DNA of 64,000 bases, taken from contig DAOKYO010000001.1 of assembly GCA_035326105.1 (NCBI GenBank), forward strand, positions 395,805 to 459,804, given 5' to 3'. Within the stretch, counting starts at the first letter, position 1. Each line of letters begins with the position of its first letter. The translations under genes and the position numbers were made by a program. The notes beneath the pieces are model-generated. The model searched no databases. It had not been told where the DNA came from and saw only the letters and a program-made list of their open reading frames with translations. This DNA comes from Bacilli bacterium (GTDB taxonomy: Bacteria; Bacillota_I; Bacilli_A; RFN20; CAG-826). Positions 1 to 64,000 of this stretch are shown piece by piece.

Positions 1-1572
1 CGTTATCAAGAAGACGAAGTTGTCGTTACGGTTACTCCGGCGACGGCGGAATCCTTCGATGTCAGTGGCTACAATGATCCGAGTATTATGAGTGAATATG
101 GTATTTTTAAAGAAAACTTTGAAAAAGGACGTAAATCGCCGTTAGCGGCCATGAACGATTCCAACAATGCCACATATATTACCGGCACAAGCGAGGCCAT
201 CGCGGGAAATTCGTTGGTAATTGATATGAATAAGACGGCCGGAAGCGCGGCTAATTCAGTTTTCTTAAGTGCTTTTAATGACTACTTCAAACGGTCAGAG
301 CAAGCCACATATAAGGTATCTTTCAGTTATAAAGTATTGACTCCATCCCAAAATTTTGGTGATGTTTACTTTGGATTATCTTGGGATGGTTCTAATGGTA
401 TGAATAGTCAGTTTGTAACTTCGGGAGCCGTTCAAAACCAAGTTTACAGCTACGCGGTTTCTTTCCCGGGAACAGAGATTCCGGCGACGGGAAATGCCTA
501 TTTCTTCTTCTTTAAACTATCGGGAGATACGAGTGACATAAAAATTGCGGTCGATAATTTCACGATTGAAACAATTCAATTAGCTCAAGTTACGCCGGTA
601 GAACCGTTGGCGGAGGATTTAACTGCGGGATTTACCTGGGACTTTGAAACAAATGGTGCAACCGCGAGTAGCGGTGAAACAGTCATTATCAATAATTTAG
701 AGAATGAAACCGCAAGAACAACAATGAGCGGAAGCGAATACTTCTCTAGTAATGCGCTGAAATTGGTTAACGCCGACAGTCATTTGTTCAGTGGACTGAC
801 GAAGAATAATATGATTGAAGGCAAAAAATTAACGATTGAGATTGTTTATTACGCAGTTAGTGATGGCGGATTTAATTTAATTATGATGGGCGATTCCGGG
901 AATCCAACTTTAGCCGTTACCAAAAACGACTTAGGTTCGGGAATCTATAGAGTTACTTATACGGGTGTCATTATGAGCGGTTGGCGTCAACTAAATATTT
1001 ATGGCGCCGGAAATGCTAATTTTGAAATATATCTCGGTAAGTTGACCGCCACCTTAAGTGAACCTGATCCCGTCATCGAAGATCAAACGCCAAATGGTTA
1101 TGTGGTCGGTGACAATTGGACAGTTTCCTCTCGTCAATGGGGAAATCAGGATAAAACCACGATTAAAACCGAAGCTTTTGATAACAATGCCGAGGCTATT
1201 GCCGATGAAAGAATGGGTACGGCACCCACAAAATTTACCTTCAGCGGCGGCAACTCCACCATGGAGTGGTTTCAAGCTGGTGGCAAGATAGAAAATGGTC
1301 AAGATTATGAAATTAAATTGACCTACTTTGTAGAGTCTTGGACTCCAGTTGGTGAAGGGGCCCGTTTAATGTACAACATGGACAATAATGCTTTTATAGA
1401 AGTTGGCAATAATGGCTCGAGCGCATATATGAGCGCTGGTTTCCATGAGGAAACTATCAGTTGGACGGCGACAAGAACGGCAGATTTCTTTTCGTTCTAT
1501 GCCCCGGAAGATGTTAATGGCGTGGTCTATATTGCTAATGTCAATGTTAAATTAGTCGGTATTAATAACTAG
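1..1572 (+). CDS. 5'-truncated large secreted/surface protein; C-terminal part with CBM4/9/22-like beta-sandwich repeats (putative glycan binding)
   Basis: Reading frame of ORF 88..1572 stays open back to nt 1 with no stop, so the gene begins upstream of the window. Repeated ~150-aa units resemble the CBM-like repeats of the lipoprotein at 60782..62791. Confidence 0.5.
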   Translation, partial: RYQEDEVVVTVTPATAESFDVSGYNDPSIMSEYGIFKENFEKGRKSPLAAMNDSNNATYITGTSEAIAGNSLVIDMNKTAGSAANSVFLSAFNDYFKRSEQATYKVSFSYKVLTPSQNFGDVYFGLSWDGSNGMNSQFVTSGAVQNQVYSYAVSFPGTEIPATGNAYFFFFKLSGDTSDIKIAVDNFTIETIQLAQVTPVEPLAEDLTAGFTWDFETNGATASSGETVIINNLENETARTTMSGSEYFSSNALKLVNADSHLFSGLTKNNMIEGKKLTIEIVYYAVSDGGFNLIMMGDSGNPTLAVTKNDLGSGIYRVTYTGVIMSGWRQLNIYGAGNANFEIYLGKLTATLSEPDPVIEDQTPNGYVVGDNWTVSSRQWGNQDKTTIKTEAFDNNAEAIADERMGTAPTKFTFSGGNSTMEWFQAGGKIENGQDYEIKLTYFVESWTPVGEGARLMYNMDNNAFIEVGNNGSSAYMSAGFHEETISWTATRTADFFSFYAPEDVNGVVYIANVNVKLVGINN

Positions 1573-1645
1573 TATTGAAAGAAGTGTAGAGACAGTGGGC
1601 CTAGCTAAAACCTAGTTAGGCCCCTAATTTAAATAGGGAACATTT

Positions 1646-3148
1646 ATGAACATCATAGCAGGTGATTTGTTACGTCGAATAGATTTAAATCGAAAACGTC
1701 TTAGCGACGATATCTACCAAAGTCCCGAGGTGTTTTTACAAGGGGAAAATTGGCCGGGAGATTTTCAAGGCCGCGATATTTTGGCCCTTTGTTCGCTTTA
1801 CAAAGTGTATGCGAATGATTATCAAAAAAAGATTGGCATCAGTATACAATTGGCAAAGATTTTTGATGGTATTAATCAGCATTTAAACGCGTATGGTTAT
1901 TTTGGGTCACTTTTTGACTGCACGTCAATTGATGAACAGCAAGTGGCGGGAAACTCTTGGTATATTCGTGGATTAATTGAATACTATAAGTTGAATCAAA
2001 ACCCCAAATACCTGCATCAAATAGAAATTATTAGAGACCGATTTCTTTTAGCTATCGCCCCTTATTATCAGAACTATCCTGTTTTTGCTCGGCGTGAGGT
2101 AGGAGGAGTGGGTGGGCATATTACCGAACAGGTTATCAACGGATGGAAAGTGTCAAGCGATGTCGGTTGTGCGTTTATTATGCTCGATGGAATGAGCGCC
2201 GTTTATGAAATTTTACCCAGCTTAGAATTAAAAAAAGCGATTGAAGACATTATTGACCGATTTTTGGGTTTAGATTGTGTGCAATTGGAATGTCAAACAC
2301 ACGCTACATTATCTTGTGCCCGCGGCATTTTTCGTTTTTATCTAGTGAGTAAAAATCAAAAGTATTTAGACTCCGTCATTCAAATATTTAATAAATATAT
2401 CAATTATGGTCTTACCTATGACTATGCGAACATCAATTGGTTTAAGCATATGGACAGTTGGACGGAACCCTGCTGCATTATTGATAGTCTGATATTGGCT
2501 AAGAATCTTTTTATAACTACCGGCGACAAATTTTACTTACATTTTTATAATCGCGTCTACGTTAATTCTTTGCGCACATTTCAACGCGATAATGGGGGGG
2601 CCGGTTGCTCGACGTGTGCCATTGATCATCATTATGAGATTAAAAGCCACCTATATGAGGCATTTTTCTGTTGCACAATGCGTTTGGCCGAAGGATTCTA
2701 TGAGATAGCATCTTTTGCTGGATTTGAAAAGAATGACGACCTGTATATTCCTTTTGGATTGGACTTTACCTATCATAAAAACGAAACTGAAATTGATTTT
2801 ATAAATGATTTTTATGCCCATAAGGTCATCCTTATTCAAGGACGAAATCTGAAGACAAGAAAAAATGTTCTTATCTATCTACCACGGGGGATAAAAGCTC
2901 GCGGATTTGAAAAGGATCAAGCGGGTTTTATAAAATTATCAATGTCAAATAATGATAAAATTAGTGTTGAATTAGACTATGAGGTTCGTATAGAAGATAA
3001 TATTTTGCTTTATGGTGATATGCTTTTAACCAAGAAGGATGATGGTGAGCCGTTCTATCAATATCAAGGCGAAAACTATTCACCGCTTTATGATAATTCT
3101 CAATTCAGTGAAGAGGAGTTAAAAGGCAAAGTCCAATATGTCAGATAG
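1646..3148 (+). CDS. Putative glycoside hydrolase, Cys-rich, DUF1680/GH127-like (family assignment tentative)
   Basis: 500-aa ORF; Cys clusters (EPCC, CSTC, FFCC) reminiscent of Zn/Cys-glycosidase GH127; lies next to a GH78-like gene; plausible RBS. Confidence 0.45.
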   Translation: MNIIAGDLLRRIDLNRKRLSDDIYQSPEVFLQGENWPGDFQGRDILALCSLYKVYANDYQKKIGISIQLAKIFDGINQHLNAYGYFGSLFDCTSIDEQQVAGNSWYIRGLIEYYKLNQNPKYLHQIEIIRDRFLLAIAPYYQNYPVFARREVGGVGGHITEQVINGWKVSSDVGCAFIMLDGMSAVYEILPSLELKKAIEDIIDRFLGLDCVQLECQTHATLSCARGIFRFYLVSKNQKYLDSVIQIFNKYINYGLTYDYANINWFKHMDSWTEPCCIIDSLILAKNLFITTGDKFYLHFYNRVYVNSLRTFQRDNGGAGCSTCAIDHHYEIKSHLYEAFFCCTMRLAEGFYEIASFAGFEKNDDLYIPFGLDFTYHKNETEIDFINDFYAHKVILIQGRNLKTRKNVLIYLPRGIKARGFEKDQAGFIKLSMSNNDKISVELDYEVRIEDNILLYGDMLLTKKDDGEPFYQYQGENYSPLYDNSQFSEEELKGKVQYVR

Positions 3149-5399
3149 ATTCATTAAAGCACTTCCGATATATCCTAAAAAGTACATTCACGAAATGAAT
3201 ATGACTTTTTTCTTTGTAAGCGAGATCGAGACTTCGGGTGCCGGTATTTTAAGAGTAACAGGCAATAGTATCTATCGCGTGTTTGATAACGGAAAAATGA
3301 TTGGCTATGGTCCGGCAAGAGCCGCTCACGAGTATTATCGAATCGATGAATTTGCGCTTTCTTTAACTTCCCATCACCGAATTGTTATTGAACTGGTTGG
3401 GTATAATTGCAATTCCTATTATTGCTTAAATACCGAGCCTTTTTTGCAGGCAGAGGCTGAAGAAAATGGCCATATTATTACCTATACAGGCGACAGTAAA
3501 TTTGAATGTTTTCGTAATTTATCCCGCATTCAGAAGGTTGTGCGATTTTCTTTTCAGAGAACGTTTTCTGAATCATATAACTTTATCGAAAATCCGGATT
3601 TGTTTTTGCTTAAAAAGACAGAAGATTACCCCCCGGTGGCCTTCGATATTTTAACTAACAAAAAGTACTTACCGCGAAATGTCGCTTTTCCTATCTTTAG
3701 TGATGAATGTTTTGTATTAAAAGAAGTCGGTCGTTTTATCATTGATAAGACCAAACGGAAATATCATGATCGTTACATGGATTTGGATTTTCTAAAAATA
3801 TTTCCTCCTAATCAGTGGGAAGTCAATCCCAACGATTTCATATCCTCTTTACGCTTTAAAAAAGCAGAAATTGAAACCTTAAAAGCGGGAACTTTTTGTA
3901 CCTATCAGCTAGAAAATTCCAAGACAGGCTTTCTTGATTTTGAACTTGATTGTCGACAAGAATGCGATATTTACTTTGTTTTTGATGAAATTGATCAAGA
4001 TTCGGATGGGAATTTAATCGATATATCTTTTTTTAGAAACACAACCCATAACATCGTCTCATACCATATGCAATCCGGGCATTATCATCATATGACTATG
4101 GAACCTTATACAATGAAGTACTTGCGATTGATTGTTGGAAAAGGAGAAGTAAGTGTTTCAAGCATTAATTTAGTTAAATATGAGAACACTTCAATAAAGG
4201 CCAAATTATCATTTAGCGATGAGAAAATAGCGACTATTAGCAAAGCGGCAACGGCGACTTTTGCTCAAAATGCGGTCGATATTTTAATGGATTGCCCGTC
4301 CCGTGAACGAGCTGGCTGGCTTTTTGATTCATTCTTCACTTCGATGGCGGAAAATATATTAACCGGCAATAATCAAGTCGAGCGAAACTTTCTGGAAAAT
4401 TATGCGCTTCTTAAGCAATATCCTTCCCTGCCTCAAGGTATGATACCCATGTGCTACCCGGGAGAATTTCCAGATGGGGTTTTTATTCCCAATTGGTCTT
4501 TGTTTTATATTTTGGAGTTAGCCAAGTATCTTCAATATACGGGGGATGAAAAACTGGTTAAAGCATCATTAGATAACGTTGAACATTTACTGGAGTATTT
4601 TCAAAGGCTTGAAAATGAATTAGGCCTTTTAGAAAATCTGCAAGGATGGATATTTGTTGAGTGGTCCAAGGCTAATGATGATGATTTTGTCTCTGGGGTT
4701 AACTTTCCGTCAAATATGCTTTATGCCTCCGCGCTGGAAGCGGCCTCAATTCTACTAAAGCGTCCTTCGCTATCAATCAAAGCACAAACGATAAAAGAGG
4801 CAATTAATAAATATAGTTTTGATGGGCAGTTTTACCAAGATAATCTTTTGCGGGATAAAACCAATAAACTGGTTAAAACCGGTCACATCAGTGAAACCTG
4901 CCAATACTATGCCTTTTACTTTAAGGTAGCGACCCAAGAAAGTCGCCCGCAATTATTTAAGCTTTTATTGGAAAAATTTGGTCCCAAAAGGGATGATAAA
5001 ACCATTTATCCGCAAGTATATAAATCCAATGTTTTAATTGGTGACTATTTACGTCTTTTTATTCTTCTTGATTATTCCTACCTTTTTCAAGTCGAAGATG
5101 AAACTATCAATTATTTTTATCGAATGGCGGATCTTACCGGAACCATATGGGAACACGATTCGCCGACAGCAAGTTTAAACCACGGACTTACAAGTTGCTT
5201 GTTGAATATTCTCTTAGAAGCATATTTGGGAATCAAAGAAATCAATCACCACGGACATTATTTAGTTATGCGCTCAAAAGCCCTTCCTAAAAATGCAGCG
5301 TATGAAATTGACACGTCATACGGACCAATTACAATTTCAAACAATCACGGAAAGATAAGTATTATAAAGCCGGATATATATCAGATAATCTATGAGTAG
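3138..5399 (+). CDS. GH78 family alpha-L-rhamnosidase-like glycoside hydrolase
   Basis: 753-aa ORF containing DCPSRERAGWLFDSFF, matching the DCPxRERxGWxGD signature of the bacterial alpha-L-rhamnosidase (alpha/alpha)6 domain; N-terminal beta-sandwich region. Confidence 0.6.
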   Translation: MSDRFIKALPIYPKKYIHEMNMTFFFVSEIETSGAGILRVTGNSIYRVFDNGKMIGYGPARAAHEYYRIDEFALSLTSHHRIVIELVGYNCNSYYCLNTEPFLQAEAEENGHIITYTGDSKFECFRNLSRIQKVVRFSFQRTFSESYNFIENPDLFLLKKTEDYPPVAFDILTNKKYLPRNVAFPIFSDECFVLKEVGRFIIDKTKRKYHDRYMDLDFLKIFPPNQWEVNPNDFISSLRFKKAEIETLKAGTFCTYQLENSKTGFLDFELDCRQECDIYFVFDEIDQDSDGNLIDISFFRNTTHNIVSYHMQSGHYHHMTMEPYTMKYLRLIVGKGEVSVSSINLVKYENTSIKAKLSFSDEKIATISKAATATFAQNAVDILMDCPSRERAGWLFDSFFTSMAENILTGNNQVERNFLENYALLKQYPSLPQGMIPMCYPGEFPDGVFIPNWSLFYILELAKYLQYTGDEKLVKASLDNVEHLLEYFQRLENELGLLENLQGWIFVEWSKANDDDFVSGVNFPSNMLYASALEAASILLKRPSLSIKAQTIKEAINKYSFDGQFYQDNLLRDKTNKLVKTGHISETCQYYAFYFKVATQESRPQLFKLLLEKFGPKRDDKTIYPQVYKSNVLIGDYLRLFILLDYSYLFQVEDETINYFYRMADLTGTIWEHDSPTASLNHGLTSCLLNILLEAYLGIKEINHHGHYLVMRSKALPKNAAYEIDTSYGPITISNNHGKISIIKPDIYQIIYE

Positions 5400-5579
5400 A
5401 TGTTTTTAAGATAAAAAAGACGATTTTTTGAAGTATTCCTAAAAACTTTTTTTGACGATTTATAAAAATAAAACTTATTTCGATGAGAACTGGATTTTTA
5501 AGTAATCAGCACCCATTAATTTCGACAAGGGCAAAAAGAAAGCGCTTTTCTTTTCCATTACTTAATTTTTAGTTAAGTG

Positions 5580-5607
5580 TTGACAACGCTTACATTGGTG
5601 TTAATAT
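5580..5607 (+). promoter_or_regulatory. Sigma70-type promoter TTGACA-16nt-TAATAT upstream of the GntR gene and operon
   Basis: TTGACA at 5580-5585, TAATAT at 5602-5607, 16-nt spacer. Confidence 0.5.
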
Positions 5608-5611
5608 TTAT

Positions 5612-5631
5612 GTGGTTATGATGTTATAACC
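5612..5631 (+). promoter_or_regulatory. Inverted repeat TGGTTAT-N6-ATAACCA, candidate GntR/HutC operator
   Basis: Perfect 7-bp inverted arms immediately downstream of the -10 box and upstream of the GntR start codon. Confidence 0.4.
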
Positions 5632-5650
5632 AGTTAAACGGAGAGCACTT

Positions 5651-6382
5651 ATGGAAGATTTTTTAGCCCCTAAGTATTACTTATTAAAAAAGGAAATTGT
5701 TCATCAAATTGACAACGAAGTTTTTAAAGACGGCGAATTAATTCCCAGCGAGCGCGAATTGGTCCAAAAGTATGGTGTCTCGCGTATTACCGTTCGTCGG
5801 GCCATCGATGAATTGGTCAGTGAAGGTTACCTATATCGCGTTCAAGGCAAGGGTACCTTTGTTAAAAGTAATTTACTTGAGCAAAACATAATAACCCTTA
5901 ATAGCATTACGCAAGACATTATTGCGATGAATAAGAAACCGCGCCGTATTGTCAATCGTGTGGAAATTGCTCCTTCGTTTCCGAAGCGAACAAAAGAGTT
6001 AGAGATAAATCCTAATGACAAGTTAATCATTATCGATCGTTTGTATTTAGGTGATGATGAACCGGTTACTCGAACAATATCCTATATTCCGTATAAATAT
6101 TTTCCGGGATTAGAAAAGTATGATTTTGTCAAAAATTCCTTATTTGAAGTCCTTGAGAAAGATTATGGAGTAAAGATTACCCGTGGTCTAAGAACAATTG
6201 AAGCAATAAATCCGCCTGAAGGCGTGGCCGAGATGCTTCAAATTAAAAAACAACCAGTGATTCTATTTAGAGGAACAACCTATGCCTTAGTTAATGGCAA
6301 AGAAGTGCCAATTGAATCATTTAAATCTTATTATCGGTCTGACAATCGGCGATTCTCAATTAGCCAAGTAAAAATTGGCTGA
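5651..6382 (+). CDS. GntR family transcriptional regulator, HutC subfamily (HTH plus UTRA effector domain)
   Basis: N-terminal SERELVQKYGVSRITVRRAIDELVSEGYLYRVQGKGTFV is a GntR winged helix; the C-terminal ~150 aa are UTRA-like. Confidence 0.85.
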   Translation: MEDFLAPKYYLLKKEIVHQIDNEVFKDGELIPSERELVQKYGVSRITVRRAIDELVSEGYLYRVQGKGTFVKSNLLEQNIITLNSITQDIIAMNKKPRRIVNRVEIAPSFPKRTKELEINPNDKLIIIDRLYLGDDEPVTRTISYIPYKYFPGLEKYDFVKNSLFEVLEKDYGVKITRGLRTIEAINPPEGVAEMLQIKKQPVILFRGTTYALVNGKEVPIESFKSYYRSDNRRFSISQVKIG

Positions 6383-6417
6383 AACATATACACTGTTTCA
6401 TCACGAAAGGAGAAAGT

Positions 6418-7569
6418 ATGAAAAAAAAGTGGATGTTGTCGATGTCGATGTTGTTGCCGTTGATGCTTGCCGGATGTGGAGGTGGCAATTCATCTACTAA
6501 AGTGGGGTTAATTGTATCCGCGGCGGGAGCCAATGATAACGGGTACAATCAGTCGGCGATTGCGGGTTTGACTAAGGCGGCGAGTGATTTCAATATCTCG
6601 CAAAAAGTTGTTAACAGTGCCGATGACGTGCCGGGTTCATTGGAAGCTTTGGCTGAAGATGGTTATAAACTTATCTTCTCCCTCGAGTACAATTTCGATG
6701 CCTTAATTACCAATGATGGTTCGGGCAAATCAATTGCGGAGAAGTATCCGGATACGACTTTCGTCGTCTTCAATGCTTTCGCTAATACGGATAGCACGGG
6801 AGTTCGGGTTCATGACAACGTAGTTGAAGTGTTGTTTAACATTGCCCAGTCATCATTCTTAGCCGGAGCACTGGCGGTTATGGTCAATGAGGCGAACGAT
6901 GTCTTATTTACCTCGGATGATTACCATTTTACCCCAGTAAATCAATATCGGGGTGTAGGTTTCATCGGCGGAACGCAATCAGATGGAATTACCGTCTTCG
7001 GCAATGGATTTGCCCAAGGCGCCAACTACGCCGCCCAAGACGCCGATGTGAATTACAATCTATATCAAACATATAGTGCCGGATTTGGGGCTTCAACGGA
7101 AAACTACAATACTATTGCCTCCTATTATGACGCCGGTGTCAATGTCGTGTTTGCGGCGGCAGGTGGCGTTTCAACAAATATGAAAAATGCCGCTAGTAAT
7201 AAGGGAAAACTTTCAATTGATGTTGATGCCAATCAAGACGCCTCCGTTCCTGGATATGTTTTAACCAGCGTGCTTAAAAACACCGAAGTAGCAGTCTATG
7301 ACTTAGTCGGAAAATTCTTGGACAATAAACTCACCGAGAAAGATTATTACTATGATCTTGACAGCGGAGCGACCGGGATTACCGATTTAGCCACGATTTC
7401 CAGTTATATTGATACGTCAGAAACGGCACAAGCCAAATGGACGGAGATTAAAGACAAAATTGAAGATATTAAAGATGATATCGCCGACGGAACGATTACG
7501 GTTGTCGATTCTCAAAAAGGTGAGACATTGGATTTTTCAACTTTGCATAATATTACGAAAGCCAACTAG
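6418..7569 (+). CDS. BMP family (PnrA/Med-like) ABC transporter substrate-binding lipoprotein, nucleoside-binding type
   Basis: Signal peptide plus lipobox LMLAGCGG; ~380 aa; followed by a tandem-ATPase ABC subunit and two permeases, the typical bmpA-nupABC layout; RBS AAGGAG. Confidence 0.8.
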   Translation: MKKKWMLSMSMLLPLMLAGCGGGNSSTKVGLIVSAAGANDNGYNQSAIAGLTKAASDFNISQKVVNSADDVPGSLEALAEDGYKLIFSLEYNFDALITNDGSGKSIAEKYPDTTFVVFNAFANTDSTGVRVHDNVVEVLFNIAQSSFLAGALAVMVNEANDVLFTSDDYHFTPVNQYRGVGFIGGTQSDGITVFGNGFAQGANYAAQDADVNYNLYQTYSAGFGASTENYNTIASYYDAGVNVVFAAAGGVSTNMKNAASNKGKLSIDVDANQDASVPGYVLTSVLKNTEVAVYDLVGKFLDNKLTEKDYYYDLDSGATGITDLATISSYIDTSETAQAKWTEIKDKIEDIKDDIADGTITVVDSQKGETLDFSTLHNITKAN

Positions 7570-7600
7570 TCGTTAAAATTTTTAAGGAAGTTATATTAAC

Positions 7601-9190
7601 ATGGATATCATCAAGACGATAAATTTAACCAAAGAATTCGGTCCCCTCGTAGCTAACGATCACATTAATCTCACCGTTAAGGATAATGAGGTTAAGGCAA
7701 TTGTCGGTGAAAATGGGGCCGGAAAATCCACGTTAATGAACATGCTTTATGGTTTGATTAAGCCGACGAGCGGAGAGATTTATGTCGAAAACGAACTAGT
7801 CACTCTCCGCTCGCCAAATGATGCCATTAGTCGCGGAATCGGGATGGTGCACCAACATTTTAAGTTGGTGCCCAGCCTGACCGTTTTTGAAAATATTCTT
7901 TTAGGAGTCGAAATTAATAAAGAAGTGACAGTTGGTAAAAAGAGAATTCGATTACCGGGTATTAATCGTCACAAGGAACTTGAAGTTGTAAAAAATCTCA
8001 TCGATAAGTATGAGTTAAATATAAATCCGGATGAAGAGGTCAAGAAACTTTCCATCGGAGCCAAACAAAAAGTCGAAATTTTAAAGATGCTTTATCGGCA
8101 AGTTAAAATTCTAATTTTTGATGAACCAACGGCGGTTTTAACTCCGCAGGAAATACTTGTTTTTTACACGATGCTCAGAAACTTAAAAGCCAAAGGGACC
8201 ACAATTATCTTGATTACCCATAAGTTGCAGGAAGTAATCGACATTTCCGATTCAGTCACAGTGATTAAAAAAGGAAAAGTGGTTGCAAATTTAGCCACTA
8301 AAGATACGACGAAAAAACAATTAGCTCAACTGATGGTGGGGCGCGATGTCCTTTTAAACGTCAGCAAGACCTATGCGGATTATCAAAAGCAAGAATCGGT
8401 TTATCGATTGGAACATGTATCGACAATTAATCGCAGCGGAGTGGAAGTGGTATCCGATGTTAGCCTAAATCTCCATCGGGGCGAAATTGTCGGCATAGCC
8501 GGGGTTGAAGGAAATGGACAGAGTGAACTCTTGGATCTAATGAGTGGACTTTTGCAATCAACCCAAGGAAAAATCTTTCTTCATAATCAAGATATTACCA
8601 ACGTCCTGCCGGAAAAATTAAGAAAAAAACACATGGCCTTTATTCCCGAAGATCGTTACGAACAGGGTTTATGCCGTGATATGACGATCTGTGACAACAT
8701 GATTGCCGGCTATCACGATAGCGATGATATTTGCCATATGGGTTTTATCTCGGCAAAAAAGAAAATGGATAAAGCCGAACATTTAGCTTCAAAATATGAC
8801 ATTCGCCTTAATTCATTAAAAGACAATATTTCTTCTCTTTCCGGCGGTAATGCGCAAAAAGTAATTATTGCGCGAGAATTTGCTTCCGATCCGGATATTT
8901 TGATTGCCGCTCAACCGACAAGAGGCGTGGATATCGGAGCGATTGAGTACATTCATAAGAGTCTGCTTGATCTACAAAATCACGGGAAATCAATCCTTTT
9001 GGTTTCAAGCGAACTATCGGAAATAATGTCATTGAGCGATCGGATATTAGTCATGTACAAAGGACGAATTATCGGCCAGTTGGATGCAAAGAATGCCTCC
9101 CGAGAAGAAGTTGGGTATTTGATGATGGGAATTATTGATAGTAAAGAAGGAGGTAGCGAGCATGAAGGTCAAAATGTTATCGATGAGTAA
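7601..9190 (+). CDS. ABC transporter ATP-binding protein with two tandem ATPase cassettes (nucleoside/sugar type)
   Basis: Two Walker A motifs (GENGAGKST and GVEGNGQSE), two LSxGxxQK signatures, and FDEPT and IAAQPT Walker B regions; 529 aa. Confidence 0.85.
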   Translation: MDIIKTINLTKEFGPLVANDHINLTVKDNEVKAIVGENGAGKSTLMNMLYGLIKPTSGEIYVENELVTLRSPNDAISRGIGMVHQHFKLVPSLTVFENILLGVEINKEVTVGKKRIRLPGINRHKELEVVKNLIDKYELNINPDEEVKKLSIGAKQKVEILKMLYRQVKILIFDEPTAVLTPQEILVFYTMLRNLKAKGTTIILITHKLQEVIDISDSVTVIKKGKVVANLATKDTTKKQLAQLMVGRDVLLNVSKTYADYQKQESVYRLEHVSTINRSGVEVVSDVSLNLHRGEIVGIAGVEGNGQSELLDLMSGLLQSTQGKIFLHNQDITNVLPEKLRKKHMAFIPEDRYEQGLCRDMTICDNMIAGYHDSDDICHMGFISAKKKMDKAEHLASKYDIRLNSLKDNISSLSGGNAQKVIIAREFASDPDILIAAQPTRGVDIGAIEYIHKSLLDLQNHGKSILLVSSELSEIMSLSDRILVMYKGRIIGQLDAKNASREEVGYLMMGIIDSKEGGSEHEGQNVIDE

Positions 9191-10274
9191 AGAGAAATGG
9201 ACTAAGCTCGGATATGGGACTTTAAACGCTATTATCCCGATTATTATCGCTTTCCTTTTAGGAGCAGTGGCCATTTTGTTAGCTCAAGAAAATCCGTTGT
9301 TGGCCTATGGTACCATTTTCTATCGTTCGTTTTTAAAGTGGGACGGATTCTTAAAAACTCTTCACTATGCGGCGCCATTGATTTTATCGGGCTTGGCAAT
9401 TGCCTTTAGTTTTAAGGCCGGTCTATTCAATATGGGAATTGAAGGGCAAATTATATCAGCCGGCTTTGTCGTGGCTATTTTTGGCAACAAGCTGGCTTTT
9501 CTTCCTCCGATAATTCTCATTCCTTTATTGCTTATTATCGGAACCATTACAGGGGTAATAATGGCCATCATTCCCGCCATTTTAAAAGCGAAGTACAACG
9601 TTAATGAAATGGTTGTTACTTTACTCTTAAATTATGCGATTGCATTAATTCTTGAATATCTTACCTCAAATATTTTCCGTGACCCCGGAAGCGGATATGT
9701 TTCCACACCAATGATTGGCAACAATGCAATATTCACCCGTATCGGTGATAGCAAGCTAACTGTTTTCTTCTTTATCGTCCTGGCAGTATTTGTTCTGTTT
9801 TACTTTATTATGAATCACAGCAAGTTGGGATTTGAGATAACTGCCTTAGGAAAAAACAGAAGTTTCGCTGAAGCCACTGGCATGAATATTCAAAAGAAAA
9901 TCATCGTCATTATGCTGACCAGCGGAGCATTGGCGGGTTTGGCGGGGGCGGGCTGGATGATGTCGGAAAAATTCTCCTATACTTTATCTTTTTCCGGAAC
10001 GGCAGGCTTAGGCTGGGAAGGAATGCTTATTGCCCTTTTAGGAAATCATAGCCCGTTGGGGATATTGGTGGCGGCGATATTTTACTCCGTATTAAAAACG
10101 GGTTCTTCCAGCGTAGCCATATTTACAAACGTTCCCTCGGAAATTGTCTTGCTCATTCAAGCTTTGATTGTTTTGATGCTTTCGCTTAAAACCTTTGTCA
10201 AACCGCGCGTAAACACAAAGGAAACCCACTTTAAAAAAGAAAAGGTCAGAGACGAAAGAAAGGCGGAAAAGTAA
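9162..10274 (+). CDS. ABC transporter permease (BMP/nucleoside system, first permease)
   Basis: Multi-TM hydrophobic protein. Start moved to ATG 9162 (MKVKM...), which is preceded by GAAGGAGG; the ORF-track start 9135 overlaps the ATPase gene. Confidence 0.75.
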   Translation: MKVKMLSMSKEKWTKLGYGTLNAIIPIIIAFLLGAVAILLAQENPLLAYGTIFYRSFLKWDGFLKTLHYAAPLILSGLAIAFSFKAGLFNMGIEGQIISAGFVVAIFGNKLAFLPPIILIPLLLIIGTITGVIMAIIPAILKAKYNVNEMVVTLLLNYAIALILEYLTSNIFRDPGSGYVSTPMIGNNAIFTRIGDSKLTVFFFIVLAVFVLFYFIMNHSKLGFEITALGKNRSFAEATGMNIQKKIIVIMLTSGALAGLAGAGWMMSEKFSYTLSFSGTAGLGWEGMLIALLGNHSPLGILVAAIFYSVLKTGSSSVAIFTNVPSEIVLLIQALIVLMLSLKTFVKPRVNTKETHFKKEKVRDERKAEK

Positions 10275-10275
10275 C

Positions 10276-11193
10276 ATGGATTTTATAATTAAAATTTTGT
10301 TTGATTCGCTATATTTTAGTGGACCGATTATCCTTATTGCTCTCGGAGGCCTTTTTGCTTATAAAGCCGGTATCGTAAATATCGGTTTGGATGGTTTTAT
10401 GCTTTTTGGAGCACTAGCTTCAACCTTAATTCTTTACTTTACGAAGAGTTGGGCTTTAGCCTTACTTGGCGGTATTGTAATCGGCATTTTGCTGGGAGTA
10501 TTATTCTCCTTCTTCGGAGTAACGAAAAAAGCAAATTTTATTATCACCGGTTTTGCAATCGGTCTGTTATCGACCGCCGCCGGCAAATACGCTCTAGCGC
10601 TTATGCACGACACCTCAATCAATGTCATTGGCATTCTATCGACGGGGGCCAGTCGATTAAATATTCCGCTAATCGAAGATATTCCTTTTATTGGCCCAAT
10701 TATCTCAGGCCATACTTATCTCACATATTTCGCCTATATCAGTATCTTCCTTGTCGGCTTCATTATGAAGAAAACAAAGTTTGGAACTTATGTTCGTGTG
10801 GTAGGTGAATCGGAGGAAGCCGCACGGTCAGTCGGAATCAACATTAACCGCATAAAGTACTTAGCGGTCATTATCGGCGGAATTTTTACCGCTCTAGCCG
10901 GGTATGAAGTAGCTATTGTGCAACTGTCGTCGTACACAACGGATATTACCGCCGGTATGGGCTTCATCGCTTTAGCGGCGATATATTGTGGTGACGGTGA
11001 CCCGGGAAAGGTTTCGATATATGCAATTCTATTTGGAGTTGCGCAGGCACTATCGGTCAATCTTGCTATTCGAATCGGCAGTATTGCGGGGTTATTGAAA
11101 ATCATTCCTTATATCACTATCGTCATCGTGCTCTTCGTTGTTGCCTTAATTAAAAATCGGAAAAGCTTATATCGGGGGTTTATTTATGAATAA
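10276..11193 (+). CDS. ABC transporter permease (BMP/nucleoside system, second permease)
   Basis: 305-aa polytopic membrane protein immediately after the first permease. Confidence 0.75.
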   Translation: MDFIIKILFDSLYFSGPIILIALGGLFAYKAGIVNIGLDGFMLFGALASTLILYFTKSWALALLGGIVIGILLGVLFSFFGVTKKANFIITGFAIGLLSTAAGKYALALMHDTSINVIGILSTGASRLNIPLIEDIPFIGPIISGHTYLTYFAYISIFLVGFIMKKTKFGTYVRVVGESEEAARSVGININRIKYLAVIIGGIFTALAGYEVAIVQLSSYTTDITAGMGFIALAAIYCGDGDPGKVSIYAILFGVAQALSVNLAIRIGSIAGLLKIIPYITIVIVLFVVALIKNRKSLYRGFIYE

Positions 11194-11752
11194 GAAGTAT
11201 GCGCTAATTGTGGTTGATATGGTATACGATTTTACTAATCCCAATGGTAAAATCTTCTATCCCTTAAATGTCGACTTATTGCCTAAAATTAAGGATTTCA
11301 TTGCCGAAGTCAGAAAATATGGGGTTCAAATCATTTATATGCAACACTCAGTAACAAAGAGAATGCTTGAAGAGTCTCCGAAGAAAACGAGAGAATGTTG
11401 CTTGGTCGGTACCAAGGGTGAACAGATTGACGAGCGTTTAGAAATCCGACCCGAGGATTTGGTAATTAAAAAACATAAGTACAGTTCATTTTTTGAGACC
11501 GGGCTTGATCAAGAATTAAAGAGTCGCGGAATTGACCATATTATCGTTGCGGGAACAAAAACGAACAACTGTGTTTTTGCTACAGTTTTAGATGCGTATA
11601 ATCTCAACTATCACGCGTTTGTTCCAAAAGAATTAGTAGGCACTACCGATTATGAAACTAATGGCGTATACCTTCGGGATATGGGCAAATACCTATGTGA
11701 AGTAATGAGTGACCGGGAGATTATTGCTCATCTTCAGGAAGGGATACTATGA
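11186..11752 (+). CDS. Isochorismatase-family cysteine hydrolase (nicotinamidase/PncA-like)
   Basis: ALIVVDMVYDF (catalytic Asp region), conserved Lys, and IVAGTKTNNCVFAT (G-x-x-T-x-x-C-V nucleophile motif). Confidence 0.7.
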   Translation: MNKKYALIVVDMVYDFTNPNGKIFYPLNVDLLPKIKDFIAEVRKYGVQIIYMQHSVTKRMLEESPKKTRECCLVGTKGEQIDERLEIRPEDLVIKKHKYSSFFETGLDQELKSRGIDHIIVAGTKTNNCVFATVLDAYNLNYHAFVPKELVGTTDYETNGVYLRDMGKYLCEVMSDREIIAHLQEGIL

Positions 11753-12702
11753 AAAAATACGATGTCATCATCAGTGGATATATTGCTTTTGATCGGGTGA
11801 TTAAAATTGCCAGTCTCGCTAAAATCGGCAAAACTTCAATCATCACCAATAATGATAATAATGTTATCGAGTTTGGCGGTTGCGGAATTAACGTGGCCGT
11901 TGATCTGGCGACGCTTGGCTATAAAACACTCCCGGTTATCCGTGTGGGCGATGACTATGAAAGCAGTGGTTTTGCTTATTTTGTTAAAAATCACCGCTTA
12001 AGCGAAGCTGCCATTAAAAAAGTAACCGGTGTAAATTGCAGTTCCTGTTATTTGGTTGAAAACCCAAGTATGGATCACATCACGCTATATTATCCGGGTT
12101 CGATGGATGAAAAGTACTTTCTTAGTTACGATGAAGATTGGTTTAAGGAAAGCAAATTCGCCCTTATGACAGTAGCCAGCCGAAAGGATAATGAAGCATT
12201 TCTCGCGCTGACAGGCAAATACCATTTACCCACCTATTTTGGGATGAAAATGGATAAAACGGCTTTTCCTCCAGCCTTTCTTCGCAAAGTTTTAAAACGA
12301 GTCAGCGGTGTTTTTGCTAATAAGGTAGAAATCACTTATATTAAGCAAATTCTTCATATCGAACATACCAATCAAATGTTTTCTTTTAATAGCAATTTGC
12401 AATTTGTTGTTGTCACTAATGGTAAAAAAGGAAGCACTATTTATTATCGTAACGACAATAAGATTGAAAAAGCTACGATTGGAATTGTCCCGGCGGATGA
12501 ATTTGTCTCTACGGTTGGTTCGGGCGACGCTTATATGGCAGGCTTTATTTATGGATTAATCAAAGAGAAGGATTACTTACAATCGGCGAAGCTTGGGGCC
12601 ACATTGGCGACTTGTATTATTGAGGGGGTCGGAGCTACAAGCTCGGCTCCAGATGAAAAGCAATTGTGGGAACGGTATTATCGTTTCTTTGGAAAGGAAT
12701 AA
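11749..12702 (+). CDS. PfkB-family carbohydrate/nucleoside kinase (ribokinase-like)
   Basis: C-terminal GSGDAYMAGFIYGL matches the PfkB DTxGAGD anion-hole motif; the start is translationally coupled to the preceding gene. Confidence 0.75.
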   Translation: MKKYDVIISGYIAFDRVIKIASLAKIGKTSIITNNDNNVIEFGGCGINVAVDLATLGYKTLPVIRVGDDYESSGFAYFVKNHRLSEAAIKKVTGVNCSSCYLVENPSMDHITLYYPGSMDEKYFLSYDEDWFKESKFALMTVASRKDNEAFLALTGKYHLPTYFGMKMDKTAFPPAFLRKVLKRVSGVFANKVEITYIKQILHIEHTNQMFSFNSNLQFVVVTNGKKGSTIYYRNDNKIEKATIGIVPADEFVSTVGSGDAYMAGFIYGLIKEKDYLQSAKLGATLATCIIEGVGATSSAPDEKQLWERYYRFFGKE

Positions 12703-12705
12703 ATT

Positions 12706-13470
12706 ATGCAACCGACACTCTATTTAAAAGTTACCGACCAAAGTGTAGCTCCATATGTGATTTTTTCCGGCGATCCCTGGCGGGTGGAAGTCCTAAAAAG
12801 TTACCTTGACAATCCTCAAAGCGTTGGTTTTTATCGGGAATTCAATACTTATACCGGCACCTATAAAGGCTTGCCCATCACGATTACTTCCACCGGAATT
12901 GGCGCGCCTTCGGCCGTAATTGCCCTCGAAGAAATGTTCGATGCCGGGATGAAAGTGGCTTTACGAATGGGAACAGCAATGTCGCTGAGTAAAGCGGATT
13001 TGGGAAATTACATTATTCCCGCTTCTTCGAAAAGATTAGAGAAAACAAGCCTTACCTATGTTGATGAAAATTATCCGGCGAAAGCCGATCCAAAGTTTCT
13101 TCAGTCCATCATCAAAACCGTAACAAGCGCAGGGCAAAAAGTCATCACTGGCGAAAGTGCGACCATGGATGGATATTATTCGCAAATGAAGGAATCTCGA
13201 CTTTCAAAAATACGGCGAGTGGACATTGAAAGGAACTTTACGCAGTTAGAACAAGAAGGCATTATCTCGGTCGACATGGAAACATCTGCACTGATGGTAG
13301 TTGCCTCGCTTATGAAAGTGCCGTTTGCCTCATTGACCTTAGTCACAGTTTTGAAAAATCTCGCCGCCTTATTGGATGAAAAAACACGGAGGCGAAAAGA
13401 AGATGAACTTTGTCGGTTGGCGCTAGATTCGATGGTTAATTTTGTGAAGGAGGAAAAAATAAATGAATGA
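12706..13470 (+). CDS. Nucleoside phosphorylase, PNP/UDP family 1 (DeoD/Udp-like)
   Basis: FSGDPWRVEVL...YTGTYKGLPITITSTGIGAPSAVIALEEM and VDMETSAL align with DeoD/Udp core motifs. Confidence 0.75.
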   Translation: MQPTLYLKVTDQSVAPYVIFSGDPWRVEVLKSYLDNPQSVGFYREFNTYTGTYKGLPITITSTGIGAPSAVIALEEMFDAGMKVALRMGTAMSLSKADLGNYIIPASSKRLEKTSLTYVDENYPAKADPKFLQSIIKTVTSAGQKVITGESATMDGYYSQMKESRLSKIRRVDIERNFTQLEQEGIISVDMETSALMVVASLMKVPFASLTLVTVLKNLAALLDEKTRRRKEDELCRLALDSMVNFVKEEKINE

Positions 13471-14248
13471 TTTTTTTAAGAAATATCCAAAGACGATAAT
13501 TGGTATGGTCCATTGTTTGCCTTTGCCAGGGACAGCCCGTTATTCCGATTTAAATCAAGTGCGTAAACAGGCTTTAGCCGATGCACTTACGCTTCAAAAA
13601 GCGGGTTATGATGCGATTATGATTGAAAATATGGGCGACGCTCCATATGCCGAAAAAATGGATTTAGCCCAAATCACAGCGATGAGTGCAATCGCCGAGA
13701 TGATAAAAGAGGCGGTTGATCTTCCTTTAGGAATTGATTGTGCTTTCAGTGATTATCGCAGTGCTTTAGCCATTGCTAAGGCAGTCGGAGCAGATTTCAT
13801 TCGCATTCCCGTTTTTATCGATACGGTGGTCTACGCTAATGGCATTATCTATCCTTCGGCGCACGATGCCTTAATTTATCGGCGGGAAATTGACGCTGAA
13901 AAAGTGCTGATTATGGCTGACCTACAGGTTAAGCACACCCATATGCTCGTTAATGATATGAGTATTGAAGAATCGGCTAAACTAGCAGAAGCAAGCGGAG
14001 CCGATGCCGTAGTTGTAACGGGTGTTTTGACGGGTAAGCCAACTTCAATTGAAGATATTGAGCAGGTCAAAAAAGCCGTTACGGTTCCAGTTTATGTTGG
14101 CTCGGGTGTGAGTGTTAAAAACATTAAAGATCAATTGAGTATTGCCAGTGGCGTTATCGTTGGCAGTTCTCTAAAAGACAAAGGCAAAGTTAGTTTACCG
14201 GTTGATTTCGATTTAGCCAAAGAGCTAATTGAAGCATATAAGAAATAG
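13463..14248 (+). CDS. BtpA/SgcQ family TIM-barrel protein (function unknown)
   Basis: N-terminal KTIIGMVHCLPLPGTARYS matches the BtpA/SgcQ family signature. Confidence 0.55.
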   Translation: MNDFFKKYPKTIIGMVHCLPLPGTARYSDLNQVRKQALADALTLQKAGYDAIMIENMGDAPYAEKMDLAQITAMSAIAEMIKEAVDLPLGIDCAFSDYRSALAIAKAVGADFIRIPVFIDTVVYANGIIYPSAHDALIYRREIDAEKVLIMADLQVKHTHMLVNDMSIEESAKLAEASGADAVVVTGVLTGKPTSIEDIEQVKKAVTVPVYVGSGVSVKNIKDQLSIASGVIVGSSLKDKGKVSLPVDFDLAKELIEAYKK

Positions 14249-14260
14249 GAGGAGAAGAAT

Positions 14261-14992
14261 ATGCGTTTAATTTGTTTTCTTAATCATGGCTCGCCTTCAA
14301 TTGAAGCCAGCCATCGCGTCGTCGATTGTTATGTTGAGGGTGGAGCGGATGTAGTCGAGACGGATTTTCCAGCAGATGATCCCTATCTTGACGGAGACAA
14401 CATCAAAATTCGGATGCATGAAGCATTAACAAAATGCCACGATTATGACAAATACATGAAGTCGGTAGAGACCATTTTGAAGGAGCATCCAGGAATTCAT
14501 CTTTATATGTTGATTTATGAAGAAACGATTATGGCAATTGGTATGGAGAAATTTCTGGCTTTCTTAAGAAGAAATAATTTACAGGAAGTGTTGCTGGTTG
14601 GAGCGCGGCATCCGGAAGTTCGGGCTCGGCTTTTAAAAGAAAAATTAAAAGTCAGTGCCTACATCGAATACCATTTGCCCGAAGATGAGATTGAAACAGC
14701 CAAGCAAACAACGGGGTTTGTTTACCTGCAGGCGACACCATCTGGCAAATTCCATTCTCAATATAAAGATCTTAAGTCAATTATCAAGTACCTGCGCGAA
14801 GAACGGGGTATTTCCAATGAAATCAACTGCGGTATCGGAATTCATGACTATGATCAAGTTAGAATGGTTCGTGACGCCGGAGCGGATGGAGTGTTTATCG
14901 GCACGCAGGTTATGAACCTGCATGGACAACCGGAAAAGCTTATTGCCAAGGTCAAAGAACTAAAGGCAATCGCCAGCGGTCAAGTAAAGTAG
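14261..14992 (+). CDS. Tryptophan synthase alpha-subunit (TrpA) homolog, stand-alone paralog in a nucleoside operon
   Basis: Alignable with E. coli TrpA across the barrel: GGADVVETDFPADDPYLDGDNIK vs [23 protein letters not shown], with catalytic Glu and Asp equivalents conserved; CGIGIHDYDQVRMVRDAGADGVFIG vs [24 protein letters not shown]. No trpB adjacent. Confidence 0.6.
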   Translation: MRLICFLNHGSPSIEASHRVVDCYVEGGADVVETDFPADDPYLDGDNIKIRMHEALTKCHDYDKYMKSVETILKEHPGIHLYMLIYEETIMAIGMEKFLAFLRRNNLQEVLLVGARHPEVRARLLKEKLKVSAYIEYHLPEDEIETAKQTTGFVYLQATPSGKFHSQYKDLKSIIKYLREERGISNEINCGIGIHDYDQVRMVRDAGADGVFIGTQVMNLHGQPEKLIAKVKELKAIASGQVK

Positions 14993-15001
14993 TTCCCCCA
15001 A

Positions 15002-15033
15002 ATAGACACAGTTCCCCATGTGTCTATTTTTTT
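15002..15033 (+). terminator. Rho-independent terminator (ATAGACACA-8nt loop-TGTGTCTAT plus U-tract)
   Basis: Perfect 9-bp stem followed by TTTTTTT directly after the stop of 14261..14992. Confidence 0.7.
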
Positions 15034-15144
15034 ATGTCAACAAAAAAAACGACGTTTGGTGTAAGCGGTTTTAGGCATAAAAATATGATTGTTATCTCTT
15101 GATTTATTTAAACGAAACTATAATTGGAACAACGGGAGGGTTAT

Positions 15145-16584
15145 ATGCTCAAAGTAACAAAAAGAATATTTCTATTTTCTATTTTACTTCTGGCAAGTTG
15201 TGCCCAAACGGGAGGTTCTTCCTCTAACTCTATAGCTAGTACTGGTAGTGAATCGTCCGCGAGTGAAACAAATTCATCTGGAAGTTCTTCAGTTTTTATT
15301 CCATCATCTTCATCCGAGGATATGGAGTATTTGCCATCGGGGGCGGAAGATTATTTCTTGCCCATTCCTTCAGGCGATGATTTCGATGCTGTCTGTGATA
15401 ATATACAACAATATATTAATCTTCTGGATGCTCATCTATTTAATATGGATACGAGTTTTACAATTGCCTATTCGTTCGTCGACAGTGGATCAAGCGCACG
15501 TTACGACTATTCTTCTTTATGGAATATTAACTTAGATGTCGATTTTAAAACGACACCCCGCGCCGGAAAATATATCGACACTTATACCATTGACTATCGA
15601 GATTATGGGATTCAAAATCAAGGAACGGAATTAAATGCAACCGAAACCTTAAGTGTTGTTGACGATATTTTCCTAAATCGCGGAGAAAAGCGAAATGCGG
15701 GGTTTAGTGATTTTCCGATTAATGCACGGGAACATAGCATTTCTGTTTCCACCAGTGAACAACTTTGGTATGCGGCCAGCAGGGGATACCTACCGGTTCC
15801 GGTCGCCGGATCAAAAGCGGAAGCAATTTATGACGAAGCTTTGGACATTGCGCGAGAATATATCTCTAACGATGATGACGATGTCGAAAAGGAAAGGAAA
15901 ATCTTTGCCTGGTTGGGTAACGATATTCTCTACGATTACACCGCCTATGAGAAAGGTTATAGTGGTGTCGGTTATCAATATCAAAATGACTGCTATTATT
16001 TAGAGGGCATTTTTAATCGCCACATCGCCGTTTGCGACGGGATGTCGAAGGCGCTTGTCTTATTGTCATCAATTGAAAATATCCCCGCGGTACGGGTAAC
16101 GGGATACGTTATCGCCAGTGGCCAAGGAGCCGGACACGCATGGAACTATGTCCAATTAGGTGGCGAATGGTATGCGGCTTGTCCAACAAGCAACAACACG
16201 ATGGGAGAAGTAAGTGATACGCTTTATGAATTAGGGAACAAGGAATTATTCTTGGTTTCTAATGCAACAATCGATGCTGTTTATAAACAGACGAGCTTCC
16301 CCTTAGCCAAGGCCGATTCGGATTATGGTTTCTATGCTAATACGACGATTGAATACAATGATTTCACTCATAATCTAGTGGCTAAAAATGCTTCCGATGT
16401 TGTGAAGTTCACTCAATTACTCGCTGATTATCCTTCAATTAACGATGAAAAGAAAGTAATGAACTTTCAATATGCGGATGGTCTGGATATCAATGCCGCT
16501 ATCGCTCAAGCACGGAGTGAGACCGGACTAAACTTTGGCGGTTTTATCGGTTCTGATAACGAACTAATATTAATCACACTCTAA
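15145..16584 (+). CDS. Transglutaminase-like (Cys-His-Asp) domain lipoprotein
   Basis: Lipobox LLASCAQ; CDGMSKAL ... GHAWNYV core of the transglutaminase-like cysteine peptidase fold. Start set to ATG 15145 after GGGAGGG, not the TTG at 15124. Confidence 0.65.
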   Translation: MLKVTKRIFLFSILLLASCAQTGGSSSNSIASTGSESSASETNSSGSSSVFIPSSSSEDMEYLPSGAEDYFLPIPSGDDFDAVCDNIQQYINLLDAHLFNMDTSFTIAYSFVDSGSSARYDYSSLWNINLDVDFKTTPRAGKYIDTYTIDYRDYGIQNQGTELNATETLSVVDDIFLNRGEKRNAGFSDFPINAREHSISVSTSEQLWYAASRGYLPVPVAGSKAEAIYDEALDIAREYISNDDDDVEKERKIFAWLGNDILYDYTAYEKGYSGVGYQYQNDCYYLEGIFNRHIAVCDGMSKALVLLSSIENIPAVRVTGYVIASGQGAGHAWNYVQLGGEWYAACPTSNNTMGEVSDTLYELGNKELFLVSNATIDAVYKQTSFPLAKADSDYGFYANTTIEYNDFTHNLVAKNASDVVKFTQLLADYPSINDEKKVMNFQYADGLDINAAIAQARSETGLNFGGFIGSDNELILITL

Positions 16585-16604
16585 TCATCGATTAAATAAG
16601 ACTA

Positions 16605-16642
16605 AACTTCCGGCACCTTAAAATGCTTAGGAAGTTTTTTTT
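16605..16642 (+). terminator. Rho-independent terminator (AACTTCC...GGAAGTT plus T8)
   Basis: 7-bp stem, 18-nt loop, then TTTTTTTT after the stop at 16584. Confidence 0.6.
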
Positions 16643-16795
16643 ATGAAAGGCGGTTTTTAATGACTAAAAAATAATAGGGCGATTACTCTTTGCTTATATT
16701 TAGCAGACTATTTATTAATATGGGATATTTATGAGCGTTTTTTAAACCTTTTTACGTCACTATTTTATAATGAAACTGAAATAAAAGGAGTCATT

Positions 16796-18451
16796 ATGAG
16801 AATTGTTATTATTGGTGCGGTGGCAGGGGGGACCTCGGCCGCGGCAAAAGCCAGAAGAGAAAACGAAACTGCCGATATTGTGGTGTATGAGAAAGATCAA
16901 CACATTTCCTATGCGGGATGCGGGATGCCGTATTATCTTGGAAAACAAGTTGCCGAGGAAGAGGAATTAGCTCCGCGCGATGCCGATTACTTTAAAAAGA
17001 AGTACAACATTGATATTTATACCGAACATGAAGTCATTGATTTGGACGTAGAAAAAAAGGAAGTTATGATTATCGATCTTAAGACAAAAGCTACTTTTGC
17101 CGAACACTACGATAAATTAATTATTGCGACCGGAGCTCGGTCTTCTGTACCACCGATTAAGGGACGTGAACACGCTAATGTTTTTACCTTAAGAACGATA
17201 AAAGATATGGAAAACATTGAAGCGTTTATCGACAATAAATCCCCAAAGACAGCCGCGATTATTGGAACCGGCTTCATTGGCTTAGAGGTGGCGGAAAATT
17301 TAACCCGTCTTGGTATTAAAGTTACTTTGATTGAAAAGATGCCGCAGGTTTCACCATCGTTAGACAGCGACATGGCGATCCTTGTTCAAGATGAATTAAC
17401 GAAAAACGGAGTACGGGTTCTCGTCAATCAAAACATTCAAGAAATAACCGATAATGGAGTTGTTTTAGAAGGTGATGAATTTATAAATGGGGATTTAGTT
17501 TTAATCGCAACCGGTGTTCGGCCGAATGTAGATTTAGCCCGCAGTTCCGGAATTGAAATAGGGGTGACCGGAGCGATTGCCGTTAATGATAGAATGGAAA
17601 CCAGTGTGACGGATATATATGCGGTCGGTGATTGTATGGAAGAGTATCACGCTCTTACCGGAAAGCCGGTTTATCGGCCGATGGGATCAACGGCTAATAA
17701 GACGGGACGTATCGCCGGTAATAATGCTGCTGGTGGGCCAGTACTGACTTTTAAAGGAGTGATTGGAACAGCGATATATAAAGTTTTTAACCTAGCGGTC
17801 GCCCAGACCGGTTTAACTGAAAAAGAACTTATTAAAGAAAACATACCCTATCAAGTAAGTTTTAATATTAAACCGGAGAAACCAGAGTATTTGGGCGGTC
17901 AAGAAATGGTTATGAAAGTTATTGCTCGCAAGGATAATTTGCAGATTTTAGGAGCGGAAATTATTGGAACTTCGGGAGTTGACAAGAGAATCGACGTTTT
18001 AGCCACAGCGATTTCTTTTAAAGCCACGGCAAGCGATTTGGCAGCTCTGGATTTAGCCTATGCTCCTCCCTTTTCAACGGCCAAGGATCCGATTATATAT
18101 AGCGGAATGATTCTTGAGAACTCCATTTTATATGGACGTAAACAAATGACGGCTCACGAGGTCGATAATTTATCGCAAAACAGCTCGTCAGACGTTGTGA
18201 TTCTCGATAATCGCCGTCCAGAATTATTCCGTGCGGGGCATATTCCAGGGGCAATCAATGTCGCGCAGGAAGATATGAGAGACTATCTTCAAAATCTGGA
18301 TAAAAAAGCCACAATCCTTACCTATTGCTCCAAAGGAGTGACGGCCAACGCCACTCAAAACATTCTTATTAATCACGGATTTGAAAACGTGTATAGTCTA
18401 AATGGCGGATATTCCACTTTTGCGAATTACCAAAGAATTAACAAAAAGTAG
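16796..18451 (+). CDS. CoA-disulfide reductase / NADH oxidase family flavoprotein fused to a C-terminal rhodanese domain (CoADR-RHD type)
   Basis: N-terminal GAVAGG FAD motif, redox Cys in SYAGCGMPY, second NAD(P) GxGxxG (GTGFIG); C-terminal ~100-aa rhodanese with YCSKGVTANA active-site loop. Confidence 0.8.
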   Translation: MRIVIIGAVAGGTSAAAKARRENETADIVVYEKDQHISYAGCGMPYYLGKQVAEEEELAPRDADYFKKKYNIDIYTEHEVIDLDVEKKEVMIIDLKTKATFAEHYDKLIIATGARSSVPPIKGREHANVFTLRTIKDMENIEAFIDNKSPKTAAIIGTGFIGLEVAENLTRLGIKVTLIEKMPQVSPSLDSDMAILVQDELTKNGVRVLVNQNIQEITDNGVVLEGDEFINGDLVLIATGVRPNVDLARSSGIEIGVTGAIAVNDRMETSVTDIYAVGDCMEEYHALTGKPVYRPMGSTANKTGRIAGNNAAGGPVLTFKGVIGTAIYKVFNLAVAQTGLTEKELIKENIPYQVSFNIKPEKPEYLGGQEMVMKVIARKDNLQILGAEIIGTSGVDKRIDVLATAISFKATASDLAALDLAYAPPFSTAKDPIIYSGMILENSILYGRKQMTAHEVDNLSQNSSSDVVILDNRRPELFRAGHIPGAINVAQEDMRDYLQNLDKKATILTYCSKGVTANATQNILINHGFENVYSLNGGYSTFANYQRINKK

Positions 18452-18499
18452 ATTTTAACCGCCTCTATGCGCACATTAAAAAGAAACAAATTTGAGATG

Positions 18500-18541
18500 A
18501 GACCCAAATGTTAGACCAACTAACAGGAGGGTCTTTTTTTA
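18500..18541 (+). terminator. Rho-independent terminator after the CoADR-RHD gene
   Basis: AGACCC...GGGTCT (or inner AGACC/GGTCT) stem followed by TTTTTTT. Confidence 0.6.
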
Positions 18542-18616
18542 CTGCATAAAGCAATTGTTGTATGCGATTGATAACTTTATGGGTTAAATGATAATTTGAA
18601 TAAAAAAGTCACTTTT

Positions 18617-18645
18617 TTGGCAAAAAAGCCATTTTGATATATACT
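18617..18645 (+). promoter_or_regulatory. Sigma70-type promoter TTGGCA-17nt-TATACT
   Basis: Good -35/-10 match in the 450-nt AT-rich intergenic region upstream of the uORF and GNAT gene. Confidence 0.45.
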
Positions 18646-18683
18646 ATATATAATTATATGAATACGTTAGTAGAGGAGGAGAT

Positions 18684-18734
18684 ATGATATATAAATGTTT
18701 TTTTATTATGCGGCAAAGGGATAAAAAAAGTTAG
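18684..18734 (+). CDS. 16-codon upstream ORF (MIYKCFFIMRQRDKKS), candidate leader peptide
   Basis: Strong SD AGAGGAGGAG 4-6 nt before the ATG; followed by a 9-bp hairpin at 18761..18786; lies in the leader of the GNAT gene. Confidence 0.3.
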   Translation: MIYKCFFIMRQRDKKS

Positions 18735-18916
18735 TTTTGCGGGCATAAGTGATTTTAAAAAATGAAAACTTGAAAATGTTTTCATTCGGGGGAAGCGGAT
18801 ACTATATTGAGTTGATATTTTTGTATGAATTAACTAGTTGCTCAATGTACAACTTCTAGCCAATCGGCATAAAGAGTCACGACAAATTCTTCATTAAAAG
18901 AATGGAGAGTGAAATA

Positions 18917-19360
18917 ATGATTCGAAGAATTTTAAAGAAAGATCGCAATGATTACTTTGCGATGTCAAAAAGTTTTTATACGTCAAAAGCCCTTATCGAG
19001 CCAAAGGATCCCAAGCATTTAGAATCGACATTTGTTCAACTGATTGAGAGCAATCCTTTATTGGAAGGTTACGTCTACGAAATAAATGGTAAAGTGGCTA
19101 GTTATATGCTTTTGACCTTCTCCTACTCAAATGAATTAGGAGGAGAGATGATTACTATTGATGAACTATATATTAAACCGGAATATCAAAGGCGAGGTAT
19201 TGCTAGTAAAATGATTGAATTTGTGGAAAAACAGTTTCCCCATCATCGAGCAATTTCTTTACTTGTAAATATGGATAATATACAGGCAAAAGCAGTTTAT
19301 ATGCATAAGGGTTTCCGCCCAGTAGATTATATGCCGATGATTAAAATGAATTTGTCGTGA
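18917..19360 (+). CDS. GNAT family N-acetyltransferase
   Basis: YIKPEYQRRGIASKMI acetyl-CoA binding motif (Q/RxxGxG/A). Start ATG 18917 (MIRRIL) preferred over 18902. Confidence 0.7.
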   Translation: MIRRILKKDRNDYFAMSKSFYTSKALIEPKDPKHLESTFVQLIESNPLLEGYVYEINGKVASYMLLTFSYSNELGGEMITIDELYIKPEYQRRGIASKMIEFVEKQFPHHRAISLLVNMDNIQAKAVYMHKGFRPVDYMPMIKMNLS

Positions 19361-19363
19361 TAG

Positions 19364-19386
19364 GAGCGGCCTGACCGCTCTTTTTT
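19364..19386. terminator. Terminator hairpin GAGCGG-CCTGA-CCGCTC plus T6 between convergent genes
   Basis: Perfect 6-bp GC-rich stem with a T-run on the plus strand; the stop codon of the minus-strand gene lies inside the T-run. Confidence 0.65.
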
Positions 19387-20080
19387 ATATTTTAAAAGAA
19401 TCAGCAGGAAGTTTTCGATAATCAAAAAGAAGAATAAAACTAACAATTAGCGGAATAGAACTGATCATGATGGCTTTTACATCAAGCCATTGAATAAAGT
19501 AATAAGCAATCACCGCGCCGATAACAAAAATAAGGACGATAAGAAAATAAATAAACCCCTCATTTAATGATTTTTTACTTTTGGTAAACCCATAGTCGCA
19601 AAAGGACTGGGTGGCGCTTCTTAAATTGCCGATACACATGGTGGTGGCAATGCCGGTCCCATTGACTTTGCGGAAACTCTCCACCTGTTCGCCACAGGCA
19701 AAAGAAATCAAACTATTGGCAATTAAATTTTCACTTTTAGGAATGAACGCGACTCCAATAAGAATTATTATTTCAATTAAAAGCGTCAGCTGGCGCCAAT
19801 GAAAATGGTCGCTGTTTTTGAACGCGTGGCGTATTATCTCGGATAGAGCGATGCCGAGGGCAAAAGCCAATATTGGAAACAGGTAGTGCGTGGCAATCGA
19901 GAAGTTACCAGTCGATAAATTTATTCCGAGCAAAAGAAGGTTTCCCGTCTGCGCGTTGGCAAAGACGTGGTCGCGAACTAGATATGAATAAGCATCCATA
20001 AATCCGCCCGAGAGGGTTAAGAAAATAGCGACGATCAACGATTCTGATATTTGCCGGCGGTTGCCAATTGCATTTTCCAT
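19385..20080 (-). CDS. YoaK/DUF1275 family membrane protein
   Basis: GGFMDAYSYL...FANAQTGNLLLL, signature of the DUF1275 (YoaK) family; 6 predicted TM segments. Confidence 0.7.
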   Translation of the reverse strand: MENAIGNRRQISESLIVAIFLTLSGGFMDAYSYLVRDHVFANAQTGNLLLLGINLSTGNFSIATHYLFPILAFALGIALSEIIRHAFKNSDHFHWRQLTLLIEIIILIGVAFIPKSENLIANSLISFACGEQVESFRKVNGTGIATTMCIGNLRSATQSFCDYGFTKSKKSLNEGFIYFLIVLIFVIGAVIAYYFIQWLDVKAIMISSIPLIVSFILLFDYRKLPADSFKI

Positions 20081-20166
20081 ACCAGGAGTATTTTACTCTA
20101 TTGAATTTATTTTTCCATCCTTTAAACAGCTTTTTTACTAATTGTTAAGATAGCGCTTTATTTTAA

Positions 20167-20195
20167 TTGACATTGATTATCGATAGTGATAAAAC
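20167..20195 (+). promoter_or_regulatory. Promoter TTGACA-17nt-TAAAAC (TG-extended) for the MarR/ABC exporter operon
   Basis: TTGACA at 20167-20172; TG at 20187-20188 followed by TAAAAC. Confidence 0.4.
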
Positions 20196-20209
20196 GTTAG
20201 CATGCTAAC
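20196..20209 (+). promoter_or_regulatory. Perfect 14-bp palindrome GTTAGCATGCTAAC, candidate MarR operator
   Basis: Self-complementary sequence between the -10 box and the RBS of the MarR gene. Confidence 0.45.
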
Positions 20210-20227
20210 AAAATTAGGAGGCAAATT

Positions 20228-20653
20228 ATGGAACGATCAATTGGATTAGAAATGAGAAATATTGGCAATCTTGTTAAAAGAAGAGTTGCCAGTGAAGCCG
20301 CGATAGACTTTCATAAAACAACCGCAGTTCATGGCCTGATTATTCATTACATTGCCAATAATCATGGTCACGAAGTATATCAGCGCGATTTTGAAAAGAA
20401 ATTTTCAATGCGCCGTTCAACCATTTCTCGAATGTTGGCTTTGATGGAAAGTAACGGAATGATTGAGCGCATTCCTTCAAAAAGTGATGCTCGGCAAAAG
20501 CAGATTGTTCTCACACAGAAGGCGATGGATAAGCATCTATTGATCGAGAACATTCTTCACGAGATTGAAGGCAGTATGCGCCGTGGAATCAGTGATGAAG
20601 AAATGAATTGCTTTTTTGCCACAATCGATAAAATTAAGGCTAATTTGGAATAA
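20228..20653 (+). CDS. MarR family transcriptional regulator
   Basis: 141 aa with a winged HTH (RRSTISRMLALMESNGMIERIPSKSDARQKQIVLT); RBS AGGAGG. Confidence 0.8.
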   Translation: MERSIGLEMRNIGNLVKRRVASEAAIDFHKTTAVHGLIIHYIANNHGHEVYQRDFEKKFSMRRSTISRMLALMESNGMIERIPSKSDARQKQIVLTQKAMDKHLLIENILHEIEGSMRRGISDEEMNCFFATIDKIKANLE

Positions 20654-20681
20654 TTTTTTTTGAAAGATACAGGAGACCTTT

Positions 20682-22451
20682 ATGGTAAGAATTTTTAAGT
20701 ATTTAAGAATAAAAGAATGGTTGGCCATTCTTGTCAGTGTCGGCTTTATCTTTGCGCAGGTTTGGCTTGACTTAAAATTGCCTGAATATATGCAGGAAAT
20801 AACCACCCTGGTCGAGACCGAAGGTAGTGCGATGAAGGATATCCTCATTCAAGGTGGATATATGCTTCTATGCGCGATTGGAAGTGTCATCGCGGCGGTA
20901 GCAATCGGCTTTTTATCATCATTCGTTGCCGCAACGATGGCAATGCGTTTGAGAGGTGAAGTATTTAACAAGACTATTTCTTTTTCTATGGAGGAAATAA
21001 ACAATTTTTCGACAGCCAGTCTCATTACTCGTTCCACTAACGATATTACGCAAATTCAAATGTTTATCGGAATGGGACTCCAGTTTATTGTTCGGGCGCC
21101 GATCATGGCCGTATGGGCAATTATCAAAATACACAACAAGAGTTGGGAATGGACTTTATCTACGGCAATCGGCGTTGTTATTTTGGTCTCGATGCTAAGC
21201 GTTATCATTATTTTTGCGGTGCCAAAGTTCAAGATCATCCAAAATTTGACCGATAGCTTAAATCGGGTCACCCGCGAAAATCTGTCGGGTTTAAGAGTGG
21301 TTAGAGCCTATAATGCTGAAAATTATCAAGAAAATAAATTTGATAGTGCAAATATTAAACTTACAAAAACCAATCTCTTTACGAACCGGTTGATGGCAAT
21401 TATTCAACCAACGATGACAATCATTTCTTCCGGTTTATCGGTAGCCATATATTGGATAGGGGCAATTCTCATTAACAACGCTCCATTTAGCAATCGCATT
21501 CAAGTATTCTCCGATATGATAGTTTTCTCTTCCTACGCGATGCAGGTCATCATGTCCTTTATGATGCTGACGATGATATTCATTATGCTGCCTCGGGCGA
21601 GCGTTTCGGCTAAGCGGATTATGGCGGTCTTAGATACCAAGCCGCGAATTGTTGATGGCAAAGAGAATAGTATAGTCAGCGATTCTAGCGGGGAAGTTGA
21701 ATTTCGCGATGTATCTTTTTGCTACCCCGATGCCGCGGATAATGTTTTGGAAAACATTAACTTTACGCTTCATCAAGGGGAAAGTTTAGCGATTATCGGC
21801 GCCACCGGAAGTGGAAAGAGCACGCTTGTTAATCTTTTACCGCGCTTCTATGATGCAACGCAAGGGGAAATCCTTATTGACGGAATTAATGTCAAGGATT
21901 ACTCGCAGGAAGCTCTTCATCAAAAAATCGGATATGTATCCCAGAAAGCTATCTTATTCAGCGGCACAATCGCTTCCAATGTTATCTATGGTTCTAAAAC
22001 CGATATTAGCGCAGAACAAGAAAAAGATGACATCCTTCAGGCATTGAAAGTGGCTCAGGCGGAAGATTTTGTTTACCGACTTCCCAAACAGGAGTTGGCA
22101 CCGGTTGCTCAAGGAGGGTCCAATTTTAGCGGAGGACAAAAGCAGCGTATTTCAATTGCGCGCGCGATCTACAAAAAGCCGGAAATATATGTGTTTGATG
22201 ATTCCTTTTCGGCGCTTGATTATAAGACCGATAAACTACTGCGCGAAGCTTTAAGCAAGTATTCGCGGGGAGTGACAAGCATCATCGTCGCTCAACGGAT
22301 TGGTACCATCAAGGATGCCGATCATATTCTTGTCCTTGATGAAGGGAAAATTGTCGGCTATGGAAAGCACCAAGAATTGCTGGCAAATTGTGAAGTCTAT
22401 CGAGAGATAGCTTTGTCTCAGCTTACCCAGGAGGAATTGAAGCATGAGTGA
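20682..22451 (+). CDS. ABC exporter permease/ATPase fusion, subunit with degenerate nucleotide-binding site (heterodimeric LmrCD/BmrCD type)
   Basis: 6-TM domain plus NBD. Walker A GATGSGKST; signature FSGGQKQR; Walker B IYVFDDSF with Asp replacing the catalytic Glu; H-loop position is Gln (IVAQRIG). Confidence 0.8.
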   Translation: MVRIFKYLRIKEWLAILVSVGFIFAQVWLDLKLPEYMQEITTLVETEGSAMKDILIQGGYMLLCAIGSVIAAVAIGFLSSFVAATMAMRLRGEVFNKTISFSMEEINNFSTASLITRSTNDITQIQMFIGMGLQFIVRAPIMAVWAIIKIHNKSWEWTLSTAIGVVILVSMLSVIIIFAVPKFKIIQNLTDSLNRVTRENLSGLRVVRAYNAENYQENKFDSANIKLTKTNLFTNRLMAIIQPTMTIISSGLSVAIYWIGAILINNAPFSNRIQVFSDMIVFSSYAMQVIMSFMMLTMIFIMLPRASVSAKRIMAVLDTKPRIVDGKENSIVSDSSGEVEFRDVSFCYPDAADNVLENINFTLHQGESLAIIGATGSGKSTLVNLLPRFYDATQGEILIDGINVKDYSQEALHQKIGYVSQKAILFSGTIASNVIYGSKTDISAEQEKDDILQALKVAQAEDFVYRLPKQELAPVAQGGSNFSGGQKQRISIARAIYKKPEIYVFDDSFSALDYKTDKLLREALSKYSRGVTSIIVAQRIGTIKDADHILVLDEGKIVGYGKHQELLANCEVYREIALSQLTQEELKHE

Positions 22452-24300
22452 TAGTAAAGAAAAAGTGTCAGGGGCCACTTATAAGAATAATTCTAAGATG
22501 AGAATGGGAGGACGTGTTGGACACGGGGGCTTTGCTCCCGGCGAAAAGGCCAAAGATTTTAAAGGCTCGGTTAGTAAGTTGCTTGCCTATGGCAAAAGCT
22601 TCGTAATCTTTGGAGTGATTGCTATCATTTTAGCAATAAGCGGCACCACACTGAACATTATCGGTCCACAAAAAATCGGTGACATCACCAATTATATTGT
22701 CAATGGAATCACCGGAACCATCAATTTACCCGAAATCAAAAAACTATCTATCTTTCTTATTGTTATCTATGGTCTAGGCTTTATTTTCAATTATATTCAA
22801 AGTTATATTATGGCGACGATTGCCCAACGCCTCTCTTATAAACTAAGACGGGACATTGATCATAAAATTAATCGCCTTCCTCTCAAGTATTTTGATAATA
22901 ATTCTTACGGAGATGTCTTAAGTCGGGTAACCAATGATGTGGATACGATTGCCCAAACTTTAAACCAAAGTTTAGGGACCTTGGTTAGTGCCATAACCAT
23001 GTTTTTTGGTTCACTTATTATGATGTTTCTTACCAATTATATTATGGCTTTTGCGGCGGTGGCGTCCACTTTAATCGGTTTCTTATTAATGATAATCATC
23101 ATTAGAAAATCACAAAAGTACTTTCTCAATCAGCAAAACGGACTTGGAGCGATAAACGGTCATATAGAAGAAGTATACTCCGGACACACGGTAGTCAAGG
23201 CCTATAACGGAGAAAAGGCTGCGATGCAAACTTTCAATCGCATGAATGACGATTTGTTTATCAATGCTTGGCGGTCGCAATTTCTTTCCGGACTGATGAT
23301 GCCTATCATGCAGTTTATCGGTAACTTCGGCTACGTCGTAGTCTCCATAGTGGGAGCTTTGCTAGCCATTAACGGAAAAATACAATTTGGAGTGATAGCT
23401 TCATTTATGTTATATGTCCGTTTATTCACTCAACCCATGTCGCAATTTGCTCAGGCCGCGAACCGTATTCAATCAGGAGCGGCGGCTTCAGAAAGAGTCT
23501 TCAGTTTTCTTGATGAATCCGAATTGAGTGCTGAACAGGACAAAGCAAATACTCTTAAGGAAGTCAAAGGTGACGTTGAGTTTGATCATGTCAAATTTGG
23601 TTACGACAGTGACAAGGTGATTATTCCCGACTTTTCCATGAAAGCCAAAGCCGGACAAAAGATAGCCATCGTCGGTCCTACCGGTGCCGGTAAAACAACT
23701 TTGGTCAACCTTTTAATGCGCTTTTATGAAGTTCAAGATGGGCAAATTAAAATTGATGGAACTTCCACTTTAGATGTACCGCGGGAAAATGTTCATGACC
23801 AATTCTGTATGGTTCTGCAGGATACGTGGCTCTTTGAAGGAACCATCAAGGAAAATATCGCTTATAGCCGAAAAGGAGTAACGGATGAGATGGTTAAAGA
23901 AGCCTGCAAAGTGGCGGGAATCGACTTCTTTATTCGAACGCTTCCTAACGGCTATGATACCATTTTGACGGACAAATTGAATCTATCCGCTGGTCAAAAA
24001 CAATTGATGACCATTGCCCGGGCGATGATTGTGGATGCGCCCTTATTAATTTTGGATGAGGCCACGAGTTCGGTTGATACCAGAACCGAAATAATAATTC
24101 AAAAAGCGATGGATCGACTTATGCACGGGCGGACAAGTTTTGTCATTGCCCACCGCTTGTCGACTATTAAAAATGCCGATCTAATATTGGTTTTAAAGGA
24201 TGGTAACGTAGTTGAAAGTGGAACCCATATCGAACTATTGGCTAAAAATGGTTTTTATGCCGATTTGTATAATAGCCAATTTGATGCTATGAATGAATAG
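22444..24300 (+). CDS. ABC exporter permease/ATPase fusion, canonical-site partner subunit
   Basis: Walker A GPTGAGKTT; Walker B LLILDEATS; H-loop IAHRLST; signature LSAGQKQ is non-canonical. The start overlaps the previous gene, indicating translational coupling. Confidence 0.8.
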   Translation: MSDSKEKVSGATYKNNSKMRMGGRVGHGGFAPGEKAKDFKGSVSKLLAYGKSFVIFGVIAIILAISGTTLNIIGPQKIGDITNYIVNGITGTINLPEIKKLSIFLIVIYGLGFIFNYIQSYIMATIAQRLSYKLRRDIDHKINRLPLKYFDNNSYGDVLSRVTNDVDTIAQTLNQSLGTLVSAITMFFGSLIMMFLTNYIMAFAAVASTLIGFLLMIIIIRKSQKYFLNQQNGLGAINGHIEEVYSGHTVVKAYNGEKAAMQTFNRMNDDLFINAWRSQFLSGLMMPIMQFIGNFGYVVVSIVGALLAINGKIQFGVIASFMLYVRLFTQPMSQFAQAANRIQSGAAASERVFSFLDESELSAEQDKANTLKEVKGDVEFDHVKFGYDSDKVIIPDFSMKAKAGQKIAIVGPTGAGKTTLVNLLMRFYEVQDGQIKIDGTSTLDVPRENVHDQFCMVLQDTWLFEGTIKENIAYSRKGVTDEMVKEACKVAGIDFFIRTLPNGYDTILTDKLNLSAGQKQLMTIARAMIVDAPLLILDEATSSVDTRTEIIIQKAMDRLMHGRTSFVIAHRLSTIKNADLILVLKDGNVVESGTHIELLAKNGFYADLYNSQFDAMNE

Positions 24301-24323
24301 TAAGTAATTTACTGTAAAAAGCA

Positions 24324-24351
24324 TTGACTTATTAACCGCTGCCGATAGAAT
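24324..24351 (+). promoter_or_regulatory. Promoter TTGACT-16nt-TAGAAT driving the T-box leader
   Basis: Near-consensus hexamers about 300 nt upstream of the ORF start. Confidence 0.5.
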
Positions 24352-24357
24352 ATAGTT

Positions 24358-24625
24358 AACCAAATATTAAAAGACGCTGATGAAGAGAAAAGTTTTAAAT
24401 CTAAATTTAGAGAGTCCAGTCGCGGTGCAAATGGAAATTAGATTGAAACAAAATATACACTTCGGAGTCGGAGGCTGAAACTAGTAGGCACTCCCGGTAG
24501 TTGTCCGTTAAAACGACTAGAGTTGTTGGACTCGATAAGTGATGGCTATGGCCATAATTAGGGTGGTACCGCGGAATATCTGAACGATTTTCGTCCCTGT
24601 GAAAGCAAGGAGAAAATCGTTTTTT
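24358..24625 (+). promoter_or_regulatory. T-box riboswitch leader (tRNA-sensing transcription antiterminator)
   Basis: AGAGA motif at 24384-24388; F-box CCGTTA at 24505-24510; Stem III hairpin ATGGC/GCCAT at 24541-24556; canonical T-box sequence AATTAGGGTGGTACCGCGG at 24556-24574; terminator CGATTTTC...GAAAATCG plus T6 at 24585-24625 whose 5' arm can alternatively pair with the T-box sequence. Confidence 0.8.
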
Positions 24626-24654
24626 ATTTTCTCCCGTTTAGAAAGGAGAACTAT

Positions 24655-26106
24655 ATGTTCCACATTGCCAGATTTAAAGCCGAGCCGTTTCCGTTAGAAA
24701 TGCACAAAGTACGAGTTGTTCAGAAATTAAATTTACTTCCGATTGATGAACGATTACAAGCGATTCAAGAAGCCGGGAATAACACTTTTCTTTTAAGAAA
24801 TCGCGATGTCTTTCTTGATATGCTAACCGATAGTGGAACCAACGCGATGAGCGATCGGCAAATTGCCTCAATGTCCATCGCCGATGATTCTTATGCCGGA
24901 AGCGAGACATTCTTTCGCTTAGAGAAAGTTCTGCAAGATTTTTTCGGCATGAAGTTTTTTCTTCCTGCCCATCAAGGGAGGGCTTGTGAGCATATCATAG
25001 CCAAGGTATTTGTTAAGCCGAACGATGTCGTTCCGATGAACTACCATTTTACCACGACCAAAGCCCATATTATGGAATGCGGAGGAAGGGTGGAAGAGTG
25101 TTTCTTTGATAAGGCCATTATTCCGGAAAGCGAAAATCCATTTAAGGGCGATATGGATCTGGAGAAATTAAAAGCTCTCATCGGTCGCGTTGGTAAAGAC
25201 AGGATACCTTTTGTGCGCTTAGAGATGGGAACAAATCTCATCGGCGGGCAACCGGTTTCACTGCATAACATCAAAGAGGTCGGCGAATTTTGCCATCAAA
25301 ATAATATAATGCTGGTAATTGATGCTTCCCTTTTATCGGATAATCTTTTCTTTATTAAAACCCGGGAAGCGATAGCGGAGAATATGAGTATTCATGATAT
25401 TGTTCTGGCTATAGCCAAGACTGCCGATATCATCTATTTCTCCGGAAGAAAACTCGGAAGTGCCCGCGGTGGTGGCATTATTACTCCGCACCAAGAACTT
25501 TTCGATAAAATGAAGAATCTTATTCCACTATTTGAAGGATTTCTTACTTACGGAGGGATGTCGGTCCGGGAAATGGAGGCTTTGGCTGTGGGAATCGAAG
25601 AGACACTGGATATTGATATGATATCTCAGGGTCCGGAGTTTATCGCGGCATTTGGGCAGATGCTCCAAAAAAATGGCATCCCGGTTATTACTCCATTTGG
25701 GGGATTAGGATTACATCTTAACGCGCGGGCATTTATTCCCCATGTTAAATCGGAAGAATATCCGGCGGGAGCATTAGCCGCGGCAATATATATTGTCAGT
25801 GGCGCCCGCGGGATGGAGCGGGGGACGATATCAGAAACGCGCAATGCCGATGGCAGTGAGCATCCGGCTAGCATGGAACTTGTGCGTCTAGCCCTTCCGC
25901 GGCGAGTATTTACTCTTTCGCAAATAACCTTTATTGCCGATCGTTTAAATTGGCTTTTTGAAAATCGCAATCTTATCGGCGGACTGCATTTTGTGGAGGA
26001 ACCAAAAGTTATGCGTTTCTTTATTGGTCGTTTAAAGGAAAATGGCGATTGGCAAGAAAAACTGAAAGAAAAGTTCATCGAAGATTTTGGTATCGATGCC
26101 CTATAA
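24655..26106 (+). CDS. Tryptophanase / tyrosine phenol-lyase family PLP-dependent beta-eliminating lyase
   Basis: Alignable with E. coli TnaA along its length (FLLRNRDVFLDMLTDSGTNAMSD, FFLPAHQGRACEHI, GGQPVSLHNIKEV, FEGFLTYGGMSVREMEALAVG; PLP-Lys region SGRKLGSARGG). RBS AAGGAG. Confidence 0.8.
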   Translation: MFHIARFKAEPFPLEMHKVRVVQKLNLLPIDERLQAIQEAGNNTFLLRNRDVFLDMLTDSGTNAMSDRQIASMSIADDSYAGSETFFRLEKVLQDFFGMKFFLPAHQGRACEHIIAKVFVKPNDVVPMNYHFTTTKAHIMECGGRVEECFFDKAIIPESENPFKGDMDLEKLKALIGRVGKDRIPFVRLEMGTNLIGGQPVSLHNIKEVGEFCHQNNIMLVIDASLLSDNLFFIKTREAIAENMSIHDIVLAIAKTADIIYFSGRKLGSARGGGIITPHQELFDKMKNLIPLFEGFLTYGGMSVREMEALAVGIEETLDIDMISQGPEFIAAFGQMLQKNGIPVITPFGGLGLHLNARAFIPHVKSEEYPAGALAAAIYIVSGARGMERGTISETRNADGSEHPASMELVRLALPRRVFTLSQITFIADRLNWLFENRNLIGGLHFVEEPKVMRFFIGRLKENGDWQEKLKEKFIEDFGIDAL

Positions 26107-26116
26107 AATATGAAAA

Positions 26117-26144
26117 AGGACACACATATGCGTGTCCTTATTTT
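26117..26144. terminator. Bidirectional terminator hairpin (AGGACACAC-ATAT-GCGTGTCCT) between convergent genes
   Basis: Near-perfect 9-bp stem flanked by an A-run on the 5' side and a T-run on the 3' side. Confidence 0.6.
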
Positions 26145-27037
26145 ATAAACGTAAAACGATTACGACCTTTATTTTTGCTCTCATACATCCCTTGATCGGC
26201 CCGTCGTGTGATCGACTCCTCGTCATCATTTTTTTGGGCAATGGTAATGCCGACGGAAATAGTGACCGATATATTGTTACCATGGTCAACAAAATTGGAA
26301 TTTTTGACTAAAGTAATGGCATGACTGGCAATTTCTTCTAACTCACGGGGGGAATGGCAACCGGAGATAACCATAAATTCCTCTCCTCCCCATCGACCGA
26401 TAAAGGTCGGCTCAGTGAATATATCTGAAAGCGTGGTGGCAACCATTTTTAGTACTTTATCGCCCGTATCATGGCCATATGTATCATTAATCGACTTGAA
26501 GTGGTCGATATCAATCATCATAACGGAAAAGGAAAGATTAAGATCATTATATTGCCGAATAAAATTCTTGAGCGTTGAATCGATATAGCGGCGGTTAGGA
26601 ATACCCGTCAGTTGATCATGGAGGGCCAAATAGGTAAGTTCGTCAATCTTGGAGACGGGGATATTGTCACTGTTATGAACAAAAAACTCGAATGCACCGA
26701 CAATTTCGCCATTTACTATCAACGGAACCGTACGGATAGTAACCGCGACACGATGCCCCTTTTTATGATGAAGATAGACCTTAGCTTCTCGACGAATACC
26801 ATCATTCATTGTTTTGGATAGAGGACAGGCCGTTGTACATAGGCATATCCCTTCTTCATCAACGTGGTTTAAAATGTTATCAAAACAGTGGTAGTTGACC
26901 ACTTCCTTTTCTCCGTAACCGGAAATTTTTTCCGCTTCTTTATTCCAATACAAAATTTTACGGTCCTTATCAACGTAATAGACTCCATCATAACTTGTAT
27001 CCAAAATTTTGGCATACTCATCGATTTTTTCTTTCAT
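26138..27037 (-). CDS. PAS-domain diguanylate cyclase (GGDEF)
   Basis: N-terminal PAS (YYVDKDRKILYWNKEAEKISGY); GGDEF catalytic motif RWGGEEFMVI. Confidence 0.85.
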   Translation of the reverse strand: MKEKIDEYAKILDTSYDGVYYVDKDRKILYWNKEAEKISGYGEKEVVNYHCFDNILNHVDEEGICLCTTACPLSKTMNDGIRREAKVYLHHKKGHRVAVTIRTVPLIVNGEIVGAFEFFVHNSDNIPVSKIDELTYLALHDQLTGIPNRRYIDSTLKNFIRQYNDLNLSFSVMMIDIDHFKSINDTYGHDTGDKVLKMVATTLSDIFTEPTFIGRWGGEEFMVISGCHSPRELEEIASHAITLVKNSNFVDHGNNISVTISVGITIAQKNDDEESITRRADQGMYESKNKGRNRFTFIK

Positions 27038-27523
27038 TGGTTCTCCCGGAAAGGTAAGACATTTATTCTGCCTGATTAAATGGACTCAAAAGACATTAAA
27101 ACAAAAACCATCCAGGATGATTATACACAAGTGTCGATTAAAAATGCGAGCGATTAACACTAAGCAACTTAAAAATTAAGTAAAAGTATAATTTATTCAA
27201 TAAAAGCATTCTCTTTTTATTTTATTAAGAAATAACTTATATTATGAGTAGCAATAGCTTCTTAAAAAATATATTAATAATTGATAAAACATATACTCTG
27301 GGATGTAGGTAAAGAAGAAAATTTGCTATCGCTTGTTATCATTGGGGAACGAACTTTTTATCCGGGCAAAAAATAATCAGTTTTCATCGGTCGTTTCTAA
27401 CTTTTAATCATTTATGCTATCATATTATTTGTCAGGATGAAGCTTTAAGTGGAACCAGTAATAACAACAAATAATTTTATCGATTTGGCGTTGGGGGCGT
27501 TCAAATAAACGAAGGAGTCTTTT

Positions 27524-29329
27524 ATGCAACAGCTCTTTATCGGGACTAAACTATTTATCGTTGGTTTATCTTTAAACGACATCGAATTAATAACTCTCGT
27601 AGTTATCTTATTTTTAGCGTTAGGTCTCGTGGTATTATCGGTTATAATCTCATATATCAGTCATCGTCGGAAATTGGCGCGGTTTACGGTTTCGTCGTTA
27701 AAAATCGGAGTGATTGCCACCAATCGCCATCGGCGAATTTTTTACGTAAATCCGGCGATGGAAGAATTGACAGGCTATACATTTAAGGAATTAAAAAACA
27801 AAAATCCGCGCATATTATCGAGCGGGCGCCACGATTCCACCTTCTATCATAATATGTGGAATGATATTCGTGATAAAGGATTTTGGACGGGAGAAATGTG
27901 GGACCGGAGAAAAGATGGTACACTTTATCCCAAGCGCATCAGTATTTATGCTATTCGAGGGGTTTTTGGCCTTGGTATTAGCTATGTCAGCACTCACGAG
28001 GATCTCTCTATCGCACATAAAACGGAAGAGCAAATTACTTTTTTAAGAGACTATGTTCCTAGCACCAATCTTTTAAATCAAAATGCGATGATTCAACGGA
28101 TGAATGCCCTTATTGATGACAAGAAACCCTTCTCAATCATTTTCCTGCGGGTGAGCAATTATAGTTATCTTCAAATCACTCAGTCACAGGAGAAATACTA
28201 TCGAGCGATTGTAAGTTTTATCGAACACTTAGCAATCCAGATGAATATGCCTTCGGAATCGTTTGCTCAAATTAGCGACGACTCACTGTTAATTATCTCT
28301 CCCTTAAGCGAAATAAGCGCAATCACGGCCTTTGTAGAAGAAATAATCCGTCTTGATGAACGGGAGATTAATTTTAACAATGAGGATAATCTTCTTTTCA
28401 CCTTCAAATGCGGAATCAGCCGGTATCCAGAGGATGGGGTTAGTGCGGTTACTCTTTTGACCAACGCGCAAATAGCGACAAGTAAAATTAATGAGGATAG
28501 CAAGCGCGATTATATATTCTATCGTCCTGAACTATCACAAAAAATAACCGAAGACGAAAAGATAAAAGAACAACTTGTTAATGGTATTAAAAATAATGAG
28601 TTTGAACTTTTCTATCAACCCAAGATTGATATTCAAAATAATGTAGTGGTTGGGGCGGAAGGTTTATTACGGTGGCGATCTCCGACCCTGGGATTGGTTT
28701 CCCCGATGCGTTTTATCCCGGTAGCGGAGCGCTTAGGATTAATGAATGATATCGGCGCATTTGTTATTCGCAAAGCGGTAAATGATCTAGTTATTATCAA
28801 TAGTATTTTTAACAAAAAGCACCTTCAATTTTCGGTTAATACGACCGCTTCGCAGTATGTTCAAAATCGCTTGTATGAAACGCTTATTGAAGTACTCGGC
28901 AACTCGCATATCGATGCTAAGCAATTGGAGTTGGAAATCACCGAGAGTATCCTGATTGACGATCGGGCGCAAATGATAGCCTACCTTAGTAAAATCAGAG
29001 AATTAGGAGTTACTATTTCCCTGGACGATTTTGGTACGGGATATTCATCGCTCGGATATATTCGGGACATGCCGATTGATACGTTAAAGATTGACCGTAG
29101 TTTTATTAAGGATTATCCGAAGGATGATGACGGAAAAGTGGCGGAAGCGATTATTTCTTTAGCGCATCTTTTTAATCTAAAACTTGTGGCTGAAGGAGCC
29201 GAAACCCTTGAACAAGTGGAGTTTCTACGGGAAAAGAAGTGTCAGATGGTTCAGGGATACTACTATGCAAAGCCACTTCAATTTGCGGATTTTATTGATT
29301 TTGTTAAAAATTTCGACAGTAAAAAGTAA
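27524..29329 (+). CDS. Membrane-anchored PAS / degenerate-GGDEF / EAL c-di-GMP phosphodiesterase
   Basis: Two N-terminal TM helices; PAS; central GGDEF-like region lacking a GG(D/E)EF motif; EAL domain with ELEITES, DDFGTGYSSL and KIDRSF motifs. Confidence 0.8.
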   Translation: MQQLFIGTKLFIVGLSLNDIELITLVVILFLALGLVVLSVIISYISHRRKLARFTVSSLKIGVIATNRHRRIFYVNPAMEELTGYTFKELKNKNPRILSSGRHDSTFYHNMWNDIRDKGFWTGEMWDRRKDGTLYPKRISIYAIRGVFGLGISYVSTHEDLSIAHKTEEQITFLRDYVPSTNLLNQNAMIQRMNALIDDKKPFSIIFLRVSNYSYLQITQSQEKYYRAIVSFIEHLAIQMNMPSESFAQISDDSLLIISPLSEISAITAFVEEIIRLDEREINFNNEDNLLFTFKCGISRYPEDGVSAVTLLTNAQIATSKINEDSKRDYIFYRPELSQKITEDEKIKEQLVNGIKNNEFELFYQPKIDIQNNVVVGAEGLLRWRSPTLGLVSPMRFIPVAERLGLMNDIGAFVIRKAVNDLVIINSIFNKKHLQFSVNTTASQYVQNRLYETLIEVLGNSHIDAKQLELEITESILIDDRAQMIAYLSKIRELGVTISLDDFGTGYSSLGYIRDMPIDTLKIDRSFIKDYPKDDDGKVAEAIISLAHLFNLKLVAEGAETLEQVEFLREKKCQMVQGYYYAKPLQFADFIDFVKNFDSKK

Positions 29330-29379
29330 TTCATCGAGATTTCTTTAGGCTTATTAAGCCAGACGAGGGAGCAAGAAAT

Positions 29380-30399
29380 ATGAAAGTATTCATCATTGGC
29401 GGGACGGGTTTGTTGGGTTCAGAAACAGCCCGTGTATTATTGGATCGCGGACACGAAGTAAGTTCATTGGCTCTGCCTCCGCTTCCGCATGGAGTAGCCC
29501 TGCCCAAAGCCATGAAAATTAGCTATGGAAACTATATGGATATGAGTGACGAAGAATTAAAGAGCCAGTTTATCGGCATGGATGCTTTTGTTTTTGCTGC
29601 CGGAATCGACGAACGAGTGGAAGGCAAACCACCGGTTTATGAAATGTTTAAGAAGTATAACATCGATGCTTTGGAACGTTCGCTTCGCTTGGCGAAGGAG
29701 GCAGGAGTAAAACACGTGGCTATTTGCGGCTCCTATTTTGCTTATTTTGCCCGCCGTTTTCCAGAATGGAGATTAACTGAGTATCATCCCTATATTCGCT
29801 CGCGAATCGATCAAGAAGAAATGGCGCTTTCATTTGCCGATGCCGATTTTGCGGTATCGATATTGGAATTACCATATATTTTTGGCACGCAATTAGGAAG
29901 AAAACCGGTTTGGACGTTTCTAGTGGAAATGATCCGAGCTATGAAAATAGCAACTTTTTATCCTCGGGGAGGGACGACGATGGTTACCGTCCACCAGGTG
30001 GCGGAAGGATTGGCCGGAGCATTAACGAATAATCAAGGTGGGACCCTTTATCCATTTGGTTACTATAATATGACCTGGAAAGAAATGCTGACTGTTTTCC
30101 ATAAACACATGGGTTATTCACCCAAGCGGAAGATTATAACAATACCGGATTTCCTATTTAGAATGAAGGGTCGTCAAATTGACCGTATGCGCGCCCGTCA
30201 CAATATTGAGGGCGGACTTAATATGGCTAAGTTTACCCAAATGCAAACCACAAATTTGTTTATCAACAAGGAAGAAGGGGCGGAATTTCTGGGAGTTAAG
30301 CCCGATGATATAGAAGCGCGCATCGGTGATTCGGTCAGTCTATGTCTCGATATTATCGATAATAAGGTAAATGATGTCGTCGACATGAAAGGCGAATAA
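29380..30399 (+). CDS. NAD-dependent epimerase/dehydratase family (extended SDR) protein
   Basis: N-terminal Rossmann motif MKVFIIGGTGLLGSETAR. Confidence 0.7.
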   Translation: MKVFIIGGTGLLGSETARVLLDRGHEVSSLALPPLPHGVALPKAMKISYGNYMDMSDEELKSQFIGMDAFVFAAGIDERVEGKPPVYEMFKKYNIDALERSLRLAKEAGVKHVAICGSYFAYFARRFPEWRLTEYHPYIRSRIDQEEMALSFADADFAVSILELPYIFGTQLGRKPVWTFLVEMIRAMKIATFYPRGGTTMVTVHQVAEGLAGALTNNQGGTLYPFGYYNMTWKEMLTVFHKHMGYSPKRKIITIPDFLFRMKGRQIDRMRARHNIEGGLNMAKFTQMQTTNLFINKEEGAEFLGVKPDDIEARIGDSVSLCLDIIDNKVNDVVDMKGE

Positions 30400-30466
30400 C
30401 TCATTTTAAGTTTGATATATAATACATTTCAATCGTGGTAATATATTATTTAAACAGGGAAAACTT

Positions 30467-31063
30467 ATGAACACACACAAAGATTTTGTCACGCCGATTA
30501 TCGTTGGTTTGATTATTCTTTCATCCGTTACTTCAGGGACGCTGGTTATGGTATTCCATGATGAGTTTATCGGGCAAGCCATCACCACCATTACGGCGGT
30601 TATCGGTGCTTGCGCGATTTGGCTGCAGATGAACAAGAACAAGCGCCTTAACGAAGGCGAATTTATCGTCAATTTGAACAAGCAGTTCACAGAGAATAAG
30701 TTGACTTATGATTTGTTCTTGAAAATGGAGAAGTATGAACGAACGGATAAAGTAAATAATCCATTTACCGAGGATGATATTTCGGCGATTGCGGCCTACA
30801 TGACTTTTTTTGAGGTGATATATTCCTTGATATCAAGAAAGATAATAAAAATTTGGATGATTGATGATTTGTTTGCTTATCAGTTTTTTCTTTTAATAAA
30901 TAATGCCCGGGTGCAAGAGATCGAATTACTGCCCTGCCAAAAGTATTATGTCAATGTTTTCCGCTTGGCCAAACTATGGCATGAATATCGAGATCAGCAA
31001 GGCTGCAGTGTTCTTAATGATGAAGATAATATATTGAAAAAAATTAGCATTTCTTTAATTTAA
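30467..31063 (+). CDS. Hypothetical membrane protein (2 N-terminal TM helices plus cytoplasmic domain)
   Basis: 198-aa ORF in an AT-rich stretch; no recognisable motif. Confidence 0.5.
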   Translation: MNTHKDFVTPIIVGLIILSSVTSGTLVMVFHDEFIGQAITTITAVIGACAIWLQMNKNKRLNEGEFIVNLNKQFTENKLTYDLFLKMEKYERTDKVNNPFTEDDISAIAAYMTFFEVIYSLISRKIIKIWMIDDLFAYQFFLLINNARVQEIELLPCQKYYVNVFRLAKLWHEYRDQQGCSVLNDEDNILKKISISLI

Positions 31064-31064
31064 T

Positions 31065-31607
31065 ATGATTGAGCAATATTTTGTCCGGCCGGCAGAGCTA
31101 AGCGACTTAGCGGTAATCATGGAAATTGAAAGCCTCTCTTTTAATGCCAATACTCAAGAGAGCAGCGATGTTTTTAAAAAGCGAATAATGTATTTTGCGG
31201 AAGGATTTTACATCTTTCTATATCAAGCGCAAGTGATCGGATTTTTAACTTCGGAAATCTGGTCAAAATTACCGACGCAAGAAGACAATAATTTGGCAAT
31301 TAACCATTCAATAGAGGATGTTCTGAATAAAAAGGGATCGGTTCTTTACATTTCTTCATTTGAATTACATCCTCAATTCCGAAATAAGGGACTAGGAACC
31401 TATTTTTTTGATTGCTATTTAAAAGATATTAAAAGGAAATTTCATCAATTAAATAAGGCGGTGCTTATTGTTAATGAAAATTGGCTTCAGGCCATCAGTA
31501 TCTATCGCAAACAAGATTTTAAGTTGGCATTTGATATAAAAAAGTTCTTTATTGAAGAGAACGGAAATAAAAGCGCAGGACTGGTCTTAATTAGAAATTT
31601 CAATTAG
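31065..31607 (+). CDS. GNAT family N-acetyltransferase
   Basis: FRNKGLGTYFF CoA-binding motif. Confidence 0.6.
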   Translation: MIEQYFVRPAELSDLAVIMEIESLSFNANTQESSDVFKKRIMYFAEGFYIFLYQAQVIGFLTSEIWSKLPTQEDNNLAINHSIEDVLNKKGSVLYISSFELHPQFRNKGLGTYFFDCYLKDIKRKFHQLNKAVLIVNENWLQAISIYRKQDFKLAFDIKKFFIEENGNKSAGLVLIRNFN

Positions 31608-32572
31608 TTAAATTTGATTCCGTTGTGTTTGATTAAAAAATCGACAACCCCCATGCAAAAAGAGGTTTTTTCAACAAGGGAACTGGAGAATTCACTGCGT
31701 TCCAGAGCCTTTAAAAAAGTCGGCAGTGTATAGTTCATATAATTTATTTGCGGACGGGAGAAAACCATCTCCGCTTTTTTTTCATTTAAAACGACCGTTA
31801 CTTGGGTGGGATTGGCAATATCCGTAATATATATTGTTCCCTTCTCTCCTTCAATGACGGAAGATTGAAAATTATCGGCAACTTTTGAGTAAAAAAGGGT
31901 TCCCATATAATCTTCATATTTTACCGTCATAAAACCATTTTTTTCCATTCCGTTTTCAAGAAAAAATGACTGGCCGGTTATATTGATTGGATTAGAGAAT
32001 AGTTCTATGGTCGCGGCGATCAAATAAACCCCTAAATCTAGGATAGCAGCGTTGCCTTTCTTGGGATCAAAGGTAGAAATGTATTCATGATGAAGATATT
32101 TACTGTAGCGTGAGGACTGTTTTTCCATCCGCAAAGTGAAATTTTTAATTTTTCCAATGCGTTTAATTTGCTCACGAATAACGAAAAAAGCGGGGTCATA
32201 ATAGACGCGCATATTCTCCATAATAAGGGTATTATTCATTGCCGCTAAACCGACCAAATCATTAGCCTCTTCCAAAGTAATTGTGAAAGGTTTTTCAAGT
32301 AAAACCGCCTTATGGGCGTTAATTAAAGTCCTAGCCATCGGATAATGATTTTGATTTGGAGAAGCGATATAAACAGCATCGACAGCCCGGTCAAAAGCTA
32401 TTTCTTCAATGGAAGTGTAGACTTTCTTTATTTGATAGCGGTTTGCAAAAAGGCGGGCTTTTTCCGGACTGCTGCCTAATATGCCGATAACCTTATAGTC
32501 AGAATAAAGGGCGATTTCATCCATAAAAGCGTCCGATATGAAATTGGTTCCAACTACCGCAAAATTTTTCAT
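31604..32572 (-). CDS. Gfo/Idh/MocA family NAD(P)-dependent oxidoreductase
   Basis: N-terminal Rossmann KNFAVVGTNFISDAF...GILGSSPEKARLFA; EKP motif (LLEKPF). Confidence 0.8.
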   Translation of the reverse strand: MKNFAVVGTNFISDAFMDEIALYSDYKVIGILGSSPEKARLFANRYQIKKVYTSIEEIAFDRAVDAVYIASPNQNHYPMARTLINAHKAVLLEKPFTITLEEANDLVGLAAMNNTLIMENMRVYYDPAFFVIREQIKRIGKIKNFTLRMEKQSSRYSKYLHHEYISTFDPKKGNAAILDLGVYLIAATIELFSNPINITGQSFFLENGMEKNGFMTVKYEDYMGTLFYSKVADNFQSSVIEGEKGTIYITDIANPTQVTVVLNEKKAEMVFSRPQINYMNYTLPTFLKALERSEFSSSLVEKTSFCMGVVDFLIKHNGIKFN

Positions 32573-32820
32573 TTCTAAACCTCAATATGAAAATAGTTAT
32601 ATCTACATATTCCTACTCAATAATAGCAAAAAATAAAAGGAAGTTAAGGTCATAAAAACTTTTTTATTTTATAATGGAGTTTATTTTAATACTAGACAAG
32701 TCAATTTTTTTCTTACATTTGCTGTTGAGAAGTTTTAGAAAACAGGAGTAATAAAACATTATGCCACCGCAAATAAATGCGGTTTATTTTTGTTTGATAA
32801 AACTTATGTGGATTTCTATT

Positions 32821-33078
32821 CTATCTCTTGATCTTCTTTCTGAGTTTTTCGTCAGGAATAAAGCTTTGCCCTCTATGTGAATCTCTATCCTTGCTTCTAT
32901 TAATTCCTTGATCCAATAAAGCGTGACCTGGCACTCCATCTTTGGATCTTACTGCGGCAATATCAAAGCCATCTTTTCTATTGGACTTTGGATTTAACTC
33001 TTTGTAAGTCGCCACATAATCCTTTTCGTTGGCAGGTGATTTTCTATTTGTAACAATCTTATTTGGATATTTAGACAT
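32821..33078 (-). CDS. Small basic hypothetical protein (85 aa), third gene of the ATPase/Toprim islet
   Basis: Tightly linked (20 nt) downstream of the Toprim-like gene on the same strand; K/R/D/S-rich with no Cys; no recognisable family. Confidence 0.4.
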   Translation of the reverse strand: MSKYPNKIVTNRKSPANEKDYVATYKELNPKSNRKDGFDIAAVRSKDGVPGHALLDQGINRSKDRDSHRGQSFIPDEKLRKKIKR

Positions 33079-33098
33079 ACTTTAACCTCCTTTCTTTG

Positions 33099-33782
33099 TT
33101 ACTCGATTTTTTCAATTAGCGCGTTAATTTTTTTAAAAAAATTTTCATCACCATCTTTTAAAGCATTTAGCATTGGCAAAAGATTACTGGCTGGCAAATT
33201 TTCCTTATAATTTTGTGGCAAACTACGGGCATTTTCTAATAGATTTGAGTATGTATATTCGTTGTTTATAATCGAATATTTAATTATTTCCAATTGCCAC
33301 TTACTTGCGTTATATTCAGGTTTAATCTTCCTTCCCAATTCATCAGTTTTTTTGGAATTTATTGCCGGCCAATATCTATGAACATACTCAGAGTTTGTAG
33401 ATTTAGAAGTTGAGGTTAAAGCAACTTGGTTCAAGCAATTAGCTGCTAACAAAAAGAACTGCAAAATATTGGGATTTGTGCAGAAACTTATAGAATCTAC
33501 AATAGAATCATCTTCAAAAAGTAACATCAATTGTCTTCTCACTATATTATAGGGCGAATTTGTATCTTTGATTTTATTATCGACATCATAAACACAAATT
33601 ACACAATCAAATAAAGCATCTTCACGCAAAGCAGAAAGAAATGCATCTGCGATACCGCCACATCCATTTGCGTTTTCCACATCAAGAGCAAATTTTTCAT
33701 TTGTAGCCAATTGTTCAACAATGTCAAAAAACACTTTTTCTTCATTGCCTTCCACAATAATCTTGATGTAATACTTTCCCAT
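33099..33782 (-). CDS. Toprim-like nuclease-domain protein (OLD-family/DUF4435/DUF4276-like partner of an ABC ATPase)
   Basis: N-terminal IIVEGNEE (Toprim conserved Glu in a beta-strand) and CVICVYDVDNK (Toprim DxD) with about 55-aa spacing; 227 aa; start 3 nt after the ATPase stop. Confidence 0.55.
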   Translation of the reverse strand: MGKYYIKIIVEGNEEKVFFDIVEQLATNEKFALDVENANGCGGIADAFLSALREDALFDCVICVYDVDNKIKDTNSPYNIVRRQLMLLFEDDSIVDSISFCTNPNILQFFLLAANCLNQVALTSTSKSTNSEYVHRYWPAINSKKTDELGRKIKPEYNASKWQLEIIKYSIINNEYTYSNLLENARSLPQNYKENLPASNLLPMLNALKDGDENFFKKINALIEKIE

Positions 33783-33785
33783 AAA

Positions 33786-35048
33786 TCACTCTTTATTAAG
33801 TGATGACAGATATTTAACAAAATTCGGAGATGGAACATAGCCAAATTCCGATCGATTATAATGCCTAAGCAAATCTTCGGCAGTTCTAGGCCCACCTTCC
33901 GCAACAGGCGCATCTTTCAAGCAAAACAACTTGCTCGTTAAGTCATCATTTCTAAAAGAAAAATAAATTTGATCTTTACGCATCATATGCTTGCAAGAAA
34001 TCAATTCAATATCATGAGCAGTGAATAGTAGTTGTCCTTTTGTGTTGGCAAAGCTATTAAATGTGGCTAAAATAGCTCTTGATAGTTTGAAATGTAAGCC
34101 ATTATCTAATTCATCAATAATCAGCGTTTTCCCGTTGATAATCGTTTCATAAATATAAGATGCAATGGCTTCAATTTTCTTAGTCCCAGTTGAGTCAAAT
34201 ATTATTGAAGGAACTTCGGCTCCATCATATTTCGTAAAAAGTCTAAACTGATCAATTATATCTATTTTTTTCAACACTTCTTCATCTATAATTTCGTTAT
34301 TTTTACCTTTAAAAATTGCTTTTTCATTATAATGAAAATCTTGAATTGATAAATCAGCGTGCTTTATAAAATCTACAATGAACTTCTTTTTATTTTCATC
34401 TTTTCCCTTCAAAACATCGATAGTTTTTTCAATTGGAATATTAAACAATTGGATAATTTCCAATGAATCGGCAAATGATTTAAAAGACTTCAAATAAGGT
34501 TTAAGTGATGCAAAAACATCGTTATCCAATGATACGCAGTACAAGAATGGTTTTTTTGAAGGTAATAATTTCAATAAATCAGACTTATCAATTCCTAAAA
34601 TGACCAGTATTTCTTTTTCTCTATCTCTTGAATAAACGTTCTTAATTGAAAAATTACCCGTTTCATAAAACACGACTTCATCTAATGCTTCCTTAATGAT
34701 TTCATGCTTAAAACTATCATAGGTAAAAGAGTACTTCATCCAGTTTATATCAGCGCTTGTTTTGAATGTGATGGAAATATCACTCCTTGCGGAATCCCCA
34801 AAAATATTCCTATTAAAAGAAATATTTTCAACTCCAAGCATTAAGTCCTTTATAAGCTTCGTCAAATGCAAGACATTTGATTTTCCAATATTATTTTGTC
34901 CATACAAGCCAATAGATTTTAAAACATTGCGATTTAGTAAACTAAAGTAATTTGACCCTAATTTTTTTATTCTAGTATCTGCCGAGAACGATAATACATT
35001 TTCGCTTTTAAACATTTTATAGTTATCAAATCTCATTTCCAAAATCAT
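33786..35048 (-). CDS. ABC-type/AAA_21-like ATPase (OLD/PARIS AriA/AbiLi-like)
   Basis: Walker A GQNNIGKSN near the N-terminus; far C-terminal Walker B LIIDELDNGLH (D-loop) and H-loop FTAHD; long insert between the A and B motifs as in OLD-family ABC ATPases. Confidence 0.7.
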   Translation of the reverse strand: MILEMRFDNYKMFKSENVLSFSADTRIKKLGSNYFSLLNRNVLKSIGLYGQNNIGKSNVLHLTKLIKDLMLGVENISFNRNIFGDSARSDISITFKTSADINWMKYSFTYDSFKHEIIKEALDEVVFYETGNFSIKNVYSRDREKEILVILGIDKSDLLKLLPSKKPFLYCVSLDNDVFASLKPYLKSFKSFADSLEIIQLFNIPIEKTIDVLKGKDENKKKFIVDFIKHADLSIQDFHYNEKAIFKGKNNEIIDEEVLKKIDIIDQFRLFTKYDGAEVPSIIFDSTGTKKIEAIASYIYETIINGKTLIIDELDNGLHFKLSRAILATFNSFANTKGQLLFTAHDIELISCKHMMRKDQIYFSFRNDDLTSKLFCLKDAPVAEGGPRTAEDLLRHYNRSEFGYVPSPNFVKYLSSLNKE

Positions 35049-35417
35049 AATATTTACCTCTTCGATGAAGATAATATCATGTTATTATATTTTATGCAAT
35101 GTTTTAGCACGAAACATAATTTATTCTTAACTTAATCTGAAGAGCATTTGCTTTCGGTATAAAAAATTTCCTAGTAAAAAGAAATAGAAATTTATTTTTG
35201 TGTCTATCAAAGCAGCATCAAGTTTTTGATTTTCTATAAAGGAAGGGTTAGTTGCCATTTTACCAAATGATGTCTTTAAATAATAGTGACCGATAATTAG
35301 AAAAAGCGCTGCGCAGATAATTAATGATTGATATAATAATCGTCTTTTTAGCTATAGAAAGTTAAAAGGTTTATCCTTTTGTCGATATTGTTTATAATAA
35401 AAAAGAGGTTTTATTTT

Positions 35418-36167
35418 ATGAAATTTATTTCTTGGAACACTAACGGTTTACGGGCGGCGATAAACAAAGGCTTTATTGATTTCTTTAATAAAGAGAAGGC
35501 GGATGCCTTTTGCATTCAAGAAACGAAGATGCAGCCCGAGCAATTAGAAATAGACTTTCCCGGTTATTATCTATACATGAATTCGGCAGACAAAAAAGGC
35601 TATTCTGGGACGGCGATAATAACAAGGAAAAAGCCATTGAATGTCATCTATGGAATACATGGTGAATATAATGATGAGGGCCGAGTTATTACTGCCGAAT
35701 TTGACGATTATTTTCTTATAACCTCCTATACCCCCAATTCACAAGAGGAGTTAAGGCGACTGCCATATCGGATGACTTTTGAAGATAAACTGCGTGATTA
35801 TTTAGTTGAACTGGATAAAATTAAACCGGTTATTCTCTGTGGCGATTTAAATGTCGCTCACCAAGAAATAGATTTAAAGAATCCTAAGGCCAATCACTTT
35901 AACCCCGGATTCAGTGATGAAGAAAGAGAAAAATTTTCACTCCTTTTAAAAAATGGTTTTGTCGATTCTTTCCGATTCTTATACCCGGAGACCGTTCGCT
36001 ATTCGTGGTGGTCTTATCGGTTTCATGCGCGGGAAAAAGGGATCGGTTGGCGGATTGATTACTTTGTCGTTTCAGAAAGAATCAAAGATAAGATTATTGA
36101 TGCGCTTATTCTTGACGAAGTTGAAGGATCGGATCATTGTCCGGTCGTTCTTGACCTTGCCATCTAG
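35418..36167 (+). CDS. Exodeoxyribonuclease III (Xth/ExoA family AP endonuclease)
   Basis: MKFISWNTNGLRA...FCIQETK...GDLNVAH...DHCP motifs of the EEP/ExoIII family. Start set to ATG 35418 after AAGAGGT, not the TTG at 35379. Confidence 0.85.
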   Translation: MKFISWNTNGLRAAINKGFIDFFNKEKADAFCIQETKMQPEQLEIDFPGYYLYMNSADKKGYSGTAIITRKKPLNVIYGIHGEYNDEGRVITAEFDDYFLITSYTPNSQEELRRLPYRMTFEDKLRDYLVELDKIKPVILCGDLNVAHQEIDLKNPKANHFNPGFSDEEREKFSLLLKNGFVDSFRFLYPETVRYSWWSYRFHAREKGIGWRIDYFVVSERIKDKIIDALILDEVEGSDHCPVVLDLAI

Positions 36168-36562
36168 CCTTTAAAATCGGGATTTCGTTTTAATAAAGTT
36201 CGATTAAAGACAAACACCACCTTATTTTGGCGATTAATATATTGGATCTTTTCCTAAGCAAAAGGCTTAGGCGATACAACATAAAACACGAATGATTCTA
36301 TTGTTAGAAATCGCTTTTTTAAGTAGCTTTTTCTATTCCAACTTTTTTATTTTGCTCTTTTGACTTTTAGAAGAAGGCCTTGAAAAACGATAATCAGTTT
36401 AAGATTATAGAAAGAAAGCCTTTGTTTGCCTATTTAACACTTAATTAGTTTTATCCATAAGGTAATGAAAGAAAAAGAAAAAAAGTTATTTCCAAAAAGT
36501 GTTTGTTAACAAATTTATTAAATATTAAGTTATAATTAATATATTAAGTGGAGGAACTTTAT

Positions 36563-37552
36563 ATGTGCTTTTTTTGGCGAAAAAAGAAAAAACAAAAAGC
36601 TTTAGCTCAGAAGCAGGCGGAAGCGGAAAAAACCAATGCTTTAAAAGAAGAAAAGGTTGTGACTACGAAAAAGGAAGAGCCGGTTGTTGAAACGGCTAAG
36701 CCGAAGGAAAAGGTTGCGGTCGAAAAGAAAAAACCGGTTTTAGTGGCGCCAGGCAAGAAGACAGCTGAACAAAAAGTAGAAGCGGGCGAAGCAAAGGAAC
36801 CAACTCCTGTTAAAAATGACAAGGCAAACGAGCGGTATAGCGGTAAATATGAAATCTTTCCCGAGGCTGGTCTATTTAAGTATCGACTAAAAGCATCTAA
36901 CGGAGAGATTCTTTTGGTAAGCGGCGGCTATACCAGCCGTAGTGGTGCCGAGGCAGGAATCGAGACTCTAAAAAAGAATATATCCTTAGGCAAAGGGGTT
37001 ATTGTTAAGGATAAGAATGGATTTGCTCAGTTTAGAATATATACCACCAACGGAGCCCGGGTTATTTTAGCCGGCGAGTTTTATGACAGGGAAGCCAGCG
37101 CCGAAAAAGCTTTGGCTTCTACAGAGAAATTTGCTTCAACCGATAAGATAATTCAATTGGATGATATTCCGACCGCAGAGGTGAGAGAAGAGATTGTCGA
37201 GAGTCAACCGGTTGAAACAAATGGTAATGGTAAGATCGAAATAAAATTGATTGAAGATAAAAAATATCAGGCCGTTTTAAAAGCTTCTAATGGGGAAGTG
37301 TTGTTTGTCACCGATATTTATGCTAGCAAAGCGACCGTTCTTAAGGGAATTGAAGCCATTAAAAATGGCATAGTTGAAAAAGGCGTTTTTCGGATTAATC
37401 GCGATAAGCAAAATCGGTATCAATTCAAGCTCTATTCTTCAATCAATCAAGTGTTGGTTGTGGGTGAAACCTACAGCAGCAAAGAAGCCGCGCTTTCGGC
37501 AGTTGAATCCGTCAGACGTTTTATTAAAGATGCCAAAGTAATCGATGCATAG
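36563..37552 (+). CDS. Protein with Lys/Glu-rich N-terminus followed by four tandem YegP/DUF1508 (UPF0339) repeats
   Basis: Four units of the type GKYEIFPEAGLFKYRLKASNGEILLVSGGYTSRSGAEAGIETLKKN. Start ATG 36563 is 8 nt after GGAGG. Confidence 0.7.
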   Translation: MCFFWRKKKKQKALAQKQAEAEKTNALKEEKVVTTKKEEPVVETAKPKEKVAVEKKKPVLVAPGKKTAEQKVEAGEAKEPTPVKNDKANERYSGKYEIFPEAGLFKYRLKASNGEILLVSGGYTSRSGAEAGIETLKKNISLGKGVIVKDKNGFAQFRIYTTNGARVILAGEFYDREASAEKALASTEKFASTDKIIQLDDIPTAEVREEIVESQPVETNGNGKIEIKLIEDKKYQAVLKASNGEVLFVTDIYASKATVLKGIEAIKNGIVEKGVFRINRDKQNRYQFKLYSSINQVLVVGETYSSKEAALSAVESVRRFIKDAKVIDA

Positions 37553-37628
37553 TTAGAGCCTTGATTGAGTCAGGCATTAGTTTTTTATCATTTAATTGGC
37601 GAAGTATAGCTGTTTACATTACAAAAAA

Positions 37629-37650
37629 CCGGAGTTTATTCTCCGGTTTT
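37629..37650. terminator. Bidirectional rho-independent terminator CCGGAG-TTTATT-CTCCGG plus T4 (A6 on the other side)
   Basis: Perfect 6-bp GC stem flanked by A- and T-runs. Confidence 0.65.
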
Positions 37651-38041
37651 AATTTTATTTATTTAATCGATTATTCGCTGAATAGGTCGACTCCTGCTTC
37701 CGTTAAGGCTTTTTGAACCTTTCGATAATCTAGGGTCCGAGCAGAGTGGAAAACACCTTTGATTATCCCAATCAAATATTACCTACAAATGAACAAATTA
37801 ACGATGAGAAAAAAGTTATCTTAAAAGGAAATTCAGTTAACCTTCTTATTCTGAGAGAATTATAATAAAGCCATTTGATTAAAATAGGTATTTTATACAT
37901 TTTATTTATCCTTTTCGCATTTTGCTAAAAAAACAGTAAATACTTTTTGTCAATATTAGAATCAATAAATAATATCGATTACATTTCTTTTTTGTCTATA
38001 TCCATAATTTTGAATATAATATATACATACAGAGGAAACAT

Positions 38042-38737
38042 ATGGACAAAGTAATCGTTTTAAACATTAGTTTTAATAATGGTAATAATGCCATCTATCC
38101 TACGCTTTTAGCTGATGACCATAATTTGGTTCTTGTTGACTGCGGCTATGTCGGATTCTTTCCCCTTATTGTAAAGGCCCTTCGTTCACAGGGTTATGAC
38201 GGCGCCGATTTGACGCATATCTTAATAACCCATCATGACCACGATCATATGGGGTGCCTCTCCGATTTCAAGAAAAAATACCCGCGAATTAAAGTGGTAG
38301 CAAGCGAAATTGAAGCACCATATATATCCGGGAAAAAGAAGTCGCTACGCCTTGAGCAAGCGGAAAAACTGCAGTCAAAACTGAATGGCATTCAAAGGAC
38401 TGATGGTATTCATTTCATTAATATACTTCGTAGCGTTGAGCCGGTTTCGGTCGATATTATGGTGCGTGATGGTGATGTTTTGCCTTGGGTTGGCGGGGTG
38501 AAGGTTATAGCCACTCCGGGCCATATGCCGGGTCATATATCGCTTCTTTTAGAAAAATTTAATGTAGTTGTAGCCGGAGATGCGATGGTTATTGAAGACA
38601 ATCGTCTTGAAGTTGCCAATCCCGTCTATACGCTAGATGCAGTGACGGCCAAAAAATCATTTGATCGCATATTGCGTTTAAGTCCAAGCAAAATTATCTG
38701 TTATCATGGCGGGCCGATGGAAATCAATAACAGTTGA
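38042..38737 (+). CDS. MBL-fold metallo-hydrolase
   Basis: ITHHDHDHMG (HxHxDH) zinc-binding motif, plus downstream His and Asp residues. Confidence 0.75.
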   Translation: MDKVIVLNISFNNGNNAIYPTLLADDHNLVLVDCGYVGFFPLIVKALRSQGYDGADLTHILITHHDHDHMGCLSDFKKKYPRIKVVASEIEAPYISGKKKSLRLEQAEKLQSKLNGIQRTDGIHFINILRSVEPVSVDIMVRDGDVLPWVGGVKVIATPGHMPGHISLLLEKFNVVVAGDAMVIEDNRLEVANPVYTLDAVTAKKSFDRILRLSPSKIICYHGGPMEINNS

Positions 38738-38969
38738 TAAAATTTTCAAAAAAATTACATAAAGGTATTATAAATAATAGGGCTCTTTGCTATACTATTG
38801 GTAGTTAGTAATTCACTAACTCCCCCAAAAGAACATTCTTTTGTTTACATTGGAAGGAGTGTGAATTTTTTATTTGAAGCGATGGGTAAGCGATGAATGT
38901 TTTGGCGTTCTACTTTTTATGATGGATAAGATGTTCAAAAAAAGAAGAAAGTTAAAATAGGAGAAAAAA

Positions 38970-40691
38970 ATGAATCGCAAAAGATTTCCACTAATTCTAG
39001 TTATTGTTGCTTTATTCACACTTGCCTCATGTCAGGATGCGACTTCTTCAGGAACAACCGGTTCCGAGCCTGAAAATACATCAGAAGTCACAACTTCCGA
39101 AGAGACAGGTGTTTCGATTGCTGCCGCCCGCAGCGGGGAAGTAAACGAGAGTTTCACCGTCACGGGGGTGGTTGTTGCATATAATTACACCGGACAATCG
39201 ACCCCATATATAACTGGTTTTTGGTTAGCAGATCAGACAGACAGTATATATATTTATGGCGAAGATGTCGCCAAAAGTGTTCAGCCGGGAAATAAAGTTA
39301 CGGTCCTAGGCACTAAAGCCTATTATATTCCGCAAAATGATGCGGGAAGCGCCGCGGCTATTAATTATAAAGGAATGGTTCAATTAACTTCCCCCGTCAT
39401 TGTTAGTAATGATAATAAAACCGACAATGAGATTCCTAATGAGGTTATTTCAAATCTCAGCGTTGCTGATATTAATTCCATACCGCTGACAGAAGATATT
39501 ACTGGTAAAATCTATCGAACAAAAGCTTACTATCATGTCTATGATAACGTAAGTTATGTGAATTATGAGATTGAAGATGCCAATCTTACGGATACATTAT
39601 TGGCCTATACGCAATCAAATGGTAAGGACTATGCCTGGACAAATGAGTGGGATGGCAAATTGGTTGATATTGAATTTATTGTTAGTATCGGAAAGCCATC
39701 GCAAAATCTTTGGCGGATTTGTCCGATTAGTATTTTAGGCGAAGCAACCTTGTCGGATGAAGAAGTGGCGACGGGAGGAGCTTATCGGGCATTACTTCCA
39801 ATCGCAAATTCCTATAACGCTGATACGGTTATAACAATGGCTAAAAATGATGAGAAAGTGGCGGGACTGACCATCGCTTACACCTCCTCTTCCAGTCAAA
39901 TTACGGTTACAACCGACGAGACTAACAATTACATTTCCATTAAATCACAAATATTGGGTGATGTGTCCTTAGTGGCGGAAGCGACTTACAATGGAACTTC
40001 TGTTTCAAGAACAAAAAATTTCACTATTATTGCTAAACCGGATATTGATACAATTTCACTGGCGGAAGCAAAGCAAGCCAGCGATGGCACAATTGTGACC
40101 GTTGAGGGAGTAGTCGCAAAATTAACCTACAAGAGTTCAATGGTTAAGCAGGGATTATTTCTTGCTGATGAAACGGGAACTATGTTTGTTTATAACGGAA
40201 CCTCAACTCAAGGCAATCTTATCGATTTAGAAGAAGGAAATAAAATTGTTATTCAGGCGACGGTTACTCACTATGTTAAAGATGCCACCAATGCGGCATC
40301 GGAGGAATATGCTGGAGATTTTCAATTATCCGAGGCGGAAGTTTTAAGCATTGATCGAAACGCTTTTGATATTCCTTCCGCAGCCTATAGCGCCAGTTCT
40401 ATAGAGGCCATTACGGCCACTCGCCCCAGTACCAATCTTACGGGTAATATGTATCTTGTGACTTGTACGGTTTATAAATCATCGGGACAATATGGCTCAT
40501 ACACCCTTTATGGTATTGAGGATTCATCGGTTGGACTTCCGCTCTATTCGCAAAATAACGCCAATGATTTTAGTTGGCTTGAACCATATATTGGGCAACA
40601 GGTTCAGATGATTGTCGGAGTTCAAAATTTGCAACTTAAGTCCAGTGGCTCATATTGGCGCGGATGCCCAATTCAAATTATTGTTGATTAA
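38970..40691 (+). CDS. Surface lipoprotein with two internally duplicated OB-fold-like domains
   Basis: Lipobox LASCQD. Internal repeat: VTGVVVAYNYTGQSTPYITGFWLADQTDSIYIYG vs VEGVVAKLTYKSSMVKQGLFLADETGTMFVYNG. RBS GGAG. Confidence 0.5.
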   Translation: MNRKRFPLILVIVALFTLASCQDATSSGTTGSEPENTSEVTTSEETGVSIAAARSGEVNESFTVTGVVVAYNYTGQSTPYITGFWLADQTDSIYIYGEDVAKSVQPGNKVTVLGTKAYYIPQNDAGSAAAINYKGMVQLTSPVIVSNDNKTDNEIPNEVISNLSVADINSIPLTEDITGKIYRTKAYYHVYDNVSYVNYEIEDANLTDTLLAYTQSNGKDYAWTNEWDGKLVDIEFIVSIGKPSQNLWRICPISILGEATLSDEEVATGGAYRALLPIANSYNADTVITMAKNDEKVAGLTIAYTSSSSQITVTTDETNNYISIKSQILGDVSLVAEATYNGTSVSRTKNFTIIAKPDIDTISLAEAKQASDGTIVTVEGVVAKLTYKSSMVKQGLFLADETGTMFVYNGTSTQGNLIDLEEGNKIVIQATVTHYVKDATNAASEEYAGDFQLSEAEVLSIDRNAFDIPSAAYSASSIEAITATRPSTNLTGNMYLVTCTVYKSSGQYGSYTLYGIEDSSVGLPLYSQNNANDFSWLEPYIGQQVQMIVGVQNLQLKSSGSYWRGCPIQIIVD

Positions 40692-40711
40692 ACAAATATT
40701 ATGATAAGGAA

Positions 40712-40745
40712 AAGAGAATGGCTTTTGTCCATTCTCTTTTTTTTA
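40712..40745. terminator. Bidirectional terminator, perfect 10-bp stem AAGAGAATGG/CCATTCTCTT plus T7
   Basis: Lies between convergent genes 38970..40691 (+) and 40743..41156 (-). Confidence 0.75.
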
Positions 40746-41156
40746 TTTAGTCAATTTATCGCGATACTTTAGATAATGTTCTTTTAAAACTTCAAAGGTT
40801 GCGGGACTTAAATCATGCTCAATAAGACAAGCATCTTCTAATGCGGTTTTTTCATCAACCCCTAGTGCCATAAGCGAGGCAGATATAATTTTATGGCGCT
40901 CATAAATTGTAGTAGCGGTTAAAAAACCTGAGGTAGTCAAATGGACGGTGCCATCATCGGCAAAATTAACTAAGTTTTCTTCACGCATTTTCTTTAGCGC
41001 AATGCTTACACTAGCCTTAGAAAAATTCATCGCATTAGCGATATCGACCGAACGGACACTCCCATGCTCTTCTTGAAGCATTAAAATCCGTTCAAGATAG
41101 TCTTCACGCGATTTTTTGGAATTCATTTTTGATACCTCGTTTTTTAATGTTAGCAT
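40743..41156 (-). CDS. DtxR/MntR family metal-dependent transcriptional repressor
   Basis: SREDYLERILMLQEEHGSVRSVDIANAMNFSKASVSIALKKM is the typical DtxR-family N-terminal HTH; 137 aa; divergent from feoAB. Confidence 0.8.
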   Translation of the reverse strand: MLTLKNEVSKMNSKKSREDYLERILMLQEEHGSVRSVDIANAMNFSKASVSIALKKMREENLVNFADDGTVHLTTSGFLTATTIYERHKIISASLMALGVDEKTALEDACLIEHDLSPATFEVLKEHYLKYRDKLTK

Positions 41157-41238
41157 TTTTCTATAGGGGTTTCAATTAATCGACCTTATAAGCCACGAAT
41201 AAACAGCAAAACCCAATTACAGATTTTTATTTTTTAGG

Positions 41239-41268
41239 TTGACACAGCGAAAGCAGAGCAATTATAAT
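41239..41268 (+). promoter_or_regulatory. Consensus sigma70 promoter TTGACA-18nt-TATAAT for the feo operon
   Basis: Exact consensus hexamers; TTAGGTTGACA overlaps the -35 and resembles a DtxR iron-box half-site (TTAGGTTAG). Confidence 0.5.
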
Positions 41269-41330
41269 AGTGCTTGAGTTAGCAGAGGCTAGCTTATTAC
41301 CAGGCCATGCCTGATTTATTTTTGAAGATG

Positions 41331-41348
41331 AGTTAGTTAAAACTAACT
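41331..41348 (+). promoter_or_regulatory. 18-bp palindrome AGTTAGTT-AA-AACTAACT, candidate metalloregulator operator
   Basis: Perfect 8-bp inverted arms immediately upstream of the feoA RBS. Confidence 0.45.
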
Positions 41349-41361
41349 AGGGAGGTGTTGT

Positions 41362-41583
41362 ATGCCGTTGGTTATCGCTCCGCTTAATCAAAAACTGAAA
41401 GTGTTCAAGATTTTGGCGGAAGGAAAAATAAAGAAACATCTTGAAAGTCTTGGCATTACGATCAACTCAGAAATCGTAATTTTAAGCCGTTCAGGAAAAA
41501 GTGTTATCTGTCAGATTAAAGAAGGCCGTTTGGGCATTGACGAAGGCATAGCAACGCGCATTTTGGTTAATCAGGAGGCATAA
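41362..41583 (+). CDS. feoA: FeoA family ferrous-iron transport protein A
   Basis: 73-aa SH3-like small protein directly upstream of feoB; RBS AGGGAGG. Confidence 0.75.
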   Translation: MPLVIAPLNQKLKVFKILAEGKIKKHLESLGITINSEIVILSRSGKSVICQIKEGRLGIDEGIATRILVNQEA

Positions 41584-41585
41584 AC

Positions 41586-41831
41586 ATGACCACATTAGTG
41601 CAATTAGACAAAATGAAGATTGGTTCAAGCGGACTAATCAAAAAAGTAGAAGGTGAAGGAAAAATTCGGCGGAGACTATTCGACATGGGGGTTACTCCGG
41701 GGGCGGTTGTCTTAATAAAAAAGCAAGCTCCTTTAGGCGATCCGATTGAAATAACGCTTCGCGGATATGAATTGTCTTTACGGAAAACCGAGGCTAGAAA
41801 CGTTTTTGTGGAAATTGAGGAGTCATTATGA
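41586..41831 (+). CDS. feoA: FeoA family protein (second copy)
   Basis: 81 aa (LDKMKIGSSGLIKKVEG...GVTPGAVVLI), typical FeoA. Confidence 0.75.
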   Translation: MTTLVQLDKMKIGSSGLIKKVEGEGKIRRRLFDMGVTPGAVVLIKKQAPLGDPIEITLRGYELSLRKTEARNVFVEIEESL

Positions 41832-44086
41832 AACATTTTGCGTTGGCGGGGAATCCTAATTCAGGCAAGACCACATTATTTAATCTTTTAACGGGATCGA
41901 CAGCACATGTTGGCAATTGGCCGGGAGTTACGGTTGATAAGCGCGAAGGAACCTACCGTAAGGGGATAGAACCGATTTTAATCGTTGACCTTCCCGGCAT
42001 CTATTCGCTTTCACCTTATACTCCAGAGGAAGTCATTTCTCGAAACTATATTCTTAATGATAAGCCGGACTGTATTATCAATATTGTCGATGCCACGAAC
42101 TTGGAGCGCAATTTATATCTTTCCACGCAATTGATGGAAATTGACATTCCGTTAGTAATCGCACTTAATATGATTGACGTGGTTAATAAACGGGGAGAAA
42201 AAATTGATGTTAAGGAATTGTCGGTAAAACTTGGAGTTCCAGTTGTTCCAATCAGTGCTCTACGCGAGGACAACATTGAACATCTAATGAAGGTGGCTTA
42301 TGAGACTTCTTTGTCAAAAAGAAGAGCGACAACCATTCTTGAAAACAATTCGTTAAGGCATCTTGTTAGTGATTGTGAAATTGCATTTCGCGGTCTGAAC
42401 GTTCCCAATGCCCTATTTCATGCAATTAAACTAGCGGAACTAGATGAGCTAGAAACCAAGGATCATCCCAACCTTGTTTCAATGGTTGAGGAATACAAAA
42501 ATGGATTTAAGGATGATGTTTTCGGTAATGACTTTGAAGCGGTAATTGCCGATGCACGTTATAAATATATTTCTCATCATTTTGCAAAGGTAAAGACCTA
42601 CAGTCAAAATAGCAAAAGCAAAAAGGGAACTCCGTCTGATCGCGCTGATCGAATACTGACAAATAAATGGCTAGGAATACCCATTTTCATATTTATCCTT
42701 TTTCTTATATTTCATTTAACCTTCGCGGAAGATCTTTTTTATCTCAACGCAATGCACTTATTGGGTCCAAACGGATTAATATCCTTCCCGGGGACGATAT
42801 TTGAAGGTTTGTTTGCCAATGGAGGAATAAACTCGCCCGGAGTTATACTTTTCAATTTTCTCGATAGCGTGACGGCGTGGCTTTCAGAAATAGCAGGAAC
42901 GGCTCTAGCCGGTTCTCCCGCCTGGGTCAGTGGCTTCTTAGTCGACGGAGTTCTTGGAGGACTGTTCGCCGTTTTATCGTTTTTGCCACAGATTCTATTT
43001 TTATTTCTTTTCTTCTCCATTTTAGAAGACAGCGGATATATGGCTCGAGTCGCTTTTATTCTTGACCGTATATTCCGTAAATTCGGTCTGTCTGGTCGTG
43101 CTTTTATGCCAATGATTATGGGCTTTGGCTGTTCGGTACCAGCCATGATAAACACTCGTACCTTAGCAGATGATAACGAAAGAACCGCAACGATTAGAGT
43201 TATTCCCTTCTTCAGTTGTGGAGCTAAACTCCCGATTTTAACCGCGATAAGCGGAGGAATTGTGCAAATGTTTGGTATCGGCAATGCGGAGTTCATAACT
43301 CTGGGCATGTATCTTTTAGGAATGGTAAGTGCGATTGTAGCAATCATACTTATGCGCAATACGACGATGCGAGGGGAAGTACCACCGTTTATTATGGAAC
43401 TTCCCGCCTATCACGTTCCTCAACTAAAATCACTTATGGTTCACCTATGGGATAAAACCAAGCATTTTGTAAAAAAGGCATTTACCATTATCCTTGCTTC
43501 GACGATTCTTATTTGGTTTATTTCGCATTTTTCATTTAGTTTTCAATTTCTAAGTGATGAGGAAATGGGGACTTCAATTCTCGCCAATTTTGGAAAATTC
43601 CTGGCGCCGATTTTTACCCCGATGGGTTTTGGCTCCCAGTTAGGGGAATTCGGATGGGTTTTTGTTGTCGGAGCAATTACTGGATTAATTGCTAAAGAAA
43701 ATGTCATTGCCACTTTTGGAACTTTGGCCGCCAGTCTTGTCGCGGGCTTTGCCGGCGATGAAGAGGGAATTCAAGCGGTAATGGTTATGGCTCAGGCAAC
43801 CAATATTACGGTTCCGGGGCTATTAGCGTTTGTGGCCTTTAATATGACAACCGTTCCCTGTTTTGCGGCAGTGGCTACCGCCAAAGCCGAATTGCCGAAA
43901 GGAAAATTTATATCGACAATTGCTTTCTGGCTTATTGCCTCCTTTGTCGTTGGAAGTATGGTATATCTCATCGGCACTTGGTGGTGGACATCATTTATTT
44001 TTCTGGCAGTTTTTCTTGCCGCCATTATCATAATTCACTTTGTCAATCGCGCTCGTGACCAAAAAATATTTAAGGAAGGAATTTGA
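41828..44086 (+). CDS. feoB: Ferrous iron transport protein B (GTPase plus permease)
   Basis: G1 GNPNSGKTTLFN, G3 DLPG, G4 NMID; large polytopic C-terminal domain; 752 aa. Confidence 0.9.
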   Translation: MKHFALAGNPNSGKTTLFNLLTGSTAHVGNWPGVTVDKREGTYRKGIEPILIVDLPGIYSLSPYTPEEVISRNYILNDKPDCIINIVDATNLERNLYLSTQLMEIDIPLVIALNMIDVVNKRGEKIDVKELSVKLGVPVVPISALREDNIEHLMKVAYETSLSKRRATTILENNSLRHLVSDCEIAFRGLNVPNALFHAIKLAELDELETKDHPNLVSMVEEYKNGFKDDVFGNDFEAVIADARYKYISHHFAKVKTYSQNSKSKKGTPSDRADRILTNKWLGIPIFIFILFLIFHLTFAEDLFYLNAMHLLGPNGLISFPGTIFEGLFANGGINSPGVILFNFLDSVTAWLSEIAGTALAGSPAWVSGFLVDGVLGGLFAVLSFLPQILFLFLFFSILEDSGYMARVAFILDRIFRKFGLSGRAFMPMIMGFGCSVPAMINTRTLADDNERTATIRVIPFFSCGAKLPILTAISGGIVQMFGIGNAEFITLGMYLLGMVSAIVAIILMRNTTMRGEVPPFIMELPAYHVPQLKSLMVHLWDKTKHFVKKAFTIILASTILIWFISHFSFSFQFLSDEEMGTSILANFGKFLAPIFTPMGFGSQLGEFGWVFVVGAITGLIAKENVIATFGTLAASLVAGFAGDEEGIQAVMVMAQATNITVPGLLAFVAFNMTTVPCFAAVATAKAELPKGKFISTIAFWLIASFVVGSMVYLIGTWWWTSFIFLAVFLAAIIIIHFVNRARDQKIFKEGI

Positions 44087-44090
44087 TTTT

Positions 44091-44267
44091 ATGCAACCAA
44101 TTGAGATTATTGTTATTGTTTTAACAGGTGTTTTTCTTCTAACCCTAATCGCCCGCTACGTTTATAAAAAAGTTCACCATCTTCCTACGGGTGAATGTGC
44201 ATCGTGTGCGAGCAAAGGTGGCGGATTAGTAAAAATGTATCGCAAGAAATATAAAGGGAGCAAATAG
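44091..44267 (+). CDS. FeoB-associated Cys-rich small membrane protein
   Basis: Single TM helix then GECASCASKGG. ATG 44091 with RBS AAGGAAGGA, preferred over the ORF-track start 44040 inside feoB. Confidence 0.55.
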   Translation: MQPIEIIVIVLTGVFLLTLIARYVYKKVHHLPTGECASCASKGGGLVKMYRKKYKGSK

Positions 44268-44307
44268 CGCATAAAATAACAATGATTTGTTAATCATCAT
44301 TCACTAC

Positions 44308-44351
44308 AAAAAAATAGCTTGAAACTTTCATCAAGGTTGAGCTATTTTTTT
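44308..44351. terminator. Imperfect hairpin plus T7, probable bidirectional terminator
   Basis: ATAGCTTGA...TTGAGCTAT-like stem flanked by A7 and T7 between convergent genes. Confidence 0.4.
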
Positions 44352-44419
44352 ATTTTATATTTGTCATGATTAAGCAATAAATGAATCCTTTAGACCGGCA
44401 ACTGATAGTAAAAGAGCCA

Positions 44420-45349
44420 TTATTTTTTTCTTTCAAAAGCAATTTGAACGGTTATATCTTCATTTATATCACCGAAATTTTTGCCAAATATATTGATGCC
44501 TCCGACATATTTGGCATCGTCCTTTACTCCAAGAGTAAAGTGAAGAACTTCATTATTACTTATTCCAAGGCTGTTAATATTTATCGAGTTGGCTTTGGCG
44601 CCATTGATGTAGGTTCCTTCCGTATCAATTCGTAAATTGACCGGCATGCCATACTGAGTTGAACTAGATGGCCACCACGAAGGAGTGTAAGCACCACGGC
44701 GATCGCCGTAATCTCTTAATGAAAGGTAAGTTGCAATTTCCTGGCCATTAAGCCAAAAAGTAATATCGCTTTTCCAACTGTTGTTGTAGTTGGGACATTC
44801 AGAACAAAGTTCCATAAAAATAGTTATCGATTCCAATTGCGTGCCTTCTTCGCCATCGAGGGGAATAGGAAAAGTAATATGTCCCTTGTAGAAAGATATT
44901 AATTGGGCTTGAATTCGGGTGGGAGATAAAAAGACATTGCGATCATCAATAGGTTGAAGAGCCATTTCTTTCGTGCAGATTACACAGGGTGGAGTAATGT
45001 CATAGTCAATGAAGGAGCCAAGGGGAATAGTTATGATTTTTCTTAAATTGCTTATTTCCGAATCACCATTCACAAATATAGTCATTGATTCACATTCAAT
45101 TGATACATTCTTCTCATTCCCCTTTTTAGATGGCGAAGGAATAGCTTTAATAAGTTTTGCTTCCTTTAGAATTTTTATATGAAATGAAGTCGTTGACATA
45201 GACAGGTTTAATTCTTGAGCGATTTCATATATGGAATAGGATTTATTGGCTACCAAACGCAATATTTTGCGGCGGATGGGGGACGAGAATGAATCGCCGA
45301 TCTTTTCCAGCACACCATCATCATTTAAGTTTAAAGTTAATTTTCGCAT
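44420..45349 (-). CDS. ArsR-type HTH regulator with ~200-aa uncharacterised C-terminal domain
   Basis: SPIRRKILRLVANKSYSIYEIAQELNLSMSTTSFHIKILKEAKLIKA matches the ArsR/SmtB winged HTH; divergent from the sugar ABC importer operon. Confidence 0.6.
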   Translation of the reverse strand: MRKLTLNLNDDGVLEKIGDSFSSPIRRKILRLVANKSYSIYEIAQELNLSMSTTSFHIKILKEAKLIKAIPSPSKKGNEKNVSIECESMTIFVNGDSEISNLRKIITIPLGSFIDYDITPPCVICTKEMALQPIDDRNVFLSPTRIQAQLISFYKGHITFPIPLDGEEGTQLESITIFMELCSECPNYNNSWKSDITFWLNGQEIATYLSLRDYGDRRGAYTPSWWPSSSTQYGMPVNLRIDTEGTYINGAKANSININSLGISNNEVLHFTLGVKDDAKYVGGINIFGKNFGDINEDITVQIAFERKK

Positions 45350-45507
45350 ATAATCCCTCTTTTAATTTTAGTTAATCACTACTTGGTTTGGCTTGCAAGC
45401 GAATTTCGAATATTTTCGAATTAATAATGTTAATTTGTAAAAATTGAAAATTTGACATTGAATGTAAGCGATTACCACATTACTATTAGGTTGCAAGAGG
45501 TGTTTAT

Positions 45508-47031
45508 ATGCGAAAAACCAAAAAAATAAGCCTGTCCTTTATGGCCGCAATGTTTTTATCCTTAGTACTTTCCGCGTGCGGAGGGACTTCTGATTCCAGT
45601 GGTGATAAAAAATCGGTACTGAAGTTTTTTGGCTGGGGTTCGGTTGCCGAGCAGCAGATTTTTAAAACAATGATTGCTGAATTCACTCAGGAATATCCTC
45701 AATATGATGTGGTGTATTCCTCAGTTACTTCCGATAATTACATCACAACTTTAGGTAGTTATAAGAATAACACACGAAATATGCCCGATGTCTTCTATAT
45801 GCCGGATATAAACTTTGTGCAATGGATAAATTCATCTGATATCATGATGGATTTAACTCCTTATATTGAACAATCAAGTTCCATCTCCGTAGACAATATT
45901 TGGAGCGAAGGAATTGATGCTTATCGATATGATACCGTTAATAAGAAATTAGGGACAGGCGATATCTATGCCTTGCCCAAAGATTTGGGGCCTAATGTTT
46001 TGGCCTATAACAAAACGCTCGTACAAAGCAAAGGGGTTACCATTGTCAGCGATAGCGCTGGTCAATATGGCTATAATCCATCTACGAAAACATTAAATGA
46101 CAAAGTGGCTATGACATGGGCTCAGTTTATCGCTTTTTGCCAAGACATAAAGGAAGGATCATTGAGCGATTCCAATTCCATTGTTGGGATTACCCATTAT
46201 CCGTTAGAAAGCGCCATGGCATCGATGGGACAACGATTCCTGGACGATAGCAACAAACTAGTTACCATTGATAACAACAATTTTGCCGAGTCACTCCAAT
46301 TTGTCGCCGACTTATCGAATAAATATCAAGTTATGACGACGGCAGAAGGGCAGGCATCGCAAGCCGGTTTACAACGGTTTTCCAGCGGATTGGCTGGCGC
46401 GTCTTTCGTTGGAGCATGGGACACACCTGAACTATGGGAGTGCAATTTTGATTGGGACATTCTTTATACTCCGGTTCCCAATGCAAGTGGCAATCTAGAT
46501 AACTGGCAAGATGGATATCGGAGTGGATCTTCATCAAAATCCTTTTTAGGATCGGTTGGCATTTCCTGTTATAAAGGGAGCAAGGATCCGGAAGGCGCAT
46601 ATAAATTAGCCGAATTTTTAACGGCTTCACCCGCGGCTCAAAGAATAAACTATCAATTGGGACAAGCGGTGCCTAATCTAATTGATATGGCAAATGGCGA
46701 GTTTATGAATGCGACAATAAATGACCCGAAAAATGCAACCATGGGTTATAATCGTCCTTTAAATCGTCAGGTATATGTCGATATGATGGCCAATAGTGAA
46801 CGGCGGCCTCAAGCTTATACCTATAATGCGGACTGGTTTGATGAAATGTGGGAGTCATCTGATGACAGTTACAAACTTTTCCGCGTTTGGTCATTGACTT
46901 CCTCGTATGGGGGACATCTCAATGTTTGGGATTGGAATACTAATAGCCGAATCAACAATGAATTCTTATCGGGCTTAGAAAGTCGGTGTCAGACAATTTT
47001 AGATAAAACAACTTCCAAATACGCTTGGTAA
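45508..47031 (+). CDS. Carbohydrate ABC transporter substrate-binding lipoprotein (family 1 SBP)
   Basis: Lipobox LVLSACGG; 507 aa; followed by MalF-like and MalG-like permeases. Confidence 0.75.
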   Translation: MRKTKKISLSFMAAMFLSLVLSACGGTSDSSGDKKSVLKFFGWGSVAEQQIFKTMIAEFTQEYPQYDVVYSSVTSDNYITTLGSYKNNTRNMPDVFYMPDINFVQWINSSDIMMDLTPYIEQSSSISVDNIWSEGIDAYRYDTVNKKLGTGDIYALPKDLGPNVLAYNKTLVQSKGVTIVSDSAGQYGYNPSTKTLNDKVAMTWAQFIAFCQDIKEGSLSDSNSIVGITHYPLESAMASMGQRFLDDSNKLVTIDNNNFAESLQFVADLSNKYQVMTTAEGQASQAGLQRFSSGLAGASFVGAWDTPELWECNFDWDILYTPVPNASGNLDNWQDGYRSGSSSKSFLGSVGISCYKGSKDPEGAYKLAEFLTASPAAQRINYQLGQAVPNLIDMANGEFMNATINDPKNATMGYNRPLNRQVYVDMMANSERRPQAYTYNADWFDEMWESSDDSYKLFRVWSLTSSYGGHLNVWDWNTNSRINNEFLSGLESRCQTILDKTTSKYAW

Positions 47032-47033
47032 TA

Positions 47034-47975
47034 ATGATGAATATACGCAACCGTCTAAAAACCATAGTTAGTAATCGACGATTTAAGGAGCAGATGGCAG
47101 GCTACCTATTTGTGGCGCCAGTGGTAATCGGATTTCTTTTGTTTACCTTCATTCCCCTGCTTTATTCCATATTTGCCTCTTTCCATGAACTGACGGATTT
47201 TAACTACAATCCGGGAGCTGGAAATTATATTGGCTTAGGAAATTTCCAAGAGTTATTTGCCGATCCTAATTTTATTAAATCAATTACCAACACCATATAT
47301 CTGATGATGGGAATTCCGGTAGGAATGGTCCTGTCGTTTGTGTTGGCTACTTTAATTAATTCAAGGTATTGCAAGATTAAAAAACCATATTTAATCATTT
47401 ACTATCTTCCGGCTGTCAGTTCGGCAATTGCTGTCGGATTGGTATGGAAGTGGTTGTTTAATGCCGATTACGGGGCAATCAATCAAATATTTGGCACGCA
47501 CATTCTCTGGCTTAGTGACCCGCGTATTGTAAAAATTACACTCATAATTAAAGGGGTATGGGGGGGAATAGGCGGAACACTGCTGCTTTATTTTGCCTCC
47601 ATGCAAAATATTCCGCATGAGCTGTATGAGGCAGCGGATATCGAAGGGGCTAATCTATTCTATAAAACTTTTAAAATAACCATCCCCTTGGTGAAGCAGA
47701 CAACTTTTTATGTTCTTATTACTTCGGTAATCGGAGGAATATTGGCCTTCGCGGATAACTACATAATCGTCAGTTCATCCAGTGCCAATACGATAGTCTA
47801 TTATCTATGGAACGAAATGAAAAAAGGCAACTATGGATTGGTGAGTGCCGGCAGCCTCTTTGTTTTTGTTGGACTTCTGATTGTGACATTGTTCTTATTC
47901 AAGTTTCTCCATGTGGGAAGTGGACGGAAAAATTTTAGCTCTCGAAAATTAAAAAAAGGAACCCGTGCACAATGA
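47034..47975 (+). CDS. Carbohydrate ABC transporter permease (MalF/UgpA-like)
   Basis: 6 TM segments; EAA-like loop YEAADIEGANLFYKTFKITIPL. Start ATG 47034 or 47037, uncertain. Confidence 0.7.
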   Translation: MMNIRNRLKTIVSNRRFKEQMAGYLFVAPVVIGFLLFTFIPLLYSIFASFHELTDFNYNPGAGNYIGLGNFQELFADPNFIKSITNTIYLMMGIPVGMVLSFVLATLINSRYCKIKKPYLIIYYLPAVSSAIAVGLVWKWLFNADYGAINQIFGTHILWLSDPRIVKITLIIKGVWGGIGGTLLLYFASMQNIPHELYEAADIEGANLFYKTFKITIPLVKQTTFYVLITSVIGGILAFADNYIIVSSSSANTIVYYLWNEMKKGNYGLVSAGSLFVFVGLLIVTLFLFKFLHVGSGRKNFSSRKLKKGTRAQ

Positions 47976-48874
47976 GTACAGTCAATATCACTAAAAACGT
48001 CGCGCCAAAAGCTAATAAAAAGCATTACAGTGCTTCCTTTTATACGATTAAAGTTATCGTCTTATTTATTATTATATCGATCGCTTTCTTGATGCTATTT
48101 CCTTATTTATATATGCTTTCGATGTCATTTAAATCGGGAAATGAAGTAGTGAACAACTTAGCCTTTTATCTTTTCCCCAAAGAATTTACACTCACTAATT
48201 ATGTTGATATTTTTACGATTATTCCTTTGGCTCGCGGCTTCCTCAATACCTTAATTATCGAGGTTTTTGTGATATCGTTTGGAACCATATCAACAACGAT
48301 GGCCGCTTTCGCTTTTGCCCGACTTCGGTTCAGAGGTAAAAACTTTTTGTTCTATATGGTGCTCACGACAATGATGGTTCCATACATTACGGTGTTGACG
48401 CCACAGTTTAGTGCTTTTTCTCATCTGGGGTTAGTCGATACCCTATATCCCTTAATTTTGCCGGGACTTTTTGGCAACGTTTCAATGATGTTCTTCCTTC
48501 GACAATATGCTTTAAGCATTCCGGACAGTGTCTATGAGGCCGCGGAAGTTGACGGATGTGGCTTTTTCCGCCTGTATTGGAATATATTCTTGCCTTTAGT
48601 TCGGCCGGCGATCGCCGCTCAGGTAATATTTTGGTTCTTGGGAATTTGGAATGATGTTTTCGGACCCGATATCTATCTTCAGACCCTCAACAATAAGACC
48701 ATTCAGGTAATGATCAAATATTTGGATAACCAAACGGGAAGCGGAACATTGAAGAATCTTCCGACAATCATGGCCGGTTCAGTTCTATCGAGCATTCCGA
48801 CGATTGCCATCTATATCGTGTTCCAAAAATATTTTGTAAATACCTTTATGCTTTCAAGTTCAAAAGACAATTAA
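47972..48874 (+). CDS. Carbohydrate ABC transporter permease (MalG/UgpE-like)
   Basis: EAA loop VYEAAEVDGCGFFRLYWNIFLPL. Confidence 0.75.
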   Translation: MSTVNITKNVAPKANKKHYSASFYTIKVIVLFIIISIAFLMLFPYLYMLSMSFKSGNEVVNNLAFYLFPKEFTLTNYVDIFTIIPLARGFLNTLIIEVFVISFGTISTTMAAFAFARLRFRGKNFLFYMVLTTMMVPYITVLTPQFSAFSHLGLVDTLYPLILPGLFGNVSMMFFLRQYALSIPDSVYEAAEVDGCGFFRLYWNIFLPLVRPAIAAQVIFWFLGIWNDVFGPDIYLQTLNNKTIQVMIKYLDNQTGSGTLKNLPTIMAGSVLSSIPTIAIYIVFQKYFVNTFMLSSSKDN

Positions 48875-48888
48875 AAGGAGCGATAAAA

Positions 48889-51696
48889 ATGAAAAAACAC
48901 TTTAATTGGTTGATCTTACTGACCGGAGGATTGCTGGCTCTAAGTTCATGCGGAATTAATCCTAGCGACTATGCGAACCAAGACAGTAAGGTCTCGGGTG
49001 ATAGTGACTTTACATACCCCGGCAATATGGTTGCCAGCGATTTAAAAATAGATGGAATTCTCGATGAAGAAGCTTGGAGCAATCCCGATATTTTTAGTTG
49101 CCACTTTGGAGAAAACAATCGCGTTACTGCAAAGATATTTTGGGGCGAAAAAGGATTAACAATCGGATTTACCTTGATCGATCAATTCATCAGCGCCTCA
49201 ACAAATTATTCCGATTCAGAGTTTGTCATCAACAGTGATAATGTTGAATTCTATATTGATACAAAAAATGATGGTGGCAATGGACCCCAAACTGACGATT
49301 ATGAATTCTTAATTAATCCAGAAGGATATGCCATGCTTCAAGTGGGAGGTGGCAAATGGTGGGGACCTTGGAGTGGAGTTGTCGACTATGCGGTAAGCGT
49401 GGATGGAACAATCAATAATGATGCTGACGACGATGCCTTTTGGTCAGTGGAATTGTTTTTACCCTATGAAACATTCGGCTTTGATCAAACATCGACCGTA
49501 GGTATTGCCTTCGGTTGCCGAAATAAGACAACTAACTTAACGACATCAGATTGGTTTGGATGGACCCCTGATCCGCAGATTCCGGATACATATGTCGCGA
49601 TTAATCAAACAGGAGTGCAAACCGAGGAGATAGATAATTATATGATTAATAGCGGGACATTTCTTAAAAACGATGATGGAACCTATACAGCGAGCAGCGC
49701 TAATTCATTGATGACCTTATCGGAAGTCGGTTTTACTCAAGGAACTATAACGGCAACGATGAAAACGCCAAGTTTCTCCGATAATGGTATCGTTTTTGGT
49801 TTATCGGCCACGGATGCATTGTTTTGGGAAAGCGGAGCCTCGTATTATTTCTTCTTTATCAATCGCGATAGCAATGCGTTTCTGGGCAAGGTTGTAAACG
49901 GAACGTGGAATACCATACAAGTGTCATCCAATGTTGCTGGCTTTGCAACTGATAAAACCGTCAATTTAAGGATAGTTATAATCGGTAATACGATATATGG
50001 TTTAATCGATGATACTGTCTATATTACCTATACGGATAGTTCGTTCCTTACCGGGACAAGAATCGGCTTACGGGCGGGAGCGGAAGGAGTTACCTTCAGT
50101 TCGCTTACTACCAGTGAATCGACAATCGTCGATACCAAAGATGAGCCGGGTGAGACTATATCCGGTTTTAGTACGGTCAGCGGCGGATTTAAAAACGATA
50201 ATGGCTATGTCGCCACAGCCCAATCATCATTAATGATAAAAAGCGATGCTACCTTGGATAGAGGTACTTTAAACGTCGATGTAATGGCGCTAAGACTCAA
50301 TCAGTATGGACTCGTTTTTGGATTAGCATCAGCGAGCGACACCTTCTATGAAAACAGTGCCAGCTATTATCAATTAATGATTAATACCGGACATGAGTTG
50401 GTTCTTGATCGAGTAGAAAATGGAACAATCACTAATCTCTCCACTCGCCTTTTAACCGCCGGCTATAGCGTTAACAGCAAATATAATTTGAAGGTTTCCT
50501 TCGAGGAAGGCCTTATAAAAGGATATTTTGAAGACAAACTGCTTATTTTATTTCAAGATGATAATCCACTCAGCGGGACGCAATATGGAATTAAATCTCT
50601 TTTTAAAGGAACAACTTTCAGTTCTTTGAATATTAGTTCCGTTCTTGCCGATGATCAAACTGAGGCCTTAATTGTCGGTGATTCGATCATGGAATTGTGG
50701 ACAAATGCCGATAGTGACCTTACCGGTTTAGGCAACATTACTAATCTTGGAGTCGGTGGAACTACGACTACTTATTGGTTATCGATGCTTGAAATCATAA
50801 AAGCCTGTAACCCCTCAACTTTATTCGTTGATATGGGAACAAATGATTTGGCAATGGGAGCCAGCGTGCAAGTAATAAAGAATAATTACAGCCTGTTTAT
50901 AAACCAGATTCAAGAGCAAATGCCAAGTTTAGTTGTTGTTATTATCGGAATCCACAAGTGCCCCATGCGCGATCAGTATAAAGCGAGCATTGATGATATT
51001 GATAATTATTTATCATCCTTGGCGGCGGCTGATAAAAACATCAGATTTATTAATACGGTAAATTTATTCTTAGATAGCGAAAACCAATATATTAATGGCT
51101 ATTTTGCAGACGGACTCCATCTTAATCGCGGAGCATATAAGATGATAAGAGATTTAATTAGGGAGGCACTGTCGCTTCCCGCGATTGATGACACAATTGC
51201 CGGTTACGATGTTGCAAGCGGTGACTTTACTAAAAATGATAATAATTATATTGCCTCTTCTCCCTTTTCAATTCTTGTAAATAGCAGTGACACATTTGTT
51301 AATGATGGAGGTTATCTTTCAGTTAATCTTCAAGCAACTTCCCCTAGTGATAATGGACTGATATTTGGCCTTTCCACTAATAATCAGACATATTTTTGGG
51401 AAAGTGGCGTTTCATATTACTTCTATTTTATATCGATTAACGGAGATTTGGTTCTGAGCAAAATCGTCGATGGCACTTATTCTGAATTAACTAAAATCAG
51501 CATCGCTTCATATCAGGTGGAAAGTGAATATAGTTTAAAAGTTGTTTGGAATGGAAGAACCATTGAGGGGTATTTGAACGGCGACAAGCTTATTTCCTAC
51601 AAGGATTTAAATCGGCTGGCGGGTGAAGGCTATGGAATACGCGCTAATGGTCAAGGAACAATTTATAGCCAAATTGGCAAAGGAGTTTCAATATGA
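48889..51696 (+). CDS. Large surface lipoprotein: CBM9-like domain, three repeated ~150-aa beta-sandwich modules and a central SGNH/GDSL esterase domain
   Basis: Lipobox LALSSCGI; DGILDEEAWSN (CBM9-like); GDSL block LIVGDSIMELW...GVGGTTT...DMGTNDL; repeated modules with (I/L)VFGLS...FWE..ASYY(F/Q)(F/L)(F/M)I. Confidence 0.7.
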   Translation: MKKHFNWLILLTGGLLALSSCGINPSDYANQDSKVSGDSDFTYPGNMVASDLKIDGILDEEAWSNPDIFSCHFGENNRVTAKIFWGEKGLTIGFTLIDQFISASTNYSDSEFVINSDNVEFYIDTKNDGGNGPQTDDYEFLINPEGYAMLQVGGGKWWGPWSGVVDYAVSVDGTINNDADDDAFWSVELFLPYETFGFDQTSTVGIAFGCRNKTTNLTTSDWFGWTPDPQIPDTYVAINQTGVQTEEIDNYMINSGTFLKNDDGTYTASSANSLMTLSEVGFTQGTITATMKTPSFSDNGIVFGLSATDALFWESGASYYFFFINRDSNAFLGKVVNGTWNTIQVSSNVAGFATDKTVNLRIVIIGNTIYGLIDDTVYITYTDSSFLTGTRIGLRAGAEGVTFSSLTTSESTIVDTKDEPGETISGFSTVSGGFKNDNGYVATAQSSLMIKSDATLDRGTLNVDVMALRLNQYGLVFGLASASDTFYENSASYYQLMINTGHELVLDRVENGTITNLSTRLLTAGYSVNSKYNLKVSFEEGLIKGYFEDKLLILFQDDNPLSGTQYGIKSLFKGTTFSSLNISSVLADDQTEALIVGDSIMELWTNADSDLTGLGNITNLGVGGTTTTYWLSMLEIIKACNPSTLFVDMGTNDLAMGASVQVIKNNYSLFINQIQEQMPSLVVVIIGIHKCPMRDQYKASIDDIDNYLSSLAAADKNIRFINTVNLFLDSENQYINGYFADGLHLNRGAYKMIRDLIREALSLPAIDDTIAGYDVASGDFTKNDNNYIASSPFSILVNSSDTFVNDGGYLSVNLQATSPSDNGLIFGLSTNNQTYFWESGVSYYFYFISINGDLVLSKIVDGTYSELTKISIASYQVESEYSLKVVWNGRTIEGYLNGDKLISYKDLNRLAGEGYGIRANGQGTIYSQIGKGVSI

Positions 51697-54155
51697 AAAA
51701 AACAAGAGCCCTATTGATGGCGCTTCCGTTTGTGTTGGCGCTTACTTCATGCGGAGGAGAAAATATGAACAGTCTTAAAGGTTTCTCAGAAGTTAATTAT
51801 CAACTCCAAGAGCGGGAGCGGTATGACAACATATTCGGTGAGGAAAATATTCCCAATCAGTGGAGTGACTATGGAATCGGTGATCCCTATGTTATGCGGT
51901 TTAATGGCGAGTATTATCTATATGCTTCCACTAAGAACTTCGAATATGGTTATCGAGTTTGGAAGTCACATGATCTTATTCACTATAGTTACTTAGGTGA
52001 GTATCCCCTTACTCAAGCGGATGGATCAACCACGGGGCTGCATACGGCTTACGCTCCGGAAGTCATCTATTGGAATGGCGATTTTTATATGTACTCTTCT
52101 CCCGATGGTAAGGGCCATTACATCTTTAAATCAGTTGACCGGCAACCATTTGGTGAGTTTAGGGCTGTTACTAACAATATCGGTCTTTCCATTGATGGCA
52201 GTGTTTTTATTGATGATGATGAAAAGATGTATTTTATGGCGGCGGGCGATGGGGCGATAACTTCCTATGAGATGAATTCACCAACCGAAATTGATAATGC
52301 CAGCGGAGAAGAATTATACTCTCCGCTAGTCAAATGGACGGAAGGCCCATATATGATAAAACACGATGGCAATTACTTTCTTACCTATACGGGCAATCAT
52401 GTTAAATCTCGCGGCTACCGGGTTGATTATTCATTTTCATCATCCCCGCGATCCGGGTTTGAATATCCGAGTAATAATTCATTATTGCTATCCAGTATGG
52501 GCGAGCAAAATGGATTAGGGCACTCTTCAACAGTATTGGGGCCCAACCTTGATAGCTATTATATCGCCTATCACAATTTGGATTCAGCCTCGGGTCCGAT
52601 TCGTTCTTTCAACCTCAACCGTCTGACTTTTGCGGGAACGAGAATGAATGTTTTAGGACCAACTTATCAAGGGGCCATGGTTCCGATGATGCCGGAATTT
52701 TACGTTCTTGCCGACAATACCAGTTTGGGCGAAAAGCAAGGTTCACTTGAAGAAAATGGAGGAAGTTATTATTCCTCATTGACTACCGATGATACTTTCT
52801 CGGTGGAATATAACTTTAAAGATATAGAGTCTGATGGCAGTAGCAAATTTCTTTTTGGAGTCGATGGCACTAATAGCGGATATGTAACAATTGATGGGAA
52901 GAATCTTAATGTTTATTATAATCAGACGCTTGTGGCCCAAGGGACTCTGTTCAAAGACTTTGATTTCACTCAGCTTCACACACTTCGTCTAAGTTATGCC
53001 GATCATCGGCTTAAAGTGACATTCGATAATCTGACAAAGATTGACAGCACAATTTCTGAGACCGTTTTAAAGGGGAAAATCGGTTACAGCGGAGTTGCGC
53101 GCGCTTCCATCGGAACGACGACATTTGCCAATTCGGCATTTGATTCAAGTCAAAACAGCGATGCGAAAATTATGGGAAGCGACTGGTTTGCGACTGATTA
53201 CTTGAAAAACATTTCAAAGGTCGATAATCAATACACGCTAGAGCGCGATGTCAATGATGATCGCCTAATATATTCCGAAGCGGACGGAGTCCGTCTCAGC
53301 AAAAGTCAGGAGCGGATTGTTTATCCCATCGATGTTCTTGAAGATGGTCTTTATGGAATCGAAAATACCTACTCGATAGCATCAATCGGAAGCAAAATAA
53401 CTATTCAAATAGACAATAATCTTCCATATTTAGTTGAACTTCCAGGAGCTGATTTTACAAACAACTATGGCAGTTATGAAGAAAATTTAACTTATATTAA
53501 AAATCTTATCTTAGAACTCCCTTTGACCAAAGGATTGCATACGATCAAATTCGAATTGGTATCGGGTAAATATGAAAGCCTTTATTACAATACCTTCCTG
53601 GACAGTCAATTTTCTCCCGATTTTGCAAATGACCTATCCGACTATGTAAGTCAAGGCGCCAAATATATGACGTTATGGAAGATTGATGAGCAGGAACAGG
53701 CCCATTATTCAAAAGCCGGAAGTAATAATATGCTTCTCTTCGGAAGTGAAGGAATGACCGATTATGAAGTGAGCGTTAAAGTCAAAATTACTATGGATTC
53801 AAGCAATGGGGCGTCTGCCGGCATTATGTTGCGGACACTTAATCCTTCCATTATGAGCGGACAGGTTAATGAATGTGCGGAAGGCTACCTTATCACTTTC
53901 AATAATATGCAACTCGTGATGGAACGGATGAATTATAACGGAATGACTGTTGCTTCACTGACGGGTGATTTTACCCTCAATGTGTATCACGAAATGCGCG
54001 CGGTATGCAAAGGCAACAATATTAAAGTCTATTTTGATGGCGAATATGCCTTTGAGTACACCGATCCCGATCCCTTCACTCATGGCATGGTTGGATTATA
54101 TTCGATATCAGCCGAATCTTACTACAAGGATTTAAAGATTACAGGAGTTAAATAA
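51693..54155 (+). CDS. Lipoprotein with N-terminal GH43-like five-bladed beta-propeller, middle beta-sandwich and C-terminal LamG/DUF1080-like domain
   Basis: Lipobox LALTSCGG; YGIGDPYVMRFNGEYYLYAST and YAPEVIYWNGDFYMYSS are typical GH43 blade motifs; ATGA overlap with the upstream gene. Confidence 0.6.
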   Translation: MKKTRALLMALPFVLALTSCGGENMNSLKGFSEVNYQLQERERYDNIFGEENIPNQWSDYGIGDPYVMRFNGEYYLYASTKNFEYGYRVWKSHDLIHYSYLGEYPLTQADGSTTGLHTAYAPEVIYWNGDFYMYSSPDGKGHYIFKSVDRQPFGEFRAVTNNIGLSIDGSVFIDDDEKMYFMAAGDGAITSYEMNSPTEIDNASGEELYSPLVKWTEGPYMIKHDGNYFLTYTGNHVKSRGYRVDYSFSSSPRSGFEYPSNNSLLLSSMGEQNGLGHSSTVLGPNLDSYYIAYHNLDSASGPIRSFNLNRLTFAGTRMNVLGPTYQGAMVPMMPEFYVLADNTSLGEKQGSLEENGGSYYSSLTTDDTFSVEYNFKDIESDGSSKFLFGVDGTNSGYVTIDGKNLNVYYNQTLVAQGTLFKDFDFTQLHTLRLSYADHRLKVTFDNLTKIDSTISETVLKGKIGYSGVARASIGTTTFANSAFDSSQNSDAKIMGSDWFATDYLKNISKVDNQYTLERDVNDDRLIYSEADGVRLSKSQERIVYPIDVLEDGLYGIENTYSIASIGSKITIQIDNNLPYLVELPGADFTNNYGSYEENLTYIKNLILELPLTKGLHTIKFELVSGKYESLYYNTFLDSQFSPDFANDLSDYVSQGAKYMTLWKIDEQEQAHYSKAGSNNMLLFGSEGMTDYEVSVKVKITMDSSNGASAGIMLRTLNPSIMSGQVNECAEGYLITFNNMQLVMERMNYNGMTVASLTGDFTLNVYHEMRAVCKGNNIKVYFDGEYAFEYTDPDPFTHGMVGLYSISAESYYKDLKITGVK

Positions 54156-54158
54156 ATT

Positions 54159-55904
54159 ATGATTGAAAGCAGTTATCCACGTCCGCAGCTAAGGCGTGAA
54201 AATTACGAACTTTTAGATGGCGAGTGGGATTTCCTTTTCGACGACGAAGACAAGGGGTTAAAGGAAGGATATTATCGCGGTTTCGAAAAGAGTCAAACCA
54301 TAAATGTGCCATTCGTTTATTCCACCGCGCTAAGTGGAATTAATCAAAGGCGAAGAGTTGATGTTCTTTGGTATCAACGCGAAATCATTATCCATAAGGA
54401 AGATTTTCTGCAGGATGTGATGATTAATTTTGAAGGAGTCGACTATCGGGCGGACGTTTACCTTAACGGGCACTTTATCGGAAGCCATGAAGGCGCATAT
54501 GCCCGCTTTTCCTTGTGCCTCAATCAGGCGATGGTAATCGGATCTAATAAATTGGTGGTTCGGACATTCGATTCCTACAATGTCGCTCAGCCGCGGGGAA
54601 AACAAAAATGGATGAATGAAAACTACGGCTGTTGGTACAAAGAAGCCAGCGGCATTTGGAAGTCGGTGTGGTTGGAAAGAGTCAGTCATACCCGGATTAG
54701 CGAATTAAAAATTACGCCTCGCGTTGACCGGATGAATGTTGAAATTGAATATACCATAGAAAACTTTCGCTCTAATCTAACGCTTTCCAGTGAAATATTG
54801 TTTGAGGGAAAAACAACCAGCAAGATTATAGCCTCCTTAGCTTATCCATCCGGAAAAATAGTCGTTGAACTGGCAAGTCCATACCTCTCTTTCCAAAATG
54901 AATTTTGGCATCCGGATCGACCTAAAATTTATGATATCAAGTTTATGCTTTGTGAAGATCAAATGATTTGCGATAAAGTGGATTCTTATTTTGGATTTAG
55001 AGAGTATCGGGCGCAACAGGGGCAGTTGCTGCTCAATGGTTTCAGCTTTTATTCTAAACTTTGTCTATATCAGGCTTATTGGCCATTAAGCAATATGACT
55101 CTGCCGGATTTAAAAAGCGCCAGAGAAGATATTCTTCTGTTGAAAGCACTGGGGTTTAATGGCATTCGGATACATCAAACTATAATTGATGAGAGATTTC
55201 TTGCCCTATGTGATGAACTGGGACTTATCGTATGGTGCGAGATGCCGTCCCCGCATATTTTTAATCTTGAAGCCAATAGCAATGTTCTTAAAGAATGGAT
55301 GGAAATTCTTCATCAAAACTATAATCATCCATCCATCTTCGTTTGGGTTTTATTCAATGAATCATGGGGAATAAGAGAAATCGGTGAAAATCAATTAGAA
55401 CAGAGTTTTGTCGATGCGCTTTACTTTTTAACCAAAGCCTTTGATCCTTATCGCCCGGCAATCAGCAACGATGGATGGGAACATACAAAGAGCGATATTC
55501 TAACCATTCATAACTATGAACAATCGGCCGATAAACTGTTAAGTTTCTACAAAGACATCAATTTAGTTATGAGCGGAAAAACTTCTTCTTTATCGATGCG
55601 TAAATTATTGGCCGATGGATACGAGTATGAAGGGCAACCGTTTATTTTCTCGGAATTTGGCGGGGCCGCTTTAAAAAAGGATACTGCCGACGGCTGGGGG
55701 TATGGCGGAGCTACCGATGGCATCGAGGAGTTTTATACTCGCTACCGGGAATTGATTGAAGCCATCTATGAACTGCCATATTTATCGGGGTTTTGCTACA
55801 CCCAATTTAGTGATGTCGAACAGGAAAAGAACGGATTAGTTACGATTGACCGCAAGGTCAAAGTCGATATTTCAATTATCAAGAAAATTATGGAAAAACG
55901 TTAG
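54159..55904 (+). CDS. GH2 family glycoside hydrolase (beta-glucuronidase/beta-galactosidase-like, short form)
   Basis: N-terminal sugar-binding pattern LLDGEWDFLF...VLWYQREI...VDYRADVYLNGHFIGSHEGAYARF, then a TIM-barrel region; 581 aa; no signal peptide. Confidence 0.6.
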   Translation: MIESSYPRPQLRRENYELLDGEWDFLFDDEDKGLKEGYYRGFEKSQTINVPFVYSTALSGINQRRRVDVLWYQREIIIHKEDFLQDVMINFEGVDYRADVYLNGHFIGSHEGAYARFSLCLNQAMVIGSNKLVVRTFDSYNVAQPRGKQKWMNENYGCWYKEASGIWKSVWLERVSHTRISELKITPRVDRMNVEIEYTIENFRSNLTLSSEILFEGKTTSKIIASLAYPSGKIVVELASPYLSFQNEFWHPDRPKIYDIKFMLCEDQMICDKVDSYFGFREYRAQQGQLLLNGFSFYSKLCLYQAYWPLSNMTLPDLKSAREDILLLKALGFNGIRIHQTIIDERFLALCDELGLIVWCEMPSPHIFNLEANSNVLKEWMEILHQNYNHPSIFVWVLFNESWGIREIGENQLEQSFVDALYFLTKAFDPYRPAISNDGWEHTKSDILTIHNYEQSADKLLSFYKDINLVMSGKTSSLSMRKLLADGYEYEGQPFIFSEFGGAALKKDTADGWGYGGATDGIEEFYTRYRELIEAIYELPYLSGFCYTQFSDVEQEKNGLVTIDRKVKVDISIIKKIMEKR

Positions 55905-55980
55905 GAGGATAACATTGGAAAAATAACATTTAAAAAGGGATTTATTATTGCATAAACCAAATATCGGAAAGGAAAACAAT

Positions 55981-58380
55981 ATGAAAAAAGGTTTATTGAC
56001 GCTTTCAATAACGGCACTGTTACTGCTTGCTAGTTGTAACGGTGAAAACGCTTCTTCAATTAGCGGTTCTACGAGTGGTACCACGGAAGTGCCTACCAGC
56101 GAAACAACGAGTTCGTCGGTAGAGGATTCTTCTTCCATTTTAATGACGAAGACAGTTACGTTTTTAGCGGATGGAGAAGAGGTTGATTCAGTCACCTTTA
56201 CCATTGGTGATACATCAATATCGGAGCCGGCTGTTCCGACTAAAACGGGATATGTCGGCAGTTGGGAAGATTACACATTGGGCACCGAGGATATCGTTGT
56301 CAATGCTGTTTATAAGTTAGCCGGATATGATGTCTTTCAAGGCGATTTTAGTTATGAAGATGGATTGATTATTTCTAGCGAGGCCAATAGTCTGGCCTCT
56401 ATCAAGGATATGGCGCTCGTCACGGGAACCTATAGTGTCGATATGGCGAAGAATAGTACAGCTACGAGTGATGCCGGAATAATATTCGGACTTTCCCATA
56501 CCGGGGAGCACTTTTGGGAAAGTGAAAGTGGAACATCTTATTATTTTTTCTTCATCAACGTCGACAATAATGCTTATTTATCAAAAATTACTGCGGATGG
56601 CACATCGGTTTGGAATCAGTTGGGTAATGTTGTACCGCTTGAAAACTACACTGACGGCAATACGGTTAATTTAGCGGTCTCGGTTGAAGACGGCAACATT
56701 AATTGCTTCGTCAACGATAAGCAATATATTCGTTATCACGATGATGCGTTTTTAACTGGGACAAGTGTCGGATATCGCACCAGCGGCGAAGGAACGATTT
56801 TTGATAGTCCAGAAGTAGAAGAGGAAGTTAAAACTGATCCGTTATTTGCGGGATATAATATTGCCAATGGCAAATTTTCTCTTAATGAAAGCGATAATTT
56901 GGTAAGCACGGTCAATGATTCTCTCGCCGTAGTACGCAACCAAACTTGGGCACACGGCACAATGGAAACAACCATTGTTGAAAATGGAGATGAGGGAGAC
57001 ACGGGAATTATCTTTGGTCTCGAGGAATCCTATCAAAATAAATTTTTCTGGGAAGCCGATGCCAGTTATTACTTTGCATTTAAAACTGCCTGGGGAGGAA
57101 TTTATTTAGCAAAGGTAAATAATGGCGCCTGGAACGAACTTAAGTCACTGTCGATGCCTGATTATGCTTCCATGAATAGGAATTACGACTTAAAGGTTGA
57201 ATGGTCGGAAGACGGAACAATTACCGTTTACTGTAACGGATTCGAAAGAATTTCTTATCAAGATGCCTCGCCATTAACAGGAACATCCTATGGATTCCGT
57301 GCGCAAAAGGCCGATACAATCTACAAAGATGTTTCCGTTTCATCCGAAATTGCTCCTCGGCCAGAATATACTCTTGTTAACTACGATCTATACGCAGGAG
57401 CATTTGATGAAACGACGGAAAGCATTACTTCTAAATCAGGCGGTTCGCTGGTTTTAAACAAGACGGATTCAATAACTGTCGGAAATGCCTACAAGGCAAA
57501 CATAAGTCCTAAAGTCAAAAATGATTCAGGAATTGTCTTTGCTGTCTCAACCGGCGGTAATAGTTCCTTTTGGGAAACCGAAGATGGGGTTTCATATTAT
57601 TTCTTCTTTCTAAATGTCAATGCGACATTGCTGTTAGCCAAGGTGGATAAAACCATGCCATCCGTTTGGACGACCCTATCCTATTCACCAATTTTAGAAA
57701 CGAGATTCGACCCTCTTGACACCTATGAATTAAAGGCGGAATTACATGAAGATGGTTTGATTGAATGTTATGTTGATGGAGTAAAGGTGATTGAATATAC
57801 CGATAGCGCTCCCTTAAGCGGAACACGGGTAGGCTTAAGAGCACAAAATCCAGATGTCGTTTATACCAACGCCAGTATCGTGGCCAATGGAACAGGCAAT
57901 CAGCCGATTCCGGATAGTTATACCAACAATCATGGGTGGACAAAAGAAATCACAAATGGCTACGAAACGGTAACCAATGATAATTTGGCGGTTTTTAAAA
58001 CACCGGGAGCGGCCAATAGCTTTGCTTATTCGATGGAGGAAAAGGATATTCATGGTGATAACGGAGTTATTTTTGCTTTAAACAATGCTGGTGTCACTTG
58101 GGAAGATGCCTCCTATTATTTCTTCTTCATAAGTGTAAATAACGATGCTGTCTTGGCAAAAGTTGACAATGGATGGACGACCCTTGCATCTGCTCCCGCG
58201 GGCGATTACTTGACGCAAAATAATGCGGTTCACATCACGATGAATGCCGGGCAGATTCAAGTCAGCATTAATGAAGTTGCTTTGATCGATTTTACCGACA
58301 ATACGCCATTGCTGGGAACATATTATGGTTTGAGAGCCCAAACAAGAAAGGTTGCTTTCACAAATATTGTTGTTGCTTGA
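55981..58380 (+). CDS. Surface lipoprotein composed of about five copies of the ~150-aa beta-sandwich module
   Basis: Lipobox LLASCNG. Repeats with IIFGLSHTGEHFWESESGTSYYFFFINV, IIFGLEES...FWEADASYYFAF, IVFAVSTGGNSSFWETEDGVSYYFFFLNV and VIFALNNAGVTWEDASYYFFFISV. Start ATG 55981, not the TTG at 55948. Confidence 0.65.
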   Translation: MKKGLLTLSITALLLLASCNGENASSISGSTSGTTEVPTSETTSSSVEDSSSILMTKTVTFLADGEEVDSVTFTIGDTSISEPAVPTKTGYVGSWEDYTLGTEDIVVNAVYKLAGYDVFQGDFSYEDGLIISSEANSLASIKDMALVTGTYSVDMAKNSTATSDAGIIFGLSHTGEHFWESESGTSYYFFFINVDNNAYLSKITADGTSVWNQLGNVVPLENYTDGNTVNLAVSVEDGNINCFVNDKQYIRYHDDAFLTGTSVGYRTSGEGTIFDSPEVEEEVKTDPLFAGYNIANGKFSLNESDNLVSTVNDSLAVVRNQTWAHGTMETTIVENGDEGDTGIIFGLEESYQNKFFWEADASYYFAFKTAWGGIYLAKVNNGAWNELKSLSMPDYASMNRNYDLKVEWSEDGTITVYCNGFERISYQDASPLTGTSYGFRAQKADTIYKDVSVSSEIAPRPEYTLVNYDLYAGAFDETTESITSKSGGSLVLNKTDSITVGNAYKANISPKVKNDSGIVFAVSTGGNSSFWETEDGVSYYFFFLNVNATLLLAKVDKTMPSVWTTLSYSPILETRFDPLDTYELKAELHEDGLIECYVDGVKVIEYTDSAPLSGTRVGLRAQNPDVVYTNASIVANGTGNQPIPDSYTNNHGWTKEITNGYETVTNDNLAVFKTPGAANSFAYSMEEKDIHGDNGVIFALNNAGVTWEDASYYFFFISVNNDAVLAKVDNGWTTLASAPAGDYLTQNNAVHITMNAGQIQVSINEVALIDFTDNTPLLGTYYGLRAQTRKVAFTNIVVA

Positions 58381-58414
58381 TTTCATCTTGGTTTAAAAGT
58401 AATTATAAAAAATT

Positions 58415-58462
58415 GCAGGCTTAAATTGACTTTCTATTCAGTCAAAAAGCCTGCTTTTTTTT
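58415..58462 (+). terminator. Rho-independent terminator GCAGGCT...AGCCTGC plus T9 (nested hairpin in loop)
   Basis: 7-bp GC-rich stem followed by TTTTTTTTT after the stop at 58380. Confidence 0.65.
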
Positions 58463-58615
58463 GCATTGGCATATTTCGTTTTATTACGAAGAATAAACAA
58501 CTCAGTACGTATATATTTTAAAAGGCGCAAAAGGGTGATTAAATCAAAGTCAATTATGTGTTTTAAATAAATGAACAACCAAAAGATGTTTTATGCACGA
58601 AAGGAAAACATTAAT

Positions 58616-58765
58616 ATGAACTCAGATACAATATATGCTCTAGGAATCATTGCTATTTATATTATTAGCATATTAATACCTAATATTATTTTGGTCATAA
58701 TTAAGAAAACGATAAGGCACTTTAGAAAAAAAATAAACAATTCAAGTAAGTTTGTGATTTTTTAA
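58616..58765 (+). CDS. Candidate small hydrophobic peptide (49 aa; single TM plus basic C-terminus)
   Basis: ATG 58616 preceded by AAAGGAAA; MNSDTIYALGIIAIYIISILIPNIILVIIKKTIRHFRKK...; AT-rich region, no homology evidence. Confidence 0.3.
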   Translation: MNSDTIYALGIIAIYIISILIPNIILVIIKKTIRHFRKKINNSSKFVIF

Positions 58766-58856
58766 TATGAATATTATTTAGATAATAACCATAAAATGAG
58801 TATTATATAAATATCTATTATTAGCAATAATAGCCAAAAAGAGAAATGAGCAATTT

Positions 58857-59519
58857 ATGAAGTATCAAATTGATGGTGGCCAATTACCTGTAGTTAATAT
58901 CGAACTTGAAGCAAATGAAACGATCATTACCGAAGCGGGCGGAATGGCTTGGATGAGTCCTAATATGAAAATGGAAACTCGCGGTGGCGATGTTGGAAAG
59001 GTATTTGGAAGAATACTTTCGGGAGAAAGTCTTTTTCTTAATTACTATACTGCGCAAAACACTTCGGGAACAATAAGCTTAGCGGCATGTATGCCGGGCT
59101 CGATTATTCCAATCGACATCACTCCCGATGCACCTTTTATTGCACAAAAGCGAGCTTTTCTTTGTGCGGAAATGGGAGTGGAACTTTCTACTTTCTTCAG
59201 AAAGAAACTAGGAGCCGGAATATTTGGCGGCGAAGGTTTTATTATGCAAAAGCTGACTGGACAAGGTACTGCCTTTTTAGAAATTGATGGATCGGTGGTT
59301 ATAAAAGATCTTGATATAGGCGAGGAATTAATTGTAAGCACTGGATATGTTGCAGGAATGGAGGCCACAGTACAGATGGATATTCGAACTGTGGGCGGAG
59401 CTAAGAATGTATTTCTCGGCGGAGAGGGAATATTCAATACTGTTCTTAGAGGTCCCGGGCGCGTATATCTGCAAACAATGCCGGCCTTTAAATTAGCATC
59501 GATGTTTACTACGCGTTGA
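58857..59519 (+). CDS. TIGR00266/AIM24 (DUF124) family protein
   Basis: MKYQIDGGQLPVVNIELEANETIITEAGGMAWMS is typical of the TIGR00266 family N-terminus; 220 aa. Confidence 0.6.
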   Translation: MKYQIDGGQLPVVNIELEANETIITEAGGMAWMSPNMKMETRGGDVGKVFGRILSGESLFLNYYTAQNTSGTISLAACMPGSIIPIDITPDAPFIAQKRAFLCAEMGVELSTFFRKKLGAGIFGGEGFIMQKLTGQGTAFLEIDGSVVIKDLDIGEELIVSTGYVAGMEATVQMDIRTVGGAKNVFLGGEGIFNTVLRGPGRVYLQTMPAFKLASMFTTR

Positions 59520-59752
59520 ATAATTCGCTGTTTATTTATGGGTATATAAAATTTACTAATTGGTAGCAATCATTTTTTGTCGTCAACTTGCAACTATATT
59601 TTTGGCATACTTTTCTCAAAAAAACACCATCTTCTATTTATAGTCACAATTATAGAAAACTAGTAACTTAAAAATAATCTAATTAATGGCTTCATGATTA
59701 ACAAAAGCCGCTTTTTATTTCCGGCTTTATGTAAGCCCTTTATTATTTATTA

Positions 59753-59781
59753 TTGACATTACATTATCGGTAATGTAGTAT
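59753..59781 (+). promoter_or_regulatory. Promoter TTGACA-17nt-TAGTAT with embedded palindrome ACATTAC-N7-GTAATGT, candidate LacI-family operator
   Basis: 7-bp perfect inverted arms at 59756-59762 and 59770-59776 lie between the -35 and -10 boxes, just upstream of the LacI gene. Confidence 0.45.
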
Positions 59782-59793
59782 AAAAATGAACTT

Positions 59794-60762
59794 ATGAAAA
59801 ACCTTATTTCCATGCAGGATTTAGCTGATGCCTTAGGAGTATCGAAAAACACGGTTTCCCATGCTTTAAGAGATCTCCCTGATATCAGCGAATCACTGAA
59901 AACAAAAGTTAAAGACAAGGCAAAGGAATTGGGATATATTCCCAATAAAAATGCCGTGTCTTTAAAAAATGGTCGTACGCATGTCGTAGCTCTAGTATAC
60001 GATAATATGCGTAACCCGTATTTTTCTTTAACCGCGCATAAACTAATCAGCAAGCTTCGGACTTTCGGCTATGATGCTTTAATCATCCCCTCTTCAACCT
60101 CGCGGCTTAGTCCGCCCCTCCTTAGAAGTATTATTCAGCAGCGAATTGAAGGGGTGTTAACATTTCTTGAACCATCGGAGGAAGCGCTTGAAATTATTGA
60201 TCAAACGTCGCTTCCAGTCTTGTTAATCGGTCGTAAAAGCGATAGCAACGTCATCAGTTATGTTTGTACGGATGATTATAAGGGTGGCAAACTTGTCGCC
60301 GATTATCTTTTGGAGAACAAATCGCAAAAAGTAATCTATGTTGGTCCTAAAGAAATTGAATGTTCGATTCGTCGTTATGAGGGACTTAAAGACGGATTAA
60401 AGAATGCAAAAATTATTCCGCAATTTTACTATGCGGACGTCATTGATAATGAAAATATCAGCGAAATACGTTCAATGCTGGACGAAAACACGGGCATTGT
60501 TTGTTTTAACGATGATATCTGCTATTCCATTCTTTCGCAAATTCAAAATGTGAAAGACAAAATAAAAGGTATCCAAATGGTGGGATTCGATAATATTAAG
60601 AAATTTTTGACTTACCTTCCCAATATTACAAGTGTCAACCATAAGACAACCGAAATAGCTTATGAAAGTGTTGAAAGCCTTAACCGAATGATCGTGGGAG
60701 GGACTAAAGAAAATCTGACTCGAAAAGTTTTAGATGTTTCTCTCGTTGTTCGGGAACAATAA
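59794..60762 (+). CDS. LacI family transcriptional regulator
   Basis: N-terminal HTH MQDLADALGVSKNTVSHALRD; periplasmic-binding-like C-terminal domain. Confidence 0.8.
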   Translation: MKNLISMQDLADALGVSKNTVSHALRDLPDISESLKTKVKDKAKELGYIPNKNAVSLKNGRTHVVALVYDNMRNPYFSLTAHKLISKLRTFGYDALIIPSSTSRLSPPLLRSIIQQRIEGVLTFLEPSEEALEIIDQTSLPVLLIGRKSDSNVISYVCTDDYKGGKLVADYLLENKSQKVIYVGPKEIECSIRRYEGLKDGLKNAKIIPQFYYADVIDNENISEIRSMLDENTGIVCFNDDICYSILSQIQNVKDKIKGIQMVGFDNIKKFLTYLPNITSVNHKTTEIAYESVESLNRMIVGGTKENLTRKVLDVSLVVREQ

Positions 60763-60781
60763 ACGCTTATAGGAGGAAACT

Positions 60782-62791
60782 ATGAAAATAAGCAAAATAT
60801 TACTGTCGCTTGTATGTTCTTCTATGTTATTTGCCTGCAGTTCAGGTAATTCGTCCTCCATTGGATCTTCATCCAACGATTCGAACGATAATTCATCAAT
60901 TAGCACCACCATTCCCGAACATGGGATTACATGGGAAGGAGTTGAAGATGCCATCGCTCCTTTAGGTGATGCTTTTGATCTTATGGAAGGCGTTCATGCC
61001 TATGACGGAATCGATGGAGAATTAGAAGTAAAAATTGAGGATGATGATTATTTTAGTTCGGATTTTGAAGCTGGATATACGATTACTTATTCGGCGACAA
61101 ACTCAGTTCAAACAACTTCGACCGTGACGAGATCAGTTCAAGTTATTCGCGGCGTTAATGTCTATAATGGTAATTTTTCCAGCGGTAAGACCTACTGGAC
61201 ATTTGATAGACCAGGCGGAAACGGCGCTTTTTCAATTAAAAATGGAGCGGCCTATATTACGGTTACTGATCCCGGAACCGAAGCTTGGGCAATACAGCTA
61301 TATCAATCGGGAATCTCCTTTGAAGCCGGAAAGTCTTATGAGATGACCTTTCAGGCCAAGTCTTCTTCCGGACGGGCGATTTCTGCCGGCTTTGAAAATG
61401 TTTCCAACAACTACGCAATGCTCGTAAGTGGATACCAAGCACTTACCTTAACCGGTGAGTATCAAACCTACTCCGTTATCGCTTCGGTTTCCGCCGATGT
61501 ATCTTTGGTTAAAGCAGTTATTTATCTTGGCTATAATCTTTCAATTGATGACACTGCAACCAGTGCTAGTCCAATTGACTGTACGATTGACAACATTAAA
61601 GTAAGAGAAGTCAATTTGGCACCTTCGGAAAAAGCTCCCACTTTTCAAAATGCGGGCGCGGTAACTGTATCGACTAAAGATCAATTTGATGCGCTTCCCC
61701 AAGTTACGGTCAAAGATTATTTAGGACAAGATATTACCGCCAGTATGCTAACCATCGGAGAAGTTCCCAACAATGTTAATGCTCAAACGGGAATGATGGT
61801 TTCCTATCGCGTGTCCGACAGTGAAGGAAACTTTGGATTCATCAATCGCAGAGTCAGTTTTATTATCGCAAAAGATCATCCATACAATTTGATTAATGCC
61901 GATTTCGATAACGGATTTCAAGGTTGGACCAAGGACGTAAATCAGACTAATGGCAATGGCAATGCTAATTTCTCAGCCGGAGACTCTAAGGCGACGATTG
62001 ATATTGTTTCGGGATCAAGCGAAGGTTGGCATATTCAACTATGGCAATCGAATGTCAGTATAACTTCCGGCCAAATATACCGTATTACTTTAATAGCCAA
62101 AGCCGATGTTGCAAGAACTGTCGTTATTGAGGTTTCTAATCCGAGTAATTCCTTTGCGCGTGTTGTGGCAGAAACGTTGAATCTTACCACGGAGTTTCAA
62201 ACATTTACAGTCGAGTTTATGGCGACGATTACTTTTAACGCCAAATATTCAATTCTTCTTGGTGGGCAAGGGAGTAACGTTGTTACGATTGATAAATTTG
62301 AGAATCAACAAATAACCGCAGGGGAGGCTACGCAAGTTGATCCCCGGAGTTATGAAGACTGGCAGATAATCAATTCAGACTTTAAATACGGCAGTTACGG
62401 CTTTATCAAGGAAGCGACCAATGGTGCGTTAGTTGAATTCGGAACCAATCTTGCTTCAGAAGAAGTGACTTTAAATGTCGTTACTCCGGGAAGTCAATCT
62501 TGGCATGCTCAGTTAGCGCAAGACGGAAAAATCTTTTCTACCGATTTTACCTATACGCTTACGTTAAGAGCCAAAGTTGATTCGGGAACAACCAATATTG
62601 ATATGGAAGTAACCAATAATAATGGCGAGGATAACATTGATAAAAAAGCAGTGACATTAACTAGTGAATATCAGAATTTCACGCTCACGTTTACTCCCGA
62701 AGAGAATTATTCTCGGGGCAAGGTTGCCTTACTGATTGGGAAGGCCAGCGGTCTAATAACGGTTGATTCGCTAGTTATTACTAAGGCTTGA
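60782..62791 (+). CDS. Surface lipoprotein with an Ig-like domain and three CBM4/9/22-like carbohydrate-binding modules
   Basis: Lipobox LFACSSG. Module starts VYNGNFSSGKTYW, LINADFDNGFQGW and IINSDFKYGSYGF fit the CBM_4_9 N-x-F-(E/D)-x-G-x-x-W pattern. RBS AGGAGG. Confidence 0.65.
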   Translation: MKISKILLSLVCSSMLFACSSGNSSSIGSSSNDSNDNSSISTTIPEHGITWEGVEDAIAPLGDAFDLMEGVHAYDGIDGELEVKIEDDDYFSSDFEAGYTITYSATNSVQTTSTVTRSVQVIRGVNVYNGNFSSGKTYWTFDRPGGNGAFSIKNGAAYITVTDPGTEAWAIQLYQSGISFEAGKSYEMTFQAKSSSGRAISAGFENVSNNYAMLVSGYQALTLTGEYQTYSVIASVSADVSLVKAVIYLGYNLSIDDTATSASPIDCTIDNIKVREVNLAPSEKAPTFQNAGAVTVSTKDQFDALPQVTVKDYLGQDITASMLTIGEVPNNVNAQTGMMVSYRVSDSEGNFGFINRRVSFIIAKDHPYNLINADFDNGFQGWTKDVNQTNGNGNANFSAGDSKATIDIVSGSSEGWHIQLWQSNVSITSGQIYRITLIAKADVARTVVIEVSNPSNSFARVVAETLNLTTEFQTFTVEFMATITFNAKYSILLGGQGSNVVTIDKFENQQITAGEATQVDPRSYEDWQIINSDFKYGSYGFIKEATNGALVEFGTNLASEEVTLNVVTPGSQSWHAQLAQDGKIFSTDFTYTLTLRAKVDSGTTNIDMEVTNNNGEDNIDKKAVTLTSEYQNFTLTFTPEENYSRGKVALLIGKASGLITVDSLVITKA

Positions 62792-62793
62792 TT

Positions 62794-63903
62794 ATGAAGA
62801 AAATTTTCTCGGCATTGCTTGTTACATGTCTTCTCACGGGATGCGGAGGTGGTGAAATGTCATCAGCATCGTCAAATTCTTCTTTTCCCTCAAGCCAGGA
62901 AACAGAATATAACAATCCTGTTTGGGAGCCGGTTTTAGCAGATCCTTCAATTATCCGCGGAGAAGATGGAGTGTTTTATGCCTATGGTACATCCGATACC
63001 GCCAGATGGGGAAATGATTACGGATTGAAGTATGTACCAATTCTATCTAGTGTCGACCTCGTTCATTGGGAATTCCGTAATTCCGCTTTTCCCAAAGCTA
63101 TCGATACACCTTCTTGGGGAACTATGGGAGCCGGAATTTGGGCTCCTGATATCGTTAAGATCGGTGATAACTACCTGCTGTATTACTCACTTTCCACCTG
63201 GGGTGATGCGGATGCCGGCATCGGAGTGGCAATCGCAGACAATCCTTTAGGACCATTTGTCGATCAAGGCAAACTTTTCCGCAGCAGCGAAATTGGAGTC
63301 GCTAATTCAATCGATCCAAGTGTCTTTGTTGATGATGATCACGTCTATATGGCTTGGGGATCATTTGTTGGCATTTTCCTCATTGAATTAACAAGTGATG
63401 GCTTGGGACTTTTAAATGGTATTGATTATCAAAACAGCCATAAAGTACTTTTGGCAGGGACGACGGGTGGTTTTAATTTAGGAAACTATGAGGGTGCCTA
63501 CTTAAGAAAAATCGGCAATTATTATTATTTATTCTTATCAACGGGAAGTTGCTGCGCCGGGTTCAGTTCCACCTATAAAGTAGTAGTCGCGAGGGCGGAA
63601 TCAGTCGGTGGACCTTATCTAGACGAAGAGGGAAACGATATGGCGAATGCTCAAAATCGGGGAACCCTAGTGGTTACCGCCAATGAGCGCTTTGTCGGAG
63701 TGGGTCATAATGCAATTATTGAAGATGATGCAGGGGATTACTACCTTGTTTATCACGGATATGACAAGACTAAAGATCCAAAAGAAGGAACAACCAATCG
63801 GAGATCGCTTTTAATTGAAGAACTTCTGTGGACTGACGGATGGCCACATACGAAAGATTATGGAACGAGTGAAAATGCCCGTTATCCAGTTATAAATCAA
63901 TAG
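62794..63903 (+). CDS. GH43 family glycoside hydrolase lipoprotein (arabinanase/xylosidase-like beta-propeller)
   Basis: Lipobox LLTGCGG; NPVWEPVLADPSIIRGEDGVFYAYGTSD (catalytic Asp block) and GAGIWAPDIVKIGDNYLLYYS. Start ATG 62794 rather than TTG 62788. Confidence 0.7.
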   Translation: MKKIFSALLVTCLLTGCGGGEMSSASSNSSFPSSQETEYNNPVWEPVLADPSIIRGEDGVFYAYGTSDTARWGNDYGLKYVPILSSVDLVHWEFRNSAFPKAIDTPSWGTMGAGIWAPDIVKIGDNYLLYYSLSTWGDADAGIGVAIADNPLGPFVDQGKLFRSSEIGVANSIDPSVFVDDDHVYMAWGSFVGIFLIELTSDGLGLLNGIDYQNSHKVLLAGTTGGFNLGNYEGAYLRKIGNYYYLFLSTGSCCAGFSSTYKVVVARAESVGGPYLDEEGNDMANAQNRGTLVVTANERFVGVGHNAIIEDDAGDYYLVYHGYDKTKDPKEGTTNRRSLLIEELLWTDGWPHTKDYGTSENARYPVINQ

Positions 63904-63912
63904 GAGAAAAAT

Positions 63913-64000
63913 ATGAAAAAACAACTTATTTTAGCCACTTTGCTGCTGGTGCTGTCATCATGTGGCACTACCGAAAAATCTTCGGCAGATGGAAGCAGCG
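63913..64000 (+). CDS. 3'-truncated lipoprotein gene (continues beyond window)
   Basis: MKKQLILATLLLVLSSCGTTEKSS is a signal peptide plus lipobox; RBS AGGAG. Confidence 0.5.
   Translation, partial: MKKQLILATLLLVLSSCGTTEKSSADGSS

Follow-up and report, generated by a model that had tools for sequence, protein, structure and literature searches.

Which compound does a bacterium take up, and to what end, when a nucleoside-type ABC importer is encoded together with enzymes that make up no familiar pathway? The question is raised by a locus in the 64 kb stretch of a Bacilli bacterium contig that we analysed as a whole (the window). The first-pass annotation had reported a BMP-type nucleoside importer joined to an enzyme set fitting no classical deo, rbs or psu pathway, and that observation holds: the locus is a tightly packed operon for the import and breakdown of a nucleoside-like compound.

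Operon structure and regulation

The operon comprises 10 genes on the plus strand (5651-14992), with junctions of -8 to +35 nt and one promoter, one operator and one terminator. The sigma-70-type promoter (TTGACA-16 nt-TAATAT with an extended -10 TG; 5580..5607, plus strand) is a consensus match only, at 10/12, and is followed at 5613..5632 by a putative operator of the GntR/HutC regulator, an inverted repeat of the form TGGTTAT-N6-ATAACCA with its core at 5615-5630 (GTTATGATGTTATAAC). The first gene encodes this regulator (5651..6382), which carries a winged HTH and a UTRA effector domain (Pfam GntR 1.4e-18, UTRA 6e-27). The importer genes follow and encode a BMP/PnrA-family substrate-binding lipoprotein with the lipobox LAGC (6418..7569; Pfam Bmp 2.7e-33), an ABC ATPase with two nucleotide-binding domains (7601..9190; Pfam ABC_tran x2, 8.4e-56) and ABC permeases 1 (9135..10274; Pfam BPD_transp_2 8.3e-34) and 2 (10276..11193; Pfam BPD_transp_2 5.6e-27). 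The mechanical ORF start of permease 1, a TTG at 9135, gives 379 aa against 356-367 aa in orthologues, and the true start is probably an ATG near 9183, which overlaps the ATPase stop as it does in orthologues.

The enzyme genes encode an isochorismatase-family cysteine hydrolase with the triad D11/K96/C129 (11186..11752; Pfam 1.5e-34), a PfkB/ribokinase-family kinase (11749..12702; Pfam PfkB 1e-28), a hexameric-type (NP-I) nucleoside phosphorylase with an atypical base pocket (12706..13470; Pfam PNP_UDP_1 3.9e-30), a BtpA/SgcQ-family (beta/alpha)8 barrel (13463..14248; Pfam BtpA 1.8e-71) and a divergent TrpA paralog, TrpAL (14261..14992; Pfam Trp_syntA 5.4e-25). An intrinsic-terminator-like hairpin with an 11 bp stem followed by TTTTTAT lies 8 nt past the last stop codon (15000..15029, plus strand). 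An Rfam search found no element. All genes named in the first-pass annotation were present at their positions on the plus strand, but its total of nine is corrected to ten (the regulator and nine others). The short or overlapping junctions, the promoter, inverted repeat and terminator, and a gene order that recurs elsewhere bear out its single transcription unit with a GntR/HutC operator.

The GntR/HutC protein is the probable repressor of the operon. It scored under every NCBIfam equivalog cut-off, and an orthologue was present in the cassettes of other species at the head or tail position. The core of the inverted repeat matches the operator motif of the family, the 16-nt GTYATRAY-NN-YATRAY, and is its single occurrence in the 64 kb window, against an expectation of 0.08. 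Across 1.5 Mb, the motif turned up in 24 related loci, each time ahead of the cassette at a distance of 30-100 nt from its first gene, and at no other place.

Distribution of the cassette and the reduced variant in the window

With the TrpA paralog as the marker gene, the cassette was found in at least 111 species, a lower bound, of Clostridia, Bacilli, Izemoplasmatales, Actinomycetota and Spirochaetota, and also in Mycoplasmatota. Cultured carriers include Coprococcus comes, Lachnoanaerobaculum orale and Ruminiclostridium hungatei. The order GntR-Bmp-ABC-perm-perm-Isoch-PfkB-PNP-BtpA-FeADH-TrpAL was constant, being the same in about 70 complete loci that come from 4-5 phyla and have unrelated flanks. 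Because the same order recurs in so many complete loci of other species, the arrangement is far beyond chance, and inheritance of the whole cassette as a block in more than 100 species is strongly supported. A literature search returned no description of the cassette and no matching pathway, in line with the earlier suggestion of an uncharacterised route.

The eleventh gene in this order encodes an AdhE-like iron alcohol dehydrogenase (Fe-ADH) between BtpA and TrpAL. It was present in all lineages except that of the window, so that the window carries a reduced variant of a widespread 11-gene cassette, a point that was invisible from the window itself. The nearest relatives of Fe-ADH are the ADH domain of AdhE and lactaldehyde reductase, which points to a short-chain aldehyde reductase. 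Its gene always adjoined that of TrpAL, and one fused Fe-ADH::TrpAL protein was found, a singleton on one 4.8 kb contig. Of 60 near-invariant positions in TrpAL, 14 differ between the window and the other orthologues; for the hydrolase the figure is 20 of 71. Given these diverged proteins and the missing Fe-ADH, the chemistry in the window may differ. A VOC/glyoxalase gene was appended to the cassette in 15 loci, which hints at a reactive carbonyl. Only one locus, L038, had no BtpA and carried a HAD phosphatase in its place; it comes from a MAG and may mislead.

Conserved residues of the importer and enzymes

In the binding protein, the stacking aromatics Y43 and F/Y194 together with N44, D40, D270, D274 and K287 were invariant in 68 orthologues, and Y43, F/Y194 and N44 aligned with the stacking and Asn residues of BmpD and PnrA. 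At the sequence level, retention of nucleoside-stacking and ribose-contacting residues is strongly supported. The base-edge Asp of PnrA/BmpD is replaced by Ser34, which was Ser in 62/68 orthologues. The nearest solved structure was 7X0R 'Lbp' (7e-21). For the ABC ATPase, the nearest NCBIfam models were those of sugar and BMP-type ABC ATPases, and no score reached the cut-off.

The phosphorylase was nearest to uridine phosphorylases among structures (~1e-25). Its phosphate residues R26/R44/R87/T90 and ribose residues M191/E192 were invariant, which strongly supports predicted phosphate and ribose sites that are intact. The uracil residues were not conserved and a DeoD-like Glu/Arg pair stands in their place, so the earlier label 'PNP/Udp' was right for the fold and not for uracil binding. 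Base pocket positions 160, 162 and 217 varied among orthologues. The kinase has the furanose cis-diol Asp (D15), a GG motif and a GxGD anion hole. Its nearest solved structure was the nucleoside kinase MJ0406 (1.6e-15), and it gave weak, similar scores against ribokinase, nucleoside-kinase and ribose-1-phosphate-kinase models.

The hydrolase triad was invariant in 74 orthologues, and its nearest solved structures were N-carbamoylsarcosine amidase and RutB. The protein keeps one of the four PncA metal ligands; with the other three absent, identity as a PncA-type nicotinamidase was rejected. The 'nicotinamidase-like' label therefore does not stand, and the hint at nicotinamide riboside falls with it. 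In the majority form, five Arg (R57, R97, R98, R112 and R131) make up a cluster, which suggests an anionic amide substrate.

BtpA scored 233.9 bits against TIGR00259 (cut-off 153.4), and its AF2 model had a pLDDT of 93.5. Structure comparison gave no solved structure nearer than TM ~0.6; the nearest folds include TrpF, HisF, TrpC and TrpA. Residues H17, D40, E55, N56, D59, D97, R114, D153, K157, H158, S214, G215, G234, S235 and K238 were invariant, and isomerase, aldolase and phosphatase are candidate catalytic roles. TrpAL scored 83.8, below the trpA equivalog cut-off of 102.35. The acid/base pair of TrpA is nevertheless retained, E49 as the invariant E33 and D60 as D44 (E/D in the family). 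New invariant residues are D35, R51, E87 and Q157, and several Tyr line the former indole pocket, whose polar residues suggest a polar, probably anionic, substrate. We propose that TrpAL may be a triose-phosphate-releasing lyase. Both barrels retain G-x-G and G-S phosphate loops, and a sister TrpA-like family is encoded together with a HAD phosphatase in a PTS sugar operon. These standard loops, the intervening Fe-ADH of other lineages and the PTS-linked relative agree with the first-pass suggestion that the two barrels act on a sugar phosphate.

Proposed route and alternatives

The best explanation, which we hold tentatively, is that the GntR/HutC-repressed operon serves the uptake of a ribonucleoside-like compound and the fermentation of its sugar moiety. 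The phosphorylase would split the nucleoside into base and pentose 1-phosphate, and the PfkB kinase would add a second phosphate or else phosphorylate C5 of the nucleoside or of ribose. The two phosphate-binding barrels, with BtpA as isomerase (possibly 1-phosphatase) and TrpAL as lyase, would rearrange the pentose phosphate and cleave it to triose phosphate and a C2 aldehyde. In other lineages the AdhE-like Fe-ADH would reduce this aldehyde, most likely glycolaldehyde, re-oxidising the NADH from triose phosphate, so that the route would be redox-neutral. The window clade would have lost the Fe-ADH gene, and a housekeeping reductase presumably substitutes. The Cys hydrolase would provide an obligatory hydrolytic step, either deamidating the released base or hydrolysing an intermediate of the sugar branch. 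The variable base pocket of the phosphorylase fits an interest in the sugar and not in a particular base, and the kinase fold, with D15 and a nucleoside kinase as nearest structure, suits a furanose substrate. However, TrpA chemistry depends on the indole enamine, and in both barrels the usual strand lacks an evident Schiff-base lysine and no His-type metal site is apparent. Aldolase action on an ordinary sugar phosphate is therefore hypothetical. Phosphorylase and kinase are both needed only if the route passes through a bisphosphate or if an ATP-driven step replaces phosphopentomutase, the closeness of Fe-ADH to the acetaldehyde-reducing AdhE fits deoxyribose as well as ribose, and the scheme does not require the Cys hydrolase, strictly conserved though it is.

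That hydrolase would be central if the cassette were devoted to a single (modified) nucleoside with an amide or ureido group, such as nicotinamide riboside, AICA-riboside, t6A or a ring-opened pyrimidine riboside, with deamidation of base, nucleoside or nucleotide as the defining step. The remaining enzymes would dispose of the ribose, an overlap with ribose fermentation, and the selective value would lie in the base. We consider this unlikely, though a serious contender. The strict conservation of the hydrolase and its D-K-C triad, nearest solved relatives acting on carbamoyl or ureido amides, the Arg cluster of the majority form, Ser for the purine-edge Asp in most binding proteins and the DeoD-like Glu/Arg pair of the phosphorylase all argue for it. 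Nicotinamide riboside specifically is disfavoured by the missing PncA ligands. The phosphorylase base pocket varies while the binding protein hardly does, which is unexpected for a single exotic base, and base-centred salvage needs no two sugar-phosphate barrels and aldehyde reductase. The likeness of Fe-ADH to the acetaldehyde-reducing domain of AdhE would also suit a DNA-scavenging route, in which phosphorylase and kinase yield deoxyribose 5-phosphate, TrpAL acts as a non-homologous DeoC analogue releasing glyceraldehyde 3-phosphate and acetaldehyde, and Fe-ADH forms ethanol. TrpA releases glyceraldehyde 3-phosphate as DeoC does, neither deoB nor deoC is within the cassette, and the cassette occurs in Izemoplasmatales and Mycoplasmatota, which are reported DNA degraders. 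This route is nonetheless improbable: E192 of the phosphorylase, the 2'/3'-hydroxyl-binding Glu, and the cis-diol D15 of the kinase are invariant, a bidentate metal site cannot stabilise an acetaldehyde enolate, TrpAL has no invariant Schiff-base lysine, and BtpA and the hydrolase are left without a role.

Chemistry like that of Trp/His biosynthesis, operating catabolically on an N-ribosyl compound, would give the amide hydrolase a place beside TrpAL and Fe-ADH. The kinase would form a 5'-phosphate, BtpA would act as TrpF/HisA in ring opening or Amadori rearrangement, and TrpAL would use the N-C=C enamine of the substrate to cleave off glyceraldehyde 3-phosphate, leaving an N-substituted C2 aldehyde for Fe-ADH to reduce and the Cys hydrolase to de-acylate. 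Both catalytic carboxylates of TrpA (invariant E33; D/E44), including the indole N-H hydrogen-bonder, are present in TrpAL, and the folds nearest to BtpA include those of TrpF, HisF, TrpC and TrpA. The scheme is pure inference, however, we know of no catabolic chemistry of its kind, and the phosphorylase, its phosphate site fully intact, has no role; we regard it as more improbable still. A fortuitous neighbourhood, with a nucleoside importer beside unrelated enzymes including a genuine trpA, is hardly credible. The public annotation of the last gene as 'tryptophan synthase subunit alpha' would support it, but the overlapping junctions and shared operator, the sub-cut-off TrpAL score and the identical order between different flanks speak against it, and no trpB adjoined the cassette in any locus. 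Cross-phylum gene order and the cassette-only operator effectively refute it.

Comparison with known systems

The importer shares a lipoprotein SBP, a double ATPase and two BPD_transp_2 permeases with BMP/PnrA-type systems (T. pallidum PnrA/TmpC, B. burgdorferi BmpD/BmpA and S. pneumoniae PnrA), as well as the SBP fold family, in which the stacking aromatics and Asn are conserved. Further nucleoside importers of this type are B. subtilis NupNOPQ and L. lactis RnsBACD. The cassette SBP differs in reaching only 115 bits to Pfam Bmp and in its base-edge Ser, and known systems serve salvage and are not joined to a catabolic enzyme set, whereas this importer is. As in the classical deo/udp/rbs systems, an NP-I phosphorylase and a ribokinase-fold kinase would bring pentose into central metabolism, but DeoB mutase, DeoC aldolase and RbsD are absent, and BtpA, TrpAL and, in other lineages, Fe-ADH stand downstream instead.

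TrpAL has the fold, Pfam family, catalytic Glu and Asp/Glu and phosphate loops of TrpA and the stand-alone IGP lyases (BX1). It is 24-29% identical to them, has neither a TrpB partner nor a trp operon, sits in a catabolic operon, and differs in polar indole-pocket residues (Y6, N9, D35, E87, Y134 and Q157) and the new invariant Arg R51. BtpA belongs to one family with the product of the E. coli sgc operon and cyanobacterial BtpA. E. coli SgcQ is likewise encoded in a sugar-uptake (PTS) operon, beside a ribulose-phosphate epimerase homologue. It is 27% identical, and five residues that do not vary among the cassette proteins (E55, D59, D153, K157 and H158) are missing from it; to our knowledge no reaction is known for SgcQ or BtpA.

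In the DHAP shunt and 5-deoxyribose disposal (MtnP/MtnK-MtnA-Ald2; DrdK-DrdI-DrdA), a phosphorylase or kinase, an isomerase and an aldolase act in turn on a nucleoside-derived pentose, giving triose phosphate and a small aldehyde that is reduced by ADH. The step order and product kinds proposed for the cassette are the same, but its enzymes are of different families. The shunt routes handle endogenous 5'-deoxy or 5'-methylthio sugars, for which no C5 phosphorylation is possible and no importer is needed.

The six cassette enzymes appear to match, one-to-one in number and kind, the steps of the haloarchaeal non-carboxylating pentose bisphosphate pathway. That pathway has six enzymes, of which a nucleoside phosphorylase and a PfkB-family kinase come first; rearrangement and cleavage of the pentose (bis)phosphate yield triose phosphate and glycolaldehyde, and an alcohol dehydrogenase reduces the glycolaldehyde to ethylene glycol (Sato et al. 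2022; PMC9700705). Absent from the cassette are an e2b2-type R15P isomerase, a FucA-type class II aldolase and a HAD phosphatase (L038 excepted for the last); BtpA, the TrpA paralog and the Cys hydrolase stand in their place, with chemistry that is predicted. The cassette is also bacterial, and its enzymes are linked with an ABC importer and with regulation by a GntR protein. If fermentation of the ribose moiety is the correct explanation, the cassette would be the bacterial counterpart of the haloarchaeal pathway, built from non-homologous enzymes.

Operon structure and flanking genes

Ten open reading frames lie on the + strand between 5580 and 15029 of the window, with neighbours overlapping by up to 8 nt or separated by up to 35 nt. 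Domain models assigned them, in order, to a GntR+UTRA regulator (5651-6382), a Bmp-family lipoprotein (6418-7569), an ABC ATPase with two nucleotide-binding domains (7601-9190), BPD_transp_2 permease 1 (9135 or 9183, its two possible starts, to 10274), BPD_transp_2 permease 2 (10276-11193), an isochorismatase-family protein (11186-11752), a PfkB kinase (11749-12702), a PNP_UDP_1 phosphorylase (12706-13470), a BtpA/SgcQ protein (13463-14248) and a Trp_syntA-like protein (14261-14992). The Pfam and NCBIfam models agreed with the domain content that the first-pass annotation had named for these ORFs; its count of a 9-gene operon became ten, a regulator plus nine genes. No operon protein reached an NCBIfam equivalog cut-off, and BtpA was the only one above its own subfamily model (TIGR00259, 233.9 vs cut-off 153.4; Pfam BtpA, 1.8e-71).

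A putative promoter upstream of the operon (TTGACA-16-TAATAT with an extended -10 TG, 5580-5607) is followed by the inverted repeat TGGTTAT-N6-ATAACCA (5613-5632), and an 11-bp hairpin with a T-run (15000-15029) follows eight nt past the last stop. The operon region showed no Rfam match, and no riboswitch or other RNA leader was found there.

The genes flanking the operon are unrelated to it, namely a rhamnosidase-like glycosidase, a transglutaminase-like lipoprotein and a CoA-disulfide-reductase-like protein. The glycosidase (3138-5399; 753 aa), which has a six-hairpin domain of the rhamnosidase type, is preceded by two consecutive ORFs of about 500 aa (88-1572 and 1646-3148) for which Pfam gave nothing at E <= 1e-5. 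An A/T-rich palindrome, AAAAAGAAAGCGCTTTTCTTTT (5533-5554), in the gap that separates the upstream gene from the operon promoter, may serve to terminate the upstream unit. At 16796-18451, a pyridine-nucleotide-disulfide oxidoreductase carries a C-terminal rhodanese fusion, an architecture like that of CoA-disulfide and persulfide reductases.

Regulator and operator

The regulator belongs to the HutC subfamily of the GntR family, with an N-terminal GntR winged helix-turn-helix and a C-terminal UTRA domain. Its predicted target sequences are GTCATGACGACATGAC, with the window counterpart at 5613-5632, and the conserved putative operator lies after the -10 element and before the start codon. An operator model based on the TGGT...ACCA palindrome was dropped as it was not conserved outside the window's species. 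Palindromes listed 5' of the first gene of the cassette (the gene set of this operon as it recurs in other genomes) gave GTCATGAC-GA-CATGAC and variants, and the conserved model GTYATRAY-NN-YATRAY replaced the earlier one.

The degenerate pattern GTYATRAYNNYATRAY occurred once in the window (5615-5630), where 0.08 occurrences were expected. It was found in 24 of the fetched loci, always between 30 and 100 nt upstream of the first gene, with no further occurrence in 1.5 Mb. This single motif and its recurrence upstream of the cassette bear out the GntR operator proposed in the first reading, and show that the regulator-operator pair travels with the cassette. At one locus (L034) the motif sits upstream of an extra VOC-superfamily gene (418-858), which heads the operon ahead of the Bmp gene.

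Distribution of the cassette

The TrpA-like protein, a divergent TrpA paralog, is the most distinctive product of the cassette. A word-indexed search of 5.8 billion proteins returned only 22 clusters at E < 1e-55, followed by a gap to true TrpA at about 1e-14, and an exhaustive profile search of 1.84 billion representatives returned 70 clusters at E <= 1e-30 ahead of the TrpA continuum. By a pattern scan of one genome per species, the cassette was present in at least 111 species, from which 80 loci were kept. The closest match to the window cassette was the metagenome-assembled genome (MAG) 'Bacilli bacterium UW_MP_BACIL2_1', with 95-100% amino acid identity across all ten proteins. The carriers include Clostridia (Coprococcus comes, Blautia, Robinsoniella, Lactonifactor, Lachnoanaerobaculum orale, Oribacterium parvum, Ruminiclostridium hungatei, R. 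cellobioparum, Faecalispora, Caproiciproducens and Clostridium lundense), Bacilli (Peribacillus loiseleuriae and Sporolactobacillus), Mycoplasmatota (Candidatus Izimoplasma and others), Actinomycetota (Propionicimonas and Olsenella) and one Spirochaetaceae MAG.

Gene order was determined by tblastn of the ten window proteins on all loci together with gene calls. The order GntR-Bmp-ABC-perm-perm-Isoch-PfkB-PNP-BtpA-X-TrpAL was constant in essentially every complete locus, with unrelated flanks, and in some loci the regulator gene was shifted to the 3' end of the cassette. X is an iron-containing alcohol dehydrogenase (Fe-ADH), found in 79 loci and missing only from the window, the MAG almost identical to it (L007) and a single sister species (L008); the 64 kb window has no homologue anywhere. 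The simplest reading is that Fe-ADH was lost in the window's clade, because all the nearest relatives carry it.

At positions that are near-invariant in the other orthologues, the window's clade differed at 20/71 in the hydrolase, 14/60 in the TrpA-like protein and 2/77 in the binding protein. Some of these differences belong to the signature of a wider Bacilli/Mollicutes clade, which is shared by loci that retain Fe-ADH. A specific co-variation of Fe-ADH loss with the hydrolase changes was rejected, since three Mollicutes-like loci with Fe-ADH (L002, L006 and L009) also have the Arg-poor hydrolase, which is therefore a clade effect. The window variant, with no Fe-ADH, an altered TrpA-like pocket and Lys217 in the phosphorylase, may yield a different by-product.

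Two further loci depart from the common arrangement. In Lachnospiraceae bacterium JLR.KK009 (CP143549.1; L061, 2619-10708), the cassette is without permease 2, hydrolase and kinase, the phosphorylase match is partial, and the whole looks like a decayed copy. In Tenericutes bacterium ADurb.Bin239 (L084, 11127-17000), a second, more distant phosphorylase and a BMP-type ABC importer lie directly 3' of the cassette.

Binding protein, phosphorylase and kinase

The binding protein scored 115.7 bits with Pfam Bmp and carries a lipobox (LAGC) and the conserved ligand-site residues of the BMP/PnrA family. Its nearest solved relatives are BMP-family nucleoside receptors, and it can be aligned with BmpD and PnrA, in which the ligand is held between two Phe (PMC7093131). 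The two stacking aromatics Y43 and F/Y194 are retained together with N44, D40, D270, D274 and K287, all of them invariant. In 62 of 68 orthologues, Ser takes the place of the Asp that contacts the purine edge (PnrA D27, BmpD D19). Because the stacking residues are retained and this Asp is replaced, the ligand is likely a planar-base riboside other than a standard purine.

The nearest structures to the phosphorylase are uridine phosphorylases (about 1e-25). We compared it with the Udp residues for phosphate (Arg30/Arg48/Arg91 and Thr94), ribose (Met197/Glu198) and uracil (Gln166/Arg168/Arg223). The NP-I phosphate site (R26/R44/R87/T90) and the ribose residues M191/E192 were invariant in 77 orthologues, and His8 of E. 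coli Udp, which contacts the 5'-OH, is replaced by an invariant Tyr. The uracil-binding residues were not kept: only 44/77 have Q at position 160, position 162 varies among H, R and K, and position 217, equivalent to Udp Arg223, is E in 67/77 and K in the window. Position 217 aligns with the catalytic Asp204 of DeoD, and the invariant Arg228 with DeoD Arg217. The TIGR01718 score was 138 bits vs a cut-off of 280. A plain uridine phosphorylase was rejected, given that the uracil residues are not conserved. With phosphate and ribose sites intact and base residues variable, the protein is thus predicted to be a competent ribofuranoside phosphorylase with a non-canonical and rather unconstrained base pocket.

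The kinase has the ribokinase fold, and its nearest structure is the nucleoside kinase of M. jannaschii. It gave weak and similar scores with the NCBIfam models for ribokinase (67 bits), nucleoside kinase and two archaeal ribose 1-phosphate (R1P) kinases (45 and 43 bits vs cut-offs of 330 and 500).

Isochorismatase-family hydrolase

The catalytic triad of the Cys hydrolase, D11/K96/C129, aligns with D8/K96/C138 of Mycobacterium tuberculosis (Mtb) PncA and was invariant in 74 orthologues. The first-pass annotation had called this protein nicotinamidase-like and taken its combination with a phosphorylase as a hint of a modified or pyridine nucleoside such as nicotinamide riboside, or an unusual base. 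The nicotinamidase label and the nicotinamide riboside hint lost their basis at the PncA metal site, which positions the pyridine N (Mtb D49, H51, H57 and H71): the window has Q53, H54, V56 and C71 and the orthologues Q/R/K, H, Y/N and N, so that only the H51 equivalent, one of four ligands, is retained. The score on the NCBIfam PncA model was 29 bits vs a cut-off of 174. The nicotinamide riboside/PncA reading was rejected, as a claim of PncA membership, on the absence of the metal ligands. Among solved structures, N-carbamoylsarcosine amidase, unassigned cysteine hydrolases and RutB come closest. An Arg cluster, which suggests an anionic substrate, and a Cys-Cys pair mark the majority form and are absent from the window's clade.

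TrpA-like and BtpA barrels

The TrpA-like protein passed Pfam Trp_syntA (88.3 vs 27) and fell below the trpA equivalog TIGR00262 (83.8 bits vs a cut-off of 102.35). TrpA Glu49 corresponds to an invariant E33, and at the TrpA Asp60 position (D44) 73 orthologues carry E and 10 carry D. The TrpA phosphate loops G211-G213 and G234-S235 are retained as G191/G193 and G214-S/T215. The hydrophobic indole pocket has turned polar (F22->Y, L25->N, G51->D, A103->E, I153->Y, L177->Q), and there is a new invariant Arg51. No trp genes, including trpB, were adjacent to the TrpA-like gene in the window or in the 80 loci. Genuine trpA was rejected on the equivalog score, the absence of trp neighbours and the changed pocket, although the genes are at present annotated 'tryptophan synthase subunit alpha'. 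Hexulose-phosphate synthase and KGPDC barrels have a divalent-metal site; by analogy, D35 and E87 of the TrpA-like protein, beside E33 and E/D44, could form such a site.

The BtpA/SgcQ family is without an assigned reaction, and membership therefore assigns no function. The AF2 model of the cassette BtpA is an eight-stranded (beta/alpha)8 barrel (pLDDT 93.5). Foldseek matched it only to generic phosphate-binding barrels at TM of about 0.6 (ThiE, HPS-PHI, TrpA, HisF, TrpF, RPE, NanE and PcrB), and no solved structure was found for the BtpA family. The invariant residues include H17, D40, E55, D59, D97, R114, D153, K157, H158 and K238, and the phosphate loops (S214-G215 and G234-S235) are standard. 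E. coli SgcQ is 27% identical to the cassette BtpA and lacks five of the residues invariant in it, so the family is probably functionally heterogeneous; RefSeq labels K-12 sgcQ (b4303; L089, 4112-4918) 'putative nucleoside triphosphatase'. The only cassette without BtpA, in a single Sporolactobacillus sp. MAG (L038, 8063-11607), carries a Cof-type HAD phosphatase (PF08282) next to the TrpA-like gene, on its 3' side. This may be a coincidence or a non-orthologous replacement; the latter would hint at a phosphatase function for BtpA.

In the other lineages, the Fe-ADH most resembles the AdhE ADH domain and lactaldehyde reductase, and is on that account predicted to be a short-chain aldehyde reductase. 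In one metagenomic protein of 630 aa (P0224, JGI), Fe-ADH and the TrpA-like protein are fused in frame, with the junction ...YKVPEKR|LKLVCYSSLGYP... As a singleton cluster on one 4.8 kb contig, it may reflect either a genuine fusion or a frameshift from sequencing, and is weak Rosetta-stone evidence.

In 15 loci, mostly of Lachnospiraceae and Oscillospiraceae (among them L012, 10711-11190; L036, L051, L054 and L064), the TrpA-like gene is immediately followed by a gene of the VOC/glyoxalase superfamily (PF00903, about 150 aa). A sister family has the NPYLDG and LQATPG motifs in common with the cassette TrpA-like protein. Three copies of it occur with a galactitol-type PTS operon (JGI metagenome 3300048577; L087, 5248-13533; also L088) in the order EIIC-GAT, IIB, IIA, an unknown 337-aa protein, a 281-aa TrpA-like protein, a HAD hydrolase, a 279-aa TrpA-like protein (P0027) and a SorC regulator, with a divergent GntR/UTRA gene and the third TrpA-like gene alongside. 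This operon resembles the E. coli sgc operon, in which SgcQ stands beside a PTS and an epimerase homologue. TrpA-like barrels thus appear to have been recruited repeatedly to sugar-phosphate catabolism. Together, the VOC gene, the HAD phosphatase of L038, the fusion, the PTS sister family and the sgc parallel point to sugar-phosphate metabolism for both barrels.

Proposed pathway and comparison with known systems

Our sequence analysis strongly supports a single repressible operon that would import a riboside and that contains a phosphorylase and a furanose kinase. Phosphorolysis would release the base and a pentose 1-phosphate, to which the kinase would add a 5-phosphate. The requirement for both enzymes makes sense only if a bisphosphate is formed and would be unexplained otherwise. 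The two phosphate-binding barrels would isomerise the pentose phosphate, or remove its C1 phosphate, and then cleave it to triose phosphate and a C2 aldehyde, which Fe-ADH would reduce. Aldehyde reduction would use up the NADH from triose phosphate oxidation, which is attractive for a fermenter, and neither transketolase nor transaldolase would be required.

The hydrolase is the weak point of this scheme, as its conservation is as strict as that of the other enzymes and yet the scheme has no need for it. It may catalyse a hydrolytic step on an intermediate, in line with the anionic substrate that the Arg cluster of the majority form suggests, or it may deamidate the base, as on a route for modified or amide nucleosides. 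The similarity of Fe-ADH to AdhE would fit acetaldehyde from a deoxyribonucleoside route equally well, but the invariant ligands of the 2'/3'-OH favour ribose. Both catalytic carboxylates of TrpA are retained, which leaves room for Trp/His-like chemistry, with enamine-assisted cleavage of an N-ribosyl compound.

Phosphorolysis followed by C3 + C2 cleavage of the ribose moiety is the explanation we prefer. In its full extent, which we advance tentatively and with rather less than even confidence, it would be an undescribed bacterial route that takes nucleoside pentose directly to C3 + C2 without passing through the pentose phosphate pathway or DeoB/DeoC. It would comprise a lyase derived from tryptophan synthase alpha, the first activity for BtpA/SgcQ, and an isochorismatase-fold Cys hydrolase in an unexpected role, either as a novel amidase or as a non-amidase; it would be convergent with a haloarchaeal pathway and widespread in gut, oral and sediment anaerobes. 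The full-text literature, with most subscription journals outside its coverage, gave no prior account of the cassette, of BtpA/SgcQ function or of a catabolic TrpA paralog.

If the proposal is true, many such anaerobes (Lachnospiraceae, Oscillospiraceae, Izemoplasmatales) ferment nucleoside sugar by a route absent from pathway databases, and metabolic reconstructions of the carriers are wrong for a common nutrient from RNA turnover. It would also provide a first biochemical entry point to the BtpA/SgcQ family, which has had no known molecular function from its naming onwards, and a case of a TrpA barrel recruited to catabolism. The 'tryptophan synthase subunit alpha' labels inflate the tryptophan and indole capacity predicted in microbiome studies. 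The cassette is common in well-studied gut and oral genera and gives direct experimental access to what two orphan enzyme groups do; its conserved operator and cultured carriers make the question directly testable.

The closest known analogue is the haloarchaeal non-carboxylating pentose bisphosphate pathway, where guanosine phosphorylase, a PfkB R1P kinase, ribose 1,5-bisphosphate (R15P) isomerase, ribulose bisphosphate (RuBP) phosphatase, ribulose 1-phosphate (Ru1P) aldolase and glycolaldehyde reductase give DHAP and ethylene glycol (PMC9700705). The scheme proposed for the cassette equals that pathway in the number and kinds of steps. The cassette has a phosphorylase fold and a PfkB fold, the latter scoring no higher with the R1P kinase models than with ribokinase, and the haloarchaeal glycolaldehyde reductase may have its counterpart in the AdhE/FucO-like Fe-ADH, which is present in 79 loci and absent from the window. 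The e2b2-type R15P isomerase, HAD RuBP phosphatase and FucA-type Ru1P aldolase were not found in the cassette, apart from the HAD phosphatase of L038. As these three families differ, the cassette may work like the haloarchaeal pathway without being a member of it, and we classify it as an operon for nucleoside uptake and catabolism whose downstream enzyme set is non-homologous.

Follow-up and report, generated by a model that had tools for sequence, protein, structure and literature searches.

Classical nucleoside operons of the deo type combine a Bmp-ABC importer with cdd, pdp/deoD, deoB and deoC, and their end products are G3P and a small aldehyde, which is reduced by alcohol dehydrogenase. 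The E. coli sgc operon comprises a PTS, the SgcE epimerase and SgcQ, a member of the BtpA family. Known members of the BtpA/SgcQ family are a biogenesis factor of photosystem I and an orphan gene of E. coli. The superfamily of ribulose-phosphate-binding barrels includes RPE, TrpF/HisA and NanE. In haloarchaea, the non-carboxylating pentose-bisphosphate pathway turns the ribose of guanosine into DHAP and ethylene glycol; among its enzymes are a phosphorylase resembling uridine phosphorylase, a ribose-1-phosphate kinase of the PfkB family and a glycolaldehyde reductase of the Fe-ADH type (Sato et al. 2022, PMC9700705).

In this study, the TrpA-like gene that closes a catabolic operon was analysed in a 64,000-nucleotide stretch of DNA from a Bacilli bacterium (hereafter, the window) and compared with related loci. 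We consider the encoded protein, with a probability of roughly 45%, to be a sugar-phosphate C–C lyase that gives triose phosphate and a small aldehyde within a nucleoside catabolic operon.

Gene organisation of the locus

The open reading frame at 14261–14992 on the + strand encodes 243 amino acids from an ATG start and is a genuine gene, and an AGGAGG ribosome-binding site lies 7–12 nt 5' of its start. It is the terminal member of an operon of 10 genes that spans 5651–14992, in which the genes overlap or are closely spaced. The initial annotation had placed it last in a nucleoside-type catabolic operon, and the transporter, phosphorylase, PfkB and BtpA genes do lie upstream as described. The features of the region are as follows.

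5580–5607, + strand: promoter-like site upstream of the GntR gene (TTGACA, spacer of 16 nt, TG-TAATAT; consensus match only)
5651–6382, + strand: GntR/UTRA (HutC-type) transcription regulator, first cassette gene (Pfam GntR and UTRA)
6418–7569, + strand: Bmp/PnrA-family lipoprotein, substrate-binding protein of the ABC importer (Pfam Bmp, 115.7 bits)
7601–9190, + strand: ABC transporter ATPase with two ATP-binding domains (Pfam ABC_tran, two stretches)
9135–10274, + strand: ABC permease 1 (Pfam BPD_transp_2)
10276–11193, + strand: ABC permease 2 (Pfam BPD_transp_2)
11186–11752, + strand: isochorismatase-family cysteine hydrolase of the amidase type (Pfam Isochorismatase, 120 bits)
11749–12702, + strand: PfkB-family kinase (Pfam PfkB)
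12706–13470, + strand: PNP_UDP_1 nucleoside phosphorylase (Pfam)
13463–14248, + strand: BtpA/SgcQ-family TIM-barrel protein (Pfam BtpA, 241 bits; TIGR00259, 234 bits)
14261–14992, + strand: TrpA-fold protein of a distinct E-x-D subfamily, last operon gene (Pfam, fold and alignment)
15000–15037, + strand: intrinsic terminator closing the operon (stem of 11 bp, loop of 8 nt, T-run)

Promoter-like sites are not commoner in this region than in shuffled sequence. ABC permease 1 probably starts further downstream than the listed TTG. The closest PDB relatives of the Bmp protein are 7x0r 'Lbp', BmpD, BmpA and TmpC/PnrA. No compositional anomaly that would mark the operon as a horizontal-transfer island was found.

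Conservation of the cassette

Cassette genes were counted in the 72 loci with complete upstream sequence, among 85 related loci in all. The arrangement of GntR regulator, Bmp-ABC importer, isochorismatase-like amidase, PfkB kinase, PNP/UDP phosphorylase, BtpA, Fe-ADH and TrpA-like gene recurs in at least 72 complete loci of Bacillota, Mycoplasmatota, Actinomycetota and one spirochaete. The cassette is carried by 80 or more species; among these are isolates cultured from gut and mouth (Coprococcus comes, Lachnoanaerobaculum orale, Robinsoniella and Lactonifactor), as well as Ruminiclostridium and Izemoplasma. The TrpA-like gene holds a fixed place in the catabolic cassette in 72/72 loci from several phyla; the PNP and Bmp genes are equally constant (72/72 each), followed by the amidase, PfkB and BtpA genes (71/72 each), Fe-ADH (69/72) and GntR (68/72). 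This cassette of 10–11 genes is strongly conserved and has spread horizontally. Its Fe-ADH is of the AdhE/FucO-like type and is absent from the window operon, the clade of the window being the only one without it. In 18 loci, a glyoxalase/VOC gene comes after the TrpA-like gene.

No trpB adjoins the TrpA-like gene in any of the 85 related loci, and no trp genes occur in the conserved neighbourhood; the earlier description of a stand-alone TrpA-fold paralog, not a dispersed trp gene, is sustained. A weak regular-expression test likewise found no trpB or Trp-pathway signature motif in the 64-kb window.

Variant cassettes, in which divergent TrpA-like paralogs lie beside BtpA, were also detected. 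In the PTS-linked variant (loci L089 and L090), BtpA, two TrpA-like genes and an Fe-ADH of the YqhD type come after a mannose-family PTS, another variant locus carries PfkB, BtpA and four TrpA-like genes, and a third variant type combines an ABC importer, two amidases, PfkB, BtpA and three TrpA-like genes. Two Fe-ADH subfamilies, AdhE/FucO-like and YqhD-like, have thus been recruited to the BtpA/TrpA-like module, and one in-frame Fe-ADH::TrpA-like fusion was found as a single metagenomic observation. The tandem TrpA-like paralogs, 2–4 per cassette, differ in their beta2 motif (E-x-D, Q-x-D or E-x-C/S). The presence of 2–4 paralogs in some cassettes would be as compatible with stepwise isomerisation or epimerisation as with cleavage. 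The TrpA-like subfamily thus appears to form one module with the BtpA TIM barrel and, in almost every genome, an iron-type aldehyde reductase, and this module closes operons that break down nucleosides taken up by the cell, or sugars that enter through a PTS or through an ABC importer with a kinase.

Separation of the TrpA-like protein from tryptophan synthase alpha

The likeness to TrpA along the whole length of the protein, which the initial annotation had noted, is well founded. The Pfam family Trp_syntA (PF00290) matches residues 3–237 with 88.3 bits (E 5.4e-25; cut-off 27 bits), and a sequence search of solved structures returned TrpA proteins as all of the best relatives. An AF2 model of the protein (pLDDT 94.9) was compared with the PDB using Foldseek, and the best 50 matches listed were all TrpA or TrpA-like chains, with TM values of about 0.8.

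The protein nevertheless scores 83.8 bits with the trpA equivalog model TIGR00262 against a cut-off of 102.35, and 38 bits with NF009621 against a cut-off of 234. Members of the subfamily share at least 34% identity with each other (median 56%) versus at most 34% with TrpA (median 23%), and they form a clade separate from TrpA. Their median length is 240 aa versus 268 aa in TrpA; helix alpha0 is missing, with a median of 5 residues before the F22 equivalent versus 25 in TrpA.

The active site was mapped by aligning 80 subfamily members against 99 TrpA sequences, and the pocket geometry, with any metal site in it, was judged by this alignment to TrpA only. In the motif VVETDFPADDPYLDGD, E33 aligns with the catalytic E49 of TrpA and D44 with D60. 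The equivalent of E49 is invariant (80/80), and the position of D60 is occupied by Glu in 64/80 sequences and by Asp in 16/80, the protein of the window being among the latter. The phosphate-binding residues G211, G213, G234 and S235 (TrpA numbering) are retained in the 80 sequences, in which D35, R51, E87 and Q157 are further invariant residues specific to the subfamily. The TrpA hallmarks D130, G181, T183, G184 and F212, each present in 95–99 of the 99 TrpA sequences, are not conserved: the loop-6 positions G181, T183 and G184 are deleted or variable, the D130 position has become an invariant Gly, and the F212 position is Val or Ile. The active site had been described as intact, with both the catalytic Glu and Asp in place. 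This holds for the glutamate and the phosphate loops and, in the window protein itself, for the aspartate; it fails for D130, loop 6, F212 and helix alpha0, and in the family the position of the aspartate is mostly Glu.

Because the score is below the equivalog cut-off and both helix alpha0 and the TrpA signature residues are missing, the protein is, as judged from its sequence, not tryptophan synthase alpha; it belongs to a TrpA-fold subfamily of its own, made up of so far uncharacterised proteins of about 240 aa. The same features bear on the view that the gene is simply the dispersed trpA of the organism, serving tryptophan biosynthesis with a trpB elsewhere. Public databases do name the protein 'tryptophan synthase subunit alpha', in agreement with that view; however, with a sub-threshold score, a clade of its own, the loss of TrpA-specific elements and the constant position in a catabolic cassette across phyla, it is hardly credible. 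The database name is almost certainly wrong for these proteins, and it would falsely credit the carrier genomes with part of the Trp pathway.

Among 21 sequences of the TrpA-like family no Lys is invariant, and among the 80 none is conserved at 93% or more; therefore, the protein cannot be a class I (Schiff-base) aldolase. We conjecture that a divalent metal may be bound by E33, D35, E87, Q157 and R51. The putative catalytic Glu, four more polar residues and the phosphate site are invariant in 80 sequences with identity down to 34%, a pattern characteristic of functional active sites. This pattern argues against a non-catalytic or regulatory role of the protein as a partner of BtpA. Such a role would fit the co-occurrence with BtpA in each cassette type seen (71/72 of the complete canonical loci and the majority of the variant ones), and certain paralogs of the Q-x-D type have lost the Glu and have degenerate G-x-G phosphate loops. 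A precedent exists in Chlamydia, whose TrpA is reported to be catalytically impaired and only to activate TrpB (PMC8376405). For the proteins of the window type, a merely regulatory function appears improbable.

The downstream lyase and the indole hypothesis

The initial annotation had suggested that the TrpA-like gene and a tryptophanase-family gene 10 kb downstream form an indole-producing and indole-consuming pair, and this suggestion was not upheld. The specifier of the downstream T-box is UAC, which stands for Tyr, and its bulge reads UGGU; the lyase that follows scores higher with a tyrosine phenol-lyase model (438 bits) than with either of two equivalog models for tryptophanase (315 and 382 bits). 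The lyase gene is missing from the 85 related loci and is not co-conserved with the cassette.

An indole-3-glycerol-phosphate-type lyase, or an aryl- or C-glycoside lyase, feeding this downstream 'tryptophanase' was weighed on the same evidence. The equivalents of E49 and D60 are present in the window protein, and the indole pocket is still aromatic or aliphatic (Y/F6, L84, Y86, I/L111, V113, Y134, Y155 and F212). On the other hand, the loss of D130, loop 6, F212 and helix alpha0, combined with the new invariant polar residues at the site, makes indole-3-glycerol-phosphate lyase activity unlikely; the co-conserved partner is an aldehyde reductase, and both the T-box and the lyase point to tyrosine. 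We therefore regard this explanation as very improbable.

Other enzymes of the cassette

The nucleoside phosphorylase is nearest to uridine phosphorylases (PDB matches of about 1e-24 to 4e-25) and scores 138 bits with the uridine phosphorylase model TIGR01718, whose cut-off is 280. R26, R44, R87, T90 and M191-E192 are conserved across its family, and we take them to be phosphate- and ribose-binding by their likeness to E. coli uridine phosphorylase. The PfkB kinase keeps the ribokinase-like residues D15, G43-G44, N191 and E194 (N-x-x-E), G257, G259 and D260, and its best PDB match is the sugar kinase MJ0406. It falls under all NCBIfam equivalog cut-offs, with 67 bits for the ribokinase model and 43–45 bits for two ribose-1-phosphate kinase models whose cut-offs are 330 and 500.

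The amidase has D15, K96 and C129 as invariant residues, in keeping with the Asp-Lys-Cys triad of the isochorismatase family, and among PDB entries it stands closest to N-carbamoylsarcosine amidase, RutB and cysteine hydrolases. A reading as nicotinamidase was set aside, the nearest relatives being of the N-carbamoylsarcosine amidase and RutB types. In our own comparison with PncA, what we take to be the metal-binding Asp and His residues of that enzyme were not evident in the amidase.

The AF2 prediction for BtpA, made with database homologues, has a pLDDT of 92.7, and Foldseek found no close solved structure for it (best E 4e-10, TM at most 0.65). H17, E55, N56, D59, D97, R114, R140, D153, K157 and H158 are invariant. 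BtpA and the TrpA-like protein were considered as close paralogs, and this was rejected: the profile-profile probability is only 27%, and the two are not specifically related.

The properties of BtpA bear on a different division of labour, in which the TrpA-like protein would isomerise or epimerise sugar phosphates, with E33 and E/D44 serving as acid and base, and BtpA, alone or jointly, would cleave the C–C bond. K157 and H158 form an invariant pair in BtpA, where a number of Asp, Glu and Arg positions are likewise invariant, and the fold neighbours of BtpA found by Foldseek include NanE, RPE and TrpF; moreover, 2–4 tandem TrpA-like paralogs with differing beta2 motifs are typical of successive stereochemical conversions. 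The sole fusion seen, however, couples the aldehyde reductase to the TrpA-like domain and not to BtpA, the nearest characterised relatives of the TrpA-like protein (TrpA and BX1) are lyases, and within the subfamily of the nucleoside cassettes there is no variation in the Glu on which retro-aldol cleavage by TrpA depends. We consider this alternative possible, yet doubtful.

Proposed function of the TrpA-like protein

Retro-aldol-type C–C cleavage of a sugar-phosphate intermediate, as envisaged by the initial annotation, is still the best mechanistic guess for the TrpA-like protein; the type of reaction, the substrate and the order of steps set out below are those that we infer. Ribosides would be imported by the Bmp-ABC system, and the PNP/UDP-type phosphorylase and the PfkB kinase would turn the riboside sugar into a 5-phosphorylated pentose derivative. 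A phosphorylase together with a 5-kinase implies ribose 1,5-bisphosphate. The pentose derivative would be converted and then split by BtpA and the TrpA-like enzyme. The latter would grip the phosphate in its conserved beta7 and beta8 loops and, by means of the retained Glu E33 with the family-specific D35, E87, Q157 and R51, may cut the C–C bond three carbons from the phosphate. The predicted products are a triose phosphate (G3P or DHAP) and an unphosphorylated small aldehyde such as glycolaldehyde or acetaldehyde; an aliphatic product of small size, and not an aryl or C-glycoside one, is what the aldehyde reductase conserved alongside suggests. The aldehyde would be reduced by Fe-ADH; the clade of the window, without Fe-ADH, presumably uses another reductase.

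Some features of the cassettes count against this route. Although ribose 1,5-bisphosphate is implied, no recognisable phosphatase occurs in the cassette, and the window operon is without an aldehyde reductase. The invariant amidase is not accounted for either; its invariance hints that the substrates might be N-ribosyl amides or ureides and not canonical nucleosides.

A broader proposal can be put forward only tentatively and is on balance unlikely, namely that BtpA and the TrpA-like protein or proteins constitute an unrecognised two-barrel module that splits phosphosugars into a triose phosphate and a small aldehyde without a Schiff-base lysine or a classical aldolase. In that case, nucleoside ribose would be handled by the two-barrel module without the usual pentose-phosphate enzymes. 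No paper on a BtpA/TrpA-like module was found in a full-text literature search, by which many subscription papers were not covered.

If true, this broader proposal would, for the window operon, mean a new bacterial catabolism of ribose or deoxyribose from nucleosides, widespread in anaerobes including Lachnospiraceae of the human gut and DNA-degrading Izemoplasmatales, and would provide the first enzymatic function for the BtpA/SgcQ family. Solving the pathway would reveal a new fermentation of nucleic-acid-derived sugars in anaerobes, possibly yielding ethylene glycol or ethanol, and an example of a TrpA scaffold recruited to catabolism. The TrpA-like gene serves as a marker of this unexplored pathway, in which three of six enzymes (TrpA-like protein, BtpA and amidase) are still to be matched to reactions.

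Comparison with known systems

The TrpA-like protein shares with TrpA and the plant stand-alone IGP lyases (BX1/IGL) the (beta/alpha)8 fold, the invariant Glu49 equivalent, an acidic residue at the D60 position and the phosphate-binding loops G-x-G (beta7) and G-S/T (beta8). It differs from them in being 28 aa shorter, with identity of at most 34% and without alpha0, and its gene is never beside trpB and adjoins BtpA in catabolic cassettes. The E. coli sgc operon has in common with loci L089 and L090 a BtpA-family protein in a PTS-linked sugar operon; to our knowledge, the sgc operon has neither a TrpA-like gene nor an Fe-ADH. The deo operons share the importer family and a nucleoside phosphorylase with the cassette, and the proposed end products are also alike; however, no DeoC, DeoB or Cdd homologs occur in the cassette, and a DeoC-like way of working is ruled out, since the Schiff-base Lys is missing in the TrpA-like protein.

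The haloarchaeal pathway shares a uridine-phosphorylase-type phosphorylase, a PfkB-family kinase and, in the related cassettes, an Fe-ADH aldehyde reductase, whereas the window operon is without the reductase. Neither of the latter two enzymes is orthologous to its haloarchaeal counterpart: the cassette PfkB scores 45 bits against a cut-off of 330, and the cassette Fe-ADH scores 29.5 bits against a cut-off of 550. The haloarchaeal R15P isomerase, HAD RuBP phosphatase and FucA-type class II (Ru1P) aldolase are absent from the cassette, where BtpA, the TrpA-like protein and the isochorismatase-like amidase stand in their place. The logic proposed here, in which ribose would be converted into triose phosphate and a reduced C2 unit, is nevertheless shared, and the operon would be, in function, a bacterial counterpart to the non-carboxylating pentose-bisphosphate pathway of archaea, with non-homologous middle enzymes.

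The TrpA-like gene and its operon

The TrpA-like gene is an open reading frame of 243 codons plus a stop, with an ATG start and an AGGAGG ribosome-binding site on its 5′ side. It was found to be the last gene of an operon with a nucleoside transporter, a phosphorylase, a PfkB kinase and a BtpA/SgcQ gene, in agreement with the initial annotation. The features are as follows:

5651-6382, +, GntR/UTRA regulator
6418-7569, +, Bmp/PnrA-type lipoprotein
7601-9190, +, ABC ATPase
9135-11193, +, two ABC permeases
11186-11752, +, isochorismatase-family cysteine hydrolase (amidase)
11749-12702, +, PfkB kinase
12706-13470, +, PNP_UDP_1 phosphorylase
13463-14248, +, BtpA/SgcQ-family protein
14261-14992, +, TrpA-like protein
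15000-15037, 3′ of the TrpA-like gene, stem-loop with an 11-bp stem, then a T-run (terminator)

The enzyme genes overlap or lie a few bases apart, and were therefore regarded as a single transcription unit ended by the terminator. No compositional anomaly was seen over the operon. The Borrelia Bmp proteins and TmpC/PnrA ranked behind 7x0r 'Lbp' (E 7e-21), the top solved relative of the Bmp-family binding protein, so the imported ligand is not necessarily a canonical nucleoside. Upstream of the operon, two open reading frames of about 500 aa without Pfam match (88-1572 and 1646-3148) are followed by an alpha-L-rhamnosidase-like protein (3138-5399).

Fold and separation from TrpA

The observation that the protein resembles TrpA along its whole length was confirmed. 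Pfam Trp_syntA covered residues 3-237 (88.3 bits, E 5.4e-25), and the solved structures significantly matching the sequence were TrpA or BX1 only (top 2ekc, 1.8e-16). An AlphaFold2 model built from 21 family sequences was confident (pLDDT 94.9, pTM 0.91), and its best 50 Foldseek matches in the PDB were TrpA or TrpA-like chains throughout (TM ~0.8).

The protein scored 83.8 bits against the NCBIfam trpA equivalog, below the cut-off of 102.35. A word-indexed search of 5.8 billion proteins returned 22 close relatives (E ≤1e-56, 41-97% identity) and then a gap, below which true TrpAs started at ≤30% identity; when 1.84 billion cluster representatives were scanned in full with an HMM, 70 of them reached E ≤1e-30. 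By sequence comparison, the TrpA-like proteins form a small, distinct subfamily. When 80 members were aligned with 99 TrpAs, pairwise identity was 34-100% (median 56%) inside the subfamily and 16-34% (median 23%) between the two groups. Its members are some 28 residues shorter than TrpA, and helix alpha0 at the N-terminus is missing.

The catalytic Glu and Asp had been described as intact. The alignment upheld this for the Glu, since E33 (TrpA E49) is invariant; D44 does align with TrpA D60, but this position is Glu in 64 of the 80 members and Asp in only 16, the window protein among them. The phosphate-binding residues G211, G213, G234 and S235 of TrpA are also kept. TrpA residues G181, T183 and G184 (loop 6), D130 and F212, each present in 95-99 of the 99 TrpA sequences, are not maintained in the subfamily, where these positions vary, are deleted or carry another residue. 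Invariant or nearly so in the subfamily are D35 (Gly in TrpA), R51 (Ala), E87 (Ala or Tyr) and Q157 (Val or Leu). Structure prediction and active-site comparison, both proposed in the initial annotation, gave a TrpA fold whose predicted active site has been remodelled, with the phosphate site and a single acid/base residue left in place. The invariance of the polar active site across sequences down to 34% identity makes a purely regulatory role unlikely. We place the protein in a new functional variant of the TrpA fold; its public name, tryptophan synthase alpha, is very probably a misannotation.

The loss of residues so constant in TrpA also speaks against indole or aryl lyase activity. The initial annotation had paired the gene with a downstream 'tryptophanase' for producing and consuming indole, and the features of that locus gave this pairing no support:

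24368-24601, +, T-box leader (RF00230, 99.8 bits)
24655-26106, +, beta-eliminating lyase under T-box control

The T-box specifier is UAC (Tyr), with A as the next base, and the bulge reads UGGU. The lyase scored 438 bits to the tyrosine phenol-lyase model; the two tryptophanase equivalogs gave 315 and 382 bits. Induction by Tyr starvation suggests the synthetic direction, from phenol, pyruvate and ammonia to Tyr. No tyrosine/tryptophan lyase gene occurred in any of the related loci; the lyase is not linked with the cassette in other genomes. A PAS-GGDEF gene (26138-27037, −) and a PAS-EAL gene (27524-29329) lie beyond it.

Conservation of the cassette

Three relatives showed the gene order of the window operon, except that in the more distant relatives an extra iron-type alcohol dehydrogenase (Fe-ADH) separates BtpA from the TrpA-like gene. 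When prokaryotic species were scanned, with one genome for each, 182 TrpA-like relatives were found, and the loci of the best 80 were analysed. Their hosts included Izemoplasmatales and other Mycoplasmatota, Bacilli, a spirochaete, many Clostridia (Ruminiclostridium, Coprococcus comes, Lachnoanaerobaculum orale, Robinsoniella, Lactonifactor and Roseburia) and actinomycetes (Atopobiaceae, Propionicimonas and one other). The window was 97% identical to the 'Bacilli bacterium' MAG JAKVOO010000001.1. All-ORF clustering and a tblastn census of the loci agreed.

Table. Cassette genes at the 72 loci whose sequence extends 9.5 kb or more upstream of the TrpA-like gene
PNP phosphorylase: 72/72
Bmp binding protein: 72/72
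Amidase: 71/72
PfkB kinase: 71/72
BtpA: 71/72
Fe-ADH: 69/72
GntR: 68/72

The three loci without Fe-ADH are exactly the window's clade, the only clade without it, and the window operon contains no replacement gene. In 18 Lachnospiraceae-type loci, a glyoxalase/VOC-superfamily gene directly follows the TrpA-like gene (at locus L078, 10826-11296, 156 aa), which is compatible with a pathway yielding reactive small carbonyl compounds.

The reported lack of a trpB partner was borne out, as trpB was found in none of the related loci and Trp-pathway signature motifs, a weak test, in no part of the 64-kb window. The neighbourhood analysis suggested for TrpA-like proteins without TrpB revealed a conserved catabolic cassette, and this conservation effectively excludes a merely dispersed biosynthetic trpA. 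We put the probability at roughly 90% that the protein is not TrpA and is part of a BtpA-linked sugar or nucleoside catabolic module.

Partner enzymes

The phosphorylase, whose closest relatives are uridine phosphorylases, conserves R26, R44, R87, T90 and the M191-E192 pair, which we take to bind phosphate and ribose as in E. coli uridine phosphorylase; by this analogy it was regarded as a genuine nucleoside phosphorylase. The PfkB kinase keeps ribokinase-like residues (D15, G43-G44, N48, the N191/E194 pattern and G257/G259/D260), from which phosphorylation at the 5-OH of a ribofuranosyl compound is predicted. Its top PDB match was the MJ0406 sugar kinase, and it fell below every equivalog cut-off. 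Invariant D15, K96 and C129 in the amidase are consistent with the Asp-Lys-Cys triad of its family, the nearest relatives being N-carbamoylsarcosine amidase, RutB and other cysteine hydrolases.

BtpA was modelled confidently as a TIM barrel (pLDDT 92.7), and structure searches found no close solved relative. The standard phosphate loops are kept and H17, E55, N56, D59, D97, R114, R140, D153, K157 and H158 are invariant, a pattern that clearly indicates an enzyme. The accessible literature yielded no biochemical function for the BtpA family.

The core module in other operon types

More distantly related family members, which score 126-145 bits to the subfamily profile and thus higher than any canonical TrpA, lie in other operons; in those that could be inspected they nearly always adjoin BtpA. 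Loci L089 (5603-11662) and L090 (1065-7124) encode a sigma54/PRD regulator, mannose-family PTS EIIA/B/C/D, BtpA, two TrpA-like proteins (one of Q-x-D and one of E-x-C type) and a Fe-ADH that resembles the aldehyde reductase YqhD (295 bits to PRK15138); here the core is coupled to a PTS sugar. This Fe-ADH and the AdhE/FucO-like enzyme of the nucleoside cassette belong to different subfamilies, and these two aldehyde reductase subfamilies were recruited to the module independently.

L091 (229-5995), from a Hadza gut metagenome, contains PfkB, BtpA, four tandem TrpA-like genes (240-252 aa) and GntR/UTRA. At L100, a variant cassette (65-10717) comprises an ABC importer, two isochorismatase-like amidases, PfkB, BtpA, a TrpA-like gene, an MFS transporter and two more TrpA-like genes, with no phosphorylase and no Fe-ADH; a canonical nucleoside cassette (12545-20009) lies directly beside it, apparently as at L101. 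A shorter importer/two-amidase/PfkB/BtpA cassette, L094, reaches the contig end after its first TrpA-like gene. The beta2 motif varies among paralogs: window-type proteins have E-x-D, those in other contexts Q-x-D or E-x-C/S. On one metagenomic contig only, L088 (248-2140), Fe-ADH and the TrpA-like domain are fused in frame (630 aa) between the C-terminus of an isochorismatase-like gene (5′) and uxaC (3′); this fusion may be an assembly or frameshift artefact.

Comparison of these contexts defines a constant core of BtpA and TrpA-like protein(s), which an aldehyde reductase usually accompanies. The core would act on a phosphosugar that comes either from a PTS or from an importer and a kinase, and the phosphorylase and Bmp importer are its predicted nucleoside-specific front end.

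Proposed mechanism and significance

The secure elements are the fold, the conservation of the phosphate site and the Glu, the remodelling of the pocket, the near-constant BtpA linkage, the two aldehyde reductase subfamilies recruited independently and the nucleoside front end. The specific lyase mechanism built on them, sugar-phosphate C-C cleavage by the TrpA-like protein, is tentative, with slightly less than an even chance of being correct. BtpA would supply the cleavable isomer. The TrpA-like protein would bind its sugar phosphate by the terminal phosphate, in the way that TrpA holds the G3P moiety, and split the C-C bond three carbons from that phosphate, giving a triose phosphate and, from the former indole pocket, a small unphosphorylated aldehyde that Fe-ADH would reduce. 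An aldopentose 5-phosphate could yield G3P and glycolaldehyde (R5P) or acetaldehyde (dR5P); alternatively, a ketose 1-phosphate could yield DHAP and an aldehyde. Both versions fit the proposed geometry. Since the subfamily alignments contained no invariant lysine, enolate stabilisation would need a metal. KGPDC and HPS are Mg-dependent barrels of the same superfamily, and by analogy the metal could be bound by the new acidic cluster of E33, D35 and E87.

The most serious rival exchanges the roles, with the TrpA-like protein as isomerase or epimerase and BtpA as lyase. It is supported by the Lys-His pair invariant in BtpA and by the multiple TrpA-like paralogs. Against it stand the reductase fused to the TrpA-like domain and the descent of the fold from lyases.

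The TrpA-like gene belongs to a widespread, apparently uncharacterised catabolic module, and solving this module would also assign a function to the BtpA/SgcQ family. The front and back ends of the cassette have their precedent in the haloarchaeal non-carboxylating pentose-bisphosphate pathway (PMC9700705), whose middle enzymes are all absent from the bacterial cassette.

Follow-up and report, generated by a model that had tools for sequence, protein, structure and literature searches.

A tyrosine T-box leader ahead of a tyrosine phenol-lyase-like gene and its probable role in tyrosine formation from phenol

In the 64-kb stretch of DNA analysed here (64,000 nucleotides, hereafter the window), a T-box leader with a tyrosine specifier codon precedes a gene for a tyrosine phenol-lyase (TPL)-like enzyme. 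We consider it probable that this leader is a class-I transcription-attenuation T-box that responds to tRNA-Tyr and controls the enzyme, such that tyrosine shortage induces a protein that makes tyrosine from phenol. Regulation by a tyrosine T-box is well supported, as far as sequence comparison can establish it; the direction of the lyase reaction, its co-substrate and its physiological role we infer.

T-boxes turn genes on when the cognate tRNA is uncharged, and they sense charging rather than the amino acid itself. Because uncharged tRNA activates the gene, a degradative role would be illogical and a role in synthesis or salvage natural. The first-pass annotation of this DNA had proposed such a synthetic or salvage use of the lyase, and this stands as the natural reading of T-box logic, with a presumed reaction direction.

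In the proposed mechanism, transcription would start at a promoter near 24351, and the Stem I specifier UAC (24456-24458) would read the GUA anticodon of tRNA-Tyr. With no amino acid on that tRNA, the free 3' end (A73-C-C-A) would pair with UGGU (24564-24567) and stabilise a weak antiterminator, letting RNA polymerase continue into the lyase gene. With charged tRNA, the stronger terminator (24583-24631) would form and end transcription. The lyase would thus be produced when tyrosine is short, and would form L-tyrosine either from phenol, pyruvate and NH4+ or from phenol and serine by beta-replacement. The host, a small-genome anaerobe (the nearest genome is of the order RFN20, 1.5 Mb), would salvage phenol from its neighbours. 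The C-C bond-forming direction is suggested jointly by predicted induction under tyrosine shortage and by retention of the residues around the 4-hydroxyphenyl ring.

T-boxes serve to infer the functions of unknown genes, and here that use contradicts the database names of the lyase ('tryptophanase' or 'tyrosine phenol-lyase'). Should our reading be true, a large, very conserved and uncharacterised enzyme group would be misannotated as degradative. Phenol, known as a waste product of microbes and a precursor of uraemic toxins, would double as a nutrient, reconverted to tyrosine by some members of the community. A regulated enzyme for turning phenol into tyrosine, such as protein engineers are evolving for non-canonical amino-acid synthesis, would already exist in nature, and the substitutions found naturally near the cofactor would be candidate changes favouring synthesis over cleavage. 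No paper linking a T-box to TPL or tryptophanase was found in the literature searched, although an earlier mention is still possible, and the supplements of Wels 2008 held no match for this combination.

The leader and its specifier codon

The features of the locus are as follows.

24324..24351, plus strand: sigma-70-type promoter-like site, TTGACT-16 nt-TAGAAT (consensus match only, 10/12 positions)
24368..24601, plus strand: T-box leader (RF00230) with Stem I, Stem II, the IIA/B region with CCGUUA, Stem III and the antiterminator
24374..24467, plus strand: Stem I, from covariance-model alignment and centroid fold
24432..24435, plus strand: UGG-A, the other specifier candidate of the first-pass annotation; 3' strand of the distal Stem I helix, paired with UCCA
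24456..24459, plus strand: specifier codon UAC (Tyr) with the conserved purine A, 5'-adjacent to the CUUC strand of the lower helix
24556..24573, plus strand: T-box sequence AAUUAGGGUGGUACCGCG, with the bulge UGGU at 24564-24567
24560..24598, plus strand: antiterminator helix AGGG...CCCU with a 7-nt bulge (predicted by folding, -8.2 kcal/mol)
24583..24631, plus strand: intrinsic terminator predicted by folding, a 39-nt hairpin (24583-24621) followed by the U-run UUUUAUUUU
24645..24648, plus strand: ribosome-binding site GGAG, from sequence, 6 nt ahead of the ATG
24655..26106, plus strand: 483-aa PLP-dependent beta-eliminating lyase of a TPL-like subfamily (PF01212, NF009709)
26116..26139, no strand assigned: hairpin between the lyase gene and a convergent GGDEF gene, terminator-like on both strands

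The RF00230 covariance model matched the window over its full length (model positions 1-219 of 219) at 24368-24601 on the plus strand, with 99.8 bits and an E value of 8.6e-21. Membership was judged by the Rfam gathering score of 93 bits, and this was the sole Rfam match in the 64-kb window. The first-pass annotation had described a textbook T-box ahead of a gene of the tryptophanase (TnaA)/TPL family and had proposed a covariance-model scan and a folding of the leader as checks. The scan exceeded the gathering score, the fold located the specifier loop with UAC-A at 24456-24459, and a complete transcription-attenuation leader directly precedes the lyase gene. The promoter-like site lies about 17-20 nt 5' of the first T-box model position; its start, 24324, is exactly the start coordinate given in the earlier annotation.

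In both the covariance-model alignment and the centroid fold, Stem I comprises a K-turn region (GCUGAU / GGA), the lower helix GAAG/CUUC and then the specifier loop. Its distal elements, an AGAGA bulge and a GGUGCAA loop, align to AGAGA and GGUGaaA of the model; in T-boxes, the distal part of Stem I (AG bulge and distal loop) docks the tRNA elbow. The S-turn is degenerate in the window leader (AGAAAA / AAAAUA, against the canonical AGUA / GAA), and the canonical form, AGUA / GAA-UAC-A, is present in the relatives L033, L037, L015, L017 and L027. The terminator hairpin at 24583-24621 has a folding energy of -16.4 kcal/mol (z -4.4), and none of 200 shuffled sequences was equally stable. Terminator and antiterminator share UUUUCGUCCCU, and the 5' strand of the former overlaps the 3' strand of the latter, which makes the two structures mutually exclusive.

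Two specifier candidates had been left side by side in the first-pass annotation, UAC-A (24456-24459, Tyr) and UGG-A (24432-24435, Trp). The former occupies the specifier position; the latter was rejected as a Trp specifier, being a base-paired helix strand in both the covariance alignment and the fold, while the relatives show UAC and UGGU. UAC was found at the specifier position in all 20 lyase leaders with a readable Stem I, and the UGGU bulge was kept in all 22 leaders found ahead of lyase genes. The helix 3' of the codon covaries across the window and its relatives (GAAG/CUUC, UGGG/CCCA, UGCG/CGCA, GGAC/GUCC, GGAA/UUCC, UGAG/CUCA). The UGGU bulge would pair with a tRNA 3'-ACCA and would thereby read discriminator A73; a related contig carrying a T-box and lyase (L094) encodes a tRNA-Tyr(GUA) with A73-CCA. 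By the covariance alignment, the leader counts, the UGGU bulge and the A73 of tRNA-Tyr, the specifier is resolved as Tyr (UAC) rather than Trp.

The lyase and its subfamily

The 483-aa protein matched the beta-eliminating lyase family PF01212 (161.4 bits, cut-off 27) and NCBIfam NF009709, a 'tryptophanase' subfamily (568 bits, cut-off 285). Scores were below the cut-off for the TPL equivalog TIGR02618 (437.8 against 720.7 bits) and for both tryptophanase equivalogs, TIGR02617 (314.8 against 825.8) and NF053783 (382 against 750). Identity was 40% to Citrobacter freundii TPL over the full length and 33% to TnaA. Among solved structures, TPLs were the best relatives (E 1e-112) and tryptophanases were more distant. 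An AlphaFold model superimposed on TPL structures with TM 0.82-0.85, confirming the TPL fold at the level of a predicted structure (pLDDT 73, active-site loops of low confidence). Relative to TPL, the lyase has extra N-terminal residues and a helical C-terminal extension of about 20 aa. A look-up of the exact 483-aa sequence returned no record. The NCBI-style name of the protein is 'tryptophanase'.

On these comparisons the lyase is not a canonical TPL and not a tryptophanase either; it belongs to a tight, widespread subfamily of about 482 aa, represented by thousands of sequences in metagenomes of gut, termite, rumen-type and digester origin. The expectation that the specifier would decide between tryptophanase and TPL therefore did not hold, as the protein falls below both equivalog cut-offs and its subfamily is set apart by five invariant differences.

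The PLP lysine is K266 (TPL K257), and Y80, T133, R389 and F455/F456 match TPL Y71, T124, R381 and F448/F449. Overall, the PLP lysine and TPL residues Y71, R100, F123, T124, N185, D214, M379, R381, R404, F448 and F449 are conserved in the lyase. Residues F36, T124, M379, R381, F448 and F449, which we take to be the aromatic pocket of TPL, are strictly conserved in 84 of 84 subfamily sequences, and the PLP lysine K257, Y71, T124, R381 and F448 are kept in all 84 and in the window protein. In TPL, T124, R381 and F448 form the phenol-binding and catalytic (substrate-ring) set, T124 and R381 contact the 4-OH, Y71 is the general acid and K257 is the PLP lysine. At the first four differing sites TnaA has D, V, I and H, against T124, M379, R381 and F448 in the subfamily; in E. 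coli numbering, TnaA D137, I396 and H463 are replaced by T, R and F in the lyase.

These residues bear on the proposal that a Trp-specific T-box drives a reverse tryptophanase that converts indole to tryptophan. A UGG-A tetranucleotide does lie within Stem I (24432-24435) and the protein is called 'tryptophanase' in NCBI style, but UGG-A is paired in the distal helix, the specifier position holds UAC in 20/20 leaders, and the bulge is UGGU, as opposed to UGG-A with UGGC in the genuine Trp T-box of relative L055. The protein likewise has T124/R381/F448 instead of TnaA D137/I396/H463, and both the 33% identity to TnaA and the TIGR02617 score speak against a tryptophanase. We regard this reading as already refuted and its probability as negligible. 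The worked example of the first-pass annotation, tryptophan from indole, was wrong because the specifier reads Tyr, and the substrate-side residues are TPL-like, not TnaA-like.

Five substitutions relative to TPL are invariant in the subfamily, namely E69D, R217L, K256R, N262R/K (K in 3 sequences) and M288F, and the window protein carries the subfamily-specific D78, L226, R265, R271 and F at TPL position 288. We take R217, K256, E69 and N262 to be cofactor- and cation-site residues of TPL, and all five differences presumably fall at active-site or cation-site positions. As Arg217, Lys256, Glu69 and Asn262 are absent, the chemistry of the lyase may differ from that of TPL; R217L, K256R and N262R could not be interpreted structurally because the AlphaFold model was too weak. 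Side activities in beta-elimination are broad in both TPL and TnaA. Given these and the departure of the subfamily from both enzymes at five invariant positions, the real substrate might be unrelated to tyrosine (for example, a cysteine/serine desulfhydrase or dehydratase side activity), with an indirect link to the Tyr T-box. This appears very unlikely, since the full set of aromatic-pocket residues is strictly conserved in 84 sequences and the tyrosine specifier is consistent across lineages.

Occurrence of the pairing and gene context

RF00230 also matched ahead of homologous lyase genes that share 55-94% protein identity and lie in unrelated gene neighbourhoods. Scores were 98 bits at L001/L002, 108.3 in the P0017 lineage, 116.1 at L096 and 93.5-149 at L033, L037, L055, L015, L036, L044, L017, L038, L059, L025, L050 and L042; the leaders of L058 and L027 fell below the gathering score yet had E values of 1e-14 or less. 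Median pairwise identity among lyase leaders was 51%, and the L044 leader lacked Stem II. Sequence comparison thus shows the pairing of T-box and lyase to be conserved. It is also optional, because most subfamily members have no T-box: none was present at 63 of 80 metagenome loci of the subfamily (60 of them covariance-model-negative at the gathering score), in the P0076 lineage or in sister lineages of T-box-positive ones. No other RNA elements were detected ahead of T-box-negative homologues with Rfam at the gathering score (60 loci) or at E <= 0.05 (8 loci). Neighbour clustering of the 80 loci gave a DUF554 membrane protein as the only recurrent neighbour (6/80 loci); other neighbours varied, and no conserved operon partners beyond DUF554 emerged from it.

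These distributions enter into the case for a plain catabolic enzyme of the TPL type, which converts tyrosine to phenol, pyruvate and NH3 and whose T-box would be leaky, vestigial or a general starvation signal for carbon and nitrogen harvest. In favour of this are the absence of a T-box from most of the subfamily, the degradative nature of all characterised members of the wider family, and the presence of TPLs in phenol-producing gut strains (PMC6424909). Destroying tyrosine while tRNA-Tyr is uncharged would be self-defeating, however, and the switch appears to be under selection because specifier, UGGU and terminator/antiterminator are maintained in 20-22 diverged leaders. Moreover, the TPLs of validated phenol producers are 70-99% identical to the C. 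freundii enzyme (PMC6424909), against 40% for the window lyase. We consider a catabolic enzyme unlikely.

Two related loci add context to the tyrosine reading. At L055, another T-box, whose specifier is UGG-A and whose bulge is UGGC, comes after the Tyr-T-box lyase and precedes only trpB (TIGR00263, 632.7 bits) and trpA. We read this as a probable indole-salvage unit and as an internal control for the Tyr specifier call. T-box-positive L096 carries chorismate mutase and the shikimate-pathway genes aroB, aroC, aroE/K and aroQ 4-7 kb away, so hosts of the T-box lyase are not simply devoid of aromatic biosynthesis.

In the window, the lyase unit is monocistronic, because a hairpin lies 3' of the stop codon and the next gene, a GGDEF gene at 26138-27037 on the minus strand (annotated through the syntenic locus L002), is convergent. 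The earlier statement that the window holds no trpB or other trp genes was essentially right, the exception being a TrpA-like paralog (14261-14992) that falls below the trpA equivalog cut-off in an unrelated operon. A hidden trp operon, suggested by a Trp_syntA match at the edge of syntenic L002, was considered and rejected on the ORFs at 5651-14992, which encode a GntR regulator, a BMP-type ABC transporter, an isochorismatase, a PfkB kinase, a PNP_UDP phosphorylase, BtpA and the TrpA-like paralog. The remaining window genes concern sugars, nucleosides and transport. The nearest genome is an RFN20/CAG-826 MAG of 1.50 Mb, 98% complete.

Reaction direction and comparison with known systems

TPLs cleave L-DOPA and many ring-substituted tyrosines. 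The lyase might therefore clear an antimetabolite by breaking down a TyrRS-blocking analogue of tyrosine (for example L-DOPA, m-tyrosine, or a tyrosine carrying a halogen or another ring substituent), with the block leaving tRNA-Tyr uncharged and so inducing the enzyme through the T-box. This would fit the sensing of charging rather than tyrosine, the thermodynamics of TPL, which favour cleavage, and the invariant changes at presumed active-site positions, which could mean a different preferred substrate. However, we know of no T-box-controlled detoxification of tyrosine analogues, the 4-OH-binding residues T124 and R381 are unchanged, and the neighbouring Trp T-box and trpBA in L055 suggest a salvage theme. 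We judge such clearance quite unlikely.

Formation of tyrosine, the reading we favour, is chemically accessible to the family: TPL is reversible and has been used in cells to make tyrosine analogues from phenols, but its equilibrium favours breakdown and synthesis normally requires 1-10 mM substrate (PMC13578870). A more specific and tentative possibility is that the subfamily of about 482 aa is a natural, dedicated 'tyrosine synthase', a TPL descendant re-tuned for low phenol. It would be the main or only tyrosine route in reduced-genome gut and digester anaerobes that lack prephenate/arogenate dehydrogenase and depend on phenol cross-fed from tyrosine fermenters. The re-tuning changes would then be E69D, R217L, K256R, N262R, M288F and the extra C-terminal helix, and the system would parallel, for tyrosine, the salvage of indole by trpBA alone.

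The window leader resembles the Tyr T-box of Bacillus subtilis tyrS (RF00230) in its Stem I specifier loop, Stem II with IIA/B, Stem III, T-box sequence, competing antiterminator and terminator, UAC with a purine, UGGU for A73 and predicted response to uncharged tRNA-Tyr. Unlike tyrS, it controls a TPL-like lyase and not a synthetase, biosynthetic operon or transporter; its S-turn is degenerate in the window lineage, and relative L044 lacks Stem II. The enzyme shares with TPL (EC 4.1.99.2; C. freundii, Erwinia herbicola) the fold, 40% full-length identity, the PLP lysine and the ring residues, but differs in falling below the TIGR02618 cut-off and in its five invariant substitutions, N-terminal extra residues and C-terminal helix of about 20 aa. 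For canonical tpl, which is degradative, tyrosine is the inducer and acts through TyrR, whereas the window lyase is predicted to be induced under tyrosine shortage. As in the Trp T-box-trpBA unit of L055, a switch on uncharged tRNA would drive a PLP enzyme coupling an aromatic ring to the three-carbon backbone of an amino acid; TrpB is of fold-type II, uses serine and is irreversible, whereas the window lyase is of fold-type I with a reversible family reaction.

A Tyr T-box also controls phenylalanine-4-hydroxylase in the Bacillus cereus group (Wels et al. 2008, PMC2494555). There, too, a Tyr T-box recruits a usually catabolic enzyme, and its product is tyrosine; that case involves Phe hydroxylation in cultured Bacillus, whereas the present one would involve C-C bond formation from phenol in uncultured anaerobes. 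The engineered 'tyrosine synthase' TyrS, evolved from TrpB, and TPL as used for tyrosine analogues in cells show that a PLP enzyme can convert phenol to tyrosine in living cells and that tRNA can be charged with the product (PMC13578870). Unlike the TyrS and TPL laboratory constructs, which need high phenol or extensive evolution, the window lyase would be a natural, regulated counterpart.

T-box leader and specifier

When the whole window was scanned against Rfam, the one match was to the T-box leader family RF00230, which aligned over its full length to plus-strand positions 24368-24601 (99.8 bits; gathering score 93; E = 8.6e-21).

Features of the lyase transcription unit
24324-24351, plus strand: sigma-70-type site TTGACT-16-TAGAAT upstream of the T-box (beginning at the start coordinate of the first-pass claim)
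24556-24573, plus strand: T-box sequence AAUUAGGGUGGUACCGCG, part of the antiterminator region
24560-24598, plus strand: weak antiterminator, -8.2 kcal/mol
24583-24621, plus strand: strong terminator hairpin followed by a U-run, -16.4 kcal/mol, z -4.4
5' of the ATG at 24655, plus strand: ribosome-binding site GGAG
24655-26106, plus strand: lyase ORF, 483 aa
26116-26139: hairpin after the lyase ORF, followed by a convergent GGDEF gene

None of 200 shuffles matched the stability of the hairpin at 24583-24621, and its 5' strand is also the 3' strand of the antiterminator. As a hairpin and a convergent gene lie downstream, the unit consists of promoter, T-box and a single gene. The covariance score, promoter-like site and antiterminator/terminator pair confirmed the first-pass claim of a T-box before a gene of the tryptophanase (TnaA)/tyrosine phenol-lyase (TPL) family. 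Two genes of c-di-GMP turnover, the convergent PAS-GGDEF gene and one of PAS-EAL type, lie directly 3' of the lyase (26138-29329), with annotation carried over from the syntenic locus L002.

Two specifier candidates had been proposed, UGG-A (Trp) and UAC-A (Tyr), and the second stood. In the covariance-model alignment, the lower Stem I helix is GAAG paired with CUUC; AAAAUA-UAC-A then makes up the 3' part of the specifier loop, and the codon is therefore UAC (24456-24458) with the usual purine next. UGG-A (24432-24435) was rejected, since it lies within the distal helix, forming its 3' strand by pairing with UCCA. Because the S-turn is degenerate in the window leader, comparative support was sought. 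UAC occupied the specifier position in 20 of 20 leaders with a readable Stem I, the majority with the canonical GAA-UAC-A, and the adjoining helix showed compensatory changes (GAAG/CUUC, UGGG/CCCA, UGCG/CGCA, GGAC/GUCC, GGAA/UUCC, UGAG/CUCA). The bulge was UGGU, reading discriminator A73, in all 22 leaders, and a tRNA-Tyr(GUA) ending ...TTCCTCC-A-CCA (A73) was located by ARAGORN 5.7 kb from the T-box lyase of contig L094. Locus L055 (603-4728) carries tandem T-box units: the first is of Tyr type (UAC, UGGU) and precedes the lyase, and the second has specifier UGG-A and bulge UGGC and precedes only trpB (TIGR00263, 632.7 bits) and trpA. This neighbor serves as a built-in control: the method can tell the two specificities apart, and it assigns the lyase leaders to Tyr. 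We are highly confident that the window specifier is tyrosine.

T-box and lyase pairing in relatives

Three sources supplied lyase homologues sharing 55-94% identity with the window protein: a GTDB genome (L001), contigs of database homologues (L002-L012, L094-L099) and a metagenome scan (L013-L092). A T-box preceded the lyase in L001 and L002 (98 bits), the lineage of protein P0017 (108.3 bits), L096 (116.1 bits) and twelve metagenome loci (93.5-149 bits). Two further loci had a T-box below threshold (E <= 1e-14), and five (L094, L072, L078, L081 and one other) were recognized by motif alone, two being truncated at contig ends. Median pairwise identity among the leaders was 51%, and the gene neighborhoods were unrelated.

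The T-box occurs in a minority of subfamily genes (17 of 80 metagenome loci). Sixty of the 63 motif-negative metagenome loci were also negative with the covariance model, and no T-box was found before the lyase in the P0076 lineage. In the tree, genes with and without a T-box intermingle, some negatives being close relatives of positives. T-boxes are rare outside Firmicutes, so some negative loci are expected; the T-box-negative L064/L070 group has Bacteroidota-type neighbors.

Several other features were seen at these loci. The Tyr T-box of L044 (1203-1395) lacks Stem II, with 27 model positions reduced to 2 nt, and still scores 105 bits; infC and a sub-threshold L20-leader match lie downstream (2953-3073). 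At L027 (5696-9217), a second T-box 3' of the lyase (82.8 bits, below the gathering score) precedes a HisZ/HisRS-like gene and hisD. Other elements were an FMN riboswitch in L013 (3684-3779, cut at the contig end), a c-di-AMP riboswitch in L068 (2265-2412) and the 5' end of a 16S rRNA gene in L058 (1-302), which could give that organism's taxonomy. A DUF554 (PF04474) membrane protein gene adjoins the lyase at 6 of 80 metagenome loci (L042, L013, L016, L041, L075, L079). The L042 copy (1917-2741) and the stop codon of the lyase overlap, so the same Tyr T-box governs both genes; the protein may be a transporter tied to the lyase substrate or product.

A TPL-like subfamily

The window lyase is a PF01212 beta-eliminating lyase that passed the broad NCBIfam subfamily NF009709 (568 bits vs 285) and failed the TPL equivalog (437.8 vs 720.7 bits) and both tryptophanase equivalogs. 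The closest solved structures were TPLs (E 1e-112), with tryptophanases weaker (E 1e-88 or worse), and identity was 40% to Citrobacter freundii TPL and 33% to E. coli TnaA. An AlphaFold model (pLDDT 73) superposed best on TPL structures (TM 0.82-0.85). Its confidently predicted C-terminal helix (466-478) has no counterpart in canonical TPL and TnaA, and W466, L470, K473, F474, D477 and F478 are invariant in the extension (residues 463-483; alignment A1).

We aligned 84 distinct subfamily proteins with these two enzymes (TPL numbering). All 84 keep the PLP lysine K257, Y71, R100, F123, N185, D214 and R404, and all are TPL-type at the discriminating residues T124 (D in TnaA), M379 (V), R381 (I) and F448 (H); M288 is replaced throughout by F, the TnaA residue. 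Every protein also differs from both enzymes by E69D, R217L, K256R and N262R (K in three). Residue roles were assigned from the TPL literature, and we take these four sites to be cofactor and cation positions; several of these TPL residues are targets of mutant structures among the structure matches. The substitutions may, speculatively, adapt the enzyme to synthesis. They could also suit a substrate unrelated to tyrosine, which we regard as very improbable beside the TPL-type discriminating residues and tyrosine specifier.

Among 1.84 billion cluster representatives searched, the subfamily was represented by one full-length cluster at 50% identity, beyond which the nearest full-length relative had 47% identity. 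The subfamily was monophyletic relative to C. freundii TPL by neighbor joining. By sequence it is a discrete, tightly conserved group of ~482 aa, sampled from gut, termite, hare, toad, sludge and fermenters and labeled in databases 'tryptophanase', rarely 'tyrosine phenol-lyase'. As defining features of TPL and TnaA were tested for and not found, the window protein should be filed as neither. In proteins P0121-P0126 and P0131-P0136 (~850-930 aa) a lyase-family region occurs twice, through tandem duplication or fusion, and each copy shares 33-37% identity with the window protein.

Host context and proposed role

The nearest genome is MAG UW_MP_BACIL2_1 (94% lyase identity; Bacilli, o__RFN20, f__CAG-826, g__UBA7706), a 1.50-Mb, 98% complete genome from a milk-permeate fermenter (PMC9302107). 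The 64-kb window has no tRNA genes and no aromatic amino-acid genes; its remaining ORFs encode proteins such as transporters, glycoside hydrolases, c-di-GMP enzymes and regulators. The first-pass statement that it lacks trp genes essentially holds: the sole Trp_syntA-family ORF (14261-14992; PF00290, 88 bits) scores 83.8 against the trpA equivalog cut-off of 102 (TIGR00262). It ends an unrelated operon (5651-14992) with genes for a GntR/UTRA regulator, BMP-type ABC transporter, isochorismatase, PfkB kinase, PNP_UDP phosphorylase and BtpA, and is a TrpA paralog whose pathway looks to be one for nucleosides or sugar derivatives and not for making tryptophan. In L096, chorismate mutase, aroB, aroC, an aroE/aroK fusion and aroQ (461-4582) lie 4-7 kb upstream of the T-box lyase, so at least this host makes prephenate; no tyrA or pheA was visible across the 17 kb covered.

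The window leader contains all sequence elements required for the established T-box mechanism, the S-turn in a degenerate form. Uncharged tRNA-Tyr, read via UAC and UGGU, would stabilize the antiterminator so that the lyase gene is transcribed; with charged tRNA-Tyr this would fail, and the terminator would form. Such a switch implies that the lyase is made under tyrosine limitation, when breaking tyrosine down would work against the cell. TPL catalyzes a reversible reaction. Inside cells it has served to produce tyrosine analogues with phenols as starting material (PMC13578870). Together with the shortage signal and the retained TPL ring pocket, these points lead us to infer that the lyase would form tyrosine from phenol and either serine or pyruvate plus NH4+; its reaction is most likely that of TPL in reverse. 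A synthetic or salvage role, as first proposed, is the best explanation and reasonably probable, but the example of Trp from indole falls with the UAC specifier.

Against this role, TPL thermodynamics favor cleavage, synthesis usually requiring millimolar substrate (PMC13578870), and the T-box is confined to a minority of subfamily genes. The second point would suit a catabolic enzyme with a leaky switch, which we consider unlikely given the shortage signal. Clearance of a tyrosine antimetabolite, which the cleavage equilibrium would favor, seems quite unlikely to us. The synthetic reading fits a ring-salvage theme at L055, where the lyase lies beside the Trp-T-box trpBA unit; with no trpE-F genes nearby, that unit is consistent with indole salvage, and the two look like an aromatic-ring salvage pair.

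The window riboswitch is an ordinary RF00230 member with a Tyr specifier; the unusual part is its target. A search of the accessible literature found no paper linking a T-box to TPL or tryptophanase, and the TBDB paper and Wels 2008 supplements do not mention one; prior mention in the comparative study of Vitreschak et al. (2008) is possible. What appears to be new is a known switch on a new target class, and an uncharacterized TPL-like subfamily with an inferred biosynthetic role. The TPLs of demonstrated phenol producers share 70-99% identity with that of C. freundii (PMC6424909) and belong to a different clade from the window subfamily. A parallel is the Tyr T-box on phenylalanine-4-hydroxylase described by Wels et al. 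(PMC2494555), which is analogous to the window arrangement and fits the synthetic reading.
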